A DNA stretch of 64,000 bases from an uncultured delta proteobacterium (GCA_963848135.1 CAWKCK010000017.1:995507-1059506), one strand, 5' to 3'. Positions 1 to 64,000 are shown, numbered from the stretch's first letter. Made by a program: numbers and translations. The notes: a model not told the origin generated them from the sequence alone.

Positions 1-436
1 CGAAGAAAAAATGGAACCCTACACCCGCTATGTGTCTGACCTTATTCTCAAGCTCCACCGCTTGCGCCCGGCTAACCGGATTTTCTTCGACCCCAACGAA
101 GTCCCGCCGAAATACAATCCGAAAAAGTTCGAACTCCTCCCCCTGGCCTATATCAGGGGAATGAACATCGAAAACGCCGTGGTAATTATTGACGAAATGC
201 AGAACATGTCCCGCAGTGAATGCCGATCGCTCCTATCCAGGATGGGTGAAGGGGTCAAATGCATCGGCCTGGGAGATATCCACCAGGTGGATAACCCCTA
301 TCTAAACCAGGACAACAATGGAATGAACTGGGTGGTAAACAAGTTTAAGGGGAGTAAAATCTACGCCCACATGGTATTGAAGGGAGACAAATCGCGGGGC
401 CCAATAACTGATCTGGTGATACGTTCCGGTCTATAG
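1..436 (+). CDS. PhoH-family ATPase, C-terminal part (gene starts before the window)
   Basis: PLAYIRGMNI...VIIDEMQN...SRMGEG..GDIHQVDNPYL match PhoH-family motifs. Confidence 0.85.
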   Translation, partial: EEKMEPYTRYVSDLILKLHRLRPANRIFFDPNEVPPKYNPKKFELLPLAYIRGMNIENAVVIIDEMQNMSRSECRSLLSRMGEGVKCIGLGDIHQVDNPYLNQDNNGMNWVVNKFKGSKIYAHMVLKGDKSRGPITDLVIRSGL

Positions 437-450
437 CCCGAATATTTCAT
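434..450. repeat. Isolated terminus of MITE family C (TAGCCCGAATATTTCAT) overlapping the phoH stop
   Basis: Matches the ends of the elements at 12607-12872 and 61070-61141. Confidence 0.5.
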
Positions 451-596
451 AAACATTTTTCACTGTGCAAACGAAACGCGTGGAATAAGCATATCGGTTT
501 ATAATATACAAAAGGGTTAAGAATTAAAATTTGACAATACCAAAGACATAATTATCGTTTGCTTTCACAATGTTGAAATCAAGACGGGAGCAAATT

Positions 597-770
597 ATGG
601 AATTTACCTGTTACAAAAAAGAATGCCCTTTCGAAGGTAAGGGATCATATATACTAACGATTCCATCGGAAGCGTGTGTTGATGAACACAACTGTGCAAC
701 GTTTTTTTGCCCACACTGCAATAGTGAATTAATAAAAATGGAACCAAATGGAAATAATGTGACTCAATGA
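597..770 (+). CDS. Small Cys-rich, zinc-ribbon-like protein (57 aa)
   Basis: GGGAG RBS at 586-590, ATG at 597, CxxxxC...CPHC; TTGACA at 531-536 upstream. Confidence 0.6.
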   Translation: MEFTCYKKECPFEGKGSYILTIPSEACVDEHNCATFFCPHCNSELIKMEPNGNNVTQ

Positions 771-851
771 GAGGTCTACATCCGCTTGCCTTTCCAACGG
801 GGCAGTTGCAGCCATTGGGACGTTACAAAGAGATGACATTTTTTCAAGGTA

Positions 852-910
852 TTTCGTCGGATTTTACCTTGTCTTGCCGGTGCTCATGACGTTTTTCAAC
901 ACCCTGTTAA
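852..910 (-). repeat. Partial copy of MITE family A
   Basis: Near-identical to the reverse complement of 24199-24257; ends GTTTTTCAACACCCTGTTAA. Confidence 0.8.
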
Positions 911-948
911 ACTTGTTACCCTTTTTGCAAGAATTCCCATTGCCGACC

Positions 949-1617
949 CTACTTCGCCACCATGGCCCGCATCATGTCACCGGCATTTTCAGCGTGATCC
1001 GCTATTGCCCCGATGGTTTCAGCCAAGCGGACCATATGAAAAATGGTGACCGGATCCAAATCTGAATTGAACATCCTTCGTTTGAGTTGATCTTCCAGTT
1101 GATCCGCTTCATGTTCGTGCTTGCGTAAGTTTCGTATAATATCCTTGACCACCACCCGCTGTTTTTCCGAGAAATTCTGAAAGAACGTCCGTGCTTCACT
1201 CACCATGGTGCTCAGCTCTTCAATCGGTTCGATCACCGCATCCACCAGGAGAGCAAAATCTTTCTGGAAATCTTCCGGAATCCCGGGTTCGTCGCGATAG
1301 GAAATCCAATCCAGGGTTTCTTCGACAGAATCAAGCACACGGTCCTGTTCTCGCAGGTAGCGGAAGAGCTGAAACTTGTCCATCTGCAGCAGGGTGCCCT
1401 TGGGCAGGTGCCCCCGGATCCGTCTTTTGACGGCGTCGGCGTCGTGTTCGAGCCGGTGTACGTCCTGCCGGAACTCCTCGAATCTCGTGCAGTCTTTGGA
1501 TACGTGGCACTCGATGGCTTGCTGAAAGATCCAGGTGCACTCTTTGATAATCTCGGCGTGCTCATGCAGACCATCAAAGGGCGAGGTTATGAACATGGAA
1601 ATAAATGGTATCCGCAT
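949..1617 (-). CDS. DUF47 / PhoU-like phosphate transport regulator
   Basis: LEHDADAVKRRIR and EHEADQLE...IADHAENAGD repeats; directly downstream of PiT. Confidence 0.9.
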   Translation of the reverse strand: MRIPFISMFITSPFDGLHEHAEIIKECTWIFQQAIECHVSKDCTRFEEFRQDVHRLEHDADAVKRRIRGHLPKGTLLQMDKFQLFRYLREQDRVLDSVEETLDWISYRDEPGIPEDFQKDFALLVDAVIEPIEELSTMVSEARTFFQNFSEKQRVVVKDIIRNLRKHEHEADQLEDQLKRRMFNSDLDPVTIFHMVRLAETIGAIADHAENAGDMMRAMVAK

Positions 1618-1631
1618 AAGCCTGATCTCCT

Positions 1632-2858
1632 TTACAAAAAATACTCCAGAATCTTGAAGATAATGACACTGGTAATCGCTGCTGCTGGAACGGTCAGCAC
1701 CCAGTAGATGACGATTTGAAATATAATGCGGAAATTGACCGCCTCCAAGCCGCGGGCCAGTCCGACACCCATGACACCCCCCACAGCCGCGTGGGTGGTC
1801 GAGACCGGCAACCCCAGTTTGGACGCGACCAGCACCGTGGTGGCAGCTGCAAATTCGACTGAGAAACCGCGGGTATTGGTCAGGGTGGTAATTTTGGTGC
1901 CGATGGTCTCCATGACGCGGTGGCCGGCCATCCCGATGCCGCAGGCGATGCCGACACCGCCGAAAAGGAGAAGGAATGTCGGCACCGGGACCTGGGTCCC
2001 GATTCCACCGGTCTTGACTAGAAAATAGATTACCGCCAGAGGACCGATGGCATTGGCCACGTCATTGGCCCCCTGGGCCAGGGCTACGTAACAGGCAGTG
2101 GCAATCTGGATTCTTTTAAAAATAACCTCTTCTCCATGCGGACCTTTGGGTCGGATGAGGCGTTTCAGCATCTTCTTTCCGGCCATCCCAATAATGGCGG
2201 CAATCAATATGGCCAGCAGCAGCGCACTGGGAGTTCCCAAAGACAATTTTTTGCCCAGGGGTGTTTTGAACAGGAATGAGAGCACCATTACAAATGCCGT
2301 CGTACCAACAAACCACGGTGAAAGACGCAGGGCCCGGTCAAAAGGATCACTTCGTACCAAAATCAACTTGACGATGAGTTTGAAAATAAGAAACCCCATC
2401 GCCAAACTGAATACCGGTGAAATGATCCAGCTCAGGACGACGGCCCCAAGTTGGCCCCAATTTATGACCGAAAAACCGCCAGCCATGATACCAAACCCGA
2501 TCATGGCCCCGACAATGGAATGGGTAGTTGAAACCGGCAGGGAACGCCATGTGGCAAAAGATACCCACAAGGCCGCGGCCAGCAGAGCGGAGAGCGCTCC
2601 GATCAACGCCAGATGAGGATCGGTTAAGACATCGGTCGATACGATGCCTTTGCGTATAGTATCCGTAACGTGCGATCCGATAAAAACGGCACCAACTACG
2701 TTTAATATGCCGGCTATGAATAAAGCCTGGCGAATGGTGATCGCCTTGGCGCCCACGGCTGAGGCCATTGAATTGGCGACATCGTTGGCGCCGATGTTCC
2801 AGGCCATGTAAAAACCGAATATATACCCGATAATCAGGACGGTGTATTCAGAGGTCAT
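1632..2858 (-). CDS. Inorganic phosphate transporter, PiT family
   Basis: Two GANDVAN signatures, two PVSTTH motifs, multiple TM helices. Confidence 0.95.
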   Translation of the reverse strand: MTSEYTVLIIGYIFGFYMAWNIGANDVANSMASAVGAKAITIRQALFIAGILNVVGAVFIGSHVTDTIRKGIVSTDVLTDPHLALIGALSALLAAALWVSFATWRSLPVSTTHSIVGAMIGFGIMAGGFSVINWGQLGAVVLSWIISPVFSLAMGFLIFKLIVKLILVRSDPFDRALRLSPWFVGTTAFVMVLSFLFKTPLGKKLSLGTPSALLLAILIAAIIGMAGKKMLKRLIRPKGPHGEEVIFKRIQIATACYVALAQGANDVANAIGPLAVIYFLVKTGGIGTQVPVPTFLLLFGGVGIACGIGMAGHRVMETIGTKITTLTNTRGFSVEFAAATTVLVASKLGLPVSTTHAAVGGVMGVGLARGLEAVNFRIIFQIVIYWVLTVPAAAITSVIIFKILEYFL

Positions 2859-3017
2859 CGTGCTTCAAATGTAAAATATTATTTGGTTTGGTAATTTGAC
2901 GGGCAATTTCTGAAAATCCGACTGTTTCCCGGATTTGAGTTCTGAGAAATCCGCTACCAAATTCCGGCCAGCTTCTATCTGAACCATTCAGGCTGGATAA
3001 CAGATTTCCTTATCGTT

Positions 3018-3061
3018 CGTTAAGGAATTGTCAGGTATTCATGAGAATACTGTTCGGAAAG
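3018..3061 (-). promoter_or_regulatory. Pho-box-like array upstream of the PiT gene
   Basis: GTTA/GTCA/ATGA/GTTC cores at 3019, 3030, 3041, 3052 (11-bp period). Confidence 0.5.
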
Positions 3062-3238
3062 ACTGGCGACCTATAGCATGAAGGTTCTGTTTTATCAACG
3101 GTTAACTGGGAATAACCGGGTGAGTGGATATTTGAGGTTTTGTTGTCAAACTCGAATAGAGCGCTCGAGGGGAGGGCAGGGTTTTCCGAATACCTGGTAC
3201 CAATCCAAATTTGGATGATAGCCCATTGAGAGTTTCAA

Positions 3239-5038
3239 TTATGAATGGGACACGATCTCATTTTGTTGGCGCGGCAATTGGATAATAAAAGTACTCCCCT
3301 GCCCCAAAGTACTTTCAACACTGATGTGGCCGCCGTGGGCTTGAACGATGTGCTTGACGATGGCCAGGCCGAGGCCAGTACCGCCCAATTTACGGCTGCG
3401 AGCCTTGTCGACCCGGTAGAACCTTTCGAAAAGTCGAGGCAAATGCTTCTGGGGGATACCAGCGCCCCGGTCGGTAATTTTTATGTTGACTTCCTTTGCT
3501 TGGCTCTCGGCGGCAATACTGACCCGACTTCCCTGGTCACTGTATTTGATGGCATTATCGATCAGGTTGACAAGGGCCTGTTCCAGCAAGGTTGCATCCA
3601 AGCTGGCCATGATGTCATCCGCAACATCGAGATCGATGGTGATGTTCTTGGCCGCCGCTTTCGGTTGACAGATTTGAACGGCCGTTTGGATGACGTCCCT
3701 GATCCGATTTTCAGCCAAGTGTATGCCCGTATTGCCGTTTTCCTGTTCCATGCGCGAAAGTACCAGCAAATCCTCGAGAATGGCGTTGAGCCGGTTGACG
3801 TGTTTGAGGATGATACCCAAGAATCGATCCTGCTCCTGCAGGCTTTGCCCTGTTCCCTGTTGAAGAGTCTCCACAAACCCTTTGATGGCTGTCAGGGGGG
3901 TTTTGATTTCGTGGGACACGTTGGCCACGAAATCGCTCCTGACATTCTCCAGATGACGAAGACGGGTGACATCATTGAATACCAGTAGCGTCCCGATCTG
4001 CTGGTTGCCCGCATCATAGAGTGGCGAGCTGTGAACGTTGAGAACACTCTCTTCTCCTCGATAAAGGACAAAGTCGTCTTCTATGGTTTCGATTGTCTTG
4101 AGGGCGCGAAGAGCAAACCGCTGAAGGGCAAGGTTACGGATCACCTCCTGGAGGTTACGCCCCGACACTTGCAGTGGATCACAGTCAAACATCCAACCGG
4201 CGGCAGGATTCATGCTAATAATACGCTCATTGAGATCGACGGCGACCACACCCTCGAGCATGCTGGAAAGCACGGCTTCGAGTTCATTACGCTGCTGGAG
4301 CACGGTCTTCATCCGGTTGTCCAGTTGAACGGCCATGCGATTCATGGCTTCGGCCAGACCGGCCATTTCTTCTGTATCCGGCACCGGAAGACGATGCGAA
4401 AGATCTCCCTCGAAAAAGCGAACGGCGCCCTGCCTTATTTTTTCAATCGGTTGACTGATGCGACGTGCAACCACCAGACTCACAAAAGCCGCCAATGCAG
4501 CAATCACCAGGCCACCAAATGCGATTTGCAACTGCACCGAATGCAGGGTCTGATCAAGTGAGGCAACCGATACGGCGGTACGGAGGACAGCTTCGACCCG
4601 CTGATCCTCTATCAACGGAACAGCCACATACATCATTTTCTGATGCAGGGTGCCACTAAAGCGAACAGATCGCGACACCGCACCGGCCAAGGCACCGGCA
4701 ACTTCTTCCCGCTCGGCATGGTTGTCCATAAACCGGGGCGTTTCTCTGGAATCACCAATGACTTTGCCGTCAGGCAAAATAGCGGTGATTCGTGTGGCGG
4801 AAGCTTTCCCGGTCTCTTTGCAAATGACATCGACAGCGACAGAATCGAGAGGGTTGAGCAAACCGGCAATCTGCTTTTGGGTTAGGTAGGCCCGGGCTTC
4901 GAGATCCCTGGCGGTCTGGTCGAGATAAAATCGTGCCAGCAAATCGGATGCATACCAGGTAACGGCGACAACAGACAATATCGTGATGATCAGATAGGGC
5001 GGATAGAGCTGCCATATCAACCGCCGTCTGCGTTTCAT
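3239..5038 (-). CDS. phoR: Phosphate regulon sensor histidine kinase (HAMP, PAS, HisKA, HATPase)
   Basis: FVANVSHEIKTPLT H-box, NAIKY, LFERFYRVDKARSR, GGTGLGLAIVKH; phosphate gene context. Confidence 0.85.
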   Translation of the reverse strand: MKRRRRLIWQLYPPYLIITILSVVAVTWYASDLLARFYLDQTARDLEARAYLTQKQIAGLLNPLDSVAVDVICKETGKASATRITAILPDGKVIGDSRETPRFMDNHAEREEVAGALAGAVSRSVRFSGTLHQKMMYVAVPLIEDQRVEAVLRTAVSVASLDQTLHSVQLQIAFGGLVIAALAAFVSLVVARRISQPIEKIRQGAVRFFEGDLSHRLPVPDTEEMAGLAEAMNRMAVQLDNRMKTVLQQRNELEAVLSSMLEGVVAVDLNERIISMNPAAGWMFDCDPLQVSGRNLQEVIRNLALQRFALRALKTIETIEDDFVLYRGEESVLNVHSSPLYDAGNQQIGTLLVFNDVTRLRHLENVRSDFVANVSHEIKTPLTAIKGFVETLQQGTGQSLQEQDRFLGIILKHVNRLNAILEDLLVLSRMEQENGNTGIHLAENRIRDVIQTAVQICQPKAAAKNITIDLDVADDIMASLDATLLEQALVNLIDNAIKYSDQGSRVSIAAESQAKEVNIKITDRGAGIPQKHLPRLFERFYRVDKARSRKLGGTGLGLAIVKHIVQAHGGHISVESTLGQGSTFIIQLPRQQNEIVSHS

Positions 5039-5727
5039 TCTTTCTCCCTGAAACGGTACCCGACACCGCGAACCGTCTCTATGTATTCGCCGTGGTTACC
5101 GAGCTTTTTTCGAAGGCCGACGATTTGGACATCGACACTGCGGTCGGTTACGGGATAGTCGTCGCCACGAACGGCATCGACGATTTGGGAGCGGGTAAAA
5201 ACCCATCCCGGTCTGCGGGCCAGGTTCCAGAGAACCTGGAATTCAGTGTAAGTCAACTCAACTGACTGATTATCAACCATAACACTCCGTTTTCCGGGAT
5301 CGATGTTAAAACCGTGAATCCGGATAATTGTGGTGTCGTCTTCGGGATCGGCTGTTTTGCGACGCAACACCGCTCGCACGCGTGCGGTCAGAATTCGGGG
5401 GCTGAACGGCTTGGTGATGTAATCGTCCGCGCCGAGTTCCAAACCGGCAACGACATCCGACTCCTCGCCCTTGGCCGTCAGCATGACCACCGGCACACTG
5501 CGGGTCTTTGGATTGTCTTTGAGTTTGCGTGTCACCTCGAGCCCGTCGATGCCCGGAAGCATCAGGTCGAGAATGATCAGATCAAATGTCTCCGCTCGGG
5601 CCTTTTTCAGGGCATCTTCTCCGGTCAGTGCGCAAGTGATTTTATAACCGTCCTTATTGAGATTATAGCGCACCAACTCTAGAATGTCTTCTTCATCATC
5701 GACCACGAGAATCGTTTCTTTTGCCAT
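5035..5727 (-). CDS. phoB: PhoB/PhoP (OmpR-family) response regulator
   Basis: VVDDE, LDLMLPG, GADDYITKPFS, RSVDVQI, IETVRGVGY; overlaps the phoR start. Confidence 0.85.
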   Translation of the reverse strand: MAKETILVVDDEEDILELVRYNLNKDGYKITCALTGEDALKKARAETFDLIILDLMLPGIDGLEVTRKLKDNPKTRSVPVVMLTAKGEESDVVAGLELGADDYITKPFSPRILTARVRAVLRRKTADPEDDTTIIRIHGFNIDPGKRSVMVDNQSVELTYTEFQVLWNLARRPGWVFTRSQIVDAVRGDDYPVTDRSVDVQIVGLRKKLGNHGEYIETVRGVGYRFREKE

Positions 5728-5809
5728 GTCAATCTATCCTGGTTGATTTACCAGAAAGGCACCAAATATTAGAATCATACAAAGTCGTGGATGCAGGATC
5801 TACAACAAG

Positions 5810-5842
5810 ATTGTTAAATTAAAGTTAGCGCCAAGTTAGAAT
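5810..5842 (-). promoter_or_regulatory. Pho-box-like array upstream of phoB (possible autoregulation)
   Basis: GTTA at 5813, 5824, 5835 (11-bp period); includes TTAACA on the minus strand. Confidence 0.55.
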
Positions 5843-5918
5843 CGTATTGCGGATAGATCCATTAATTTAATATTTCCGATGGTTAACGACAACCGGCCAT
5901 CCAAACGGCCCGTTTCAC

Positions 5919-7577
5919 CTAATCACTATTTTCCAAACCACCCTGCAGCTGTCGCCGGCATGCGATTGCAAAATCTTCCGGATAGTGCCCGCAGATCCAG
6001 CGCATCTGGGCTTCGCTGAAGGCCCCGGGCGACTCGGGGAGGCGCGGTAGAAACGCGTAAAGAAGCCGTTGATCGCTATCTTCCTCGTCAAATCGCTTGG
6101 CATACTCGATGACGGTAACCATCCTGGCACCCAGGGATGACAGAATTTTCATGGCGATCAACATGGCTCGATCCAGGGCCGCACGCGTGAACCTGTCGGC
6201 TTCTATGATGTTACCGACAGCGTCTTTTACCACCAACTGGAGCTCCCACTGGGAAGTCTGGGCCTTGGGTACGAAAAGCATGACCTGGTCATCTTCGGAG
6301 ACGATCAGGCTGTTTTCCAAATCCCGGCGCCCATCCAGGCGCTGATTGCTGCGAATCGCCGTCAAGTAGGCGTCGAAAAACGGCCGGCCCGCATTGAGCC
6401 GGTATTGCGCAGTAAATTCTTGAATCATATCGCCGCAGCAGAAAGTGTTCAGTGTTCCCTCGTTGGATTCGCCGGTGGTGCCGGATGTCATTTTCCGCGG
6501 TACCAAGGCATACTGCTGGTGCGCTTGCTGGTGAGACGCATGCAGGCGGTAGCCGCTGGGAGAATAGTCAAACCCGAAGTTCCAGCCCCAAAGGGTGCCG
6601 TTGAACCGGAGCTGTGATGCTCTGCCCGGGGTATCGAGTGCCTTTCGGATCTTTCGGCGCAATTCTTCCAGTTTCTCTGGATTCACAAACGTGCGGGCCG
6701 GCGGGGGATGCATCCCCAGTTCGTGGGCCACGCGTACGTAGGTCCGCTGGTAATACAAGTGGCGCATCCCGGCGATATCGGTTGCGCTCAGATCGTCCAG
6801 CCGATAGCGAATGGCATCATCGGCCATATTGGCGGCAAAGTGTCCCCATGGGATATAACTGTTGCGACGCAGATACTCGAACACATGGCTGCCGCCGAAG
6901 GCCTGATCCTGAGAATCACCGACAATCTCACTGCCGCCCTGAGCACCGGGACGCAGCACCATCACGCTCTTGTAGTCATCTGGCAAAAGGGCATTGTTGG
7001 CCAAAGCCTCAAACAAGGGCATGTTTGTGATGATCGCCCGGGGATGACCATTATCATCGATTCTATATTCCAATCCGACCGGCCGGCCGGATTTTGGATC
7101 ACGAACAAAATCACAGCACTGTTCTGCCAAGCATCTGAGGTCCTCAGGGTCGGTGGACGTCGTGGCCAGCGCCAATTTCAGAGCATCTGGGAGCGAGCAT
7201 AGCATCCGGGTAAACCGGTTTTCCGGCAATGCAATCCCGCCACACCATTCTTTGATAAATTCAGAGAAAGAACACGCCTGCAGGCTGGGTAGCTTGATAA
7301 CCGTTGGGTCAGCGGCTTTGACCTCTGCCCATCTTTTGAGGATATAGGTCACCCCGCGGAAGGCAAACGGATTGGGGATTTCATAGATGACCTCCGTCTC
7401 TCGTTCCTCGATATCACCGGGTGGGAAATTGATATGATTGTCTACCGGACGGGATTCCCTATCAGCACCGAGCGATTGTATATGTTCACCGGACCTTAGA
7501 TTCCTGACAGAATAGGATGGTTTGTGAATTCCATATACAAACCGGCCGGATGGTGCGACGCAACTCCTCGGTATCAT
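5919..7577 (-). CDS. Hypothetical protein with a GalT/HIT-like nucleotidyltransferase C-terminal region
   Basis: 552-aa ORF; WNFG...HASHQQAHQQ resembles the GalT GxSxxHPHxQ site; IVSEDDQVMLFVPKAQTSQWELQL resembles the second GalT domain. Confidence 0.6.
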   Translation of the reverse strand: MIPRSCVAPSGRFVYGIHKPSYSVRNLRSGEHIQSLGADRESRPVDNHINFPPGDIEERETEVIYEIPNPFAFRGVTYILKRWAEVKAADPTVIKLPSLQACSFSEFIKEWCGGIALPENRFTRMLCSLPDALKLALATTSTDPEDLRCLAEQCCDFVRDPKSGRPVGLEYRIDDNGHPRAIITNMPLFEALANNALLPDDYKSVMVLRPGAQGGSEIVGDSQDQAFGGSHVFEYLRRNSYIPWGHFAANMADDAIRYRLDDLSATDIAGMRHLYYQRTYVRVAHELGMHPPPARTFVNPEKLEELRRKIRKALDTPGRASQLRFNGTLWGWNFGFDYSPSGYRLHASHQQAHQQYALVPRKMTSGTTGESNEGTLNTFCCGDMIQEFTAQYRLNAGRPFFDAYLTAIRSNQRLDGRRDLENSLIVSEDDQVMLFVPKAQTSQWELQLVVKDAVGNIIEADRFTRAALDRAMLIAMKILSSLGARMVTVIEYAKRFDEEDSDQRLLYAFLPRLPESPGAFSEAQMRWICGHYPEDFAIACRRQLQGGLENSD

Positions 7578-7799
7578 ATCTTAATCTTCCTCCACCTTCT
7601 TCACTGATCAACCCCTGTTCGATTCGTCTCATTATAGCCGAGCGCATGTCAATGGAATATTCAAAATCAACGCTCAAATTAGGTAAAACCTTCACAGGTG
7701 GTAAATCAATAGAAAAATTCGAGTGAATTTGAGAATGGGAGGAAAGTCCGAAGATATGTCTGAAAGGGGTGTTAATTCTGGGAAGAGTTCAGAAGCGGT

Positions 7800-8030
7800 T
7801 TAACCGTCCTCTTCGCTCATTTGTTCTTGACCTTGATAGAGTTCCTGGTACGCGTCTCTTCTTTCCAGATCTTTACGGATACGCATCAACAGTGCTGTTC
7901 GACGATCCGTGCCGCTTCTGCGATACCGTTGCCAACGGCGCTCAGGAAATCGATAGGCAGACGAGCGCTTGCGCCTGTCCGCCAACCGGCGCCGGCCGCC
8001 ATTGTCTGTCATGTCCGTTCGTCTCGCCAC
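7800..8030 (-). CDS. Small Arg-rich hypothetical protein with DRR/ERR repeats
   Basis: DNGGRR..DRR..ERR..RRSGTDRR pattern; start may be the second Met (MTDNGG). Confidence 0.6.
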   Translation of the reverse strand: MARRTDMTDNGGRRRLADRRKRSSAYRFPERRWQRYRRSGTDRRTALLMRIRKDLERRDAYQELYQGQEQMSEEDG

Positions 8031-8520
8031 CCTTGTTGCGCCCCTCTATCGACATGCCATGGTAACCAGTGCATGCCCGTTGTCACTGCCTTATCGTGAT
8101 GCTGCACGTTCAGCCTTGAAAAGTATGGTTCCCAATTGTTTCTGCGGCGTCCACGATCTGAAATCGAAATCCGTTTTGTAACCAAGCGTCAAGTTATGGG
8201 TAGTATAACATTAAACGGTGGTTAAGACCAGCACAGGATTATAATTCCTGGCTTATTTTATGCAAAAAACATGCAATCACCCGTAATTATATTAATATAA
8301 TAATTACAGCATAGTAAGATTGTATAGGTGTTTAAACAGACCTAAAATATGAAATTAATTACCCTATAAGTATGGTGTTTTCTTCTTTATCCCCCTCTCA
8401 ATTGCCCGAAAATAGTCGTCACGACAGGATAATACCTAAAATGAGCGTTTCAAATTTTAAATGGAGGGGGAACTGCTTTATTTATAAGGCATTCTATCAT
8501 AGTTTGATTCTAAAATTTGA

Positions 8521-8675
8521 AACCCTTTGGGTTTGCCGATCTTTATCCGCCTCTGGAGGGTTGCCGCATCAATAGTGTCATATGCCGTCCCACATAGCTG
8601 ATCCCGCCAGCGGCGGGACTGTACGACATCTTCCTTGTAGCTGCGGCAAATTCGACAATCGCTTAAATTAGGTAA
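8521..8675 (-). repeat. MITE family B copy carrying two inserted ~18-nt palindromes
   Basis: Aligns with the reverse complement of 10786-10913 (e.g. TTCCTTGTAgCTGCGGCAAA). Confidence 0.75.
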
Positions 8676-8723
8676 TAGACAGGTTAACGGTACAATTTGA
8701 CAAATATCTTTCCATTCTTAGTC

Positions 8724-8890
8724 TAGTGTCCATCCTAAATAGCCTTTTTTACGCCGGATCCTGCCATAGGCGGGATTATCCGCAGGTTTCCGGCTGCGAC
8801 TTACATACAGTACGCCTCACCGCAGATCCCGCCTTGGCGGGATGCGGCCCCCGTAAAACAACAACGGGATTTCGTGTCCATTTGAGGGCT
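8724..8890. repeat. Probable MITE-like element containing two ATCCYGCC..GGCGGGAT palindromes
   Basis: Palindromes at 8758-8776 and 8826-8843; element ends not well defined. Confidence 0.45.
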
Positions 8891-8993
8891 TAATTGTACT
8901 CAACTTGCCGGCGGCATAAATTCTCAATCATGGAAAATACTCTCATGGTAGCCACCTGCGACTCATGGAAGGGCACTCGCCTGATTTGTCGCC

Positions 8994-10715
8994 ATGGAAA
9001 CCGGTAACGCCGACATTGCCGATTTGTTCAAGAAGACGGCCGATCTTCTCGAGATTGCCGGGAACAACCCTTTCCGGGTGCGTGCCTACCGTAATGCCGC
9101 CAGGCTTATCGAGTCTTTGGCCCGCACGGTCACCGATATTCTGGCCGAAGACCCCGATTTGACAAGACTTTCCGGTATCGGAAAGGAACTCGATGAAAAG
9201 ATCAAGGAAATTGTTCGGACCGGAAATCTGGCCAAGCTCGAAGAGCTTGAAGAACGCGTGCCGGCCGGTCTTCACCAGGTCCTTAAGATACCCGGCCTCG
9301 GGCCTCGCAAGGTAAAAACCCTATACGACAATCTGGGAATTCGAAACATCGAAGATCTCAGGCAAGCGGCCCGGAAAGAACAGATACGGGCACTGGCAGG
9401 TTTTGGAATTAAGTCCGAGAAACGGATCCTAAGGGATCTCGATCGAGTGGACAGCCTCGAAAAGCGAATCTTATGGATCTCAGCCGAATATATCGCTCGC
9501 GTGCTGGTGGAATATCTGGGTCATGACCTTCCAGACGAGGACCTCGCTGTAACTGGCAGTTTCCGACGCCGGAAAGAAACCGTACGGGATCTCGATGTTC
9601 TGGTCGATGGCCAGAATGCGGAAACGATTATGGATCGTTTCGTAAATTTCGATCAGGTCGATCATGTGCTCGCACGTGGTCATACGCGTGCTTCGATTCG
9701 GCTGCGTTCGGGTCTCCAAGTCGATCTGCGGGTCGTCGACCACGAATGTTTCGGTGCGGCAATGCATTATTTCACGGGATCTCAAGCCCATAACATCGCC
9801 ATCCGGCGCCTCGGCCGACAGAATGGCTTGAAAATAAACGAGTATGGGGTTTTCGAGGGCAACCGACGGGTTGGCGGTCAAACGGAAGAAGAGATCTTTG
9901 CCAGGGTGGGACTACCCTACATCGAACCGGAACTGCGCGAAGACTGCGGAGAAATTCAGGCCGGTCGCGAAAACCGCCTGCCCTCTCTGATTACCTTGAA
10001 TGACATTCGCGGAGACCTTCACTGCCACACCGACGATAGCGATGGGCGCAACAGTCTGGAAGAAATGGTTCGTATGGCTGAACTTAAAGGGTATGCCTAT
10101 ATCGCCGTCACCAATCACACGGGCAGCCTGAAGATCGCCCGCGGCCTTCAGACAGCCGACGTTAAACGCCTAATCAATAGGATCGACCGCCTCAATCAGA
10201 AGTTAAGCCATTTGGTTGTATTGAAATCGATGGAAGTCGATATCTTGAAAGATGGCGCTTTAGACCTGCCAAATGACATCCTGAAAGAACTCGACTTTAC
10301 GGTCTGCTCGATCCATTCACATTTCGGTCTGTCACGCGCCCAGCAAACCGAACGCATTCTGCGGGCGATGGATAACCCTCATTTCAACATTTTGGGTCAC
10401 CCGACCGGCCGATTGATCAACCGGCGGCCGGCCTATCGCGTGGATCTCGATCGCCTGATCGCAGCAGCGGCTGAAAGAGGCTGTTTCATGGAACTCAACG
10501 CCCACCCCGAGCGTCTCGATGTCGATGATGTTCACTGCCGGACAGCCAAAGATAAAAATGTCCGGGTCGCCATTTCAACCGATGCCCACAGTATCGGCGA
10601 CCTCGACTTCATGCGCCTTGGTGTCGCCCAGGCCCGCCGCGGCTGGCTTGAACCGCAAGATGTTCTCAATACCCGCGGCCTGGACCGACTGATGAAACTG
10701 TTTCAGCGCTCCTAA
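8994..10715 (+). CDS. polX: DNA polymerase X / PHP 3'-5' exonuclease
   Basis: NPFRVRAY, GSFRRRKETVRDLD, YFTGSQAHN, GDLHCHTDDSDG, STDAH. Confidence 0.95.
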   Translation: METGNADIADLFKKTADLLEIAGNNPFRVRAYRNAARLIESLARTVTDILAEDPDLTRLSGIGKELDEKIKEIVRTGNLAKLEELEERVPAGLHQVLKIPGLGPRKVKTLYDNLGIRNIEDLRQAARKEQIRALAGFGIKSEKRILRDLDRVDSLEKRILWISAEYIARVLVEYLGHDLPDEDLAVTGSFRRRKETVRDLDVLVDGQNAETIMDRFVNFDQVDHVLARGHTRASIRLRSGLQVDLRVVDHECFGAAMHYFTGSQAHNIAIRRLGRQNGLKINEYGVFEGNRRVGGQTEEEIFARVGLPYIEPELREDCGEIQAGRENRLPSLITLNDIRGDLHCHTDDSDGRNSLEEMVRMAELKGYAYIAVTNHTGSLKIARGLQTADVKRLINRIDRLNQKLSHLVVLKSMEVDILKDGALDLPNDILKELDFTVCSIHSHFGLSRAQQTERILRAMDNPHFNILGHPTGRLINRRPAYRVDLDRLIAAAAERGCFMELNAHPERLDVDDVHCRTAKDKNVRVAISTDAHSIGDLDFMRLGVAQARRGWLEPQDVLNTRGLDRLMKLFQRS

Positions 10716-10785
10716 TATCCCGATACCGGTAAGACCGGCAATACCCGTTATTCCTCAAATGTAATTGTCCGATTTATATCATTGC

Positions 10786-10913
10786 TAACCCAAATTGAGC
10801 GATTTTCAAGTTTGCCGCAGGTACAAGGAAAATGACGTTCCGGTATAGTGAACTATGCGGAACGTCATTTGACGTCGTAGATGCGGCGAAATTGGAAATC
10901 CCTTAGGGTTTTA
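10786..10913 (+). repeat. MITE family B copy with internal palindrome
   Basis: TAACCC...GGGTTTTA ends; AAATGACGTTCCG...CGGAACGTCATTT hairpin; homologous to 8521-8675. Confidence 0.75.
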
Positions 10914-11062
10914 TATTTTCGAAATTCCGATGGGTAGAATGCCTTTTTTTTATTGTTTATTTTCATATTTCGAAAATATGAAACGCTCACCTTGGGTCTA
11001 ATTAAATTTCGGCCTTAAAAGAGTCTGCCTGAAGGGTCTGTCTTCCGCTTCAACCACCGCCG

Positions 11063-11091
11063 TTGACAGTTATTAGTTCGGTTTATATATT
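11063..11091 (+). promoter_or_regulatory. Sigma-70-type promoter
   Basis: TTGACA-17 bp-TATATT. Confidence 0.6.
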
Positions 11092-11449
11092 TAGATACTG
11101 GTTGCAATCCGGTTTACCCTTCGCTTCCTGTTGAGGATTCGCCGCATCGATCTAAAAATGCCCCTCTCTTGCTTCAGCTGCTAAAACGCATTCAGCCACC
11201 TGTTTTGTTCTCAGTGTGAGCGCCCGATGAAAACCCCATTGCCCGGATACTCCGGATACGGTACCAGAGCTTCCAGATGCCACTTTCCGCTTCTTAGAAA
11301 CCAGTTCCTATCGGAGTGAGACGGATGTGTTGAACCTCCGACGGCACCCGAAAGTCCGCTCGTACTCCCACCGGGCGGGTCTGAAGAAGATGTGTGTTTC
11401 CCGGTCGACATTACCGGATACTCTCAACCCCGTGTGAAAGGAGGACGAC

Positions 11450-11749
11450 ATGGCAGTCAAGGTTTTGATCAAACGTCGCTTTAAGGAGAAGTATTTCAAT
11501 GAGATTAACGAAATGATCAAAAAACTGCGCTACGGCGCCATGGACCAGGAGGGCTATATCTCCTCGGAGACTCTTTGGGACATCAAGGATCCATACCTCG
11601 TGGTGGTAGCGTCGAACTGGCGATCGATGAAGGAATGGAATATCTGGAAAAACAGCGATCTGAGACGAATGGAAGGTGACAACATCGAGAAGTACCTCGA
11701 CGGTGAAAGCGAATACGAAATCTATGAAATGGGTTTATATCCCCATTAA
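11450..11749 (+). CDS. Antibiotic biosynthesis monooxygenase (ABM) family protein
   Basis: QEGYISSETL...W.S...W..W; AAGGAGG RBS; paralog at 58528-58824. Confidence 0.85.
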   Translation: MAVKVLIKRRFKEKYFNEINEMIKKLRYGAMDQEGYISSETLWDIKDPYLVVVASNWRSMKEWNIWKNSDLRRMEGDNIEKYLDGESEYEIYEMGLYPH

Positions 11750-11916
11750 CCCACCCCGTCCAGGCTCGGGCTGGACGCCGGAGACGGGGATCGCGCCCCC
11801 GGAAACGGGAGTCGGCCCGAGCCGAGAATCGAAAACGGGGTAACTCCTGAAATTTTAAAATTTTGGGTACCTCCCCGGCAAAGCGGGGTATTTAGCTGTG
11901 ATTACACTATTGAGCC

Positions 11917-12555
11917 TCATTTCTCTTTTTTAATATTTTCCAATTTGTCTAAGAGGGTCTGGATGTTTTTTTGCTTCTCTTTTTCTCTCAATTTTTTCTG
12001 GGATCCAGTATAATATTGGTGGTTTCTTATAATATCGAGAGTCCCTTTGTACCATTTTTCGTCATCACTGACATCTACTCCCCTCGCCCGCCGTCCTTCC
12101 CTTAATTTTCCATCCAATATGAGAAAATCTTCTCTGCCCAAATGGTCGAGATCGGCATCACAAAGGATCTTTTCAACATGTGTTTCCGGTTCGCGCTCAA
12201 GATCGGTTACCAGTATCATATTTTGAATCTTTTCAATTTCGGATGGATTATAACCGATAAGTTTAAGTATTCTGCCGGCCATTCGGGCAGCAATCGGTTC
12301 ATTCTTATCATATTCTCTAATGTAACCCGTGTCGTGAAAATAGGCCGCGGCAATTAACAATTCTCTATCATGTTCGGAGATATTCTCAGCGATTGCAATG
12401 CTGTTGGCAACAGCAACGACGCCTTTGGTCGGATGAAGTGTATGATCGGCATCATGATATTTGATGCCATCTGGCAACTCGTCTCTAAACAATTCCGTTA
12501 TATATTGGTCTACGATTTTCAACCGTGGCGTATGGGCCTTATATCTTCGTTCCAT
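11917..12555 (-). CDS. HD-domain phosphohydrolase
   Basis: YHDADHT, AAYFHDTG, ILCDADLDHLG. Confidence 0.85.
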   Translation of the reverse strand: MERRYKAHTPRLKIVDQYITELFRDELPDGIKYHDADHTLHPTKGVVAVANSIAIAENISEHDRELLIAAAYFHDTGYIREYDKNEPIAARMAGRILKLIGYNPSEIEKIQNMILVTDLEREPETHVEKILCDADLDHLGREDFLILDGKLREGRRARGVDVSDDEKWYKGTLDIIRNHQYYTGSQKKLREKEKQKNIQTLLDKLENIKKEK

Positions 12556-12606
12556 ATCATGACCTGCTAACTCAATTTAAATGTTATGACTAACCAATGT
12601 TATGAC

Positions 12607-12872
12607 TAACCCGGACATTTCACGTCCCTGAGGGATTCAAAGGCAAGGCAATCAAGGGTGCCGCCGTAGTCAACCTACTGCAAGTCCTCGATAGCGCAGC
12701 CAATGGATGCCTCAGGGAGAGCGCCCAAGGGGTGAAAACTTTTCGGCTTTTCTCTAAATTTCATAAGTTGCAAATTGTACTCTGACCAAAATACGTCCAT
12801 TTCATGTCAGGTATCTAAAATTAGATTAATTTATTCCTAGTGGCGAAAAGATTTCATGAAATATTCCGGCTA
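12607..12872. repeat. MITE family C element
   Basis: Imperfect terminal inverted repeats TAACCCGGACATTTCA / TGAAATATTCCGGCTA; 16-bp tandem duplication at 12580-12611 abuts the left end. Confidence 0.6.
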
Positions 12873-13239
12873 ACTGTTGTTCGAAACGATAGCTGATATC
12901 GAGGCTACTTCTCAAAGATAAGGGGATCTAGAAGTGACGCAAGTCGTTTGGTCATGAATACCGGCAGCACGAAGGCGGCCCGGGTGACAATCTCGGACAT
13001 TTTCACCCGCTGTGGGTCTAAATCCGCCAATGGACAGCGACCCTGACTGGCAGATCCAAAAGCGTAAAGGGCACCGGGATAAGAAAGGGTCGTGTCTGAT
13101 CTATGCCCGTCGAATTTCAATGGTTAAACCGTATCGCTTGCATTTTCCAAGTCGAATTAATTCGATGATGCTTAATAATTATCTAACCAATCCCTCATCC
13201 GATATTGATCATCAATCTTTAGAAAAAGGATGCATTTAT

Positions 13240-13686
13240 ATGCAAAATTTAACCTCGCTTCTCATAGTTAGCCTTATCTGCTTCTGGTCTCCAAGTGCAC
13301 CGGTTTACGCATTAGAGCGTCATCAATATGTCGAGAAGACAGGCGCCTCCAGATCCGTTTTTTCGTGAGAAGCGAACGCGTCACGTGAAACGATGATTCG
13401 CGTCAGGCAGAGCAATACTCTTTTCGTAAATTACTGCGACCAATCCGGGGCCACTTTGAAATGGCATTACCAGAGTGCCAGTGCTGGCATCCGTGTCAAT
13501 CGCCTGGGAAACAGACTCCATATGACCGGCACAAACAAAGGGAAGAAAGTTAACCGATATCTTCAGGTGAACGATTCCCCCTGGTAACAACCATTAAGTT
13601 ATTCCTTGCAGCATTTTCTGGCATCCGATCGATCATCGGTGTTGTTTTGGATCGTTCGGTCGAGTAATCTCAAAGCGGTCTTTTAA
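13240..13686 (+). pseudogene. Exported hypothetical protein interrupted by in-frame stops
   Basis: AAGGA RBS and signal-peptide-like start; one frame continues through TGA 13366-13368 and TAA 13585-13587 to TAA 13684-13686. Confidence 0.6.
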
Positions 13687-13919
13687 AACCACTATTTCGG
13701 ACAATCAACCGGTCATTGAATGTAATTTTTTGTAGGAATGAATTATCGACCTTGCCGCAATTAAACTCTTTTTTACTACGCTGGATCTGCTCCATCAACA
13801 CTAGATATCTATCTGTTTTTATTTTTTCATAATAATCATCGTCTCAGGTTTTGGTTAACTCCTGGAATTGTCAAACTTTGGGAGGCCCCCTAGTTAAGCT
13901 GGGGGTTTATCGATGATTA

Positions 13920-16900
13920 TTATTCCGACAGCCGCTTCATGACTTCGAGGTATTCAGGAGAACGTGAGAGGTAAAAGGAAAGGGCGCGGGCAAAGTCTTT
14001 CCCGAGAACGCCGTCGATAAACATCTGGCTGATTTCCCGGTTGCGGTCCAGGGCGAATTGAGATGTCACCAGTAACTGGCGGTCCTCTTCACTGATCGTA
14101 TTGAGCAAATGCAGCAGGGCCGTTTGGGCACGCGGCTGGTACATCCAGAAATAGAGCATGTCCAGGACATGAACCATAACGATCTTCTCTAGATCGCGTG
14201 CCTCGGCATTGTTCCGGACGGCATACCGACAGGATTTATCGAGAATCTCCCGGGTAGCGGTCTCAGGATACATGACCTCCAACTGGGCGTAGACTTTGAA
14301 AAGCCCGGAGAGTTTCTTGCGATATTCCCGGAAGCGGGACTTAATGTTGGAATAGCGATCACTCAGCCCCTCGATGATACCAGCGACAAAATCCGAAGCC
14401 GCCTTCGATATGACAGCTGCCCAGCGTTGCAAAACACTGTCGACACCGGGAACACCGGCGATGTGTAACAAAGACCCGGCAGCCGCATTGAAAATGATGG
14501 CAATCGGAATCGACAGCACGCTGCGGAAAAAATTGCCCACGATGACGCTCCGGGGAAATCCGCGAAAAGCATTGTGACTGGAGAGGTAAATCCCATTGGC
14601 CAGCGCCATGAACGTGTACAGGGCCATCGGGCGGTGGGCGGTTGTAATACCGAACCCTTTGTCCAGAATAAGTGTTTTTACCACCAGGTCCAACAATGGT
14701 ACCGAAAACCCAGTGTAAAGCAGTGAATCGGTCAGACGATCCCAGCTCACATAGTCGTTCCATCGCAACAGGGGCGAGCGCCTGAGTCCTCCCCCCCCGA
14801 GAACGGACTGCAGGATATTACGCAATCCGGTAATACCGAACCAGATGAAGGCACCACCGTATGCCAATACCCACCAGTCTTTTGTAAGGGCAAAGGTGGT
14901 GAAAGCAGGGACGAAGCCGATAAACACCTTGAGGGTGTTTTTGAGACGGGTATTCATGTATCGCCAGGAAAGGCGTTTGTGGTTTTGATCCAACCGCTGT
15001 GGTTTCAGGTACAGCTCGTTGGCCAGGTCCTTCTGTACACCACCGAGGGTGACGATGTCACCGGGTTGTTTCATCCGGATTGTCTTTTCTTCCACATACC
15101 AGTCTTCGATGCACCGATGTCCCAATCGGCGAAAAACCGGCAGGCGTCCTGCCGCACGAATGAAAGCTCTGAAAAGACGACCGGATCCCTCGTATGGTAC
15201 GAAAGTCAGCCGCCGCAAAACCGTCATGGTCATTGGAATGATTTCACGATTCTTGCCGCCCTGTTGGGCCACTTCTTTTCTGGCCCGGGGGGCCAGTGTT
15301 TCGATAACGGCCAACCCCATTCCGTGCACCCGCGGAGAGCGACCGGTGGAATCGCTCCCGATTCTGGCTTTCAACGGTGTTCCTTCATAAAGGGCCTTTA
15401 AATGGAGTATATCGTGCAGAATTATCTTCAGCTTCCAAATCCGTTCGGTTCGGTCGGACAAATCCGAAGCCTCAAGGTTGGTAATAATCTTACGTATGAT
15501 TCGTTTCAGACTGATGACACTGCCTTCATTGAGGGCCTGCTGCAGCAGGTTGATATCGGCTAGGTGGGCGGTGTGACCGTCGGCATAGTCTTTGAGGTTG
15601 AATATTTCGAGTCGGGTGATTGTCCCCTCACAATCATAGAGCAGCTCCAAGACATCTTCCACTTTTAGATTACTGAGATTCAGCGTGATGCGATGTCCGG
15701 AATGCAGGTTTGTCAGCCGTTTAATCAACTCGCAAGGGCTCAGACGCAGCAAGTCGGGAACCTCCGGACCGTCGCTGGGAAGACCCGGATTGGGGAGATT
15801 CGGGTTCTTTTCAGGCCGCAGAAAATCTTCTAAAAATTGCTCGATATCAATGCGGTTGAGGGTCTCGATCTCACCTCGTATTTCGGGCTGTTCTCTTGTA
15901 TCTGCACTGTTGTATCGCTCACGCAAAGCAACGACACGGTCTTTCAGGGCTTCCAGCACTTTTTGATGTATAAACTTGGAAAGATGCAGTGTGGACTTTT
16001 GTCCGAGAGCAACAAATTTCAGAAACGCAGTTTCATCCAGTGGAGCCAGTTCGATCCGAAAAGACTCGGCAATCTCCTGGCGGTGGGTTTTATTGAATTC
16101 TCGAAGCAATGCCAGCACATGTTCCTGCTGGTATGCCGAAACAACCCGCCCCTCATCCATGATTTCCATGACCGGGTCTTCCGCCAGGAAGCAGAGAAAT
16201 GCCTGCGCGTCGGGAAAACCCCTTGGCACCCAGATTACCTGCACATATTTGTCGCGAAATCGCGCCGATAACTCGATGCCGATGCGAAGATCGACACCCA
16301 TGATGGCGGCCGCCTCCAACAGCTCGGCGGCAAAACGCGGTTCAATATAATTGTAGTGGATGACCCGCAACCGTCGAATACCCTTTATCCAGGCATCCAT
16401 GATCAGGTGAGTGGATGATTTGCGCCCCTTGGTGTTGGCGTCGTGCACATGGTCGTCAAAAGCGATCTGATTCCATTCCTCCGGCATTTCCAGCAAATGG
16501 TATCGTCGGAGTTGCTCCCTAACAAACCGTGGTTTTCCGGTGGCCGTCATTCGGAAATCATGGGCCAGTTCGAGCTGGCGGCGATAGTTGCCGTGAGACC
16601 TGACCAGCTCTTTCATAATTTCCATTAATACCCGAGCGGTGTTCTTGGGCATGGTTCCGGCAGCGGTGTCGAGGATTTCGTCCCGAAGTGATCGCAGGGC
16701 ACTAAGACGCTCTTCCACTGCTCCGACTTCAAGGGAACTGAGAAGGTGGACCACGGCATAGGCGATGCGCAATCCCTTCGATTCAGCCATTTCCTTGATG
16801 CCGTTGGGATGAAAATACGGGTAATAGATTCTGCGGGTATACTCGAAGGTGCGGTCACGGTTCAGGACACTGGAAACGATGCGCAGCAATTCATGGTCGC

Positions 16901-17015
16901 GTCGGTCAAACAGTATCCTGGAAACTCGATCTTGTTTCCTTTCACGTGGCAAAGTCCGTTGGCGTGTTTCTTTCCTGCATGTTTTCATCAGCATAACAGT
17001 ATGAAATTTATACAA
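13920..17015 (-). CDS. Large hypothetical protein with degenerate PHP-like domain and C-terminal membrane segments
   Basis: DDHVHDANTKG, IGIELS, LEIFN, IGSDSTG echo PHP motifs; hydrophobic helices in the C-terminal third; start uncertain. Confidence 0.7.
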   Translation of the reverse strand: MYKFHTVMLMKTCRKETRQRTLPRERKQDRVSRILFDRRDHELLRIVSSVLNRDRTFEYTRRIYYPYFHPNGIKEMAESKGLRIAYAVVHLLSSLEVGAVEERLSALRSLRDEILDTAAGTMPKNTARVLMEIMKELVRSHGNYRRQLELAHDFRMTATGKPRFVREQLRRYHLLEMPEEWNQIAFDDHVHDANTKGRKSSTHLIMDAWIKGIRRLRVIHYNYIEPRFAAELLEAAAIMGVDLRIGIELSARFRDKYVQVIWVPRGFPDAQAFLCFLAEDPVMEIMDEGRVVSAYQQEHVLALLREFNKTHRQEIAESFRIELAPLDETAFLKFVALGQKSTLHLSKFIHQKVLEALKDRVVALRERYNSADTREQPEIRGEIETLNRIDIEQFLEDFLRPEKNPNLPNPGLPSDGPEVPDLLRLSPCELIKRLTNLHSGHRITLNLSNLKVEDVLELLYDCEGTITRLEIFNLKDYADGHTAHLADINLLQQALNEGSVISLKRIIRKIITNLEASDLSDRTERIWKLKIILHDILHLKALYEGTPLKARIGSDSTGRSPRVHGMGLAVIETLAPRARKEVAQQGGKNREIIPMTMTVLRRLTFVPYEGSGRLFRAFIRAAGRLPVFRRLGHRCIEDWYVEEKTIRMKQPGDIVTLGGVQKDLANELYLKPQRLDQNHKRLSWRYMNTRLKNTLKVFIGFVPAFTTFALTKDWWVLAYGGAFIWFGITGLRNILQSVLGGGGLRRSPLLRWNDYVSWDRLTDSLLYTGFSVPLLDLVVKTLILDKGFGITTAHRPMALYTFMALANGIYLSSHNAFRGFPRSVIVGNFFRSVLSIPIAIIFNAAAGSLLHIAGVPGVDSVLQRWAAVISKAASDFVAGIIEGLSDRYSNIKSRFREYRKKLSGLFKVYAQLEVMYPETATREILDKSCRYAVRNNAEARDLEKIVMVHVLDMLYFWMYQPRAQTALLHLLNTISEEDRQLLVTSQFALDRNREISQMFIDGVLGKDFARALSFYLSRSPEYLEVMKRLSE

Positions 17016-17161
17016 AAATGTAAAGAAAAAGATGTTGACAGTCGCCCCTTTTATGAATCATGATGCATTGGACCAGGTTGCAACCTGCAAATTTCACCTG
17101 TTATCGCGATAAGGAATCCGTGATTGGTGATTGATCTAGAGACGAACCGGAAAGGTTATGA

Positions 17162-17770
17162 ATGCCGAGAATCACCATGATTGCCTGTCACGAATGTGAC
17201 CTGCTGCATCGGCTGGGACCACTCCGGAAGGGAACAATAGCGCGTTGTACCCGTTGCGGCGCTGTATTGTTACGTCACCGGCGCAAAAGCCTCGAACGAA
17301 CCCTGGCTCTGAATATCACCGGTCTGATTCTTTTCGCTCTGGCCAATTCATTTCCTTTTTTGGCGATGACATTTGAAGGCCAGTACCGGCAGATCGTCTT
17401 GCTGACCGGCATTAAGGAACTCTATCTTCAGGGGATGCCCGGAGTCGCTGTGCTGGTGCTAATAACCACAATCGTATCGCCAGCCCTGCACCTGGCCGGG
17501 TTGCTGTATGTTTTGCTGACACTCAAATTGAACCTGTTGGCCCCCGCCGTTTGGCGCGTATTCCGTTGGGTTCGACACCTGCAGCCGTGGAGCATGCTGG
17601 AAGTTTTCATGCTTGGCATTCTGGTGGCCCTGGTCAAGCTCACCGATGTGGCAGACGTCGTTCCAGGGATTTCGCTCTACTGTTTTCTGGCTCTCATTTA
17701 TGTTCTGGCGGCCATCACTGTCTCCCTTGACCCGAACAGCGTGTGGGAAAAATGGTGGGACCGCCGATGA
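17162..17770 (+). CDS. pqiA: Paraquat-inducible protein A, N-terminal half
   Basis: ACHECD..CTRCG zinc motif; PWSMLEVFMLGILVALVKL. Confidence 0.9.
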   Translation: MPRITMIACHECDLLHRLGPLRKGTIARCTRCGAVLLRHRRKSLERTLALNITGLILFALANSFPFLAMTFEGQYRQIVLLTGIKELYLQGMPGVAVLVLITTIVSPALHLAGLLYVLLTLKLNLLAPAVWRVFRWVRHLQPWSMLEVFMLGILVALVKLTDVADVVPGISLYCFLALIYVLAAITVSLDPNSVWEKWWDRR

Positions 17771-18387
17771 CATCAGCGAGCATCACCTCAAAAGACGCCG
17801 ACCTGATCAGCTGTCACAGCTGTCACCTCCTTTGCCGACCCGCTGCACCTCAAGGCCACCGCCCCGGTCAATGTCCGCGCTGCAGCGCCACCCTGCATTT
17901 ACGCAAACCCCGCAGCATCAAACGGACTTGGGCACTGCTGAGCGCCGCCGCGATCTGTTATATCCCGGCGAACGTATTGCCCGTTACAAAAGCCACCTCT
18001 TTGGGAGACGTTCAGATCGACACTATTATGAGCGGGGTGATTTATTTCATCAATACCGGTATGTGGCCGATCGCAATAGTTATTTTTGTCGCCAGTATCC
18101 TTGTCCCCTTATTGAAAATCGTTATACTTTCCGGCCTGCTGGTTTCAGTTCAACGCCGTTCGATATGGCGTTCGAGGGATCGCGCCCGTTTTTACCGCCT
18201 GACCGAGATTATCGGGCGCTGGTCCATGGTCGATGTCTATGTCATTACGATTTCAGTCGCCCTGGTCAAAATGGGGGCCGTCGCTTCGTTTGAGGCCGGT
18301 CCGGGACTGGTATTCTTTGCAGCGGTGGTGGTATTGACCATGATTGCCGCAATGAGTTTCGATCCCAGGCTGATATGGGATAAATAA
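17767..18387 (+). CDS. pqiA: Paraquat-inducible protein A, C-terminal half
   Basis: SCHSC..CPRC; YIPANVLP, GRWSMVDVYV, FDPRLIWD; ATGA overlap with the previous gene. Confidence 0.9.
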   Translation: MTSASITSKDADLISCHSCHLLCRPAAPQGHRPGQCPRCSATLHLRKPRSIKRTWALLSAAAICYIPANVLPVTKATSLGDVQIDTIMSGVIYFINTGMWPIAIVIFVASILVPLLKIVILSGLLVSVQRRSIWRSRDRARFYRLTEIIGRWSMVDVYVITISVALVKMGAVASFEAGPGLVFFAAVVVLTMIAAMSFDPRLIWDK

Positions 18388-18398
18388 GGAGCCCCGCA

Positions 18399-20078
18399 AT
18401 GGAAGAGAAGAATAGAGAGGAATTCCAACCTGACGATATACCGGAAGCGATTGTCCAGTCCCGCTTCAGGCAATTCTCGATCGTGTGGATCGTTCCATTG
18501 GTTGCTGCCCTTATCGGCGCATGGCTGATATATAAGGCCCAATCGGAAAAGGGCCCGATCATAACCATCACCTTCCAAACCGCCGAGGGCCTCGAGGCCG
18601 GTAAAACCAAAATCAAATACAAGGACGTCGATCTCGGCCAGGTCCAGAAAATCAGTCTCAGCCGAGATCTATCTCAAGTGGTTGTCACCGCCAAACTTCT
18701 TAAGCAGGCCGAAGATCTGGTTTCTGAAAACACGCGCTTCTGGGTTGTACGGGCCCGGGTTAATGTCAGTGGGGTTTCGGGAATTGGCACCCTATTCTCA
18801 GGGGTTTACATCGGCATGGATCCGGGCAAACCCGGCAAACCATCCCGGCATTTCACCGGTCTGGAAGAGCCCCCGATTGTAACTGCTGATCTGCCGGGCC
18901 GCCACTTCGTGCTGAAAGCTGAAAGACGCGGTTCGCTCGACACGGGATCACCGGTCTATTTTCGGCAAATCAGAGTGGGTCAAGTTGTCGGCTATCAGCT
19001 GGCCGAAGATGGTCAGAGCGTAACGATTAAGGTTTTTATCAACAGCCCTTACCACAGATTCGTATACAAAAATTCACGGTTCTGGAACGCCAGCGGCTTG
19101 GACCTTTCGATTGGTACCGAGGGCGTTCAACTCAATACGGAATCAATGGTAACCATGTTGATTGGCGGCATATCCTTTGACGTTCCCAGTTACCTTGAAA
19201 CCGAAGGTCCGGCTGCAGCGGATCAGGTATTCAACCTCTATGAAAATTATACCGCCAGCCAGGAGAAAACGTACCTGGCGAAGAATTACTGGGTGCTCTA
19301 TTTCGCAGGATCCGTAAGAGGTCTTTCACCGGGTGCGCCGGTAGAATTCAGAGGCATTAGGATCGGCAAAGTGGTTGACATCACGCTCGAGTTCGATGCC
19401 AAAGGAAAGGATTTTCGCATACCGATTCTGGTGGAAATGGAAGCGGAGCGATTTATCCCCTCCACAGAATTGCCCCGGGAAGAGGAGCGCCGGACGATCC
19501 TCGATTTTCTGGTGGAAAAAGGCCTGCGGGCTCAGCTTAAGATCGGCAACCTGATCACCGGGCAGCAATTGGTTTCGTTTGACATCTTCCCCAAGGCCTC
19601 ACCCCGGCAGATTCACTGGAATGACCCCTATCCGGAATTTCCCACTGTGCCAGCACCGATTGAGGAAATAAGCAGCCAGGTAAGCCGCATCCTTACCAAA
19701 TTGGACAAGTTGCCCTTGGAGCAGATCGGCAATGACCTTCGCGACACCGTCAAGAGCACTAAGGAACTGATGGGCGGCCCTGAATTACATGAAGCCGCTC
19801 GCAATCTGAACGGGATCCTAATGGAAATGCAGCAACTGATCGGTGATTTGAGAACGGGAGTAACTCCGGACATTGCGGCCACCCTGTCGCAGGCAAAACG
19901 ATCCCTCGCCGCCGTCGAAACGATTCTGAACGAAGACGCTCCTTTGCAGGTCAATATCAATAATGCTTTAGTGGAGCTTACTGCCGCGGCCCGGTCACTG
20001 CGCGCCCTGACCGATTACCTCGAGCGCCATCCGGAGGCACTTATCTATGGCAAGAAAAAAGATAAGTCGATTCAATGA
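18399..20078 (+). CDS. pqiB: MCE-domain intermembrane transport protein PqiB
   Basis: IVWIVPLVA anchor, three MCE repeats, C-terminal LERHPEALIYG. Confidence 0.9.
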   Translation: MEEKNREEFQPDDIPEAIVQSRFRQFSIVWIVPLVAALIGAWLIYKAQSEKGPIITITFQTAEGLEAGKTKIKYKDVDLGQVQKISLSRDLSQVVVTAKLLKQAEDLVSENTRFWVVRARVNVSGVSGIGTLFSGVYIGMDPGKPGKPSRHFTGLEEPPIVTADLPGRHFVLKAERRGSLDTGSPVYFRQIRVGQVVGYQLAEDGQSVTIKVFINSPYHRFVYKNSRFWNASGLDLSIGTEGVQLNTESMVTMLIGGISFDVPSYLETEGPAAADQVFNLYENYTASQEKTYLAKNYWVLYFAGSVRGLSPGAPVEFRGIRIGKVVDITLEFDAKGKDFRIPILVEMEAERFIPSTELPREEERRTILDFLVEKGLRAQLKIGNLITGQQLVSFDIFPKASPRQIHWNDPYPEFPTVPAPIEEISSQVSRILTKLDKLPLEQIGNDLRDTVKSTKELMGGPELHEAARNLNGILMEMQQLIGDLRTGVTPDIAATLSQAKRSLAAVETILNEDAPLQVNINNALVELTAAARSLRALTDYLERHPEALIYGKKKDKSIQ

Positions 20079-20116
20079 CCTCCGCTAAAGCCGGAGGAAT
20101 GGCTTGTGAACCGCTC
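20076..20116. repeat. IS200/IS605-end-like hairpin remnant
   Basis: CCTCCGCTAAAGCCGGAGG hairpin then AATGGCTTGTGAACCGCTCA; degenerate relative at ~24380-24426. Confidence 0.5.
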
Positions 20117-20214
20117 ACTATAGGTGATAATAATCTTCGTCTGGACGTTGTGTTCTTCTGGGGCAGCCAAACTTTGGAAGTTTCCCGGTAAAGCTGGGGA
20201 TTTAGCGATGGTTA

Positions 20215-22067
20215 TTAGAAATGCCGGGCATTAATGACAAGATGACACAATATGCTCAGCCCATAACCCAAGGCAATGGCCGGCGTCCATTTCAGATGGG
20301 CACCGAAGGTGTATATACCCCATGCCGTGCCGAGTAACCCCACTCCGGCGGCCGAACCGATGGCCAGTAAGCAACCACCGACGCCGGCGGTTAATGTGAC
20401 TAGAAGCCATTGTCCATGCGACATGCTGGGGTCCATGGTCAGCACGGCAAACATGACCGGAATGTTGTCGCCAATCGCAGAAAGCACGCCGACAGCCGTG
20501 TTGGCTGCCGTCGGACCCAGGTCGACATACATGTAATTGGATACCAACGCCAGGTAGCCGAACTGCGAAATACCACCGACGCACAAAATCACGCCGTAAA
20601 AAAACAGCAAGGTATCCCACTCCGCGCGGGCGATCCGTTTCATCAGATCGAAATGTGAGGTCCTGCGTTTCATATTCGTATAATCGTGCAGCGTTTCCAC
20701 AACCCCGATCACCTTTCCCTGGTCATCTTTGACCGGTGCCGCGGCAATGGAGAGCCATTTGCCTTTCTTTCCGACAGTGGGGAAAAAGGCGGCGGTTTCG
20801 TATGCGTGTTCGATAGAATGAACCTGTTTGTGGTGGCCGCCGTAGTGCCGACCGATTTCTTCCTTGGGAAAGTTTTCCAGCACCAGATCGGCCAAAATAA
20901 GCCTTTCCTTTTCATAGAAGGGATACCAGTGACGACGTGTGCCGATGACCTCGCCGGCCGGTACGCCGCTGAGCTTCTCCATGGCCGGGTTCCAATACGT
21001 GACAATGTGATCGTTATCGATCATAAAGGTGGGTTCGGAATACTCCCGGATGAATTCCGACAGGTTGCTGCGCCTCTGGATCAACGCCTCCAGGGGGTGA
21101 AGCGTTTCATGCGGGCGTTGGCCGAGGATGCTGTCATACCTGTCTTCACGACCCTCGCGTATCTTGATGTAATAGGAAAACACACCAAGGTACCCCAACC
21201 CCAGCATCATTCCTGCCGCTGGCGGCAGGTGAAGGAAATTGTGGAATGACACCGCGGTGGCAATTGTCAACAGAAACAGGCCAATCATCCGGTGGGCACC
21301 CAGTTTCATGGTGGCAGCTTCCTCATTATTTTTAACCTTCGGCACTTTTTTCTCTATCGCCAGGCTCATGAGGACGGCAGGTACCAACCAGTTAACGAGT
21401 GAGGAAATATATCGAAAAATTCGAGGAACGACACCTTACCCTTCTGCCACACCATGAGGGTGGTAATATCACCGAACGGTGAAAAGGCACCGCCGGCATT
21501 GGCGGCGACAACGATGTTAATGCAGGCCAGTGTAACGAACTTCTTGTTGTCGCCACCGACAGCCATGACCGCGGCACCCATGAGCAGTGCGGTCGTCAGA
21601 TTGTCTGCTATCGGGGATATGAAAAATGCCAGCAAACCGGTGATCCAGAAGATCCTTCGCAGGGAATAGCCTTTGGAAACGAGGTATGACCTCAGGGCCT
21701 GAAAGACGTTCCTTTCTTCGAGGGCGTTGATATAGGTCATGGCCACCAGCAGGAAAAGAAAAAGCTCGGCGTATTCGAGCAGACTGTGCCTGATCGCCTC
21801 GTGAGGTGTGTGCGTATCACCCACGGACGCATAACCGAGCGCCACCAAAACCCAGATGATCCCTGCGGCCAGTAAGACCGGTTTGCTTTTGCGCAGATGG
21901 ATTTTGTTTTCGAGCGGAACCAGGGCGTAGGCGCAGACGAACAGCAGCAGTCCTACGATGCCTTAACCACTGGCGGTGAAATCGATGACGGTGGCAGTTC
22001 CAGATTCAGACGCCAGTGATAATGCCGGCACGAATATCAAGATTACAAAAAGCAGGCAGGATTTCAT
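20215..22067 (-). pseudogene. nhaD: NhaD-type Na+/H+ antiporter with inserted PAS domain; premature stop and frameshift
   Basis: HLRKSKP, ADNLTTAL, AGGAFSPFGDITTLMVWQ, EWDTLLFFYG, DNIPVMFA; TAA at 21963-21965; frameshift near 21400. Confidence 0.85.
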
Positions 22068-22073
22068 CTTACG

Positions 22074-22805
22074 TTATTTTTTCCTCCTTAGTATGAAGGA
22101 TGTCGCTTTTTCGAAAGTACGGTTTTTCTGAGCCCCCAGGATAGTGCCGATGGCCGTTTCAATAGCAGCATCCAGGTCGAGACGCGCAGTATTTATGATA
22201 AGGTCATAGTGTTTCCAGTCAGCGATATCTTCACGAAAGCTGTCCTTGATAAAAGCCTTTCGTTTGGAGTTACGGTGTCTAATCCTCTTTCTCGCTTCAA
22301 CCAGAGACACGCCGAAATGAAAGGCCACATTTTTCTCGCGCACCTCTTCTGGAGCGACAACGCGAATGGCGAAGCGTTTATCAACAGGAAGGATAAAATT
22401 GGCACCGCGCCCCACGATCACGGCCCGACCGATCATTCCCAGAGCATTGACAACCTTGGTAAGATGATGGAAATAGTCGCCGGAATAAACATATTCGCCG
22501 GTGAGTAATGAGGAAACGAAATCCTGTAATTTAGAAAACCGTTCTTTTTCGATTAAATCGAGGGCATTGCTACTGACATCGGCGCTGTGGGAGACCGCAT
22601 TGAGAATGTTTTTCGAATACAACTCGAAACCCAGCCTTTTGGCCAGCCCTTCTGCGATGAGATACCCACCGCTGCCGGCTTCCATGCTGAGGGTGATCAC
22701 CGGCACGGAGATCTTTTTTCCCAAGTCTTCTTCCGTCAGGCGATTATCAAACTTGGCCCGCTGTTCGGCCACGAATTTTTCTACAGTCATGCTTGATGAG
22801 CCCAT
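22074..22805 (-). CDS. Cytidylate kinase-like family protein
   Basis: VITLSMEAGSGG, VIVGRGANFIL, YDLIINT; GAAAGGAG RBS before ATG 22805. Confidence 0.85.
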   Translation of the reverse strand: MGSSSMTVEKFVAEQRAKFDNRLTEEDLGKKISVPVITLSMEAGSGGYLIAEGLAKRLGFELYSKNILNAVSHSADVSSNALDLIEKERFSKLQDFVSSLLTGEYVYSGDYFHHLTKVVNALGMIGRAVIVGRGANFILPVDKRFAIRVVAPEEVREKNVAFHFGVSLVEARKRIRHRNSKRKAFIKDSFREDIADWKHYDLIINTARLDLDAAIETAIGTILGAQKNRTFEKATSFILRRKK

Positions 22806-23000
22806 TTTAACTCCTTTCAAGAATTTATTATATAATTCTGGGTCGTGGATTTACTGGTGCTCGGCCTCGAATAGCGCGAATTAAATATCCGCATATCATC
22901 GGGTCACCTTTTGAAAGATTCACGAGGCGTTGGAGTAATGAGGTAGAATATTTACGTGCTTCGTGAGTAAGCTAAAGGATATTTTAGATTATCTCAGGGG

Positions 23001-23264
23001 TCGGGGAGTTTTTCCCGCAAATGCTGAACCAGAGCGGAGGGAGTGATCAGCAGCGAAAGCGTGCACTGTCCGAATGCATTAGGCAACTTTGGGAAAGAAC
23101 AGCGGGAACCCCGATTATCAGATTCGGATCACAACAAGTGAACTAAGCTCAACAGTTTTATATAATTATGAAATCTTCTCTTTCCTTAGGTTGCCTTACG
23201 CATGAGTTTGCGCGCTGAAGTCGCTGAGTATTTCATCCGCTACCGGATAGTGAAAACTCCCCGA
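23001..23264 (+). other. Long imperfect inverted repeat; candidate rod-like ncRNA
   Basis: Four nested stems: 23001-14/23252-64, 23033-51/23223-41, 23058-65/23209-16, 23074-98/23179-203. Confidence 0.6.
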
Positions 23265-23612
23265 GGGCTCAATTATCTATTTGTTTTATATTGGTTTCTC
23301 GGATATTCTCCTACGAACCCTTCGCCATGGGCCGTCCGATTATTGGCAAGTTAATCATGTCACTCTCCTAAAAAACACCCCACCACCATTCAAAATTTAG
23401 TGAATTCCGATATTCGACGGCTATAGTGATTGTCAAAAGAACGTTCCGTTATTCGAACTTTTTTTGACAACCACTTATACCATCCTATCGAATTTCGAAA
23501 TATATTTTTGAAAAGCAGTATAAAGGCGCGCAAACTATTCCCAATCGGGAGGTATGTCAACCAGAATCGAGCAACTGAATCACTTTATTAGAATCGTACA
23601 TGGGGATAGGCT

Positions 23613-24188
23613 TCAGGATTGGACCAATTTCAAGAAATATCGATGCAGGCGCGGATCAGCCGTCAATTCTGGATGAAACGCGGTTGCCAGGTGCTTCTGC
23701 TGTCGGACAGCAACGGCGGTTTGAGTATCCAGCCGGGCAATGACGTTGGCCTCACCCCATGTCTCGATAACCTTGGGCGCACGGATAAAAACAGCTGGAA
23801 AAGGGTCACATGTGTCGTCGCCAAGACCGTCCACCGTCACGCCGATTTCAAAGCTGTCGACCTGGCGGCCGAACGCATTACGAGACACAGCCATGTCCAT
23901 AATTCCTAACCGTGGCTGATCGCCGTCGATACGTTTGGCCATCAGGATCATCCCGGCACAGATCCCCCACACCGCTTTGCTTTCGGCAAAGCGGCGTAGC
24001 GGTGCCACAAGGTCATAAAGCACTGCCAGTTTGCCGATCGTCGTACTTTCCCCGCCGGGAATGACCAGGCCATCGAGCCCCCCAAGATCTTTGCCAAGCC
24101 TCACCTCGATCACTTCAGCACCAAGCCGCGTCATAATATCGATGTGTTCTTTAAAGGCCCCCTGGAGAGCCAATACGCCGATTTTCAT
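23613..24188 (-). CDS. pdxT: Pyridoxal 5'-phosphate synthase glutaminase subunit
   Basis: GVLALQGAF, PGGESTT, GICAG, RNAFGRQVDSFE, FHPEL. Confidence 0.97.
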   Translation of the reverse strand: MKIGVLALQGAFKEHIDIMTRLGAEVIEVRLGKDLGGLDGLVIPGGESTTIGKLAVLYDLVAPLRRFAESKAVWGICAGMILMAKRIDGDQPRLGIMDMAVSRNAFGRQVDSFEIGVTVDGLGDDTCDPFPAVFIRAPKVIETWGEANVIARLDTQTAVAVRQQKHLATAFHPELTADPRLHRYFLKLVQS

Positions 24189-24198
24189 TGATACTCCC

Positions 24199-24371
24199 TT
24201 AACAGGCTATTGAAAAACGTCAAAAGCGCCGGCAAGACAAGGCAAAATCCGACGAAAAAGCGGAGTTTATGTATGATAAATGAGCATTTTCGCTGAAGCG
24301 GGGGTAGGGCCCCCCGGTTCAGCCATTAACGCCGTATTGTCAAGCGCAATCGTTTTTCAACTGCCTGTTAA
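24199..24371 (+). mobile_element. Complete MITE (family A), 173 bp, between pdxS and pdxT
   Basis: Terminal inverted repeats TTAACAGGCTATTGAAAAAC / GTTTTTCAACTGCCTGTTAA; partial second copy at 852-910. Confidence 0.8.
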
Positions 24372-24431
24372 TGCAATAAACTTTCACCAAAGCCGGAAGA
24401 ATGGATAACGAATCGCTCAAAGCGGTAAAAG

Positions 24432-25340
24432 TTACCAACCGCGCCCGGCGAGAAGTTCATTTTCGGGTATGTCACGAACGCTGATTCCCGACATCGGTTT
24501 TCCAAGGTTTTCACTCACCCGGGCAAGGATCTCCGGGTTGTCAAAATGGGTTGTGGCTTCGACAATCGCCTTGGCGCGTTCTGCCGGATTGTCGCTTTTA
24601 AAAATACCGGAGCCGACAAACACCCCGTCCAAGCCCAATTGCATCATCATCGCCGCATCGGCCGGTGTCGCAAGTCCACCGGCAGCAAAATTAACGACCG
24701 GCAGCCGGCCCAGTTCCCGGGTCTGCTTCACCAGGTCATAAGGCGCCCCAATGGTTTTGGCATACGCCATTAATTCCTCTTCAGGCAACTGGTGGAGTTG
24801 CCTGATTTCACTCATGAGGGTTCGAGCGTGTTTTACAGCTTCCACCACGTCACCGGTGCCGGCCTCACCTTTGGTTCGTATCATGGCCGCCCCTTCCCCG
24901 ATGCGACGCAGGGCCTCGCCCAGGCCCCGACATCCACAAACAAATGGGACCGTAAACACATGTTTATCGATGTGAAAGCGATCATCCGCCGGGGTGAGCA
25001 CCTCGCTCTCATCAACGTAATCCACACCAATGCTTTGCAACACCTGGGCTTCGACGAAATGCCCGATTCGACATTTTGCCATCACCGGAATACTGACCGC
25101 GGCCATGATTTCGCGAATCATACCCGGATCTGACATGCGGGCCACCCCTCCGGTACGGCGGATATCCGCCGGTACCCGTTCCAGTGCCATCACAGCCACC
25201 GCACCGGCCGTCTCGGCGATAATGGCATGCTCGGGGGATACGACATCCATGATGACCCCCCCTTTAAGCATCTTTGCCATACCGCTCTTTACAGTGAATC
25301 CTCCGGTTTCTCTTAAACCACTATTTTGGATCTCTTCCAT
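24432..25340 (-). CDS. pdxS: Pyridoxal 5'-phosphate synthase lyase subunit
   Basis: [31 protein letters not shown]-terminal RGW; AGGAGG RBS before ATG 25340. Confidence 0.97.
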
Positions 25341-25456
25341 TTTAACGCCCCTCCTTCCGGGCGGCCGCTTCTCGAAAGCCCGATCAATGCCCTGGACCGC
25401 CACTATATTTACGTTCTTGGATCATTTGTAGATTAATACGCCAGGAAATGGTATTA

Positions 25457-25498
25457 AAACAGATACAGAATTCTATAAATTTTATCATAACAGATGGC
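25457..25498. promoter_or_regulatory. Probable MocR/PdxR operator (AACAGAT direct repeat)
   Basis: AAACAGATACAG and TAACAGATGG between the divergent pdxS and regulator genes. Confidence 0.45.
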
Positions 25499-25534
25499 GT
25501 GAGTATCAACCCGGAACCAAAGGAGAGCGATTAC

Positions 25535-26968
25535 TTGAAACCGTCGGGAAAGGAATTTCGTTACCGCCAATTGGCCAAGGAAATCGAACGGGAAATCCTC
25601 AGTGGGAACTACCTGGCAGGGGCGCGGCTTCCGTCTATCCGCCGACTTCACCGCCGCACCAACCTGAGCATCTCGACAATTTACCAGGCATTCGTGGAAC
25701 TCGAAAAAATGGGGTTGGTGGAGGCCAGACCCCGGTCCGGATATTTCGTCAGCCCTGTGACTCTAAAGCAGATTAAAGCGCCGTTTCATCGCAAACGCTC
25801 AATACCACCCCGGGAAATCCAGCTGTCATCGGTCATCAATTCTGTGGTCACTGCGATCAACGATACCACTCTTCTGCCGCTGGGAATGACGGTCATCGAT
25901 GCCGAAATGCTACCGTTTAAAGCCTTGTCTCGAATTTTAAAGGCGACAACACAGCGACAACTGAAGGACCTTTTGTCCTATGCGCTATCGGAAGGATCAT
26001 TGGAATTGAAACAACGGATGGCCCATCGTTACCTGGGGGTCGTCGAAGGAATCACCGAGGAGGATATCATCATCACCAACGGCTGCATGGAAGCGGTAGC
26101 CCTCTGCCTTCTGGCGACTGTGACGCCCGGGGGTACAGTGGCCGTCGAAGCCCCGACCAATTTCACATTCCTGCAAATGTTAAAGGAACTCGGCCTGATG
26201 GTAGCCGAAGTACCAACCGACCCACAGACGGGATTGGAAATTCAGGCTCTTGAGCGCTTGATTCACCGCACACGAATAGATGCCTGCCTTTTCATGCCCA
26301 ACTTTCACAACCCCCTGGGGGCGTTGATGCCGGACCTCCATAAAAAATCGCTCGTGCGACTATTAAACGGCCATGGGATTCCCTTAATCGAAGACGACAT
26401 CAGCGCCGAACTCCATTTTGGTCATCAGCGCCCTTTACCCCTTAAGGCATATGACCGCAACAATCTCGTCCTGACGTGCTCTTCTTTTTCCAAAACTCTG
26501 GCCCCGGGATTGCGGATTGGTTGGGTATTGCCCGGCAGCCGTTTCCGGGAAAAGATCCAGAATCTGAAAGCCGGAACCACCGTATCCACATCTTCCCTTG
26601 ATCAGCATGTCATCGCTCAGTTCATCGGAACCGGCAGCTACGAGAGGCACCTGCGCCGGCTGCGGGCGGCTCTGGGGCAGAATATGATTCGGACCGCAAT
26701 GGCGGTTCAGAAGCATTTCCCGGATGACACCCGGTTATCGGTACCGGAGGGAGGGTCTCTCCTGTGGGTGCAGTTGCCGCCGGGTATGGACGGACTGGAC
26801 GTCCACCAGAAAGCCCTTATGCGTCATATCGCAGTCATACCGGGAGTGGTGTGCTCCAATTCCGGACTTTTCAGGAATCACATCCAGATTAGCTTCGGAA
26901 TGCCTTTTACTCCGACTGTAGAGGAAGGAATCGTAACTTTAGGAAAAATGCTAACCGAGATGCGCTGA
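25535..26968 (+). CDS. MocR/GabR-family PLP-dependent GntR regulator (PdxR-like)
   Basis: GARLPSIR winged HTH, SFSKTLAPGLRIGW PLP-lysine motif; AAGGAG plus TTG 25535; divergent from pdxST. Confidence 0.9.
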   Translation: MKPSGKEFRYRQLAKEIEREILSGNYLAGARLPSIRRLHRRTNLSISTIYQAFVELEKMGLVEARPRSGYFVSPVTLKQIKAPFHRKRSIPPREIQLSSVINSVVTAINDTTLLPLGMTVIDAEMLPFKALSRILKATTQRQLKDLLSYALSEGSLELKQRMAHRYLGVVEGITEEDIIITNGCMEAVALCLLATVTPGGTVAVEAPTNFTFLQMLKELGLMVAEVPTDPQTGLEIQALERLIHRTRIDACLFMPNFHNPLGALMPDLHKKSLVRLLNGHGIPLIEDDISAELHFGHQRPLPLKAYDRNNLVLTCSSFSKTLAPGLRIGWVLPGSRFREKIQNLKAGTTVSTSSLDQHVIAQFIGTGSYERHLRRLRAALGQNMIRTAMAVQKHFPDDTRLSVPEGGSLLWVQLPPGMDGLDVHQKALMRHIAVIPGVVCSNSGLFRNHIQISFGMPFTPTVEEGIVTLGKMLTEMR

Positions 26969-27338
26969 TAGAATTGGCCAATCCCAAGTTTCTCTCGAAT
27001 TAGAAAAGATTTGCTTCAGGGTACGGAAGGCAAAACTTATTAAATGATGAAATTTTATATTTTTGTTATTTTGCAATATTTGAATTGATCAAACCTATCA
27101 AATCGCAGAATGTTGGTGATTGGCAAATCATAGCTTCATCTGCGATGCAATTCCTGGCGGTTGGTTTACTGGCAAGAAAACATTAGCCGGATACAACTCA
27201 CAGTACTGATATGATATCACTACCCTCACGGAATTCCTCCCGACCACAATATGCTGCAGTACCCTGAATCAAACCTCATTCAAGCTATTGGCAAGCAGCA
27301 CAATAACCAATATTGTCGCTCCGAATATACCTTTTGAC

Positions 27339-28733
27339 TCAGGATTTATACTCCTTTTTATCTAAACCGTGTTTGATTGCCAGCCTGCTAAATTGCCTTG
27401 TTGTGATTTTGGCTTCTTTGGCTGAGGTTTTGATTTTTCCATTGTGTTTTTTCAACAGTTTGGCAAGGTATGTACGTTCAAATTCATCGATGGCAATTTG
27501 TCTGGCCTCTGAGAGAGGCAGATCCTTTGCGCAATCAATCACCTCCATGCATAGCGAGCCAATGACCAATGTCTCTGGAAAACTCTCTTGTTTAAGTGTG
27601 TCGCCAGATCCAAGAATACAAGCCCGTTCCAATACGTTCTCCAGTTCCCTTACATTTCCGGGCCAACTATAAGATTGCAGCGCCTCAAAAAGTCCATGTT
27701 GCAGCCTGTCAAAATTTTTTCCATATTTCTTATTCAACTTTCCTAAACATCGATTGATCAAATGGGGTAGGTCTTCCAAGCGCTTTCTCAGTGGAGGTAG
27801 TTCTATCGGAAATACATTCAATCGGTAGTACAGGTCATTTCGGAAATTGCCTGACGCCACCAATTGTTGCAAATCAATGTTGGTTGCGGCGATGATCCGG
27901 GTGTTGGTTTGTAGTTGTTCCGTGCCCCCAATGCGGTCGAAGGTACCATCCTGCAATACGTGTAACAATTTGACTTGCATGGCCGGACTGATTGTCCCAA
28001 TTTCGTCGAGGAAAAGCGTACCGTTATGTGCCGTCTCGAATTTACCTATTTTTCTGCGTTCAGCACCGGTAAAAGCTCCCTTTTCATGGCCAAATAATTC
28101 GCTTTCTACAAGCGTTTCAGGAATGGCACCGCAATGGACCGAGACAAATGGTCCTTCCGATCGATGGCTGTGTCGGTGAATCAACTTTGCCATCAATCCT
28201 TTGCCGGTTCCTGTTTCACCTAAAAGCAGGACCGTGGCTATGGTAGGGGCAACACTGCGAACTTGCCGCAAAATGTATAACATATTAAGATTATTTGTAT
28301 GGACGATGTCCAGCCATTCCGATTTCCAGAATTTATCCCGCAAATATTCTAATTCCAGTTTATTAGACAGCCTTTGTCGGACAGCCTCAAGAACCAAATC
28401 GATCTCATCCCCAACGATTGGGTATATGAGATGATCGTCGGCTCCCTGCCTAACGGCTTTAATAGCTCTCCTGACCATATTTTTTGGGGATAGTACAACC
28501 AACTGCACCTGTGGATTGAGACTTCTGAAATGATTGGTGATTTTTTTAAAAAAGTCTGAAAAATTTTCACTTTTCAGGGTGACATCGAGAAAGACTATAT
28601 CAAAGGGGTTGTCAGGAGGATCGACAGCGGTAGAAGGATCAGGAGCAATGCGCACGTTAGCCGTTTCACTGACCTTGGTTTTAATTAGTTCACAGACATC
28701 GACGTCATTGCAGAAAATCAGAACATCTTTCAT
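27339..28733 (-). CDS. Sigma-54-dependent NtrC-family activator with atypical receiver domain
   Basis: GETGTGK, ESELFGHEKGAFTGA, LFLDEIG, WPGNVREL. Confidence 0.92.
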   Translation of the reverse strand: MKDVLIFCNDVDVCELIKTKVSETANVRIAPDPSTAVDPPDNPFDIVFLDVTLKSENFSDFFKKITNHFRSLNPQVQLVVLSPKNMVRRAIKAVRQGADDHLIYPIVGDEIDLVLEAVRQRLSNKLELEYLRDKFWKSEWLDIVHTNNLNMLYILRQVRSVAPTIATVLLLGETGTGKGLMAKLIHRHSHRSEGPFVSVHCGAIPETLVESELFGHEKGAFTGAERRKIGKFETAHNGTLFLDEIGTISPAMQVKLLHVLQDGTFDRIGGTEQLQTNTRIIAATNIDLQQLVASGNFRNDLYYRLNVFPIELPPLRKRLEDLPHLINRCLGKLNKKYGKNFDRLQHGLFEALQSYSWPGNVRELENVLERACILGSGDTLKQESFPETLVIGSLCMEVIDCAKDLPLSEARQIAIDEFERTYLAKLLKKHNGKIKTSAKEAKITTRQFSRLAIKHGLDKKEYKS

Positions 28734-28893
28734 TTTTTAAACCGTATTATTGATTCACATGGATATTTTTGCAGCGTTGAGTATTAAACTATTAATCTCC
28801 ATTACTTAAGTCCAAGTACCTCAAAATTAATGATTTATCAATAAATTCATTTGGAAAATGAGAAGGATGATTTAACGAGGAAGGAAGTATTTG

Positions 28894-29172
28894 CTAAGGA
28901 TATATTTTATCTGCATTGCTTATCGAATCTGAACAATCGAATCGAAAACCTTTAACATAAATAATTATCCCATTTGTTGTATTTTCAATTATACCATCTA
29001 CAATAACCTTCTTATGAACAATTTGTCTCAATCTTATACCCATAAGATCATCGGCGATCCGATACCTCCTTTCATCATATCCAGCTATTTCCACCGCAGA
29101 TACTTCGCCATTTTTCCCCCAGTCAGCAGCAATGACAATGCCTTTTAAAGTGATTGGAGTTTGTTTTTCCAT
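28894..29172 (-). CDS. Small hypothetical protein (possibly OB-fold-like)
   Basis: GIVIAADWGKNGEV...V.G pattern; downstream of a sigma-54 promoter, upstream of the activator. Confidence 0.65.
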   Translation of the reverse strand: MEKQTPITLKGIVIAADWGKNGEVSAVEIAGYDERRYRIADDLMGIRLRQIVHKKVIVDGIIENTTNGIIIYVKGFRFDCSDSISNADKIYP

Positions 29173-29228
29173 CAAGTCACACCAATTGGTTTGGTAAAAG
29201 GATTACACCCCATAAAACCCAACCTTTC

Positions 29229-29244
29229 AGCAAACATCATGCCC
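29229..29244 (-). promoter_or_regulatory. Sigma-54 -24/-12 promoter
   Basis: GGGCATGATGTTTGCT on the minus strand. Confidence 0.65.
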
Positions 29245-29520
29245 GATTCAAACCTATGCAGCTTGATTTGTCATTTATTTGTAACCGTTTTGCCAGAAGA
29301 AGGATTCTTAAGGATCGGGGAGGGGGTGTTTGAGGATACCATCGTCAGTCCAGAAATTACCCGCGACCCCGTTTAACCGAAATGCGGCGAGAGAGCGTCA
29401 GCTAAAGTCGCTAACCATTCGGTCAGGATCAATCGATTAATATCATCATAGAATGAAATCTGAATTGGGTGGGTATAATTACAAAACTCGATTTGAGAAC
29501 CAATTTCAGCAACCCGTAAA

Positions 29521-29560
29521 CGGACATTTCGTGTCAAAATGCAAAACCGAAATCGGACAT
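29521..29560. promoter_or_regulatory. Candidate enhancer (UAS) direct repeat
   Basis: CGGACAT at 29521 and 29554, 33 bp apart, between two sigma-54 promoters. Confidence 0.45.
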
Positions 29561-29717
29561 CTCATATCGCATTTTTCGTTGAAATGGTGCCCCTTAAAGA
29601 CAACCGAAGATAATTAGAAACGCATTTTATTCAAAATATCGCTGCAAAGGAATAAAATTTAGAAAATATCCTAAAATTCTAAATACTTATAGGGCAACCA
29701 ATTAATAGCATCGATTT

Positions 29718-29733
29718 TGGCTCGTTGTTTGCT
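29718..29733 (+). promoter_or_regulatory. Sigma-54 -24/-12 promoter
   Basis: TGGCTCGTTGTTTGCT. Confidence 0.7.
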
Positions 29734-29832
29734 AACTTCTGCTCAATAAACGCCGGGCAATACAATGAACCTGAACGGCAAAGTATTGATCGGACGAGAC
29801 GGCAAACTTCTCAAATTTATGGACATCATTCC

Positions 29833-31554
29833 ATGGCGAACAACGGCACCTATACCCGAAGCGAGACCGCTACCGGCAAACCTTTATTCGGCAAACTGGA
29901 TCGTCGGCTTCAAATTGGACTGTTAACGGCCTTCTTCATCCCAATGGCGGTGTTGTCCGCCTATTTCCATTTTCAGTTTCAACACACCTTAACCGCCATC
30001 GGCAAAAACCGTCTTATAGTGGTTGCCGAAAGCCAGAGAAATACCGTCGATCTTTTTCTTCAGGAGCGTGTGTCCAACATCATCACACTCTTTCATCACA
30101 GTGGTTTCAAGTTGTCACCCACCGAACACGACATGATGTCGTTGTATCAAAACCTCAGACAGGCCAGCGATGCGTTTATCGATCTTGGCTTTCTTGACGA
30201 GCGTGGTATTCAAATCGGATATGCTGGCCCATTCCCTTATCTGCAGGATAAAGAGTACAGTGGGCAGGAGTGGTATACTCGACTTATGGATCGGCAGGTC
30301 CAACATTATATTAGCGACATCTATCTGGGTTTTCGAAACAAACTGCACTTTACCATTGCCGTCAAACAAATCATCAACGGAAAGCCGTATGTTTTCAAAT
30401 CCACCCTAGACCCAGACAAATTCGACCTCTATCTTAAAACAATTTATCAGGGAGATGGTATTCAAACCTCCATCATCAACGAATCAGGAGAATATCAGGT
30501 CGTTGATCCCGCCCAAAGGCTACATCTGAAAAAGAGTGCCTATATACCGCCAGCAAATGTGCCATCAGGTGCAATTGAATATAGGCAAAAGGACCGTTCC
30601 GTGCTGATGGCACATGCTTGGTTGACCGAAACTCGCTGGGCGCTTTTGGTTGCCGAACCGTTTGAGATCGCTTATGCCCAGCTCTATCTCGTCCGGCGAA
30701 TCATGCTCATCAGCTCGGCGTTGACGATCGTCGCTGCCATTTTCCTGATCCGATTTTCCACACGGTATCTGATCAAAAAGCTTCGCGAAACAGAGGGGCA
30801 GCGAGAAGATACCTATCACCTTCTCTTACACGCCTCAAAACTGGCTTCATTGGGTGAACTTGCCACCGGTGTTGCCCATGAGATAAACAACCCTTTGGCG
30901 ATCATCATGGCTACCACCGGTGTGCTTCGCGATATGCACAACCAGGAGTTCAAACTAGACCCTTCGCCAGAAGACGTGCTTGCAGAATTGAAAATTATCG
31001 ATGAGGCCGTGTTGCGGGCCAAGCTCATCACCGGCCAGTTGTTAAACTACGGACGCAAAGACACACCCCGGCTGGTAGCCACCGATCTCAATGCAATGCT
31101 TGAAGATGTTTTGGGGGGCTTTAAAGGGCGCGAATTGTTCCTGGAGCAGATTACAATTGAAAAGGAATTTGACCTTGACTTGCCTGAAGTAATGATCGAC
31201 CCGGATCAGGTGCGCCAAGTCTTCCTCAACTTGATCAACAATGCTGGAGACGCCATTAAGGGACCCGGTCGGATAACCATTAAAACCGCACCAAAGGATC
31301 ACAACGTTTCCGTGAGTTTTACGGATACCGGCATCGGCATGCAGGCCGATCAGATCAAAAAGATATTCGATCCATTTTACACGACCAAGGAAGTTGGCAA
31401 GGGCACCGGTCTTGGACTGAGTGTATCGCTCAGCATCATTGAAGCCCTGGGCGGTGCCCTTGATGTTCAAAGCATGCCCGGAGCAGGCAGTACATTTACG
31501 GTCCATTTTCCGCTAAAGAAAAACCAGGGAGAACAGATGAATGAATCAAAATAA
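29833..31554 (+). CDS. Membrane sensor histidine kinase (Cache-like periplasmic domain, NtrB-type core)
   Basis: Two TM helices, KLASLGELATGVAHEINNPL, FYTTKEVGKGTGLGL. Confidence 0.9.
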   Translation: MANNGTYTRSETATGKPLFGKLDRRLQIGLLTAFFIPMAVLSAYFHFQFQHTLTAIGKNRLIVVAESQRNTVDLFLQERVSNIITLFHHSGFKLSPTEHDMMSLYQNLRQASDAFIDLGFLDERGIQIGYAGPFPYLQDKEYSGQEWYTRLMDRQVQHYISDIYLGFRNKLHFTIAVKQIINGKPYVFKSTLDPDKFDLYLKTIYQGDGIQTSIINESGEYQVVDPAQRLHLKKSAYIPPANVPSGAIEYRQKDRSVLMAHAWLTETRWALLVAEPFEIAYAQLYLVRRIMLISSALTIVAAIFLIRFSTRYLIKKLRETEGQREDTYHLLLHASKLASLGELATGVAHEINNPLAIIMATTGVLRDMHNQEFKLDPSPEDVLAELKIIDEAVLRAKLITGQLLNYGRKDTPRLVATDLNAMLEDVLGGFKGRELFLEQITIEKEFDLDLPEVMIDPDQVRQVFLNLINNAGDAIKGPGRITIKTAPKDHNVSVSFTDTGIGMQADQIKKIFDPFYTTKEVGKGTGLGLSVSLSIIEALGGALDVQSMPGAGSTFTVHFPLKKNQGEQMNESK

Positions 31555-33607
31555 TCGACCACAAGAGTCCGCTGGGCCAAGAATTCTATTGATCGATGAT
31601 GAGGAACGATTTCGGATCGCTCTTGCGCATCAATTAAAGGTCAGAAACTATGATGTTCTAGATACCGATAATGGCCTGGATGCCATCAAGATCGTCCGGC
31701 ATCAAAACCCGGAGGTCGTCATTCTGGATCAAAAGATGCCGGGTATGGACGGCATTCAGACATTGCAGGAGATCAAGAAAATCAAGCCGGAGGTCCAGAT
31801 TATCATGTGCACCGGGCACGGGTCCACCGAAGCGGCCCGCATTACGGGTAAACATGATGTTTTTGCCTATTTGGAGAAGCCGAGTCCCATCGATGATATT
31901 CTTGAAACCATTGAAAGTGCCCGTATTGAGAGAAACCGGGCCATGGCCAAACATGAAATCCCGAGCAGGGCCAAAACCGGAATCAAAGATTATATCGTCG
32001 GCGTTCACAATGCCCGCCCCGGTATTATCATGCTTGGCATAGTCATCTTATTGAGCGTCGCCTTCATGCCCACGCCTCACAACCTGATGAAATTGCTGAC
32101 CGACACAAAACAGGGACAAATGGGTGAAGGTATTGCCGGATATGCTGATTATCGCAAGATGAAAAGTGGTGATTCCATTAGCCAATTTTACCCCAACAGT
32201 GCCAAAATCTACAAGAAGGATAATTCAACACCAAACAAGCAGGAAAAGATCATCATCACGCCGGAACAAGTCGCTTTTCGAGCTAAGGTGACCATCGGCA
32301 TCTTGTTGATATCTGCCTTGTTTTGGGCTACCGGGGCTATACCCGTTGGTGTTACGGCACTGCTTGTGGGAACGCTAATGATTTTCTTCGATGTACTTTC
32401 TCCAGGCGAGGTAGCCAAGAGTTATGCAAAGGATTCGGTGGTATTCATTTTCGGCGTCCTGGCCATTTCTGTGGCAATCGGTAAAACCGGACTGGACAGG
32501 CGCATTGGGTTGCTGCTGCTGGGTACGAGCACATCGCTGCTGAAGTTCTGTCTCATATTTGCGCCCATGCTAGCGATGACTGCCTCATTTTTGTCCGAAC
32601 ACGCCCTGGTGGCGTTTATCGCACCCATTCTCATGGTGGTCTACATGGGGGCGCTTAAGAACGCGGGCTTAAAAAAAGATAAACACCTGATTGTCATGCT
32701 GATGCTAATGCTGACATTTTGCGGCAATATAGGCGGTCCGGGATCACCAGCCGCGGGCGGCCGCAATGCGGTCATGTTGGGCATATTCGCCGACTATGGC
32801 GTGCAGCTCAGCTTCGGCAAATGGGTGATGCTGGGCCTACCCTTTGTCCCGGTGATGGCCCTCACTATCGGCATGTACTTCTATCTGGTCCTTAAAAAAC
32901 GGATCGAAATCGGAAATCTTAACATTGCCGTTGAAATCAGGCGGGAAGCCCAAAAAATAGGTAAGATGACCCCGGATGAATACAAGGCGGCCGGTGTGCT
33001 GATCCTGCTGGTTTTCCTTTGGAGCTTCTATTCTGATAGTTTTGGTATGGGGGGTCCAGTCCTGCTCTGTCTGGTCTTGATGAACATCCTGGGAATTCTA
33101 CGCTGGAAAGATATCAACAACATTCATTGGGATGTGGTAGCTCTTTATGCCGCCGCCAGCGCAATGGGCTACGGGTTAGCGACCACGGGTGCTGCTTTAT
33201 GGTTAGCCTCCGGCTTTCTTGCCGTGATGCCGGACTTTTTAACTTCTGGTATAGGATTAGGAATCTCCACCAGTTTGTTAACCGGCATTCTGACCAATTT
33301 CATGAGCGACGGCGCAACCGTGGCAGTCGTCGGGCCCATAACCGTACCTATGGCAACCCTGTCGGGGACTTCGCCAATACTCGTGGGCCTGGCCACGGCG
33401 TTTGCCTCTTCCTTTGCACATGTATTGATCATCGGCACACCCAACAACGCTATCGTGTTCAGCCTTGCCAAGGACCCGGAGACCGGCGAACAATTGTTAA
33501 CCATGAAAGATTTTTTCGTGCACGGCCTGGCGGTTCTTGTCCTAAGCCTGCTCATATTGTGGGTGTGGACTTTTTTTGGATACTGGAAATGGATGGGCTT
33601 TAGTTAA
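31541..33607 (+). CDS. Response-regulator receiver fused to an SLC13/DASS anion transporter
   Basis: N-terminal LIDDE..LDQKMPG..TGHG..EKP; then GSPAAGGRNA, TNFMSDGAT, IGTPNNAI and many TM helices. Confidence 0.88.
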   Translation: MNQNNRPQESAGPRILLIDDEERFRIALAHQLKVRNYDVLDTDNGLDAIKIVRHQNPEVVILDQKMPGMDGIQTLQEIKKIKPEVQIIMCTGHGSTEAARITGKHDVFAYLEKPSPIDDILETIESARIERNRAMAKHEIPSRAKTGIKDYIVGVHNARPGIIMLGIVILLSVAFMPTPHNLMKLLTDTKQGQMGEGIAGYADYRKMKSGDSISQFYPNSAKIYKKDNSTPNKQEKIIITPEQVAFRAKVTIGILLISALFWATGAIPVGVTALLVGTLMIFFDVLSPGEVAKSYAKDSVVFIFGVLAISVAIGKTGLDRRIGLLLLGTSTSLLKFCLIFAPMLAMTASFLSEHALVAFIAPILMVVYMGALKNAGLKKDKHLIVMLMLMLTFCGNIGGPGSPAAGGRNAVMLGIFADYGVQLSFGKWVMLGLPFVPVMALTIGMYFYLVLKKRIEIGNLNIAVEIRREAQKIGKMTPDEYKAAGVLILLVFLWSFYSDSFGMGGPVLLCLVLMNILGILRWKDINNIHWDVVALYAAASAMGYGLATTGAALWLASGFLAVMPDFLTSGIGLGISTSLLTGILTNFMSDGATVAVVGPITVPMATLSGTSPILVGLATAFASSFAHVLIIGTPNNAIVFSLAKDPETGEQLLTMKDFFVHGLAVLVLSLLILWVWTFFGYWKWMGFS

Positions 33608-33680
33608 AATCGGTCAGATTGACGGTGGCAACGCACAGAATACCTATCACTTTTAAACTGTTACTTATTAGGAGGTTTCA

Positions 33681-34169
33681 ATGAACCCGGACAAGATAAA
33701 CTTGATGATTGTTGACGATGAAGAAGATTTCCTGAATGCGATTCGCCGCAGTTTGGAAATTAGGGATTTTCATGTCATCACAGCCAACAGGGGTGAAAAA
33801 GCCCTTGAAATCGCCAAATCTAACCCAGTGGATATAGCCATTGTAGACCTGAAAATGCCCGGAATGAATGGCCTGGAAACTCTGGAAGCCTTAAAAAAGG
33901 CTCATCCATGGATGGAAATCATCATATTGACCGGCCACGGCACCATAGATTCGGCCGTAGAAGCCACGCAAAGTGGTGCTTACTCTTATTTGCAAAAACC
34001 CTGTGAGTTAGATACTTTGATGCAAATGTTAATCAAAGCTTATAAGAAACGTGTCATGAATAAGCAGCAGTTAGCAAAAAAAAAGATGGACGAGCTTCTC
34101 AAAATTTCTCAAGGTCGCTCCGCTCGTGAAATACTTTCGCGGCTTAGAGAAATCGATCGAAAGGGGTAA
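33681..34169 (+). CDS. Single-domain response regulator with C-terminal extension
   Basis: VDDEED, VDLKMPG, LTGHG, LQKP; GGAGG RBS. Confidence 0.9.
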   Translation: MNPDKINLMIVDDEEDFLNAIRRSLEIRDFHVITANRGEKALEIAKSNPVDIAIVDLKMPGMNGLETLEALKKAHPWMEIIILTGHGTIDSAVEATQSGAYSYLQKPCELDTLMQMLIKAYKKRVMNKQQLAKKKMDELLKISQGRSAREILSRLREIDRKG

Positions 34170-34945
34170 TCGAGGATAAATATCCCGATATACTGGTGAC
34201 CGGAACCAAGGGACAGTCGAATTCAGTGGATACCCTTATTGAGGATCGTAAACCCAATAGATGCTCCGACGCAGTCCAACTTTTGTAATTAGTATCCGGA
34301 AAGACCGGATAAAAGAATGGCTCAGCTTGAAAACGTTACTAAGCATTTGAATTACGATGACAGGAAATTTTTTTACCTGTAATCCTGAACCAGCTGATAT
34401 CCCGGTCAAGGTGAAAAAGCACATACAAACTGATGAGTGAGATTCCTTCATTAACATACTATGTTCGATTGCGACGTGCATGGGAATTCTGTTGCCCGAA
34501 TGTTTATCACATGGTGTTAGAGGCTGGTAAATCATAGATTCTCAAGGCAAGTTGTGAACTCAGATTCTCTTTTATAGGCATAGTGGTTGGCAGATCAACA
34601 AGCATGTTGATCTTGGAAAAATACATCTTAAAGAATATAAAGCTGGACTATACTTCACGTTTTATAAAACGCGTGATACCCTGCTGATTCATAAAAATAG
34701 AAAAATGGCCAACCACAACATAAGATGGTTGGCCTATATTATTATGATAAGGTCGATGTATCGTGGGAAAAACTGACATGGTGAAATTCGAGTTTGCTGC
34801 TATGATATTTGAGCTATCATCTGGTCGATTCGTTTGAGATAGCCAGAACGTATCGTTTAAGATGGTGTGATTTCCTATAGTTGATTTATGGCAAGCTGTT
34901 CTGAGTATTGACCTCTCCAATAATATCCATCGGAAACTGCCCGAC

Positions 34946-34980
34946 ACCATATCTGCCCCCTTCGGGCAGATATGGTTTTG
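34946..34980 (+). terminator. Intrinsic terminator-like hairpin
   Basis: ACCATATCTGCCC / GGGCAGATATGGT 13-bp stem followed by TTTG. Confidence 0.5.
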
Positions 34981-35203
34981 TATTGGCGATTTTATGAATA
35001 TTTAAATCCTTATTGACGCTTCTTTACGACCGTTGATCCTTTGATTCACACCTTTGTAAAGTCGCACGATCATTGGTGATCAATGCCTGATGTCAGCAAT
35101 TGTACCTGCATCTGTTTGCCAAATTCACACCAGTCGTTTATATTTGTGAAACGTTTTCATCCACAATTTTGGGAACACCCTATCAGTAAAGGGAAAATAT
35201 ATT

Positions 35204-36058
35204 ATGAACCCGCAGGATTGGTTAACCGGCTTTATAGCCAACAAGTTGTTGAGCACAACGATTTTGATTGTCGCCGTTCTGATGATCCGAAAATATGTCG
35301 TTCATTGGATTAAGGGCAAAGAGACGTTTCTTCCGACATTCAAACGGCAGTGGATCGTGAGTGTCCGCAATATAACCATCTTTCTGATATTCGGAATAAT
35401 GGTTGTGGTATGGCTGGAGCAGTTGCGTACCATTGCCGCCTCCATTGTAGTCATTGCCGCAGCAATCGTCATTGCTACAAAAGAGTTTTTGCTGAATGTG
35501 GTTGGTTTTTTTTATCGCACAACGGCCAAGTTCGTGAGCGTCGGCGACCGCATTGAAGTGGATGGCATTCGGGGAGACGTGATTGACCAGAGTTTAATGG
35601 GCATCACGCTGCTGGAGATCGGCCCCGGAGATAAGACCCATCAATACACCGGACTTTCTATTTTCTTGCCTAATAGCCTGTTTCTCTCTGAGACCGTAAA
35701 AAATGAGACGTTTTTATGGAGTGATTAAGTCTTCCATTTGATGACTATTTCGATCAAGGCTGACGAGCAATGGTCAAAAGCTGAGGATGCCTTTCTGCAA
35801 GCCGCAAGGGATGTCAGCGCCCCTTACCTTGATAAAGCGCGGCAGGTTATGAAGACACAGGCACTGCAGCAAAACCTCGAGGAACCGAGTGTCGAACCTC
35901 GCGTACAGATCCAGATCGCCGACCCTGAGAAATACCATCTGGTCTTACGGGTACCTGTTCCGGCGCGCAAACGAGCCCGACTGGAGCAGGATATAACTCG
36001 CCACTACCTAAAACTCATGGGAACCGCAGAGAAGGACCCGCCAGAATCGAAACCTTAA
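35204..36058 (+). pseudogene. MscS-family mechanosensitive channel split by one in-frame TAA
   Basis: VGDRIEVDGIRGDVID..PNS; TAA at 35726-35728; ORF 35738-36058 is in the same frame. Confidence 0.8.
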
Positions 36059-36128
36059 GAAGAAAACGAATGGTCACCGCCAGATGTTGGTCGGTGCCCG
36101 CTAACCGACTGCGCAGAGGAACATTTGA

Positions 36129-37439
36129 ATGAGTGATCATACGATTTTTATACCCTTGATCGTCAAGTTTTTTGAACAGGATATTTCGGCTGCATCACAT
36201 ATCCTTGAAAGCATGAAAGAAGCGGAGGCTGCCGGTGTACTTGAATCGTTGCCGCCGTCCCTTGCCGTTCGTGTTGTCAAGCATCTTCAAATCAGCTTTG
36301 CAGCCACCTTGTTGAACCATACCGGTGACGCCTTCCTGCACCGGATTACATCGCAGCTTGAACCCCAGTTTTTAGCATCCATCCTGATGCATATATCCAA
36401 AGAATCCCGTGAGCGCATCAGGACACATATTCCCGAAAAAACCGAGGGGCAGATCCGGGAGCTTCTGGAGTATCCCCAGGGCAGTGTCGGCCGCATCATG
36501 ACGTCCGACTTTCTGTCTTTCAGCAAAGACGCACTTGCCAAAGAAGCGATCAGCAAAATCCGATCGCTGGCCAAAAAACGGATTCCATCGTCATATGCCT
36601 ATGTGGTCGATACCGACCTGCATCTAGTCGGTGTATTGAACATGCGCGATTTAATGATTGCATCACCGCAGCAACCGCTCGAGTCAATTACCCAGAAAGA
36701 GGTATTTTCGCTGCATTGTTTTACAGACATGCAGGACGCGGCCAATGAATTGTCCAAGCGGCGTTATTTTGCCGCACCAGTGGTAGACAGTGAAAACCAT
36801 ATACTCGGCATAATCAAGGCGGAACGTTTGATTAAGGGTGTTCAGGATGGAACGGCACAGGACATCCAATTGATGTTCGGTGTGAGTGCAGATGAGCGTC
36901 CTTTCTCAAGCATTTTTTTCTCCCTCAAAAAACGACTCCTCTGGTTGAATGTCAATCTGGTTACTGCATTCATGGCCGCGTCCGTGGTGGCCTTATTTGA
37001 AGGCATCATTGCAAAAATAACTATTTTGGCAGTATTTCTTCCAGTAGTTGCTGGGCAGGGGGGCAATGCGGGTGCCCAATCGCTGGCGGTGGTCATGCGA
37101 GGGATCGTGATGCGTGAAATTCCCCCCAATAAACGATTCGCCTTAATCATGAAAGAGGGCAAGTTGGGCGCAATCAATGGTGCAATCATCGGCGTGATCA
37201 CCGCAATGGTGGCCTGGGTATGGGTGGGCAACCCCTACCTGGGGCTGGTAATCGGTTTAGGAATGCTGGTCAATCTGTTCTTTGCAGGATTATCGGGTGC
37301 TGCAATACCCCTCATAATGAAACGCATCGGTTTAGATCCGGCACAAAGTGCGAATATCATATTAACCACGATAACCGACATCATTGGCTTTTTTGCATTT
37401 TTGGGATTTGCAGTTATTTTCCAGAGCTATCTTGTGTAG
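36129..37439 (+). CDS. mgtE: Magnesium transporter MgtE
   Basis: CBS pair, KRLLWL..NL, GQGGNAGAQSL, GLDPAQSA..TTITD. Confidence 0.92.
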   Translation: MSDHTIFIPLIVKFFEQDISAASHILESMKEAEAAGVLESLPPSLAVRVVKHLQISFAATLLNHTGDAFLHRITSQLEPQFLASILMHISKESRERIRTHIPEKTEGQIRELLEYPQGSVGRIMTSDFLSFSKDALAKEAISKIRSLAKKRIPSSYAYVVDTDLHLVGVLNMRDLMIASPQQPLESITQKEVFSLHCFTDMQDAANELSKRRYFAAPVVDSENHILGIIKAERLIKGVQDGTAQDIQLMFGVSADERPFSSIFFSLKKRLLWLNVNLVTAFMAASVVALFEGIIAKITILAVFLPVVAGQGGNAGAQSLAVVMRGIVMREIPPNKRFALIMKEGKLGAINGAIIGVITAMVAWVWVGNPYLGLVIGLGMLVNLFFAGLSGAAIPLIMKRIGLDPAQSANIILTTITDIIGFFAFLGFAVIFQSYLV

Positions 37440-37786
37440 TCGATACCCCAATGAGTCAAGCAAACAATATAAGTCCGTTGATGTTTTGGTTTGGCTATCC
37501 TACGAAAACAAACCCCAGCGAAACCGTTGCTTACTCCAACAAAACACAACCTCTGACCGACTCACGCCTGCTGCTAATGTATTGCGGAAAAAACTGTCAT
37601 GGCGAAATTCCAGTCTGCTGCTATTGTCCAACACCTATCACTCGGCGCATTTCCTGGCGTGAAAATAGCCATACGGTATTGTGATATTTGGCATGATTTC
37701 ATGGGATTGCGCCTGTGGCATCTGCCATTTCTGCAAGAGCAAATAGCTTTAGTCCTTGTAATCTATCCTTCACTGGACCAGGTGTT

Positions 37787-38485
37787 TCACACGCACAGGT
37801 ATTTGTCGCGCACGTCCTCGTTGTCCCGAAGGTCCTCGCGGGTGCCGTGGTAGCGGATCGTCCCGTTGTCGATGACGTAGCCCCGATCGCTCAGGCGCAG
37901 GGCGACCTCCAGGTTCTGTTCGGCCAGCAGCACCGTCAGGCCGCCCTCCTTGAGCCGGAAGATCTGCTCTTCGAGCATGTTGACGATCAGTGGGGCGAGC
38001 CCCTCGGTCGGTTCGTCCAGCAGCAGAAAATCCGGGTTGGTCATCAGCGCACGGCCGATGGTCAGCATCTGCTGCTCACCGCCGCTGAGAAAACCGGCCC
38101 GCCGGTTGTCGATTTTTTCGAGTGCCGGGAAAAAAGCCGTAGACCCGCTCCTTGTTCCAACCACCCTCGTGATAGTTGCGTTCTGAAATCTCCAGGTTTT
38201 CCCCCACGGTCAGGTCGGCAAAGACGCGCCGGTCATCCGGAACGTACCCCATTCCCTGGCCGAACCATGAGATACGGTTTTTGTCCGGTACAGGGGATGC
38301 CCTTGAATTGGATCGTTCCCCGGCGCGGCGGGGTCAGCCCCATGATGCTGCGCATGGTCGTGCTTTTGCCGGCGCCGTTTCGGCCCAGCAGGCAGACGCA
38401 CTCGCCGGCGTCGACCTGCCAGGGAGACATCGAAGAGGATGTGGCTGAGGCCGTAATAGGTGTGGATCTTTTCTACACGGAGCAT
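37787..38485 (-). pseudogene. LivF-like ABC ATPase with several frameshifts
   Basis: MLRVEKIHTYYG, GRNGAGKST and LSGGEQQML...LDEPTEGLAP are spread over different frames. Confidence 0.8.
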
Positions 38486-39226
38486 TCGTCCGCACCTCCC
38501 AGATACGCCTCCCGCACCTGCCGGTTGTCTCTGACCGCTTCGGGTACGTCCTGAACCAGGGTGCTGCCCTGCTGCATGACCATGATCTGGGTGGCGATGG
38601 AAAACACCATGCCCATGTCGTGTTCGCAAAAAAGGATCGTCAGACCCCGTTCGCTTGGACAGCCGTTTCATGAGGGCGAGGGTCACCGCCGTCTCTTCAG
38701 GGGACATGCCGGCCGTGGGTTCGTCGAGAATCAGCAGTTCGGGACGGTTACCCAGGGCGATGGCGATTTCCAGAACCTTCTGGTCGCCGTGGGACAGGGA
38801 ACCGCTGGTCACATGCGCCTTTTCCAGCAGCCCGACACTGGCGAGAATCTCCTCGGGTCTCCTCGACGGCCATGAACCGGGCCGGCGCGAAACAGGTTGA
38901 GCGTCTTTTCCGCGCCGGGAGAGGACGGCGACCTGCACATTCTCGAAAACGCTCAGCCGGTTGAAGATGTTGACCACCTGGTAGGACCGGCTGATGCCTT
39001 TGCGGCAGATCTGGTGGGGCGCCAGCCCGGCGATGTTCTCTCCCTTGAAGAGGATGCTGCCCGCATCGGGGGCGAGTTGGCCGGTGATCAAGTGAAAGAG
39101 GGTGGTCTTGCCGGCACCGTTGGGGCCGATGACGGCCACGACCTCCCCGTCTCCGACCGTGAGGGAGGCTCCGGCCACGGCCATGAACCCGTCGAACGAT
39201 TTCTGCAGTTCATCGACGCGAAGCAT
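38473..39226 (-). pseudogene. LivG-like ABC ATPase with frameshifts
   Basis: IGPNGAGKTT, LSHGDQK, LDEPTAGM; the EHDM and EAYLGG segments lie in another frame. Confidence 0.8.
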
Positions 39227-40179
39227 CTAACCCTCCTTCGGAACCGATCGAGAGGCTGAGCCTTGTTGAGAAACAAGCCTAGGACGCCTTCGGGCAGAAA
39301 GAAAATCAGCAGCATGAGTACGATCCCCAGAACGAGCGTCCAGTATTCCGTGTAGATGCCGACGAAGGAACGCAGGGCCACGATGATGGCCGCTCCGAGC
39401 ATGGGCCCCAGGAAGATGAACCAGCCGCCCAGCAGGCACATGATGAGAATTTCCAGGGAAAGGGTCCAGAACATCAGATCCGGGAACACGGAGCCCTCCA
39501 CGGTGACGAACAGCGTCCCGGCCACGCCGGCGAAGAATGCGGCGATGATCTGTCCAACGAGCTGGTGGCGCTGGACATTGACACCCACCGCCGCGCAGCG
39601 CTCCGGGTTGTCACGGATGCCTTGGAAGGTGCGTCCGAAGGGCGAGTTGACGATCCGGTACATCATCAGCAGGCAGCCGGCGGTCACGATCAGGTTGAAA
39701 TAGTAGGCGTTGGTCGAGCCTTCCAGCAGGGCCGGGATCGGGATGCCGTGGATGCCGTCATCACCGCCGGTAAAACTGTACCAGCGGTAAACGATGGCCC
39801 AGACCAGCGAACCCAGTGAAATCTGCATCATGCCGAAGTAAAGCTTGGACAACCGGATGGTCAGTAATCCGAGCACCAGGCCGAGCAGGGCCGAACAGAT
39901 CGGAGCCAACAGGTATCCCAGCCAGGCCGGCAGGCCCGACTTGACCGCAAACAGGGCGAAGGCATAGGCGCCGAAGCCGTAAAAGACGGCATGATGAAAC
40001 TGGTACATGCCGCCGAAGCCGAGCACCAGATTGAGGCTGGTGGCCAGCAAGCCGGTGGCAAAAATCAGGGCCAGCAGATAGATGTAGAAGCGTGTCAGGA
40101 ACTGGGGCAGGATAAAGAGCAGCACCAGCAGGGCGATGCCGGCGATAAACAGGTTCTTGTTAAAGCGAACACCAGGCAC
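39227..40179 (-). CDS. LivM-like ABC permease (probable frameshift near the C-terminus)
   Basis: LNLVLGFGG, FTGGDDG, SPFGRTFQGIRDN, FLPEG. Confidence 0.8.
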
Positions 40180-40190
40180 GACCGATCCCC

Positions 40191-41088
40191 CTACCATGTC
40201 GATTTGAGAAGTCCTTTGGGGCGGAACAGCAGGACGATCACCACCGCCACATAGGGAAATACAATGGCGAACTGCGGCCACATCAGAATGCCGATGGAAT
40301 CGGTCAGGCCGAAGATCAGGGCGCCGAGCAGGGCACCCCAGATGTTGCCCAGTCCGCCGATAATGACGATCAGAAATGCCTCGATAATGATCGAATGATC
40401 CATGCCCTGGGTGATGTTCTGCGTGGGCGCGACCAGGGCCCCGCCCAGCCCAGCCAAGTAGCAGCCAATGACGAAGACGGCGGCGAATACCCAGCTCACG
40501 TTGATCCCGACGGCACCGACCATCTCACGGTCCACGGCAGCGGCCCGGGCGATCTTGCCGATCTTGGTCCGGTTGGTGAGGAACCACAGGCCAGCAGCAA
40601 CGACGGGCCCGACGATCAGCAGGAACAGATTATACCGGGGAAACGGCAGTCCCTTTGATCGAAAAGGACCCTTGTAGAAATTCGGGCGCCGTCAGGCTGC
40701 GGTAATCCGAACCCCAGATCAGCTTTACCAGATCCCCGAAGACCAAAGTCAAGGAGAAGGTGAAAAGCAGCAGCATGAGATGTTCGCGCTCGTACAGATG
40801 GCAGAACAGGCCGCGCTCGACGAGAAAGCTTATCAGCGCCACGACCAGCGGCGCCACGACCAGGGCGATAAAAAATCCGGCGGCACTCTGTCCGAAAACG
40901 GTGGCGACCGTGTAGGTCACAAAGGCGCCGATCATGTAGAGCGAGCCGTGGGCCACGTTGGGGATCCGCAACACCCCGAGAACCAGGCTGAGGCCTGAAG
41001 CCACGATAAACAGGATCGTCGTTCGGCTAAGGCCGACCAGGACCTGCTGCATCAGCGCCGAAAAGGTGACAGTAGCGGAAAATTCCAT
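40191..41088 (-). pseudogene. LivH-like ABC permease with frameshift near 40640
   Basis: ASGLSLVLG..NVAHG in one frame; IIGGLGNI..FRPKGL in another. Confidence 0.8.
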
Positions 41089-41199
41089 GCAGATCGCTAT
41101 CTCGGAATCTTGTGTTCCCGCAGACGAAAATGTGTGCGGGAACTGAATTTAATATTTTCGATGACGCAATACGCCTGATGGTGTTCATCCAGCAACGGG

Positions 41200-42408
41200 C
41201 TATTTACGTGATTCGGCAATCTCCTCACAGCTCGGCATCACCTCCTCGCCGGGAATCGTGACGATATCCGTGGCTATCAGAAAGTCATAGCCGGCCACCT
41301 TCTTGGTCACGCCCATGAACATGGGCAACGTTGTCTGATGGTCGCAGGCGCGCATGGTCACCGGACCGACGGGGCTATCCACGGTCAGTCCTTCGACCGC
41401 ATCGATGAACGCTTCGGTCTTGGCCTTGCCGGCTTTCAGGTAACCCTGGGAAATCAGCCTGGCAGCCAGCACGCCGTAGAGGGCACCCACGGCCGGTTCG
41501 CGGTTGTAGGCCTGTTTGAACTCAGCGACGAACTGTTTGTTGGCCTCGTTTTCCGGAAAGTAGAAGAAGTAGTTGGAGGTGCCGATGACGCCCTCGGGGC
41601 CGTCGAGCCCCAGGGGCTTCAGGGTGGACAATTCGGTAGCCGTGTGCATGAAAAAAGGCATTCGCTCGTTGAAACCGGTGGTCTTGGCCGCCTTTAGAAA
41701 GGGCACGCAGTCGCGCCCGCCCGTGGCGATGATGACCGCGTCAGGCTGGGCCGAGAGGATGGCCGTGATATAGGGCGTGAAGTCCGGTTCTCCCACCTTC
41801 CACCAGGACTGACCCAGCAGTTCCACGTCCGGACGCAGCTTTTTGAGGTTATCCCACACGCCGTCGGCCAAGGCATGGCCGTATTCATAATCGTCGCCGG
41901 CAATCCAATACTTCTTGTAGGGCCGCTTGGCCAGTCCCACGGCGCCGGCCTTGCCTGCCAGAGCGGTGTTTTCGGTGATGGAGAAGACATACCGATGGCC
42001 CTTGGCGCCGGTGATCTTGGCGCTCTTGGAAAAGGTCGCGAAAAAGGGGATTTTCTCCTTGGCGGCCAGATCGGAGACGGCCAGGGCCAGGGCGCTGTTG
42101 ATGGTGCCCATCAGGATATCCACATTCTCGCGGTAGATCAGTTCTTTGGCGGCCGACAGGCCGATATCGACCTTGAACTTGCTGTCCCGGGTGGTGAAGA
42201 CGATCTTGTGGCCCAGAACGCCGCCGGCGGCATTGATCTTGTCGACCTCCAGTTTGAAGGCATCTCTGACGTCGTTTGTGTATGTGGCCGGCGGACCGCT
42301 GTAACAGTCGACGATGCCGACCTTGATCTCCTTTGCCGCCTCGGCGGGAGCGGTGACCAGAACCAGGGCCATTGCCATAGCGACGCAAAACCAGGCAGAC
42401 GTTTTCAT
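41200..42408 (-). CDS. LivK-like periplasmic substrate-binding protein
   Basis: Signal peptide, INAAGGVLG, DYEYGH, MRACDHQ; GGAGG RBS before ATG 42408. Confidence 0.9.
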   Translation of the reverse strand: MKTSAWFCVAMAMALVLVTAPAEAAKEIKVGIVDCYSGPPATYTNDVRDAFKLEVDKINAAGGVLGHKIVFTTRDSKFKVDIGLSAAKELIYRENVDILMGTINSALALAVSDLAAKEKIPFFATFSKSAKITGAKGHRYVFSITENTALAGKAGAVGLAKRPYKKYWIAGDDYEYGHALADGVWDNLKKLRPDVELLGQSWWKVGEPDFTPYITAILSAQPDAVIIATGGRDCVPFLKAAKTTGFNERMPFFMHTATELSTLKPLGLDGPEGVIGTSNYFFYFPENEANKQFVAEFKQAYNREPAVGALYGVLAARLISQGYLKAGKAKTEAFIDAVEGLTVDSPVGPVTMRACDHQTTLPMFMGVTKKVAGYDFLIATDIVTIPGEEVMPSCEEIAESRK

Positions 42409-42682
42409 GTTGAACCTCCTCGTTGAAAGATTAGACAAAGAAAGACTGGGGCCGTGAACTGGATGGCAAGAAACAACGCATCTAAAATACCGCAAATCTG
42501 TTTTCAGTCAATGGAAAAAATACAGGCTCAATTCTCTACGATCACGACCAGCATCACGGCCCGGCGTGGGCCCCGGGAACCAGCGTGACTTCGATATCGG
42601 CGGTCTTGTTAGGTCCGGAATCGGTTTTTGATTTCAACGATTACTTCCCTCACCGGCTCAAATCAATTCTGGTGGCGGTTGA

Positions 42683-43024
42683 TCATCTCGGCACCCACAG
42701 AACCGTACGCGCTTTTTTTGTCATCTCTTTAGCCAGGTCTTCCACGGGGCCGTATTGCATGCATCCTGCCATGCAATGCTTCACGCAGGCAGGTTCAAGG
42801 CCCTGTTTTGTGCGGGGTTTGCACAGGATACACAGCTCCGTGGGAAAGGGAAGGTAGGTGAGGTAGTACTTTCCCTTGGGCAGTTTCTGGACGATCTCGT
42901 TGACACGGATGCCCCCCATTCCTGCAGGCCAGCCATATTCCTGGGCACAGGCTACCTGGCAGGTATGGCATCCGGTGCAGTATTCATAGTCGATCAGGAG
43001 GCCGAATTCATGCTTTTTAGCCAT
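42683..43024 (-). CDS. 4Fe-4S small (beta) subunit of the molybdoenzyme
   Basis: GLLIDYEYCTGCHTCQVAC, CILC, PACVKHC..GC. Confidence 0.9.
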   Translation of the reverse strand: MAKKHEFGLLIDYEYCTGCHTCQVACAQEYGWPAGMGGIRVNEIVQKLPKGKYYLTYLPFPTELCILCKPRTKQGLEPACVKHCMAGCMQYGPVEDLAKEMTKKARTVLWVPR

Positions 43025-45467
43025 GGGTCACCTCCTCGGGGCTGCATTTGTAGATCCTGCACATGGAATGTTTGATGGGGGCGCCCTGGCCGTCTTTCCC
43101 GTGGTGGTTCATGGGGATCAGTTGGTTGATGTTGGATTCCCACACCCCGAACAGGCTGGGTTCCGCCGCCTCCTTTTCCGGAAACCACCAGCCATGGGAT
43201 GCCATGATCATCCATTCAGGAACCACGGGCGTCAGTTTTGCCTTGTACCGGGCCCGCCCCATCCAGTTTTCTATCCACATCCACTCACCGTTGCCGATCC
43301 CGTGGCTGGCAGCGGTTTCCGGATGGATCTCCACCAGCGGATCAGGATCGATCTCCCTCAACCATGGGATATTGCGATGTTCCGAATGGAAGAATGCCGG
43401 CGACCGCCTTCCCGTGGAGAGAATCAGGGGATAATCTTTGGCCAGGTCAGGCCTGCTGACCGGTGTGAAGGGAGGCTCTTCGTGGTGGGGGACAGGCTCC
43501 AGGTCCCATTCTTCCCGGAGGGTGGAATAGAGTTCAAAAAGGCCTGTCTGGGTTCTGAAGCCCGGTTTCTTATCGGGCCGGAGCAGCCCCTTCTCATGAC
43601 GCCGGTACGGGCAGCTCGAACTCCCCTCGGGAGGATAGGCCCATCCCTTTTCCTGGAGTTCCTTGAAGGTCATACCCGAGGGTTTGAGAATATCATCATA
43701 CAGATCGTAGATGGTCTCATACTCGTACTCGGGATCAAACCGTTTGGCCAGTTCAAAATTGATTTCCACATCCGGGAGACATTCGTCCACGGTCATGGCT
43801 TTGTTGATGCTCTGGAGGGGAACCCACCAGCTCCTGAAGCTGTCTTTTTCAAGAAAGGTTCCCGCCGGAAGAACCACATCCGCATACTGGGTGGTGGGCG
43901 TGTGAAACAGGTCGACGGCAACCACGAAATCCAATTTTTCCAGGGCCTTTTTCCATCGTTTCGGGTCCATGCCCAGCCCCTGCATGATGCCGGCGGTCTG
44001 TATCCACATCCCTTTGATGGGGTAGGGCTTTTCAGTAAAGATCTGATCCAGGGTCATATCGGTCTGGCAGCGCCAGTAGAACTTGTTCAGGGGCATGAAC
44101 CGGTCGGCACCGATACGGGGTTTGTCCATCTCCTTGGTCTTGAGGCGGATGGGTCCGGTGGTGCCCGGCAGGGCGTAGGAGACCACATCAAAGGCAAACC
44201 GTGCAAATACGTTTCCGCCGGGGACATCCAGGTTTCCGGTCAGGGCCCACAGGGCGGTAATCCCGGTCACCAGGGGGGTGAGTGCGGGGGTCATGTCAAC
44301 GGCAACGCCCCAGTGTATGGACGCCGGTTTGCTTCTTGCGTATAGCTCTGCCGCCGCCCGGATATCCTTGGCCGGCACCCCGGTGATGGCTTCAACCCTG
44401 TCCAGGGGATAGGTGTCAACCTCCCGGCAGAATTCGTCCCATGCCGTGTGGCACCGGACGGTGTCACCGTTGGCCAGCACGACTTCCCATTGGCCGGACA
44501 GGGCCGGGCTGGCCTGGCTGTCCCGGTAGGCGATATCGGCCGTATCCCAGATGACCGGCCCGGCGTTTTTTGTATCCCATGCCGCAAAATTGCCATGGGA
44601 ACCCGTGTCGGCCAGGTCGTCTTCCCTGAGTAACTTGCCGGTGTCCTCCCGGATCAGATGGGCACCGTTGGTCCACCGCTCAAGGAACTGTTTATCGTAA
44701 AGGTCCTGGTTGATGATGACGTTAAGAAATCCCATGACCAGGGCGGAATCGGTTCCGGGTCTCAATCTCAGGTGGTGTTTTGACCGGGAGGCGAACCAGG
44801 ACAGTCTGGGATCAATGCAGATGATCTTGGTGCCTTTTTTCATGAGATCGACAATCCAGTGGCCGAACTGGTTGTCCGGGCACGTGGCATGGATGTTGTA
44901 GCCCCAGATAATCATGCACTCCGGGGACGTGTATCTCGGATCCTTATACCGGTCCGGGAACCACTGGGCGGCGTCAAAAACAGCAAAATCACCCTGGACG
45001 GTGATAACGGCGGAAAGGCGGGGCCCGTAACAGGCCTGGCCGGAAAGGCCGAACATGACGTTGGGGCTGCCATAGGCATAGGCCAGCATGCAGATCCAGG
45101 CATAAATATCCCGGCCTGTGCCCACATTGAACACCATGCTCTCCGGCCCGTGTTCCTCCCGGATTTTATTCATCCTTTCTTCAATCAGGTCAAAGGCCTC
45201 GGCCCAGGTGATACGCTGCCATTTGCCTTCACCGCGCTTGCCGGTGCGTTTGACCGGATACCTCAGCCGGTCCGGGTGATCGACATACTGGGTCATGGCA
45301 AGGGCCCTGGCGCACAGGCGTCCCTGGTTCATGGGATGGTCGGGATCTCCCTCGATCTTTACCAGTTTCCCGTCCTTAATGTGGGCCAGTACGCCGCAGC
45401 CGCCGTGACATCCGGGGCCGGGTGACCAAGTGGTTGTTTTGACGATGTGGCTTCCTTGATCGTTCAC
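43017..45467 (-). CDS. Bis-MGD molybdopterin oxidoreductase catalytic subunit (acetylene hydratase / catechol dehydroxylase-like)
   Basis: WSPGPGCHGGC..GRLCAR, HPDRLRYP, LRPGTDSAL, YADVVLPA, FHSEHR, HGWWFPE; no Tat signal; GGAGG plus GTG 45467. Confidence 0.9.
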   Translation of the reverse strand: MNDQGSHIVKTTTWSPGPGCHGGCGVLAHIKDGKLVKIEGDPDHPMNQGRLCARALAMTQYVDHPDRLRYPVKRTGKRGEGKWQRITWAEAFDLIEERMNKIREEHGPESMVFNVGTGRDIYAWICMLAYAYGSPNVMFGLSGQACYGPRLSAVITVQGDFAVFDAAQWFPDRYKDPRYTSPECMIIWGYNIHATCPDNQFGHWIVDLMKKGTKIICIDPRLSWFASRSKHHLRLRPGTDSALVMGFLNVIINQDLYDKQFLERWTNGAHLIREDTGKLLREDDLADTGSHGNFAAWDTKNAGPVIWDTADIAYRDSQASPALSGQWEVVLANGDTVRCHTAWDEFCREVDTYPLDRVEAITGVPAKDIRAAAELYARSKPASIHWGVAVDMTPALTPLVTGITALWALTGNLDVPGGNVFARFAFDVVSYALPGTTGPIRLKTKEMDKPRIGADRFMPLNKFYWRCQTDMTLDQIFTEKPYPIKGMWIQTAGIMQGLGMDPKRWKKALEKLDFVVAVDLFHTPTTQYADVVLPAGTFLEKDSFRSWWVPLQSINKAMTVDECLPDVEINFELAKRFDPEYEYETIYDLYDDILKPSGMTFKELQEKGWAYPPEGSSSCPYRRHEKGLLRPDKKPGFRTQTGLFELYSTLREEWDLEPVPHHEEPPFTPVSRPDLAKDYPLILSTGRRSPAFFHSEHRNIPWLREIDPDPLVEIHPETAASHGIGNGEWMWIENWMGRARYKAKLTPVVPEWMIMASHGWWFPEKEAAEPSLFGVWESNINQLIPMNHHGKDGQGAPIKHSMCRIYKCSPEEVTHG

Positions 45468-45525
45468 TGGAATTTCCTCCAGGCTGGGTGGGTGATACTC
45501 GATCAATACCAGGGCCGGATCATTT

Positions 45526-45576
45526 AGTCAATAAATGTATTATCAATAAATTGACATTAAATCTATTGATCAATGA
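45526..45576. promoter_or_regulatory. Divergent promoter / probable MarR operator
   Basis: TCAATAAAT twice, TCAATAAATTGA and ATTGATCAAT palindromes, TTGACA at 45551. Confidence 0.5.
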
Positions 45577-45634
45577 GCGCCATTGTAATATCGTCGCGCA
45601 AATTATTGTGAAAATTCAGACTCTGCTGAAAACC

Positions 45635-46102
45635 ATGAACGAGAAGACCAAGACAAACTATGTCAGTGACCTGACCTTTGATGAAAAGGTGATGATGGCG
45701 ATCGTCAGGGCTGCAGAAAATTTCAAGAGAGCGCATTCATCCATTTTCAAGAAACACGGACTCTCCTTCCCCCAGTACAATATTCTACGGGTCCTCGATG
45801 CATCTGAAAACGGCCGCAATAAAACCAGTGCTGTCAGCAGGATCATGCTGGTGCCCGGGGCCAACATGACAGGTCTTTCTAAGAGACTCGAAAAGAATGG
45901 GTTTATCCTGCGGACACGGGATCCCCAGGATGAACGGGTCACCCTGCTTGCCATTACCCGCAAAGGCAGGGATGCCCTGAAGATGATCGAAGATGAAAAA
46001 AACGAATCCATTGAAATCATCCTAAATGGATTTACCCAGGAGGAAAAACATGACCTCTTGGATAAGATCAAAAAACTGATCAAGTCAACCAGCGCTATAT
46101 AG
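45635..46102 (+). CDS. MarR-family transcriptional regulator
   Basis: GLSFPQYNILRVL, RLEKNGFILR..DPQDER..ITRKG. Confidence 0.92.
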   Translation: MNEKTKTNYVSDLTFDEKVMMAIVRAAENFKRAHSSIFKKHGLSFPQYNILRVLDASENGRNKTSAVSRIMLVPGANMTGLSKRLEKNGFILRTRDPQDERVTLLAITRKGRDALKMIEDEKNESIEIILNGFTQEEKHDLLDKIKKLIKSTSAI

Positions 46103-46183
46103 AAAAATCTGTCATTGTCCAAGAACTTCCCAAAAGCAACACAGGAAAATTGGTTAAACGGGAGCTTAAAAAGCAGGTAGTAT

Positions 46184-46255
46184 ATGACCCAGATTTTAGC
46201 AGATAGGCGGGACGTTGATTTTGTTCTACACGAGCAGTTTCAGGTCAGTGAATGA
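46184..46255 (+). pseudogene. 23-codon N-terminal remnant of an acyl-CoA dehydrogenase
   Basis: MTQILADRRDVDFVLHEQFQVSE* resembles acyl-CoA dehydrogenase N-termini. Confidence 0.6.
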
Positions 46256-46585
46256 TTTGGCCAATAGATTATAATAAAGGGTAGTTAGCAGGCAAGATTA
46301 CACTAACGTACCTGGCAATACCCTGATGTTGTGCTTACTGATATTAAGCGAAACTTTCAAAAACTCCGAAACCACAAGGGCCAACCACAACATATGGCAG
46401 TTGGCCTTTTTCAATTATTTTTATCTCAACTTTCGGTATTCATAGCCAAATTGTTTTTTGACAAGCCGACACACTGCAGAGCGGTGTCCATAACTGCATC
46501 AATAAAGGCCGATGCTGTTTTTTCACAGAAGTTGCAGAGATTTCTCAATTGATCGTTCGCCAGAATCAAAATTCGATAAAGTGCT

Positions 46586-47698
46586 TCACTGATTCTCTTC
46601 CCCATTTTTGAAAACTTCGAGAATCTCATAAAACGAATTTCTTCGCGCTGGTGTGAAACCGGCCCGGCGAATGATGGTCTTAACTTTTTCCAGGGTAGCG
46701 GTCGGCGTGTGTCCGGCCGTGCGCAGGACGTTCTCTTCGAGCAGCACCCCGCCGAAATCATCGGCGCCGGCCAGAAGGCCGAGCTGGCCTGCCGGCACAC
46801 TTTCGCTAAACCATGAGGATTGAATGTGGGCAAAGTTGTCGAGCATCAAGCGCGCCAGCGCAATAATGCGCACATAACGGGCCGGATGCGTCCGGGACGG
46901 CACCCGATGGCTAAGCAGAGAGTCTCCCGGTTTGAAAGACCAGGGAACAAAAGACGTGAATCCCCCGGTCCGGTCCTGCAGTTCACGCAGCTTAAATAAG
47001 TGCGCCACGATGTCTTCGTCGGTCTCAACATGACCGAACATCATGGTGGCAGTGGTACGAAAGCCGATGTGATGTGCTTTCTCACATACATCGAGCCACT
47101 CTTCTGTTGTTGCCTTTCTCTTGGCCACTTCTTTCCGGACACGTTCTGACAAGATCTCTGCCCCACCGCCGGGTATGGTCCGGATGCCCTCGTCGTAAAC
47201 CGCCCGGAGGATGTCTTCCACGGGCAATTTTTCCATCCGGGAAATGAACACATACTCGGCTGGACTGAAAGGGTGAATGTGGATCTGCGGGCACGCTGCC
47301 CGAATCGCCCGAATGTAGGCCAGCCAGTCCTGCAAGCCGACCGCGGGGTTGTGCCCCCCTTGCAGCAACACCGTCGTGGCACCACGGGCGTGTGAAGCCT
47401 TGACTCGTTCAGCCAGATCATCCGGGCTGAGGGTGTAGGCTTCCTCTTGCTGTGCCCGTCTGTAAAAGGCGCAAAAATCGCAACACGTCACACAGATGTT
47501 GGTGTAGTTGGGGTTGGTGTCGACCACGAAGGTCACCACCCGCTGGGGCTGATGACACCTACGCGCCTGGTGAGCCAGGCCCATCAGTTCGCCCATAGGC
47601 ATCCTTTTGAGCATTTCGAGGGCGTCGCTCCGCTCATACCGGATGATCTCGACCTTTTCGGCTGTGCGGCCAGGTTTATTATTCTGAAATGCTGACAT
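46586..47698 (-). CDS. mqnC: Cyclic dehypoxanthine futalosine synthase (radical SAM)
   Basis: NYTNICVTCCDFCAF, LLQGGHNP, TATMMFGHVET, HIQSSW, ENV. Confidence 0.88.
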   Translation of the reverse strand: MSAFQNNKPGRTAEKVEIIRYERSDALEMLKRMPMGELMGLAHQARRCHQPQRVVTFVVDTNPNYTNICVTCCDFCAFYRRAQQEEAYTLSPDDLAERVKASHARGATTVLLQGGHNPAVGLQDWLAYIRAIRAACPQIHIHPFSPAEYVFISRMEKLPVEDILRAVYDEGIRTIPGGGAEILSERVRKEVAKRKATTEEWLDVCEKAHHIGFRTTATMMFGHVETDEDIVAHLFKLRELQDRTGGFTSFVPWSFKPGDSLLSHRVPSRTHPARYVRIIALARLMLDNFAHIQSSWFSESVPAGQLGLLAGADDFGGVLLEENVLRTAGHTPTATLEKVKTIIRRAGFTPARRNSFYEILEVFKNGEENQ

Positions 47699-47710
47699 TG
47701 TTGATCCTTG

Positions 47711-48583
47711 CTATCTTGATGATAATCCAGGCGAACCCAATATGTTTGCATTCGCGGCCGGCAGAACCTCTGAATCGATTTCTGCCCAATAAGAACACGC
47801 CGCATCATCGTCGAAATACCGTTTGTACTCGCTGAGAAATTTCGACTGGCCGGATAGGTCCGATGCGTCGAGCGTCCGACGGATCACCTGGAAATAAGCC
47901 GATATTTCAGAAGCGGAAACACCAATGCGGCGGGCGGATTCAGGCACAGCCTGCTTGACGAGTGCCGGCTCGCGTCTCTGAAACTCTGCCAGCCATTTTT
48001 CGAGGGCCTGCCTGGCTGACGTCGGCGCATCTTTTCTGACAACCCAGCGGGCAAAGACAAACGGAAGGTGGTGAAAGCCATACCACTCGCTGGCAAGATC
48101 GGTGACATGGGCGGCATCGGCCGCTACACCGGCGGCTCTTATGTCGCGCATCCGCATCAGTGCGGCGTCCCCTATCAACAGTTCACCATTGGGACGTTCA
48201 TCCGTATTGGCCAACTTCGGCAGATTTTCAAAGCCGTTTCGATACCCGAGCACGAGGAAAAGCAGCCGGATACTCGAAGCCGATTCGGTTGTCAGACGAA
48301 CGCACGTCCTCGAATCCATCTCGGTCAGAGGCCGGTCTGTAAAAAACAGCACGCTCATGGATCGCTCGGCAGCGGCAATGCCGAATTTACCGAGGTAATC
48401 CGTTATATCGGCAACAGCCGCCAGCCCTCCCACAGGAACCGCCGCTGCGATCACGCGCTTATTACACAACGCCACGATGCTATCCCGGGGCACCAAGGGC
48501 ACAAAACGGCACCCGTCCGGAGGGCCCAACGCGCGGAAAGGAGCCATGTTGGTATAGGGAATCATGGCAACGGGATGGTTCAA
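47711..48583 (-). CDS. mqnA: Chorismate dehydratase
   Basis: IPYTNMAP, SMSVL, SASSIRL, LLIGDAAL, LPFVFARW; AAGGAG plus TTG overlapping the mqnE stop. Confidence 0.85.
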   Translation of the reverse strand: MNHPVAMIPYTNMAPFRALGPPDGCRFVPLVPRDSIVALCNKRVIAAAVPVGGLAAVADITDYLGKFGIAAAERSMSVLFFTDRPLTEMDSRTCVRLTTESASSIRLLFLVLGYRNGFENLPKLANTDERPNGELLIGDAALMRMRDIRAAGVAADAAHVTDLASEWYGFHHLPFVFARWVVRKDAPTSARQALEKWLAEFQRREPALVKQAVPESARRIGVSASEISAYFQVIRRTLDASDLSGQSKFLSEYKRYFDDDAACSYWAEIDSEVLPAANANILGSPGLSSR

Positions 48584-49749
48584 GGGTTCGGCTCCTTTTG
48601 CCGGGCTCGCTTGGGTGACGGTGGCTCCGATGGCGACACGACCGCAGTCCCGCCAGCAATTGTCTTTGGTTCGGCCGCCGAACACTGATTGAATTGCCCG
48701 TCACGTTCGACCGGTACGAACCCGGCAATGGAAACGGTTTCCACCATTCTTTCCCGGGCCAGACCGACCGGCGTCTGGGCACCGGCCAGATGGGCTATTT
48801 TCTCCTCGGAAATAGTGCCGTCCATGTCATCCGCTCCCCAACTCAACCCCGCCGTGGCAGTTTCAACACCGGCCATGGGCCAGTAAGATTTCAGATGCGG
48901 TACGTTGTCGATAACCAGACGGGAAATGGCCAGAACCGCGAGCGTCTCAAGGGGCGTCGGCCCTTCTTCGATGAAACGCTGACCGCCAGGTTGGAAAGCC
49001 AGCGGAATGAAACATGAAAACCCACCGGTGTCGTCCTGGGTGTCGCGCAGAATCAGCATATGTGCAATGCGCTCGGGCCAGTTTTCTCCGAAGCCGAAAA
49101 GCATGGTGGCATTGGTCGGTATGTCCATCTCGTGGGCCAACCGGTGAATTTTGATCCAGTCTTTCGGTCCGATTTTGTTTTTCCAATGCTGCTGCCACAG
49201 GCGATCGGAAAAAATTTCAGCCCCTCCGCCCGGCATGGCATCCATGCCGGCCGCCTTCAGTTCTGCCAGGATCTCTGCCTCACTTCTGCCGCTGGTGCGA
49301 GCAAAGTAATCAATTTCCACAGCCGTGTAAGCCTTGATGTAAAGATCAGGAAACCGCTTCCTCAGTTCGCGCACAAGGGCCAGGTTGCGCGCATACGGCC
49401 AAACGCGGTTTAATCCGCCCACGATGTGTACTTCGGTCGGCTGCAACCGTTCGACGTTGTCGAGGATTTCATTTTCTTCCATGACATAGGCATGGGGGGC
49501 TGTGGGGCTGGCGGCATAATTGCAGAATGTGCAATTCATGGCGCAGATGTTGGCCGGATTGACATGCATGTTGAATATGTAAGTTGCGCGGTCGCCAAAT
49601 CGCTGGCGACGGTTTGAAAGTGCAGCTGCACCAAGAGCATGCAGACTATCCGGTGTTATGGCTGCCGCCAGAGCCAGGGCTTCATTCCGTGACAGGCGCT
49701 CACAACAGGCCCCTTTTTCAATAGCTTTACTGAATAACGCGTTTTGCAT
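48580..49749 (-). CDS. mqnE: Aminodeoxyfutalosine synthase (radical SAM)
   Basis: NICAMNCTFC, EVHIVGG, KAYTAVEI, MPGGGAEIF, HLKSYW, EKIAHLAGA. Confidence 0.88.
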   Translation of the reverse strand: MQNALFSKAIEKGACCERLSRNEALALAAAITPDSLHALGAAALSNRRQRFGDRATYIFNMHVNPANICAMNCTFCNYAASPTAPHAYVMEENEILDNVERLQPTEVHIVGGLNRVWPYARNLALVRELRKRFPDLYIKAYTAVEIDYFARTSGRSEAEILAELKAAGMDAMPGGGAEIFSDRLWQQHWKNKIGPKDWIKIHRLAHEMDIPTNATMLFGFGENWPERIAHMLILRDTQDDTGGFSCFIPLAFQPGGQRFIEEGPTPLETLAVLAISRLVIDNVPHLKSYWPMAGVETATAGLSWGADDMDGTISEEKIAHLAGAQTPVGLARERMVETVSIAGFVPVERDGQFNQCSAAEPKTIAGGTAVVSPSEPPSPKRARQKEPNP

Positions 49750-50036
49750 CGTTTTAGTTCTCTCACCGCCGCTATTCATGCCGGCGTCTGTGATCTCCGC
49801 CCGCTGAAAGGGCAGCATCTGATAATTCCCCTGAGGGGCATGAACAATGTCTCTAACAGTATAAATCCGAAAATATAAGCACGAAATTTGAAACAAACCT
49901 AAATGTCAAAATAGCAGTGATCGGGAATTTATCACCGGCATCCTGCCCGCCGGATGATCATGCGGACTCAGTCTCAGGTCACGAACGTGGTATTTTTGTT
50001 TTTCACGTTTTGGACACTCGGTGAAAAGATTCCGAT

Positions 50037-50924
50037 TTAGAGATACCTCCCAAAGATGGGGATCAAGGCCGCAGCGGTACCCGCAATGATCGAGACCGGA
50101 AAAAACCGCGCACTTATGGGGATCATCGGCAGGTACATGGCACCCATTGACAATGCTGACACGGATAAAGCCAGCGCGGCAACCGGTCCGCCATCGGTTA
50201 AATAATAAACTGCCGCTGCGCAACAAAACGCAAGCACGTGGGAAATGCCGGCGATCCACAGGGCATCGGTGGCTCCGAACCGGGCCGGCAGGCTGTGAAC
50301 ACCGGTCTTCCGATCACTGTCAAGATCCATCAGGGCGTAAATAATGTCCGATCCACTGAGCCACCAGAAAACAAACAGGGCGAAAATGACAGCTTCTGGA
50401 GTGAAATTCGGGTGTCCGGCAGCCGCAACGAAAGCCCCCAAGGGCGCCATGGCCAGGCAAAGGCCGATTCCAAAGTGGCAAAACGCCGTAAAGCGCTTCA
50501 GCAGGGAATATCCCAATAGGGGGATCAGGGGCAGTGGCGACAGCACGAGGCACCAGCCGCCCAAAGCGGCACAGGCCGCCAGGTAAACCGCCAGCCCGGT
50601 AAAAGCGACAATTAAAGCCGTTGAAACCGTCAGGCGACCGTCGGGAAGTTCACGACCGGCAGTCCTGGGATTCAATGCATCGATCTTACGGTCAAAAATC
50701 CGGTTGAACGACATGCCAAAAATTCTGGCGCCAACGGCTGCCAGAAGTATCAGAAGCAACACCACCAGAGGGGGTGTCTGCCCCCGGGTGCCGATCCATG
50801 CCCCGGCAAAAACCAACGGTAGGCTGAAGGCCGTATGTTCGATTTTGGTAAACCGCAGGATATTCCGGGCAAGATTTGATGACGACGTCTCCATGCCGAG
50901 GGCGTCTGCGTCAGGATGTGGCAT
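50037..50924 (-). CDS. UbiA-family prenyltransferase of the futalosine pathway (MqnP-like)
   Basis: KIEHTAFSLP, FNRIFDRKIDALNPRT, DIIYALMD. Confidence 0.88.
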   Translation of the reverse strand: MPHPDADALGMETSSSNLARNILRFTKIEHTAFSLPLVFAGAWIGTRGQTPPLVVLLLILLAAVGARIFGMSFNRIFDRKIDALNPRTAGRELPDGRLTVSTALIVAFTGLAVYLAACAALGGWCLVLSPLPLIPLLGYSLLKRFTAFCHFGIGLCLAMAPLGAFVAAAGHPNFTPEAVIFALFVFWWLSGSDIIYALMDLDSDRKTGVHSLPARFGATDALWIAGISHVLAFCCAAAVYYLTDGGPVAALALSVSALSMGAMYLPMIPISARFFPVSIIAGTAAALIPIFGRYL

Positions 50925-51534
50925 AGCGCGATATCCCGTTGTTCAAATGCTCGGCGACAGCCTGGCTGACCATCGCCAAATTCTGATGAAGAGTGGTCCT
51001 CTCACCGTGGTCGGCCGTGTCGGTAATCCCTTTGATCATGTCCCAGGGTATACCGTAGAGTCGTGCGACCCGGGCCACAACCGCTCCCTCCATGTCCACC
51101 AGTTCACCCCAGGCCGCCAGTCGTCGGCGTTCGGCGGGGTCGAAAACCGGCTGTTCAACCGTTACCAGGCGAGCTGCCGGCAAATCCTGCCACAATTCGC
51201 CGGTACAGGGGATGGCATCCGCAGGGACACCGGGACCTGGCAGTTCTTCCAACACCGAAGAAATACGGCGAATATTTCCGGGTTCCAGGCCGATGTTGTC
51301 GACCAAGGTTCCGCAGACCCCCGCGTTCAGAATGCGGTCGCAATTATGTTCGCGGATCAACATCTGAGCCGCCAGTGCAGCCGACACTTTTCCCATTCCG
51401 CTGATAGTGATCAGAACGGGTGGTGTTCTGAGTTCATAGAGCGCAAACGGCTGGGCAGGAATCTCCTTTGCACCGGAGAGCACCAAATAGGGGCGGGCTT
51501 CCTGGATCGTGGCATAGAGAATCCCGATCGTCAT
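50911..51534 (-). CDS. MTA/SAH nucleosidase-family protein, probable (aminodeoxy)futalosine nucleosidase (MqnB role)
   Basis: SGMGKVSAA, NAGVCG, VDMEGA, KGITDTAD; inside the mqn cluster. Confidence 0.8.
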   Translation of the reverse strand: MTIGILYATIQEARPYLVLSGAKEIPAQPFALYELRTPPVLITISGMGKVSAALAAQMLIREHNCDRILNAGVCGTLVDNIGLEPGNIRRISSVLEELPGPGVPADAIPCTGELWQDLPAARLVTVEQPVFDPAERRRLAAWGELVDMEGAVVARVARLYGIPWDMIKGITDTADHGERTTLHQNLAMVSQAVAEHLNNGISRYATS

Positions 51535-52343
51535 ATAATTCCAGCCTCCTGGGCGCGTAGGGTCAGCATGTCGGCTGCCGCCCTTCCGGTTTTTCCAAGA
51601 TCGATGCTGAAGGGATTGACAAAAGTCTGTATGTGCTGTCGCAAAACCTCTTCCGAGAGTTCTTGGGCATGCTGTTGGATATACGGCAAAGCGGCTGCAG
51701 GTTCTTTTTGGGCCCGACGAATGCTGCGGCGGATCAAGGTCTCCATCTTGTGGATGAGATCGTTGCCGAGTTCCTTTTTTGCAGCGATGCATCCCAGGGG
51801 AATGGGTAAGCCGGTTTCCGACTCCCACCAGGCCCCCAGATCGACTATGGATGTGAAGCCGGCCTGCGCGTATGTGAATCGGCTTTCGTGAATGATCACC
51901 CCGCAGTCAGCCCTGTCGGCTGTAATTTCGGGGAGGATTCGATCGTAGGTCGTAAACGTTCTTTTATTTGCACCCGGCGCCCACAGGCGAAAAAGCAGGT
52001 GGGCAGTGGTCCATTCCCCCGGCAACACCACCCGGGCGTTTGCCACCTCAGTTCGCGTCAGGGGTCTTTTGGATACCAGCAGGGGTCCGCAACCATAACC
52101 CAGGGCCGCGCCGCTTGACAGCAACCGGTATCTCTGCCGAACCTTAATCCAGGCGTGAAAGGAAAGTTTGCTGATATCGAGTTCTGCGGCCATGGCCATG
52201 CGATTGAGGGTCTCAACGTCGTGAAGTTCCGTGACAATCTTAATCCCCGGAGGCTTCAGCTCGCCGCAGGCAATTCCGAAGAACATGAAGGTGTCGTTGG
52301 GACAAGGGGAATACCCCAAACGGATGGTATCGATGGGTGCCAT
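51531..52343 (-). CDS. mqnD: 1,4-dihydroxy-6-naphthoate synthase
   Basis: GYSPCPNDTF, DVETLN, IIHESRFTY, LPIPLG. Confidence 0.95.
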   Translation of the reverse strand: MAPIDTIRLGYSPCPNDTFMFFGIACGELKPPGIKIVTELHDVETLNRMAMAAELDISKLSFHAWIKVRQRYRLLSSGAALGYGCGPLLVSKRPLTRTEVANARVVLPGEWTTAHLLFRLWAPGANKRTFTTYDRILPEITADRADCGVIIHESRFTYAQAGFTSIVDLGAWWESETGLPIPLGCIAAKKELGNDLIHKMETLIRRSIRRAQKEPAAALPYIQQHAQELSEEVLRQHIQTFVNPFSIDLGKTGRAAADMLTLRAQEAGII

Positions 52344-52738
52344 TCTATCAACCGGAAAAATATCCTCAATGCTTGGTATGCGCTGGCGGTGAAAACAATG
52401 AACCGTTCATAAACCATTGACGACGCATTAATTTGGCTCATCCGACCATCGCCTTAACTACTGAAGTGAACATGTGGTCATCCGGAGGTGTTCTTTTTAC
52501 GGCAGGCGGACTAGGAAATCAACCGTAAATTTAGCGCCGGGATCCACGTCCCTCCGCAATTCCCCTTTATTTCTTGGGTAGACGAACAAAGTATCCCACA
52601 TTGTTGATTGTCGTAACGACCTGTAAGGTTATGTTATTGTGTTAATTTTGTGCCCTACTGAAAAATTTTGATCATATGTGCGGGCGAAAAAGGGTGCCAT
52701 TAGGACATGAGGCGTGATATACTCTTGCGCATACAATA

Positions 52739-52774
52739 GCGGGAGGGGACCGGCTTGCCCCCCTCCCGTCTTTT
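52739..52774 (+). terminator. Intrinsic terminator-like hairpin
   Basis: GCGGGAGGGG / CCCCTCCCGT stem followed by CTTTT. Confidence 0.6.
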
Positions 52775-52886
52775 AGTATCGGAGACGGGAATAATCGTGC
52801 CTGCAGGTCCGCGTGGCATTTTCGCGATGGCCTGGAGGACCAATGGTGACTATTTTGACATCGATCTAAAAACGAGGAGAAACGAA

Positions 52887-53441
52887 TTGAGAAGATTATC
52901 GGCCATATGGATACTCATCGGACTCGTCATCACGATAGGTTGTGCCCACATGGGCGATCGGCCGCAAACCGGGCCCGCCCACTTCGAGGTGGACATACCT
53001 GCCGGCTGGCAGAAGCACTACACCAAAAAGTACTTCCTGATCTATAAAGGTGATCCCTACCGGCAATACATTATGGTTCAAGAACGCCCGATAGATAAAC
53101 CCTTCAAACACTCTGACAAAATTATAAATGCCGGCATGACGCCGCTGGATGCTGCCGATGTCATTGCTGCCGAACTGGATGCCGACAAGCAAATCCTTGA
53201 CCTCAACGTGATGGAAAAATCGCGGGCAACCATTAAGGGCAACGCGGGTTTCAAACTGTCTTTCTCCTATCGGCTGTCTGATGGCACCCGCTTCAGGACC
53301 CTTTATTACGGTTTTGTCAAGGACAACACTTATTTTAGTCTACGATTCAACGTTACCGCAGACAGGGAATTCGGCCGGGATCTGAATGTGTTTCATGCCG
53401 TGGTAAACAGCTTCAGGTTTGTTGCCGAAAGTACCGGGTAA
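52887..53441 (+). CDS. Putative lipoprotein (possibly PsbP/Mog1-like)
   Basis: GAGGAG plus TTG 52887; lipobox ITIG-C; F.VDIPAGW. Confidence 0.65.
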   Translation: MRRLSAIWILIGLVITIGCAHMGDRPQTGPAHFEVDIPAGWQKHYTKKYFLIYKGDPYRQYIMVQERPIDKPFKHSDKIINAGMTPLDAADVIAAELDADKQILDLNVMEKSRATIKGNAGFKLSFSYRLSDGTRFRTLYYGFVKDNTYFSLRFNVTADREFGRDLNVFHAVVNSFRFVAESTG

Positions 53442-54102
53442 TGCCGTGCCAGAGACCGATAATCACCCCCTGACACAATTGACACTTGTGCGCCACGGCC
53501 GTGTCCACAACCCCCAAAAGATCTTGTATGGCCGGCTGCCCCGGTTTCACCTGAACCCGGAGGGTCTGAGGGAAGCCCAGGCCGTGGCCCAGGCCCTGAA
53601 AAGGCAACCCCTGGCCGCCGTTTTCAGCAGCCCTTTGTTGCGCGCCCGCCAGACAGCCAAGCAAATCCTCATTTTCCATACAGCTTTAAAACTTCAGGTA
53701 TCGAAATTTCTGACTGAGGTGTATACCCCCTTGCAGGGTTGGGCATCGAAGAAAGTGGATGCGTTGGGAGGTGACGTTTACACGGGCTCTGCGCCGCCTT
53801 TCGAGCAGCCACAGGACATTGTCACCCGCGTACGGAAGCTATTCGCCAGAATTCGAAAACAGTATCCTGGCCGGCAGGTCGTCGCAGTAACCCACGGAGA
53901 CATCATAACCTTCATGCTCCTCTGGGCCCGAGGCATGGAACTTTCACCCCGATACAAACGCAATCTTTCTGTAACCGGTATTTCGGACCCATACCCGGCC
54001 ACGGCATCCATGACGACGTTCATCTTCCGGACCGGGTCAGACGATGAACGCCCTGAGATTACCTATACCCGTCCTGCAAAAATACGAAACGAACCGCATT
54101 GA
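53419..54102 (+). CDS. Histidine phosphatase (phosphoglycerate mutase family)
   Basis: LVRHG, SSPLLRARQTA, VTHGD; start uncertain. Confidence 0.88.
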   Translation: MLPKVPGNAVPETDNHPLTQLTLVRHGRVHNPQKILYGRLPRFHLNPEGLREAQAVAQALKRQPLAAVFSSPLLRARQTAKQILIFHTALKLQVSKFLTEVYTPLQGWASKKVDALGGDVYTGSAPPFEQPQDIVTRVRKLFARIRKQYPGRQVVAVTHGDIITFMLLWARGMELSPRYKRNLSVTGISDPYPATASMTTFIFRTGSDDERPEITYTRPAKIRNEPH

Positions 54103-54123
54103 ATTTCGGAAAATATTCGACGG

Positions 54124-54456
54124 TCAGGGGTATCCGAGTGAGAGATAGCTGGCGCCAACGCAGTAGTGGCAGCCAATCGTATCCTTGGCCTCGCTACACC
54201 AGCGAACCTCTGCAAGGGTTATTTCGCGATGACCCTCGCATATTTCACTGGTGCACTTTTCAAGTGCGGGGTAATGGCGTTTGATCAGGATCGTAGAACC
54301 TGGGCGCGGCGCCGACGACGACTCCAGGCAGACCCCACCTTCACTGAAATTGAGTTGCCTTGCTTTATGGAATTGATTTTGATTGAAATAACACCAGACT
54401 ACCGGAAGATCACAGGACTGCCGTTCGCAGGCTCTTTTTTCTAATTTTGCATCCAT
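54124..54456 (-). CDS. PilZ-domain (c-di-GMP binding) protein
   Basis: RACER (RxxxR) and NFSEGG (D/NxSxxG); AEVRWC. Confidence 0.8.
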   Translation of the reverse strand: MDAKLEKRACERQSCDLPVVWCYFNQNQFHKARQLNFSEGGVCLESSSAPRPGSTILIKRHYPALEKCTSEICEGHREITLAEVRWCSEAKDTIGCHYCVGASYLSLGYP

Positions 54457-54643
54457 GAACCCACCCTCTAACCTTCGCATCGGATCCTGAAGGAGTCGGA
54501 GAAAGAGCGGATACAGTGGAAGACCGGTACGCGATTCCGATGCTTAAACGTGTGCGTAGCCACGACGGCAATGACTCGAGTGATTTCTTCATATTCTACA
54601 TCTATGTCGGTGATGCTGTCAAATTGAATATGTTCCCCGTGGT

Positions 54644-56170
54644 TTACAGATAATTGTGAAGCCCTTCGGGAAATGGTTCGTTGTCGTCAGCGGACAAAAA
54701 AGTGCCCCCGTCTCTACGAAGAGCGCCGCGGGTGGTTGCCAGGTTGTCGAGAAATGCCTGATCGATGTCTCCGGTTATGTATTGACCGTCAAATATGGAG
54801 CAGTCAAAATTCTTGACTACCGGATTCCCGGCCGCAGTGCAGGCAACCAAGTCATCGATTTCCTGATAAACGAGCCAGTCAGCACCGATCAGACGCTCGA
54901 CATCTTTTTCGGTACGCCCGTGGGCGATCAGATCGCCGGTTGTGGGCATATCGATGCCGTATACGTTGGGATACCGAACCGGGGGTGCCGCCGAGGCAAA
55001 GTAGACCTTCCGGGCACCGGCATCACGGGCCATCTGAATAATCTGCCGGCTGGTTGTCCCCCGCACAATGGAATCGTCCACCAGCAGGATGGTCTTGCCT
55101 TGGAACTCCGAACGGATCGGGTTGAGTTTGCGCTTGACTGACAGGGTTCGCTGCCGTTGATCCGACATGATAAACGTGCGCCCGATATAGCGATTCTTCA
55201 CGAATCCTTCGCAAAACCTGACACCGATGCGGGTCGCCAACCGTAAGGCGGAGGGCAGACTGGTATCCGGGACCGGTATCACGGCCTCTATGTCATGGTC
55301 CGGCCGCTCGCGCAATATTTTCCCGGCCAGTTTCGATCCCATACGCAGTCGCGATTGATAAACAGATATCCCTTCCAGGATCGAGTCCGGTCGTGCAAAA
55401 TAGACATATTCGAAAATACAGGGAAAACGACCGGGTTTGTCGGCACAGGTGCGGGTGGACAGCCGCCCCGCAGAATCAATACAGACGGCTTCACCTGGAC
55501 CGATATCCCGAACCAATGTGAAACCGAGAACGTCCAGCGCGGCACTCTCCGAGGCAATCATGTAATCATCGCCTTCACCCGTATCGCGTTTTCCAATACA
55601 AAGGGGACGAATACCGTTGGGATCGCGGAAGCCAACAACACCAAATCCGTTGATCATGACAGCCACAGCATAGCCACCGCGGCAGCGATGGTGCACACCG
55701 CGAACGGCAGTAAAAATATCGTCAGGTGACAGTTTCGAATTGCTGAGTTTTTGTAGTTCGTGGGCGAATACGTTGAGAAGAACCTCCGTATCACACCCGG
55801 TGTTCATGTGTCGTAGATCGGACTCGACCAGTTGCCGAGCCACCGACACCGCATTGGTCAGGTTTCCGTTGTGAGCCAGAGCAATGCCGTAGGGTGAATT
55901 GACATAAAAAGGCTGGGCCTCGGCGGAAGAAAAACCACCGGCCGTGGGGTAACGGACATGCCCAATACCCATCGTGCCGGTCAGCCGTTTCAGGTGGCGG
56001 GTTGTAAATACGTCGCGCACAAGCCCGTTGGACTTCCGCAGGAAAAACCTGCCATCCTGACATGTGGCAATGCCAGCCGCGTCTTGACCCCGGTGCTGAA
56101 GTACCGTCAAAGCGTCAGACAGCGCCTGGTTCACGGATGTTCGGGAAACAATACCGACAACTCCGCACAT
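54644..56170 (-). CDS. purF: Amidophosphoribosyltransferase
   Basis: MCGVVG, LQHRGQDAAG, CIFEYVYFARPDS, VDDSIVRGTT. Confidence 0.97.
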   Translation of the reverse strand: MCGVVGIVSRTSVNQALSDALTVLQHRGQDAAGIATCQDGRFFLRKSNGLVRDVFTTRHLKRLTGTMGIGHVRYPTAGGFSSAEAQPFYVNSPYGIALAHNGNLTNAVSVARQLVESDLRHMNTGCDTEVLLNVFAHELQKLSNSKLSPDDIFTAVRGVHHRCRGGYAVAVMINGFGVVGFRDPNGIRPLCIGKRDTGEGDDYMIASESAALDVLGFTLVRDIGPGEAVCIDSAGRLSTRTCADKPGRFPCIFEYVYFARPDSILEGISVYQSRLRMGSKLAGKILRERPDHDIEAVIPVPDTSLPSALRLATRIGVRFCEGFVKNRYIGRTFIMSDQRQRTLSVKRKLNPIRSEFQGKTILLVDDSIVRGTTSRQIIQMARDAGARKVYFASAAPPVRYPNVYGIDMPTTGDLIAHGRTEKDVERLIGADWLVYQEIDDLVACTAAGNPVVKNFDCSIFDGQYITGDIDQAFLDNLATTRGALRRDGGTFLSADDNEPFPEGLHNYL

Positions 56171-56212
56171 TTTTATTCCTTTCCCTGAGGATGCCGACCT
56201 GCAAGACCTCAA

Positions 56213-56426
56213 TAGAAGTTATCTCAAAATTAGGATTTTCGGTCGAGATCAAGGCGAGACCGAGGATCCCCGCTGTGCGGGATTTCCCATCCGATCCAAC
56301 ACAGCATGTGGGTCACAACCCGCAGGCTGTCTCAAGTATGTCGAGGACTTGAGACAAGGGTTCAACGCCGAAATTTATCCGCCTCTGGCAGACCGGGCGA
56401 AAAGACTTTTTTGAGATGCCGTATAG
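56213..56426. repeat. MITE-like element (family D)
   Basis: ATCTCAAAA / TTTTGAGAT terminal inverted repeat; internal TGTCTCAAGT..ACTTGAGACA hairpin; two micro-palindromes. Confidence 0.6.
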
Positions 56427-56687
56427 CATCTCGTTCGGGTGTATTGCACAAAGCAGCGTCTGTGACCGAAATAGCCTTCTCTTTGAAAACGGCCGGCCGA
56501 AATCATTCAAACCGGTCAACAGATGTTTGACACTGCCGTTAGCCTTGCCTATACTTTCACTATTCGTAGTGAATCAGTTTGTCGGATCGTTCAAGGCGCA
56601 GCGAAATCAACGATGGAAAGAACTTACCGGACCCTTTGACCATATGGCAATTGAATAGAACCCCGTAGCTCCAGCCAGACGAACAGG

Positions 56688-57620
56688 ATGTGCCCCATGA
56701 AACCCAGACGGTCAATTTTATCGGTTCCTGGTCATGTTGAGAAAATGCACCAAAAGGCCCGCCTGAGCCCGGCGGATGTCATTATGCTCGATCTGGAAGA
56801 CAGTGTCCCGCTGGATGCCAAAGAAACCGCCCGTGAAACGGTGGTCCGGTCCATCCTCTCACTGGATTGGCAAGATAAGATCGTGACGACCCGGATAAAT
56901 GGCCTGGAAACACCATTTGGATACCTGGATCTTCTCTCTCTGGCGGAAAGAGCCGGTCAACGGCTCGATAGCGTCGTGGTCCCCAAAGTCGATCACAGTG
57001 GAGACATCCATTTTGTGGACCGCCTGTTGAACGGCATCGAGATGAACACGAAATTCACGAACCGGATCGGTATCGAGGCCAGCATCGAATCGGCACAGGG
57101 CCTCGAGCGGGTGTCCGAAATTGCCGGTGCCAGCTCCCGCCTTGAAACGCTGGTTTTCGGTGTCGCGGACTTTTCCTCCTCCATCGGCGCCCGCCTGGTC
57201 TCTCTGTCCGGCCATGGCGAAATGGAAGAAGATCTTTATCCGGGCCACCGCTGGAATTTCGTCATGAGTCGCTTGGTTATGGCCGCCAAAGCCCATGGCT
57301 TGATGGCGATCGATGCGCCATACGGTAACTTCAAGGATCCCGGTGGTCTGCGGCGTGCCGCCACCACGGCCTGCGCTTTGGGCTTCGACGGCAAATGGGC
57401 GATTCACCCGGATCAACTCGGCGGCATCAACGCAGTCTTCTCCCCGACTCCCGAAGACATCGATCGCGCGCGCAGGGTTCTCGACGCTTACGCGGAAGCA
57501 AAAACTGCAGGCCGGGGGGCAGTGTCAGTCGACGGTCGAATGATCGACCAGGCAACCGTGCGTCTGGCCCGGCAACTCTGGGAACATGCCCGCCACCTGA
57601 ATCTGACAGAAAAGAAATAA
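56688..57620 (+). CDS. CitE / malyl-CoA lyase-family CoA ester lyase
   Basis: RRSILSVPG, LDLEDSV, IESAQG, GFDGKWAIHP, GRMID. Confidence 0.9.
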   Translation: MCPMKPRRSILSVPGHVEKMHQKARLSPADVIMLDLEDSVPLDAKETARETVVRSILSLDWQDKIVTTRINGLETPFGYLDLLSLAERAGQRLDSVVVPKVDHSGDIHFVDRLLNGIEMNTKFTNRIGIEASIESAQGLERVSEIAGASSRLETLVFGVADFSSSIGARLVSLSGHGEMEEDLYPGHRWNFVMSRLVMAAKAHGLMAIDAPYGNFKDPGGLRRAATTACALGFDGKWAIHPDQLGGINAVFSPTPEDIDRARRVLDAYAEAKTAGRGAVSVDGRMIDQATVRLARQLWEHARHLNLTEKK

Positions 57621-57666
57621 AAGTCGCTGAACAACGGAGGATCTTAGCGCTGGGAGTATTTTGCAT

Positions 57667-58365
57667 TCATGCGCGCGGGTGGCTTTCATCTCCATGCTCT
57701 TTTCGGGGTTCTATGCAGCCGGCATCATTGTTGGCCGCGCGGTTGACACGCGCGGAAACGGCGTGGAATTTGAAATCGTGCAAACCGTAGGTTTGAAGCA
57801 CCTCCTGGAGCCGAGAAGTGATCTGATTTAACGGGTCCAGCCATGTGTCCCACCCGTCAGGGTGCAAAATAACGGGCATTCGATGGTGGATTCCCCGCAA
57901 TTCGGGACTCGCATCGGTCGTAAGGATCGTACAGGAACGATGCGGTGACTGCCCCTCACTTTTTCTCCATGTTTCCCAAAGCCCGGCAAAACCGAAGGGT
58001 CCACCTGTCGACAGGGTCACAAACCACGGTTGCTTGCGACCCTTCTCACCTTTCCATTCGTAAAAGCCATCCGCAACAACCAGGCAACGCCTCTTTATGA
58101 AGGCATCCCGAAAACTCGGCTTTTCTGCCACTGTTTCCACCCGGGCATTGACCAACCGGGCAGCAATCGAGGGGTCTTTAGCCCAAAAGGGCACCAATCC
58201 CCAGTAAAACGAAACGAGCCGGTTGCCACCGTTGCGAACCACTGCCTGCACCGGCTGTGTCGGTGCAATGTTGTAGCTGGCAGCGGTTTCGGCCTCCACA
58301 CTGTCGACATTGAATGTCTTTTCGATGAGGTCGAGTGAACTGTGTTTGACGAATCTTCCGCACAC
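57667..58365 (-). CDS. SOS response-associated peptidase (SRAP / YedK / HMCES)
   Basis: GTG start gives MCGRF with catalytic Cys2; YNIAPTQ, NARVET, GFYEW, IHHRMPVIL. Confidence 0.93.
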   Translation of the reverse strand: MCGRFVKHSSLDLIEKTFNVDSVEAETAASYNIAPTQPVQAVVRNGGNRLVSFYWGLVPFWAKDPSIAARLVNARVETVAEKPSFRDAFIKRRCLVVADGFYEWKGEKGRKQPWFVTLSTGGPFGFAGLWETWRKSEGQSPHRSCTILTTDASPELRGIHHRMPVILHPDGWDTWLDPLNQITSRLQEVLQTYGLHDFKFHAVSARVNRAANNDAGCIEPRKEHGDESHPRA

Positions 58366-58527
58366 AATATGGATCCCCTGGCACACAAATCAATGGGTAT
58401 AGGCGTGGGCAAGGCGCTTTCACCCGGCCTTACCGATCAGCCGGGTGAAGGCGGCATGGCAATGCATCGCGGTGGCGTCTGTAAAGTCGGCAAGTTATAG
58501 AATTCGCGTTGGTTAACCGAATCGGCA

Positions 58528-58824
58528 TTATTCCGAAAATCCGTAATGGTAAATTTCGTAGTCAGTTTCGCCGCCCAGAAGAATGTCGATCTCACCCTGG
58601 ATTTTTTTTCGCTCATCGCTCTGCAGCCAGGACTTCCAGTCCTCCGATGAGTGCCAGGTACTGATAACAAGAAACTCTCCCGGCGCATCCAGGCGCTTGA
58701 GCGTTTCACCGGAGATATAACCGGGCTGATTGGTCGCCATAGAACGCATTTTTCTGAAAAGGGGGATCATTTGTTTTGCTCTTTCGGCCGGGATTTTTCT
58801 TTTGATAAGGATTTTGACCGCCAT
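58528..58824 (-). CDS. ABM-family monooxygenase-like protein
   Basis: QPGYISGETL, STWHSSEDW; GAGGAGG RBS; paralog of 11450-11749. Confidence 0.85.
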   Translation of the reverse strand: MAVKILIKRKIPAERAKQMIPLFRKMRSMATNQPGYISGETLKRLDAPGEFLVISTWHSSEDWKSWLQSDERKKIQGEIDILLGGETDYEIYHYGFSE

Positions 58825-58999
58825 AATAAACCTCCTCGTTATTGATTAACCGGTTGAATTTGGTTATATATTTTAATACCCTGACCGCGGTCGGTCAAGA
58901 GCATGATCCCTGCAAATGGGGTGCAGCTTCCGTCGGCCAAACCGGCTTCGAACCCGGATGGTGCTGGGAATTCTATTCAAGGAAGGGTAAAAAAACCGG

Positions 59000-60211
59000 A
59001 TGAAATGCCTTTGCAGTATATACTCTGCAGCGCAAAAAACTTCCACCGGAATCTGCACATACCCTGTCGGGGTTTTGGACCAGCGGTGTATCGATTGGTT
59101 GGGCCGCATTCGGATAATCGGGCTGTTGATCTTTGTGATGACCACAACGGGTTGTGAAAGCATCCGGTATTATTCGCATGTCGCCTCTGGCCAGCTAAGT
59201 ATTATCAACCATCGCCAGCCTATCAAGACACTCATTGCCGATCCGCAAACGGATCCGGTGGTGAAACAGAAGCTGGAGCGGATTCTCGAAATCCGGGAAT
59301 TTGCTGAAAAAGACCTCGCCCTTCCCGTCGATGACAACTATCTCAGCTACGTTGATCTGCATCGTCCCTTCGTGGCATGGAACGTCGGCGCGGCCCCCGA
59401 ATTCTCTCTCACACCCAAAACCTGGTACTATCCGATTGTCGGGCATGCGTCCTACCGGGGTTATTTTTCACAGGACAGAGCGAATGCATTTGCAGAACAG
59501 CTGAAAAACGAGGGCTTCGACGTTTACGTTGGCGGGGTAACCGCCTATTCGACCCTGGGATGGTTCGCCGATCCGGTGTTCAACACGATCATCAGGGGCA
59601 GCGACGACGCAACAGCGGCCCTGATTTTTCATGAACTGGCCCACCAGATCCTGTATGTACCGGACGACACGACGTTCAACGAGAGCTTTGCCACGACCGT
59701 CGAACAGGAGGGCCTGCGCCGCTGGATGGAAAGCAATGGCAACATGACAGGTTACCAGGTATATCTGGAACAACGCCACCGTCGCGAGGCGTTTATTGCC
59801 CTGATTACGAAATATCGGCAGAAACTGGAAGCGCTGTATCGGCTGACTCTGGAACAAAACGACATGCGTCAGCGCAAGGCGTCTGTCTTTACGTCTCTGA
59901 AAAATGAGTATGGATCTCTAAAATCTTTCTGGGGAGGATATACGGGCTATGATGCCTGGTTTGGCGAACAATTGAACAATGCGAAACTGAATTCGATCGG
60001 GGCGTATTATGACCTTGTGCCGGCCTTTAACCGTCTTTTGGACAGCCAAGATGGCAATCTGGAAGCGTTTTACGAAAAATGCCGGTCCCTTACCGCACTG
60101 CCAGCCCCCGAGAGAAATGAGCGTCTCAGGGCCTGGCACCAACGTTCCGCCACGGCTCGGCAGGCGCAAATGCATCGACCCGCGTCCTTTATCTCGACCC
60201 GTCCCAGATAA
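59000..60211 (+). CDS. Predicted zinc aminopeptidase lipoprotein (DUF2265-like)
   Basis: TTGC lipobox, YRGYF, AYSTLGWF.DP, IFHELAHQ, FNESFA; start uncertain. Confidence 0.82.
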   Translation: MKCLCSIYSAAQKTSTGICTYPVGVLDQRCIDWLGRIRIIGLLIFVMTTTGCESIRYYSHVASGQLSIINHRQPIKTLIADPQTDPVVKQKLERILEIREFAEKDLALPVDDNYLSYVDLHRPFVAWNVGAAPEFSLTPKTWYYPIVGHASYRGYFSQDRANAFAEQLKNEGFDVYVGGVTAYSTLGWFADPVFNTIIRGSDDATAALIFHELAHQILYVPDDTTFNESFATTVEQEGLRRWMESNGNMTGYQVYLEQRHRREAFIALITKYRQKLEALYRLTLEQNDMRQRKASVFTSLKNEYGSLKSFWGGYTGYDAWFGEQLNNAKLNSIGAYYDLVPAFNRLLDSQDGNLEAFYEKCRSLTALPAPERNERLRAWHQRSATARQAQMHRPASFISTRPR

Positions 60212-61052
60212 TCAGCACGACAGAGGCCAGTATCAGCAGCCCGCCGGCATAGCCGATGATTGAAAACGATTCTTGCCACCAGAAATAGGCCACCAGGGCG
60301 GCAATAACCGGCTCGATAGTGGCGGTAATGGCCGCCCGCGATGCTTCGAGGTGTCGGAGACCGGCATAATAAAAATAATAGGCCAGGTAGGTAGAAAAAA
60401 AAGCCAGCGTCGCCAGTGCTCCCCAGGCCACAGCTGTCTTGGGAGAAAAAGTCACCCAGGGAAGTAACAGCAGCGCACCCAAAGGCAGGATGTAGAGAAA
60501 AATCGTCGGTGAATCATAGCGCCCGGAGAAATGTTTCCCAAAGATATAGTACAACGAATAACAGAAACCGGCGATCAACCCAAAGAGGAAAGCCGTCGCA
60601 TCCAATTGCCCCCCGAAACCGGAGGCCCCATTGCCGACACCATAGGACACGCCGGCCACACCGGCAATCGTCATGACCAGAGCCGCGCATTTGACAAGGG
60701 TCAACGGCTCTTTGAAAACCATCCGCGAGAGTACCGTTACCCAGGCCGGAGCGGTATACAATAGTACCGCCGCAAGAGCGGCGCCCCCCTTTTCGACCGC
60801 CAGCTGATAGGAACCGTAAAACAAAGTGACACCGGTCACCGAAAAAATCAGCAGGAACGGCAGATCGCGCGCTTGAATCCGCAACTGTCCTGAGGCGACG
60901 GCATGGCCGCCAAAACAGATCCAGGCCAGAACAGCCCGCCAGAATGCAACCTCAAGCGGCATCACTCCCTGATCAAAGGCCAACCTGGAAACCGGACCGA
61001 TAATCCCCCACAAAATTGCCGCTGCGATTATGTAAAGGTATCCTTTTGCCAT
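60189..61052 (-). CDS. EamA/DMT-family transporter
   Basis: About ten TM helices, AAILWG, LLYTAP, IEPV. Confidence 0.88.
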   Translation of the reverse strand: MAKGYLYIIAAAILWGIIGPVSRLAFDQGVMPLEVAFWRAVLAWICFGGHAVASGQLRIQARDLPFLLIFSVTGVTLFYGSYQLAVEKGGAALAAVLLYTAPAWVTVLSRMVFKEPLTLVKCAALVMTIAGVAGVSYGVGNGASGFGGQLDATAFLFGLIAGFCYSLYYIFGKHFSGRYDSPTIFLYILPLGALLLLPWVTFSPKTAVAWGALATLAFFSTYLAYYFYYAGLRHLEASRAAITATIEPVIAALVAYFWWQESFSIIGYAGGLLILASVVLIIWDGSR

Positions 61053-61069
61053 AAGCGAAAGGTTCCTCT

Positions 61070-61141
61070 CCCGAATATTTCATATGTCGATATCATATCT
61101 GTTTCACAACCCCCATGAAAAATTCTCATGAAATATGCGGG
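61070..61141. repeat. Minimal family C element (72 bp)
   Basis: CCCGAATATTTCAT / ATGAAATATGCGGG inverted ends, 13 of 14 matching. Confidence 0.6.
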
Positions 61142-61174
61142 CGATCATTCTCGTCTCATGGCCTCGGAGCTTCT

Positions 61175-63559
61175 CTATGTGGCGTTCCAAAAACGGTCAA
61201 GGCGGGTTTTCATATCGTCCTCGCTGCACAGCGTTACAGGACGCCACTCCGCAGGAAATAGCGCATGATAGCGCTCTGTCCTGAAGCGTTTGTCGACCAA
61301 CACAACGACGCCGCGATCGAGTTCTGAACGGATAACCCTTCCGGCGGCCTGCAATACCCGGTTGATCCCCGGGTACATATAAGCGAATTCAAAACCGGCG
61401 CCGAGCGTGGTCTCGTAATAGTCACGAATCAGGTCTCTTTCGAACGAAATGCCGGGCAAGCCGACACCGATGATCATCGCACCGCTCAATCGATCGCCAA
61501 CCAGATCAATGCCCTCGCCGAAAATACCCCCCAGAACGGCAAATCCCACCAGAGTTTCCGGGTTGTCGTGAGAAAACTGGGAGAGAAACGCACTTCTGTC
61601 GGTCTCCGACATATCGGAATTCTGGCGGATCGTCGCGACATCCGGGCAAACGTTCATGAATCCTTCGTACACCAAGTGCATATATTCGTATGATGGAAAA
61701 TAGAGCAGGTAATTGCCCTTCTTTCGCCGGACCAGCGTGGTTGCTGCCCGGATCACATCAGGTGCCGTGCGCTGACGCTGTTTGAAATACGTCGAAACAC
61801 GATCGCAAACGAAGAGGCCGAGATTGCCCGCTGCAAACGGTGACGGGAACTGGCGGTATGCGGCGGTGTCATGGCAGCCGAACATTCTTTTAAAATAGGT
61901 CAGCGGCGTCATCGTGGCTGAAAAGAATACCGCCGCTTTGCACCGTTTCAACGCCTCGCCCAACTGACCTGAGGGATCGATGCAGAATAATTTGACTTTA
62001 AGATCGCGGACCGACCTTTCATAACAACACACATAACTGTCATCGTACGTCTGATAGACCCGGATAAAAGAAATCACTGCGAAGTAGAGGGTGAGCAGCT
62101 CTTCCCGAAACGCTGATTTCTGATTGCGTGCCAGCCATTCCTCGGCCAGTTTCGTGAAACGCTGCAGGTGGGGGTAGATAAATTCAGGTCGTTCTTTTTC
62201 AGCCCGTTCGGAACGGGGATCATCCCAATCTTTAAGTTTGCGGGCCATCTGTGAATTCACCCGACCCATGCTTTTGAAAAGGCGCGGTAGCGTTTCCTGC
62301 ACCTCACGCCGCAGATTCAAAAAGGGACGTTTGAATATCTCGGCCGAGAACATTTCCCGGGCGCGATCGACAAGATTGTGCGCTTCGTCAATCAGAAAGG
62401 TATAATCACCAGAAGCATCGAGAAAGAACCGGCGCAGATAAACCCTGGGATCGAAGGCATAATTGTAATCGCAGATGACGCAATCAACATATAGCGCCAG
62501 GGTCAGGGACAGCTCGAACGGGCACAGGCGATGGGACCGGGCGGCCGCCTCTATAACGCTTCGCCCCAGGGCCTCCTGCATGAAAATTTCGGGTAAGGCA
62601 TCCCGCAGGCGATCGTAGTAGCCGCGGGCGAATTCGCATGTTTCGCCGCTGCACTCTTTATCCGGATTGAAACAAATTTTGTCCTTGGCCGTTAGCGTCA
62701 ACGATTTGAAGCGCAGGCCGTTATGCCTGAGTTCGTCGAGAGCCTTTTCCGCCACGGTGCGGGCGGTTGTTCTCGCCGTCAGGTAAAATATTTTGGACGT
62801 GAGGCCTTCGGCCATCGCCTTGACAGCCGGAAAAATCACCGCCATAGTCTTGCCGATGCCGGTGGCCGCTTGGACAAGGAGATGCCCCCCGGCACGGATG
62901 GTGCGGTACACTTCCACCGCCATCGGACGCTGTCCCGGCCGATAGTCAGCAAACGGGAATCCCAACGATCGAATGGACATGTCGCGCACGTGCTGCCAGC
63001 TGATGATAGTGGCCGCCCAACCCAGGTAGCAATCGACCAGTTCCTGGTAGAAATCGGCCAGTTCAGCGAGGGTAAAGGCTTGCCTTACCTCGCGCATCTC
63101 TCCGGTATCGAGATGAAAGTATGTCAGCTGAACATCAACTTCCGGCAGCTGTTGATCGGCGGCGTACATGTATGCATAGCATTTGACCTGGCCCCAGTGT
63201 AAGGGATTTTGGTCCGTGACCAGGTGCTCGATGTCGCGGTCGGTTGTTTTTATCTCGTCGATTATTGTCTGGTGGGTTCCTTCGGTGGTGGCTTCGGAAA
63301 AAACGCCGTCGATTCTGCCGCTGATGGTCAATATATACTTGTCGGTTTCATGTTGTCGGGAGATGGGTACTTCAGCACGATACGTCTGCGGCCGTGACAT
63401 CTGGATCACCTGATGCGCACGAATCGCCTCGACGGATCGACGGACACCTGAAAAAGTAAATTCCAGATCTCCTGACCGACAGGCGAATTCGACCAATTCA
63501 CGAACGGCAATGTTCAAATTACGCTTCAAAAGACCCTCTTTGTCTGGGCAATTTACCAA
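61175..63559 (-). CDS. DinG/XPD-family Fe-S helicase with N-terminal PD-(D/E)XK nuclease-like domain
   Basis: GRIDG..IIDEIKT..HWGQVKCY; ATGIGKT, Cys cluster, IDEAHN, QAAGRVIRS; start uncertain. Confidence 0.92.
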   Translation of the reverse strand: MVNCPDKEGLLKRNLNIAVRELVEFACRSGDLEFTFSGVRRSVEAIRAHQVIQMSRPQTYRAEVPISRQHETDKYILTISGRIDGVFSEATTEGTHQTIIDEIKTTDRDIEHLVTDQNPLHWGQVKCYAYMYAADQQLPEVDVQLTYFHLDTGEMREVRQAFTLAELADFYQELVDCYLGWAATIISWQHVRDMSIRSLGFPFADYRPGQRPMAVEVYRTIRAGGHLLVQAATGIGKTMAVIFPAVKAMAEGLTSKIFYLTARTTARTVAEKALDELRHNGLRFKSLTLTAKDKICFNPDKECSGETCEFARGYYDRLRDALPEIFMQEALGRSVIEAAARSHRLCPFELSLTLALYVDCVICDYNYAFDPRVYLRRFFLDASGDYTFLIDEAHNLVDRAREMFSAEIFKRPFLNLRREVQETLPRLFKSMGRVNSQMARKLKDWDDPRSERAEKERPEFIYPHLQRFTKLAEEWLARNQKSAFREELLTLYFAVISFIRVYQTYDDSYVCCYERSVRDLKVKLFCIDPSGQLGEALKRCKAAVFFSATMTPLTYFKRMFGCHDTAAYRQFPSPFAAGNLGLFVCDRVSTYFKQRQRTAPDVIRAATTLVRRKKGNYLLYFPSYEYMHLVYEGFMNVCPDVATIRQNSDMSETDRSAFLSQFSHDNPETLVGFAVLGGIFGEGIDLVGDRLSGAMIIGVGLPGISFERDLIRDYYETTLGAGFEFAYMYPGINRVLQAAGRVIRSELDRGVVVLVDKRFRTERYHALFPAEWRPVTLCSEDDMKTRLDRFWNAT

Positions 63560-64000
63560 GCGGCTAACGCCGCGCTCTTATCACCCATCGATTGCGGACG
63601 CTCACTGTAATTTTTCGGCATTATCAAGTCAAGGTGGTGCCTACACATCGGAAATTGCCAGATTTCGGATTGTGTGATGGTCAAAATAAGTTCGGTTATG
63701 CGAAGGGATATTTCACCAACCATTTAACCACCCGTATTGCGGAATCTATTTTAGTGAGGTGGTATAACACTCACGCCCGGTTTTCATCCGATCTTTTTAT
63801 GTCGCAGGTTTCAGTTTGACGTACGCCGCGGTTTCATTCATACTGAATGGTTCACACCCTCCGGTGATACACTCCACGCACTCCGACAGCAGATCGCGAA
63901 CCTTGCCGTGTCCGTTAGACAACCGTGTTCAACCCGATCCCGTCGGTCAGGATTTCACCCACAGGGCGACCAATATAAAATATCTCTGATTGCGGAGGCG

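Follow-up and report, generated by a model that had tools for sequence, protein, structure and literature searches.

With moderate confidence, we read three genes at positions 42683-46255 of a 64,000-nt stretch of DNA from an uncultured delta proteobacterium (the window) as an operon under MarR repression that encodes a two-subunit bis-MGD oxidoreductase, soluble and located in the cytoplasm. The two structural genes, here termed alpha and beta, and the marR gene divergent from them would thus represent the enzyme type of Gordonibacter, exemplified by Cldh (also called (-)-Eddh), Dodh and Gp Hcdh.

The gene for the catalytic subunit, alpha (43017..45467, minus strand), was delimited by its open reading frame and by Pfam and PDB matches. 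The frame is open upstream as far as a TTG at 45506 (43017..45506(-)); the most likely start is the GTG at 45467, with GGAGGA 8 nt upstream, from which a predicted cytoplasmic bis-MGD protein of 816 aa is obtained, the same length as that of its closest relatives. The Pfam domains Molybdop_Fe4S4 (E 2e-15), Molybdopterin (2.3e-34) and Molydop_binding (1.4e-17) follow each other in the order of the MopB (DMSO reductase, bis-MGD) superfamily, and inspection of the translated N-terminus revealed no twin-arginine (Tat) motif, in agreement with an earlier note on this DNA that had described a bis-MGD enzyme lacking a Tat signal. The AF2 model of alpha has a pLDDT of 91.6, and 179 PDB chains match it in fold at E <= 0.001. 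A dN/dS of ~0.15 indicates that the gene is under purifying selection.

The first 8 nt of the adjoining beta gene (42683..43024, minus strand; Pfam Fer4_11) coincide with the end of alpha, including its stop codon. The beta gene encodes a ferredoxin-like subunit of 113 aa with eight invariant cysteines (CxxCxxCxxxC...CxxCx11CxxxC), which is predicted to carry two [4Fe-4S] clusters, and it comes next after alpha in 56/56 loci, that is, in all loci reaching far enough. An NrfD- or DmsC-like membrane anchor was absent from the Pfam scans of the window, so that the short beta subunit without an anchor, as first described, stands.

The Fe-S domain of alpha bears on the enzyme type. Its FS0 motif (45312..45410, minus strand, read from the translation) consists of C-H-G-G-C ... 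G-R-L-C with T-T-T-W-S-P-G-P-G ahead; the N-terminal motif, TTTWSPGPGCHGGCG, is of the three-Cys W-S/T-x-P-G-C-H type. C20, C24 and C52 (816-numbering) are the only cysteines of the domain, which bears out the earlier observation that the first Cys of CxxCxxxC is missing. Among the family sequences, C20, H21 and C24 are kept in 170/173, the remaining three being gapped, and C52 in all 173. Equally invariant (173/173) is Cys146 of the GQACY motif (codon at 45030..45032, minus strand), which in the HMMER alignment stands opposite the Cys of Y-M-C-I-G of acetylene hydratase, presumably the tungsten ligand Cys141 of that enzyme. In the same alignment, the C-H-G-G-C of alpha is paired with C-D-I-N-C. 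The placement of a Cys at the predicted Mo/W ligand position was therefore correct, and alpha is predicted to be a Mo- or W-bis-MGD enzyme.

Architecture and motif coincide with those published for Gordonibacter. As described in the parts of the 2020 eLife study (PMC7028382) drawn on here, the catechol dehydroxylases of this genus are smaller and Tat-less and have a small 4Fe-4S protein as partner, and its alignment gives their N-terminal motifs as WSGPGCHEGC (Cldh) and WTGPGCHNGCG (Dodh). Like alpha, the Gordonibacter-type enzymes have a Tat-less bis-MGD subunit of ~770-830 aa and lack a membrane anchor, a small Fe-S protein being encoded alongside, and Cldh and Dodh share with it the T-x-W-S/T-x-P-G-C-H-x-G-C ... 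N-Q-G-R-L-C signature with three cysteines only. Gp Hcdh, a two-subunit enzyme with a catalytic chain of 770 aa, has been purified and published as hydrocaffeate dehydroxylase; alpha has 816 aa, whereas Hcdh of Eggerthella lenta has 1193 aa. The Dadh, Hcdh and Cadh of E. lenta belong to the same superfamily and, in that study, fall beside acetylene hydratase in the "catechol dehydroxylase" group, but they are described there with Tat signals, CCRGC-type motifs (CCRGC-GKMEC), an Fe-S subunit of four clusters, a membrane anchor and ~1190 aa (PMC7028382), none of which was found here. Membership of alpha-beta in the Eggerthella type was rejected for want of the Tat signal, the four-cluster subunit and the anchor. 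Of the likeness to Eggerthella and Gordonibacter enzymes claimed in the earlier note, and of its typing by W-S-x-P-G-C-H, the Gordonibacter half thus holds and the Eggerthella half, with its C-x2-C-type motifs, does not (PMC7028382, as cited).

The phylogenetic placement is compatible with this. The Desulfobacterales clade of alpha, whose best-matching MAGs are named as Desulfobacteraceae or Desulfosarcina, shows 66-97% identity within and 49% to its nearest outgroup. Together with this outgroup (P0121) and relatives named as Coriobacteriia or Firmicutes, the family forms a clade with a support of 1.0 (FastTree, 143 rows) and 100 SH-aLRT (IQ-TREE, 46 rows). The sole Gordonibacter entry in these trees is P0275, an uncharacterised paralogue of Gordonibacter sp. 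28C, Cldh, Dodh and Gp Hcdh being outside the tree sample; P0275 is ~33-41% identical to alpha and, with 518.6 bits, scores far above acetylene hydratase. A homologue from Desulfobacula toluolica Tol2 is contained in the 2020 catechol dehydroxylase tree (Figure 7 data), as leaf 19 between Gordonibacter leaves, and its N-terminus is aligned there as TWSAGPGCH-GGCGVLAHIK...GDPDHP-WNQGR (PMC7028382). Since it has the same N-terminal sequence type, we take it as an orthologue of alpha; it comes from an aromatic-degrading genus and is listed as uncharacterised, the passages cited giving no operon, beta subunit, regulator or substrate for it (PMC7028382). With an orthologue already in that tree, the enzyme class is a known one to which alpha adds a member. 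A further environmental, catabolic homologue lies in the 3,5-dihydroxybenzoate cluster of Thauera aromatica AR-1; mutants in this homologue grow poorly on 3,5-dihydroxybenzoate according to the same source (PMC7028382). It shares C-H-G-G-C-G ... G-D-P-D-S-P ... R-G-R-L-C but, unlike alpha, retains the first Cys (CRSCHGGCG), which places it outside the three-Cys loop-insertion clade. Pyrogallol-phloroglucinol transhydroxylase was neither among the 52 PDB sequences matching at E <= 1e-5 nor among the fold matches listed.

The marR gene (45635..46102, plus strand; 155 aa, Pfam MarR) is divergent from alpha, and a divergent ORF of the same MarR cluster is found at 19 related loci in addition to the window. 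Motif and repeat analysis of the spacer between the two genes delimited a predicted operator array (45525..45575, without strand) with two YTTATTGAYWA repeats 15 bp apart, comprising the core palindrome TCAATAAATTGA (45543-45554) and ATTGATCAAT (45565-45574); an inverted repeat extends over 45528-45547/45550-45569. YTTATTGAYWA occurs three times in the window vs 0.28 expected, two of the copies lying in this spacer, and it is kept at most 320 nt upstream of alpha in 19/69 related loci, its orientation being the same throughout. On the minus strand, the array overlaps with a promoter-like TTGATA-16-AATGAT (45546..45519). The winged-helix MarR domain and the (pseudo)palindromic predicted sites in the regulator's own divergent promoter region are as expected for the MarR family, and the divergent marR with its palindromic predicted operator has accordingly been retained from the earlier reading. 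The regulator differs from those of the Gordonibacter enzymes, which are of the membrane LuxR type; in some relatives of alpha, it is IclR. The transporters differ likewise, Liv-ABC or TRAP systems being linked here and in relatives, and MFS proteins in Gordonibacter.

With regard to the substrate, aromatic-degradation genes are absent from the entire 64,000-nt window. At related loci, neighbours include an OYE/FAD ene-reductase, CoA ligase, acyl-CoA dehydrogenase, hydroxyacyl-CoA dehydrogenase/hydratase, thiolase, a TRAP transporter and a 4HBT thioesterase. The CoA ligase, beta-oxidation, ene-reductase and TRAP genes suggest a phenolic acid as substrate, and the set would suit a phenylpropanoid-like acid whose side chain is degraded by beta-oxidation. 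The neighbours vary by subclade: the CoA-ligase and beta-oxidation context is that of Desulfobacula and Desulfotignum, IclR, aconitase and malic enzyme occur in some subclades and aminotransferases in others. The expectation that LivK and MarR would recognise aromatic acids found no support: neither has a discriminating similarity to aromatic-acid binders, and LivK scores against structures of benzoate-derivative binding proteins no better than against urea or Leu/Ile/Val binders.

Several other readings have to be weighed against a Gordonibacter-type dehydroxylase. Among solved structures, acetylene hydratase of Pelobacter acetylenicus (PDB 2e7z) comes closest to alpha by sequence (E 7.5e-79, 268.5 bits) and by fold (E 2.8e-55, TM 0.85 on target), which supports the proposed relation to its clade, and both proteins have an N-terminal cluster domain and a Cys at the metal-ligand position; alpha might hence be a hydratase too, adding water to acetylene or to some other unsaturated compound without a redox step. 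This we regard as highly improbable. The two are only 26% identical, and more than 150 representative clusters outscore acetylene hydratase as relatives of alpha. Acetylene hydratase has a four-Cys CxxCxxxC motif with an Asp after the second Cys, whereas alpha has three cysteines and an invariant His in that place; by alignment, its ring residues Ile142 and Trp179 correspond to Tyr and Pro in alpha; and it has no counterpart of a 74-aa insertion in alpha, alpha residues 288-355 remaining unaligned. Acetylene hydratase is a monomer not known to have an electron-transfer partner, in contrast to alpha, with its dedicated two-cluster ferredoxin. On account of the missing first Cys, the His and the ever-present beta gene, alpha was rejected as an acetylene hydratase proper, and the hydration activity considered in the earlier note is unlikely, given the His at the catalytic Asp position and the redox partner that is always encoded. 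Alpha could also reduce an inorganic compound or a small S- or N-oxide in the cytoplasm, with polysulfide, thiosulfate or DMSO as examples of the type, but we consider this very unlikely. Polysulfide reductase ranks second among the solved sequence matches, and models for PhsA, type-II DMSO reductase and formate dehydrogenase give the top NCBIfam scores, yet none of the 26 matching models reaches its cutoff, the scores being far below it (PhsA 273 vs 694 bits). Also speaking against such a role are the lack of a Tat signal and a membrane anchor, the grouping of the alpha clade with soluble paralogues of Coriobacteriia, and the neighbouring genes, which encode transporters for organic acids, CoA ligases and regulators of the MarR or IclR type.

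The family assignment may be right and the reaction another one: a water-dependent hydroxylation or dehydrogenation, or the reduction of an organic compound other than a catechol (an amino-acid-derived acid, for instance, or an alicyclic or heterocyclic one), with beta passing electrons to or from a soluble partner. This is rather unlikely, in our estimate, and has several features in its favour. Alpha residues 269-342 (44442..44663, minus strand; alignment A1) form a clade-specific insertion of 74 aa, present in 14/14 family rows and missing in 17/17 "xSxPGCH" relatives, Gordonibacter P0275 among them; related inserts are seen in P0137 and P0153. Cys196, next to the pocket position, is likewise absent from the Gordonibacter-type relatives compared and, beyond the clade itself, common only to P0121. 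The insertion, Cys196 and the distance to the nearest outgroup imply that specificity or chemistry of the alpha clade may differ. In addition, aminotransferase genes flank alpha-beta at loci L029, L031, L039 and L040, 10/69 related loci have a linked importer of the Liv type, which is an amino-acid family, and most homologues are uncharacterised, with clade activities hard to assign, as the cited parts of the eLife 2020 study state (PMC7028382). Against this, the characterised three-Cys, Tat-less, two-subunit members found in the cited parts of the published record are all catechol dehydroxylases, and an aryl-alkanoate would agree with the gene context seen in Desulfobacula and Desulfotignum. 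Going further, the Desulfobacterales clade could be a distinct three-Cys soluble enzyme, marked by its insertion and Cys196, for a substrate class new to the family (amino-acid-like compounds or phenolics other than catechols, for example, in view of the Liv-type importers and aminotransferases adjoining alpha-beta), with marR-alpha-beta recently spread horizontally between sulfate-reducer lineages; we consider this unlikely. The synonymous divergence of marR-alpha-beta is 4-10 times below that of the liv genes. Finally, the locus could be a decaying remnant in this genome, its importer dead and alpha-beta out of use. The livKHMGF importer proposed earlier is present with all five genes, completing a LIV-I type (HAAT) set in gene content, but it lies at 37787-42408, outside 42683..46255, and, by comparison with the orthologous proteins of locus L025, only livK is intact. 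The latter (41200..42408; Peripla_BP_6, E 5.4e-77) encodes a periplasmic binding protein with a signal peptide, which aligns in one frame with its L025 orthologue over 416 residues at 91% identity. Of the other genes, all on the minus strand as is livK, the permease gene livH (40191..41088) is interrupted by a frameshift at a GGG run (near 40651-40685), the permease gene livM (39088..40281) has one ~10 codons ahead of its normal stop, so that its ORF runs on into livG, and the ATPase genes livG (38473..39226) and livF (37787..38485) have one near 38645-38652 and two (about 38418-38450; T6 run near 38140), respectively. With these five frameshifts within 3.4 kb, the importer may be defunct or mis-assembled in the window; the other ~60 kb are without a convincing frameshift, ORFs of at least 110 aa covering 80% of the window. 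Decay of the whole locus is nonetheless improbable, since alpha, beta, marR and livK have remained intact, with 92-97% identity to relatives and the low dN/dS given above, and since three of the frameshifts occur at short G or T runs, like sequencing or consensus errors. Strains vary more in the liv region than in the other genes, which favours assembly artefacts as the source of the frameshifts.

For the Gordonibacter-type enzyme that we prefer, we infer the following course of reaction. A low-potential donor would reduce the two [4Fe-4S] clusters of beta, from which electrons would pass via the three-Cys FS0 cluster of alpha to the Cys146-ligated metal. There, an aromatic acid of the catechol type, or a phenolic compound related to it, would lose a ring hydroxyl, with His21, at the position of the catalytic Asp of acetylene hydratase, as putative proton donor, and the less hydroxylated aromatic product would enter CoA-dependent degradation. 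Uptake may be provided by the linked Liv-type ABC importer in this lineage and by TRAP transporters in relatives, and the substrate or a related ligand would dislodge MarR from the TTATTGA repeats overlapping the putative promoter of alpha. Members of this enzyme class are used by gut bacteria to take hydroxyl groups off plant phenolics, in Gordonibacter for polyphenol respiration; here, the class is met in a bacterium of the sulfate-reducer type, where the reaction would feed catabolism instead.

The catalytic (alpha) and ferredoxin-like (beta) subunits are encoded by two overlapping genes on the minus strand (42683–45506), the beta start lying 8 nt ahead of the alpha stop. The alpha frame is open from a TTG at 45506; a start at the GTG at 45467, located 8 nt past GGAGGA, gives a protein of 816 aa (43017–45467), which is also the length of its closest database relatives, aligned over 100% of it. 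Alpha comprises the three Pfam domains of the DMSO reductase (MopB) superfamily, has no twin-arginine motif at either candidate N-terminus and, upstream of residue 126, contains only three Cys residues, present in T-T-T-W-S-P-G-P-G-C-H-G-G-C-G ... G-R-L-C. Beta (113 aa; 42683–43024) possesses eight invariant Cys residues in the layout CxxCxxCxxxC ... CxxCx11CxxxC, enough for two predicted [4Fe-4S] clusters, and is similar to the first plus the last of the cluster-binding segments in PcrB, FdhB and DmsB, which are beta subunits with four clusters. According to Pfam, an NrfD- or DmsC-type anchor is encoded nowhere in the 64-kb window. NCBIfam offers no equivalog for alpha or beta; 26 models match alpha, none of which reaches cutoff (best PhsA, 273 versus 694 bits). 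Rfam found nothing over 36000–48000, hence no Moco riboswitch in that region, and neither direct repeats flanking the locus nor, in the 64-kb window, tRNA genes were found.

Among solved proteins, the best sequence match of alpha is acetylene hydratase (E 7.5e-79, 268.5 bits), followed by polysulfide reductase (179 bits). Acetylene hydratase is also the best fold match of the AlphaFold model of alpha (pLDDT 91.6; E 2.8e-55, TM 0.85 on target, 26% identity), while pyrogallol transhydroxylase is absent from both the sequence and the fold match lists. In the HMMER alignment, C-H-G-G-C of alpha pairs with C-D-I-N-C of acetylene hydratase; accordingly, the first cluster Cys is missing and the Asp beside the second Cys—Asp13, which we take to be catalytic—is replaced by a His (His21). 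The Cys in GQACY of alpha is aligned with that in Y-M-C-I-G, presumably the tungsten ligand Cys141, and a basic residue following the final cluster Cys is retained as Arg54 at the position of an acetylene hydratase Lys.

To our knowledge, catechol dehydroxylases have been characterised in gut Coriobacteriia only. They have been described as a bis-MGD group beside acetylene hydratase with two architectures (eLife 2020, PMC7028382): Dadh, Hcdh and Cadh of Eggerthella lenta carry a Tat signal, a 4Fe-4S subunit and a membrane anchor, while Gordonibacter Dodh and similar enzymes are smaller, without a Tat signal, accompanied by a small 4Fe-4S partner and probably soluble. In the alignment of that paper, the Gordonibacter rows read ...T-M-W-S-G-P-G-C-H-E-G-C...N-Q-G-R-L-C (Cldh) and ...V-W-T-G-P-G-C-H-N-G-C-G (Dodh), and those of Dadh, Hcdh and Cadh C-C-R-G-C-G-K-M-E-C after the Tat signal. 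A further Gordonibacter enzyme, Gp Hcdh, is reported as a two-subunit, Tat-less protein of 770 aa purified as a hydrocaffeate dehydroxylase (PMC11585353). The same paper gives accessions for Cldh (WP_114568826.1), Dodh (WP_041239388.1), Hcdh (WP_035577003.1), Dadh (WP_086414988.1) and Cadh (WP_114556713.1). The earlier note had assigned alpha to a clade including the Eggerthella and Gordonibacter catechol dehydroxylases; this family call is essentially right for the Gordonibacter type, with its three-Cys motif and lack of a Tat signal, but not for the Eggerthella type with Tat signal and anchor. The first Cys that it had reported as missing is indeed absent, yet this is not peculiar to alpha but a hallmark of the published Gordonibacter-type subgroup.

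The Figure 7 data of PMC7028382 also contain a row labelled 'Desulfobacula toluolica Tol2' (T-W-S-A-G-P-G-C-H-G-G-C-G-V-L-A-H-I-K) which, judged by these residues, is plainly an orthologue of alpha. In the leaf order it stands at 19, between Gordonibacter leaves, and acetylene hydratase at 140; that this order reflects the tree is what we infer. An orthologue from the alpha clade had already appeared in a published tree. No function assigned to the Desulfobacterales clade was found in a full-text literature search.

A scan of 1.84 billion representatives yielded 1712 proteins at E ≤ 1e-30, in which the orthologue group forms one 50% cluster; P0121, which comes next among the representatives, shares 49% identity. 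The 120 alpha matches listed all share 70% identity or more, and the group, which is tightly conserved and widespread in Desulfobacterales MAGs, was found at 69 genome loci. Across a family set of 173 sequences (66–97% identical), C52, C146, C196 and C803 are invariant, and C20, H21 and C24 are found in 170, the remaining three being gapped there. With FastTree (16 family rows and 127 representatives), a clade of 36 rows was obtained with support 1.0, in all of which CxxC is replaced by an x-S-x-P-G-C-H loop; the family was supported at 0.998 and the family together with P0121 at 0.991. For a selection of 46 rows, a quick, unfinished IQ-TREE run returned SH-aLRT values of 100 for the three-Cys clade, the family, and the family plus P0121. 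The named relatives of the sister-group member P0142 include Gordonibacter sp. 28C (66%), Raoultibacter and Enterorhabdus, besides Coriobacteriales MAGs, Peptococcaceae and Dehalobacter; matched to the window enzyme, the Gordonibacter sp. 28C protein reaches 518.6 bits, roughly double the score of acetylene hydratase.

Two features mark the family within the three-Cys relatives. A 74-aa insertion (44442–44663, minus strand), modelled with high confidence as mostly beta strands, is present in 14/14 family rows and 0/17 other three-Cys relatives; the outgroup representatives P0137 and P0153, both of the four-Cys type, have a related insert. Cys196 (44880–44882, minus strand) is shared with P0121, the other three-Cys relatives having Asn or Ser. 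In the alignment it adjoins the position of acetylene hydratase Trp179, presumably a pocket residue; given this location and the Asn of other three-Cys relatives, Cys196 was rejected as the missing fourth cluster ligand.

The marR gene (45635–46102) is divergent from alpha across a 167-nt spacer. The inverted repeat that had been claimed for this spacer is present: it contains two YTTATTGAYWA repeats with 15 bp between them and a perfect palindrome, TCAATAAATTGA, at 45543–45554. A promoter-like TTGATA-16-AATGAT for alpha (consensus match only) overlaps the operator repeats. The motif YTTATTGAYWA occurs three times in the 64 kb versus 0.28 expected, a number reached in none of 100 shuffles. It is found anywhere in the locus in 25 of the 69 related loci, and in 19 of the 69 within 320 nt upstream of alpha, in constant orientation and frequently in two copies 15 bp apart; it is kept even with a MarR just 39–44% identical to that of the window. 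A divergent MarR was detected in 16/69 loci by tblastn; ORF clustering placed one in the window and in 19 loci besides. The third operator-like site, TGAATTTATTGATAA (28835–28849, minus strand), lies in a low-GC spacer flanked by genes for a sigma-54 activator (27339–28733) and a Cache sensor kinase (29725–31554), and may either be bound by MarR as a second target or have arisen by chance. Directly beside marR, futalosine-type menaquinone genes extend over 46586–51828, comprising two CofH/MqnC-like radical SAM genes (46586–47698 and 48580–49896), a VitK2_biosynth (MqnA-like) gene (47711–48685), a UbiA prenyltransferase (50037–50924) and a PNP_UDP_1 phosphorylase-family gene (50911–51828).

In all 56 loci whose sequence includes the 3′ end of alpha and runs on for 345 nt or more, alpha is followed by beta. 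A Liv cluster comes next in 10 of the 69 loci, including L029 and L031, in which alpha is only 76–77% identical; the Liv linkage is, therefore, older than the window lineage. In Desulfobacula/Desulfotignum loci (alpha 80–84% identical), the operon goes on with genes for an Fe-S flavoenzyme (OYE/FAD; enoate-reductase, BaiCD or BilR type) and for two acyl-CoA enzymes, a ligase and a long dehydrogenase, together with TRAP DctPQM and a 3-hydroxyacyl-CoA dehydrogenase—locus L004 having instead a dehydrogenase/hydratase fusion and a thiolase—with a 4HBT thioesterase upstream. A third group (alpha 66–67%) has alpha-beta pairs in tandem and an IclR regulator; genes nearby encode aconitase, malic enzyme, a sigma-54 activator, a cytochrome c3 and a sensor kinase. 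Aminotransferase genes adjoin alpha-beta in four loci, and NCBIfam gives no equivalog for the neighbouring genes in related loci. With beta and the regulator conserved and the neighbours varying, the conserved core is alpha-beta plus a small-molecule regulator, the transport genes and those downstream being exchanged from lineage to lineage. Two tandem alpha-beta pairs were observed in the Desulfobacula loci L042, L046, L047, L049, L052 and L053, the second beta being just 53% identical to the window beta; an IclR-type gene precedes the pair in L042, L049, L052 and L053, and aconitase and malic-enzyme genes lie upstream in L042, L046, L047, L049 and L052.

In the window, livK (41200–42408) is intact and encodes a signal peptide. 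Mapping of the proteins of L025, a 96%-related locus, reveals frame changes in the other liv genes: in livH near 40651–40685 (a GGG run), in livM about ten codons ahead of the normal stop, with a 138-nt run-on into livG, in livG near 38645–38652, and twice in livF (a GG site and a T6 run). These may be real decay or local consensus errors. In L025 and L003, the liv genes are single ORFs; in the rest of the window, ORFs of 110 aa or longer account for 80% of the sequence, and no convincing frameshift was seen there, with pqiA and a CitMHS gene as possible exceptions. Within 17162–18293 (plus strand), a pqiA-like ORF (202 aa) precedes a 226-aa ORF that lies in a different frame, overlaps it by 158 nt and has no family match; this may be another frameshift. 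Unusual transporter fusions are located at 20215–21848 (minus strand), a CitMHS-type transporter that appears to be divided between two overlapping ORFs and has a PAS domain separating its halves, and at 31541–33607 (plus strand), a CitMHS/Na-sulfate symporter with an N-terminal response-regulator receiver domain.

The liv stretch is also the most divergent part between related strains. Comparison of the genes in 42683–46102 with those in 37787–42408 against five related loci, with LivM left out, places a sharp step in synonymous divergence at the beta/livK spacer (boundary 42496–42682): dS is 0.10–0.30 for marR, alpha and beta, versus 0.51–1.48 for livK and 0.73–1.54 for the C-terminal part of livH. 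DNA identity is 93–96% on the marR-alpha-beta side versus 75–88% on the liv side, and the window's flanking genes are common to no related locus. This suggests that the marR-alpha-beta cassette was recently exchanged between lineages, or that the assembly is chimeric. A promoter-like TTGACT-16-TATTTT (42484–42511, minus strand; consensus match only) ahead of livK implies that liv may be transcribed apart from alpha-beta. Since LivK and MarR showed only generic family similarity to PDB and NCBIfam entries, neither similarity was retained as substrate evidence.

Confidence is high for the family placement of alpha and about even for a reductive dehydroxylation as its reaction; all that lies past family placement and gene order is what we infer. 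The operon would most likely encode a MarR-repressed, cytoplasmic reductive dehydroxylase, in which two-cluster beta would pass electrons via the three-Cys FS0 cluster to a Cys-ligated Mo or W, with His21 at the position of the catalytic Asp of acetylene hydratase. From the CoA-ligase, beta-oxidation and ene-reductase context, our best guess at the substrate class is a hydroxylated phenylpropanoid-type acid. The new findings are the conserved operon core together with its operator, two marks of the clade (an insertion specific to it and Cys196), the diversity of catabolic contexts, the damaged importer of the window and the synonymous-divergence step at the beta/livK boundary.

The three-Cys FS0 cluster poses a bioinorganic question for the whole subgroup. 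As cultured carriers exist, namely Desulfobacula toluolica Tol2 and Desulfonema magnum (P0106), the function is directly testable. Given how widespread the orthologue group is in Desulfobacterales MAGs, its function could bear on the breakdown of lignin-, tannin- or catecholamine-derived phenolics in sulfate-reducing sediments; if this function is correct, alpha would serve as a marker gene by which anaerobic dehydroxylation of polyphenols can be traced in habitats other than the gut.
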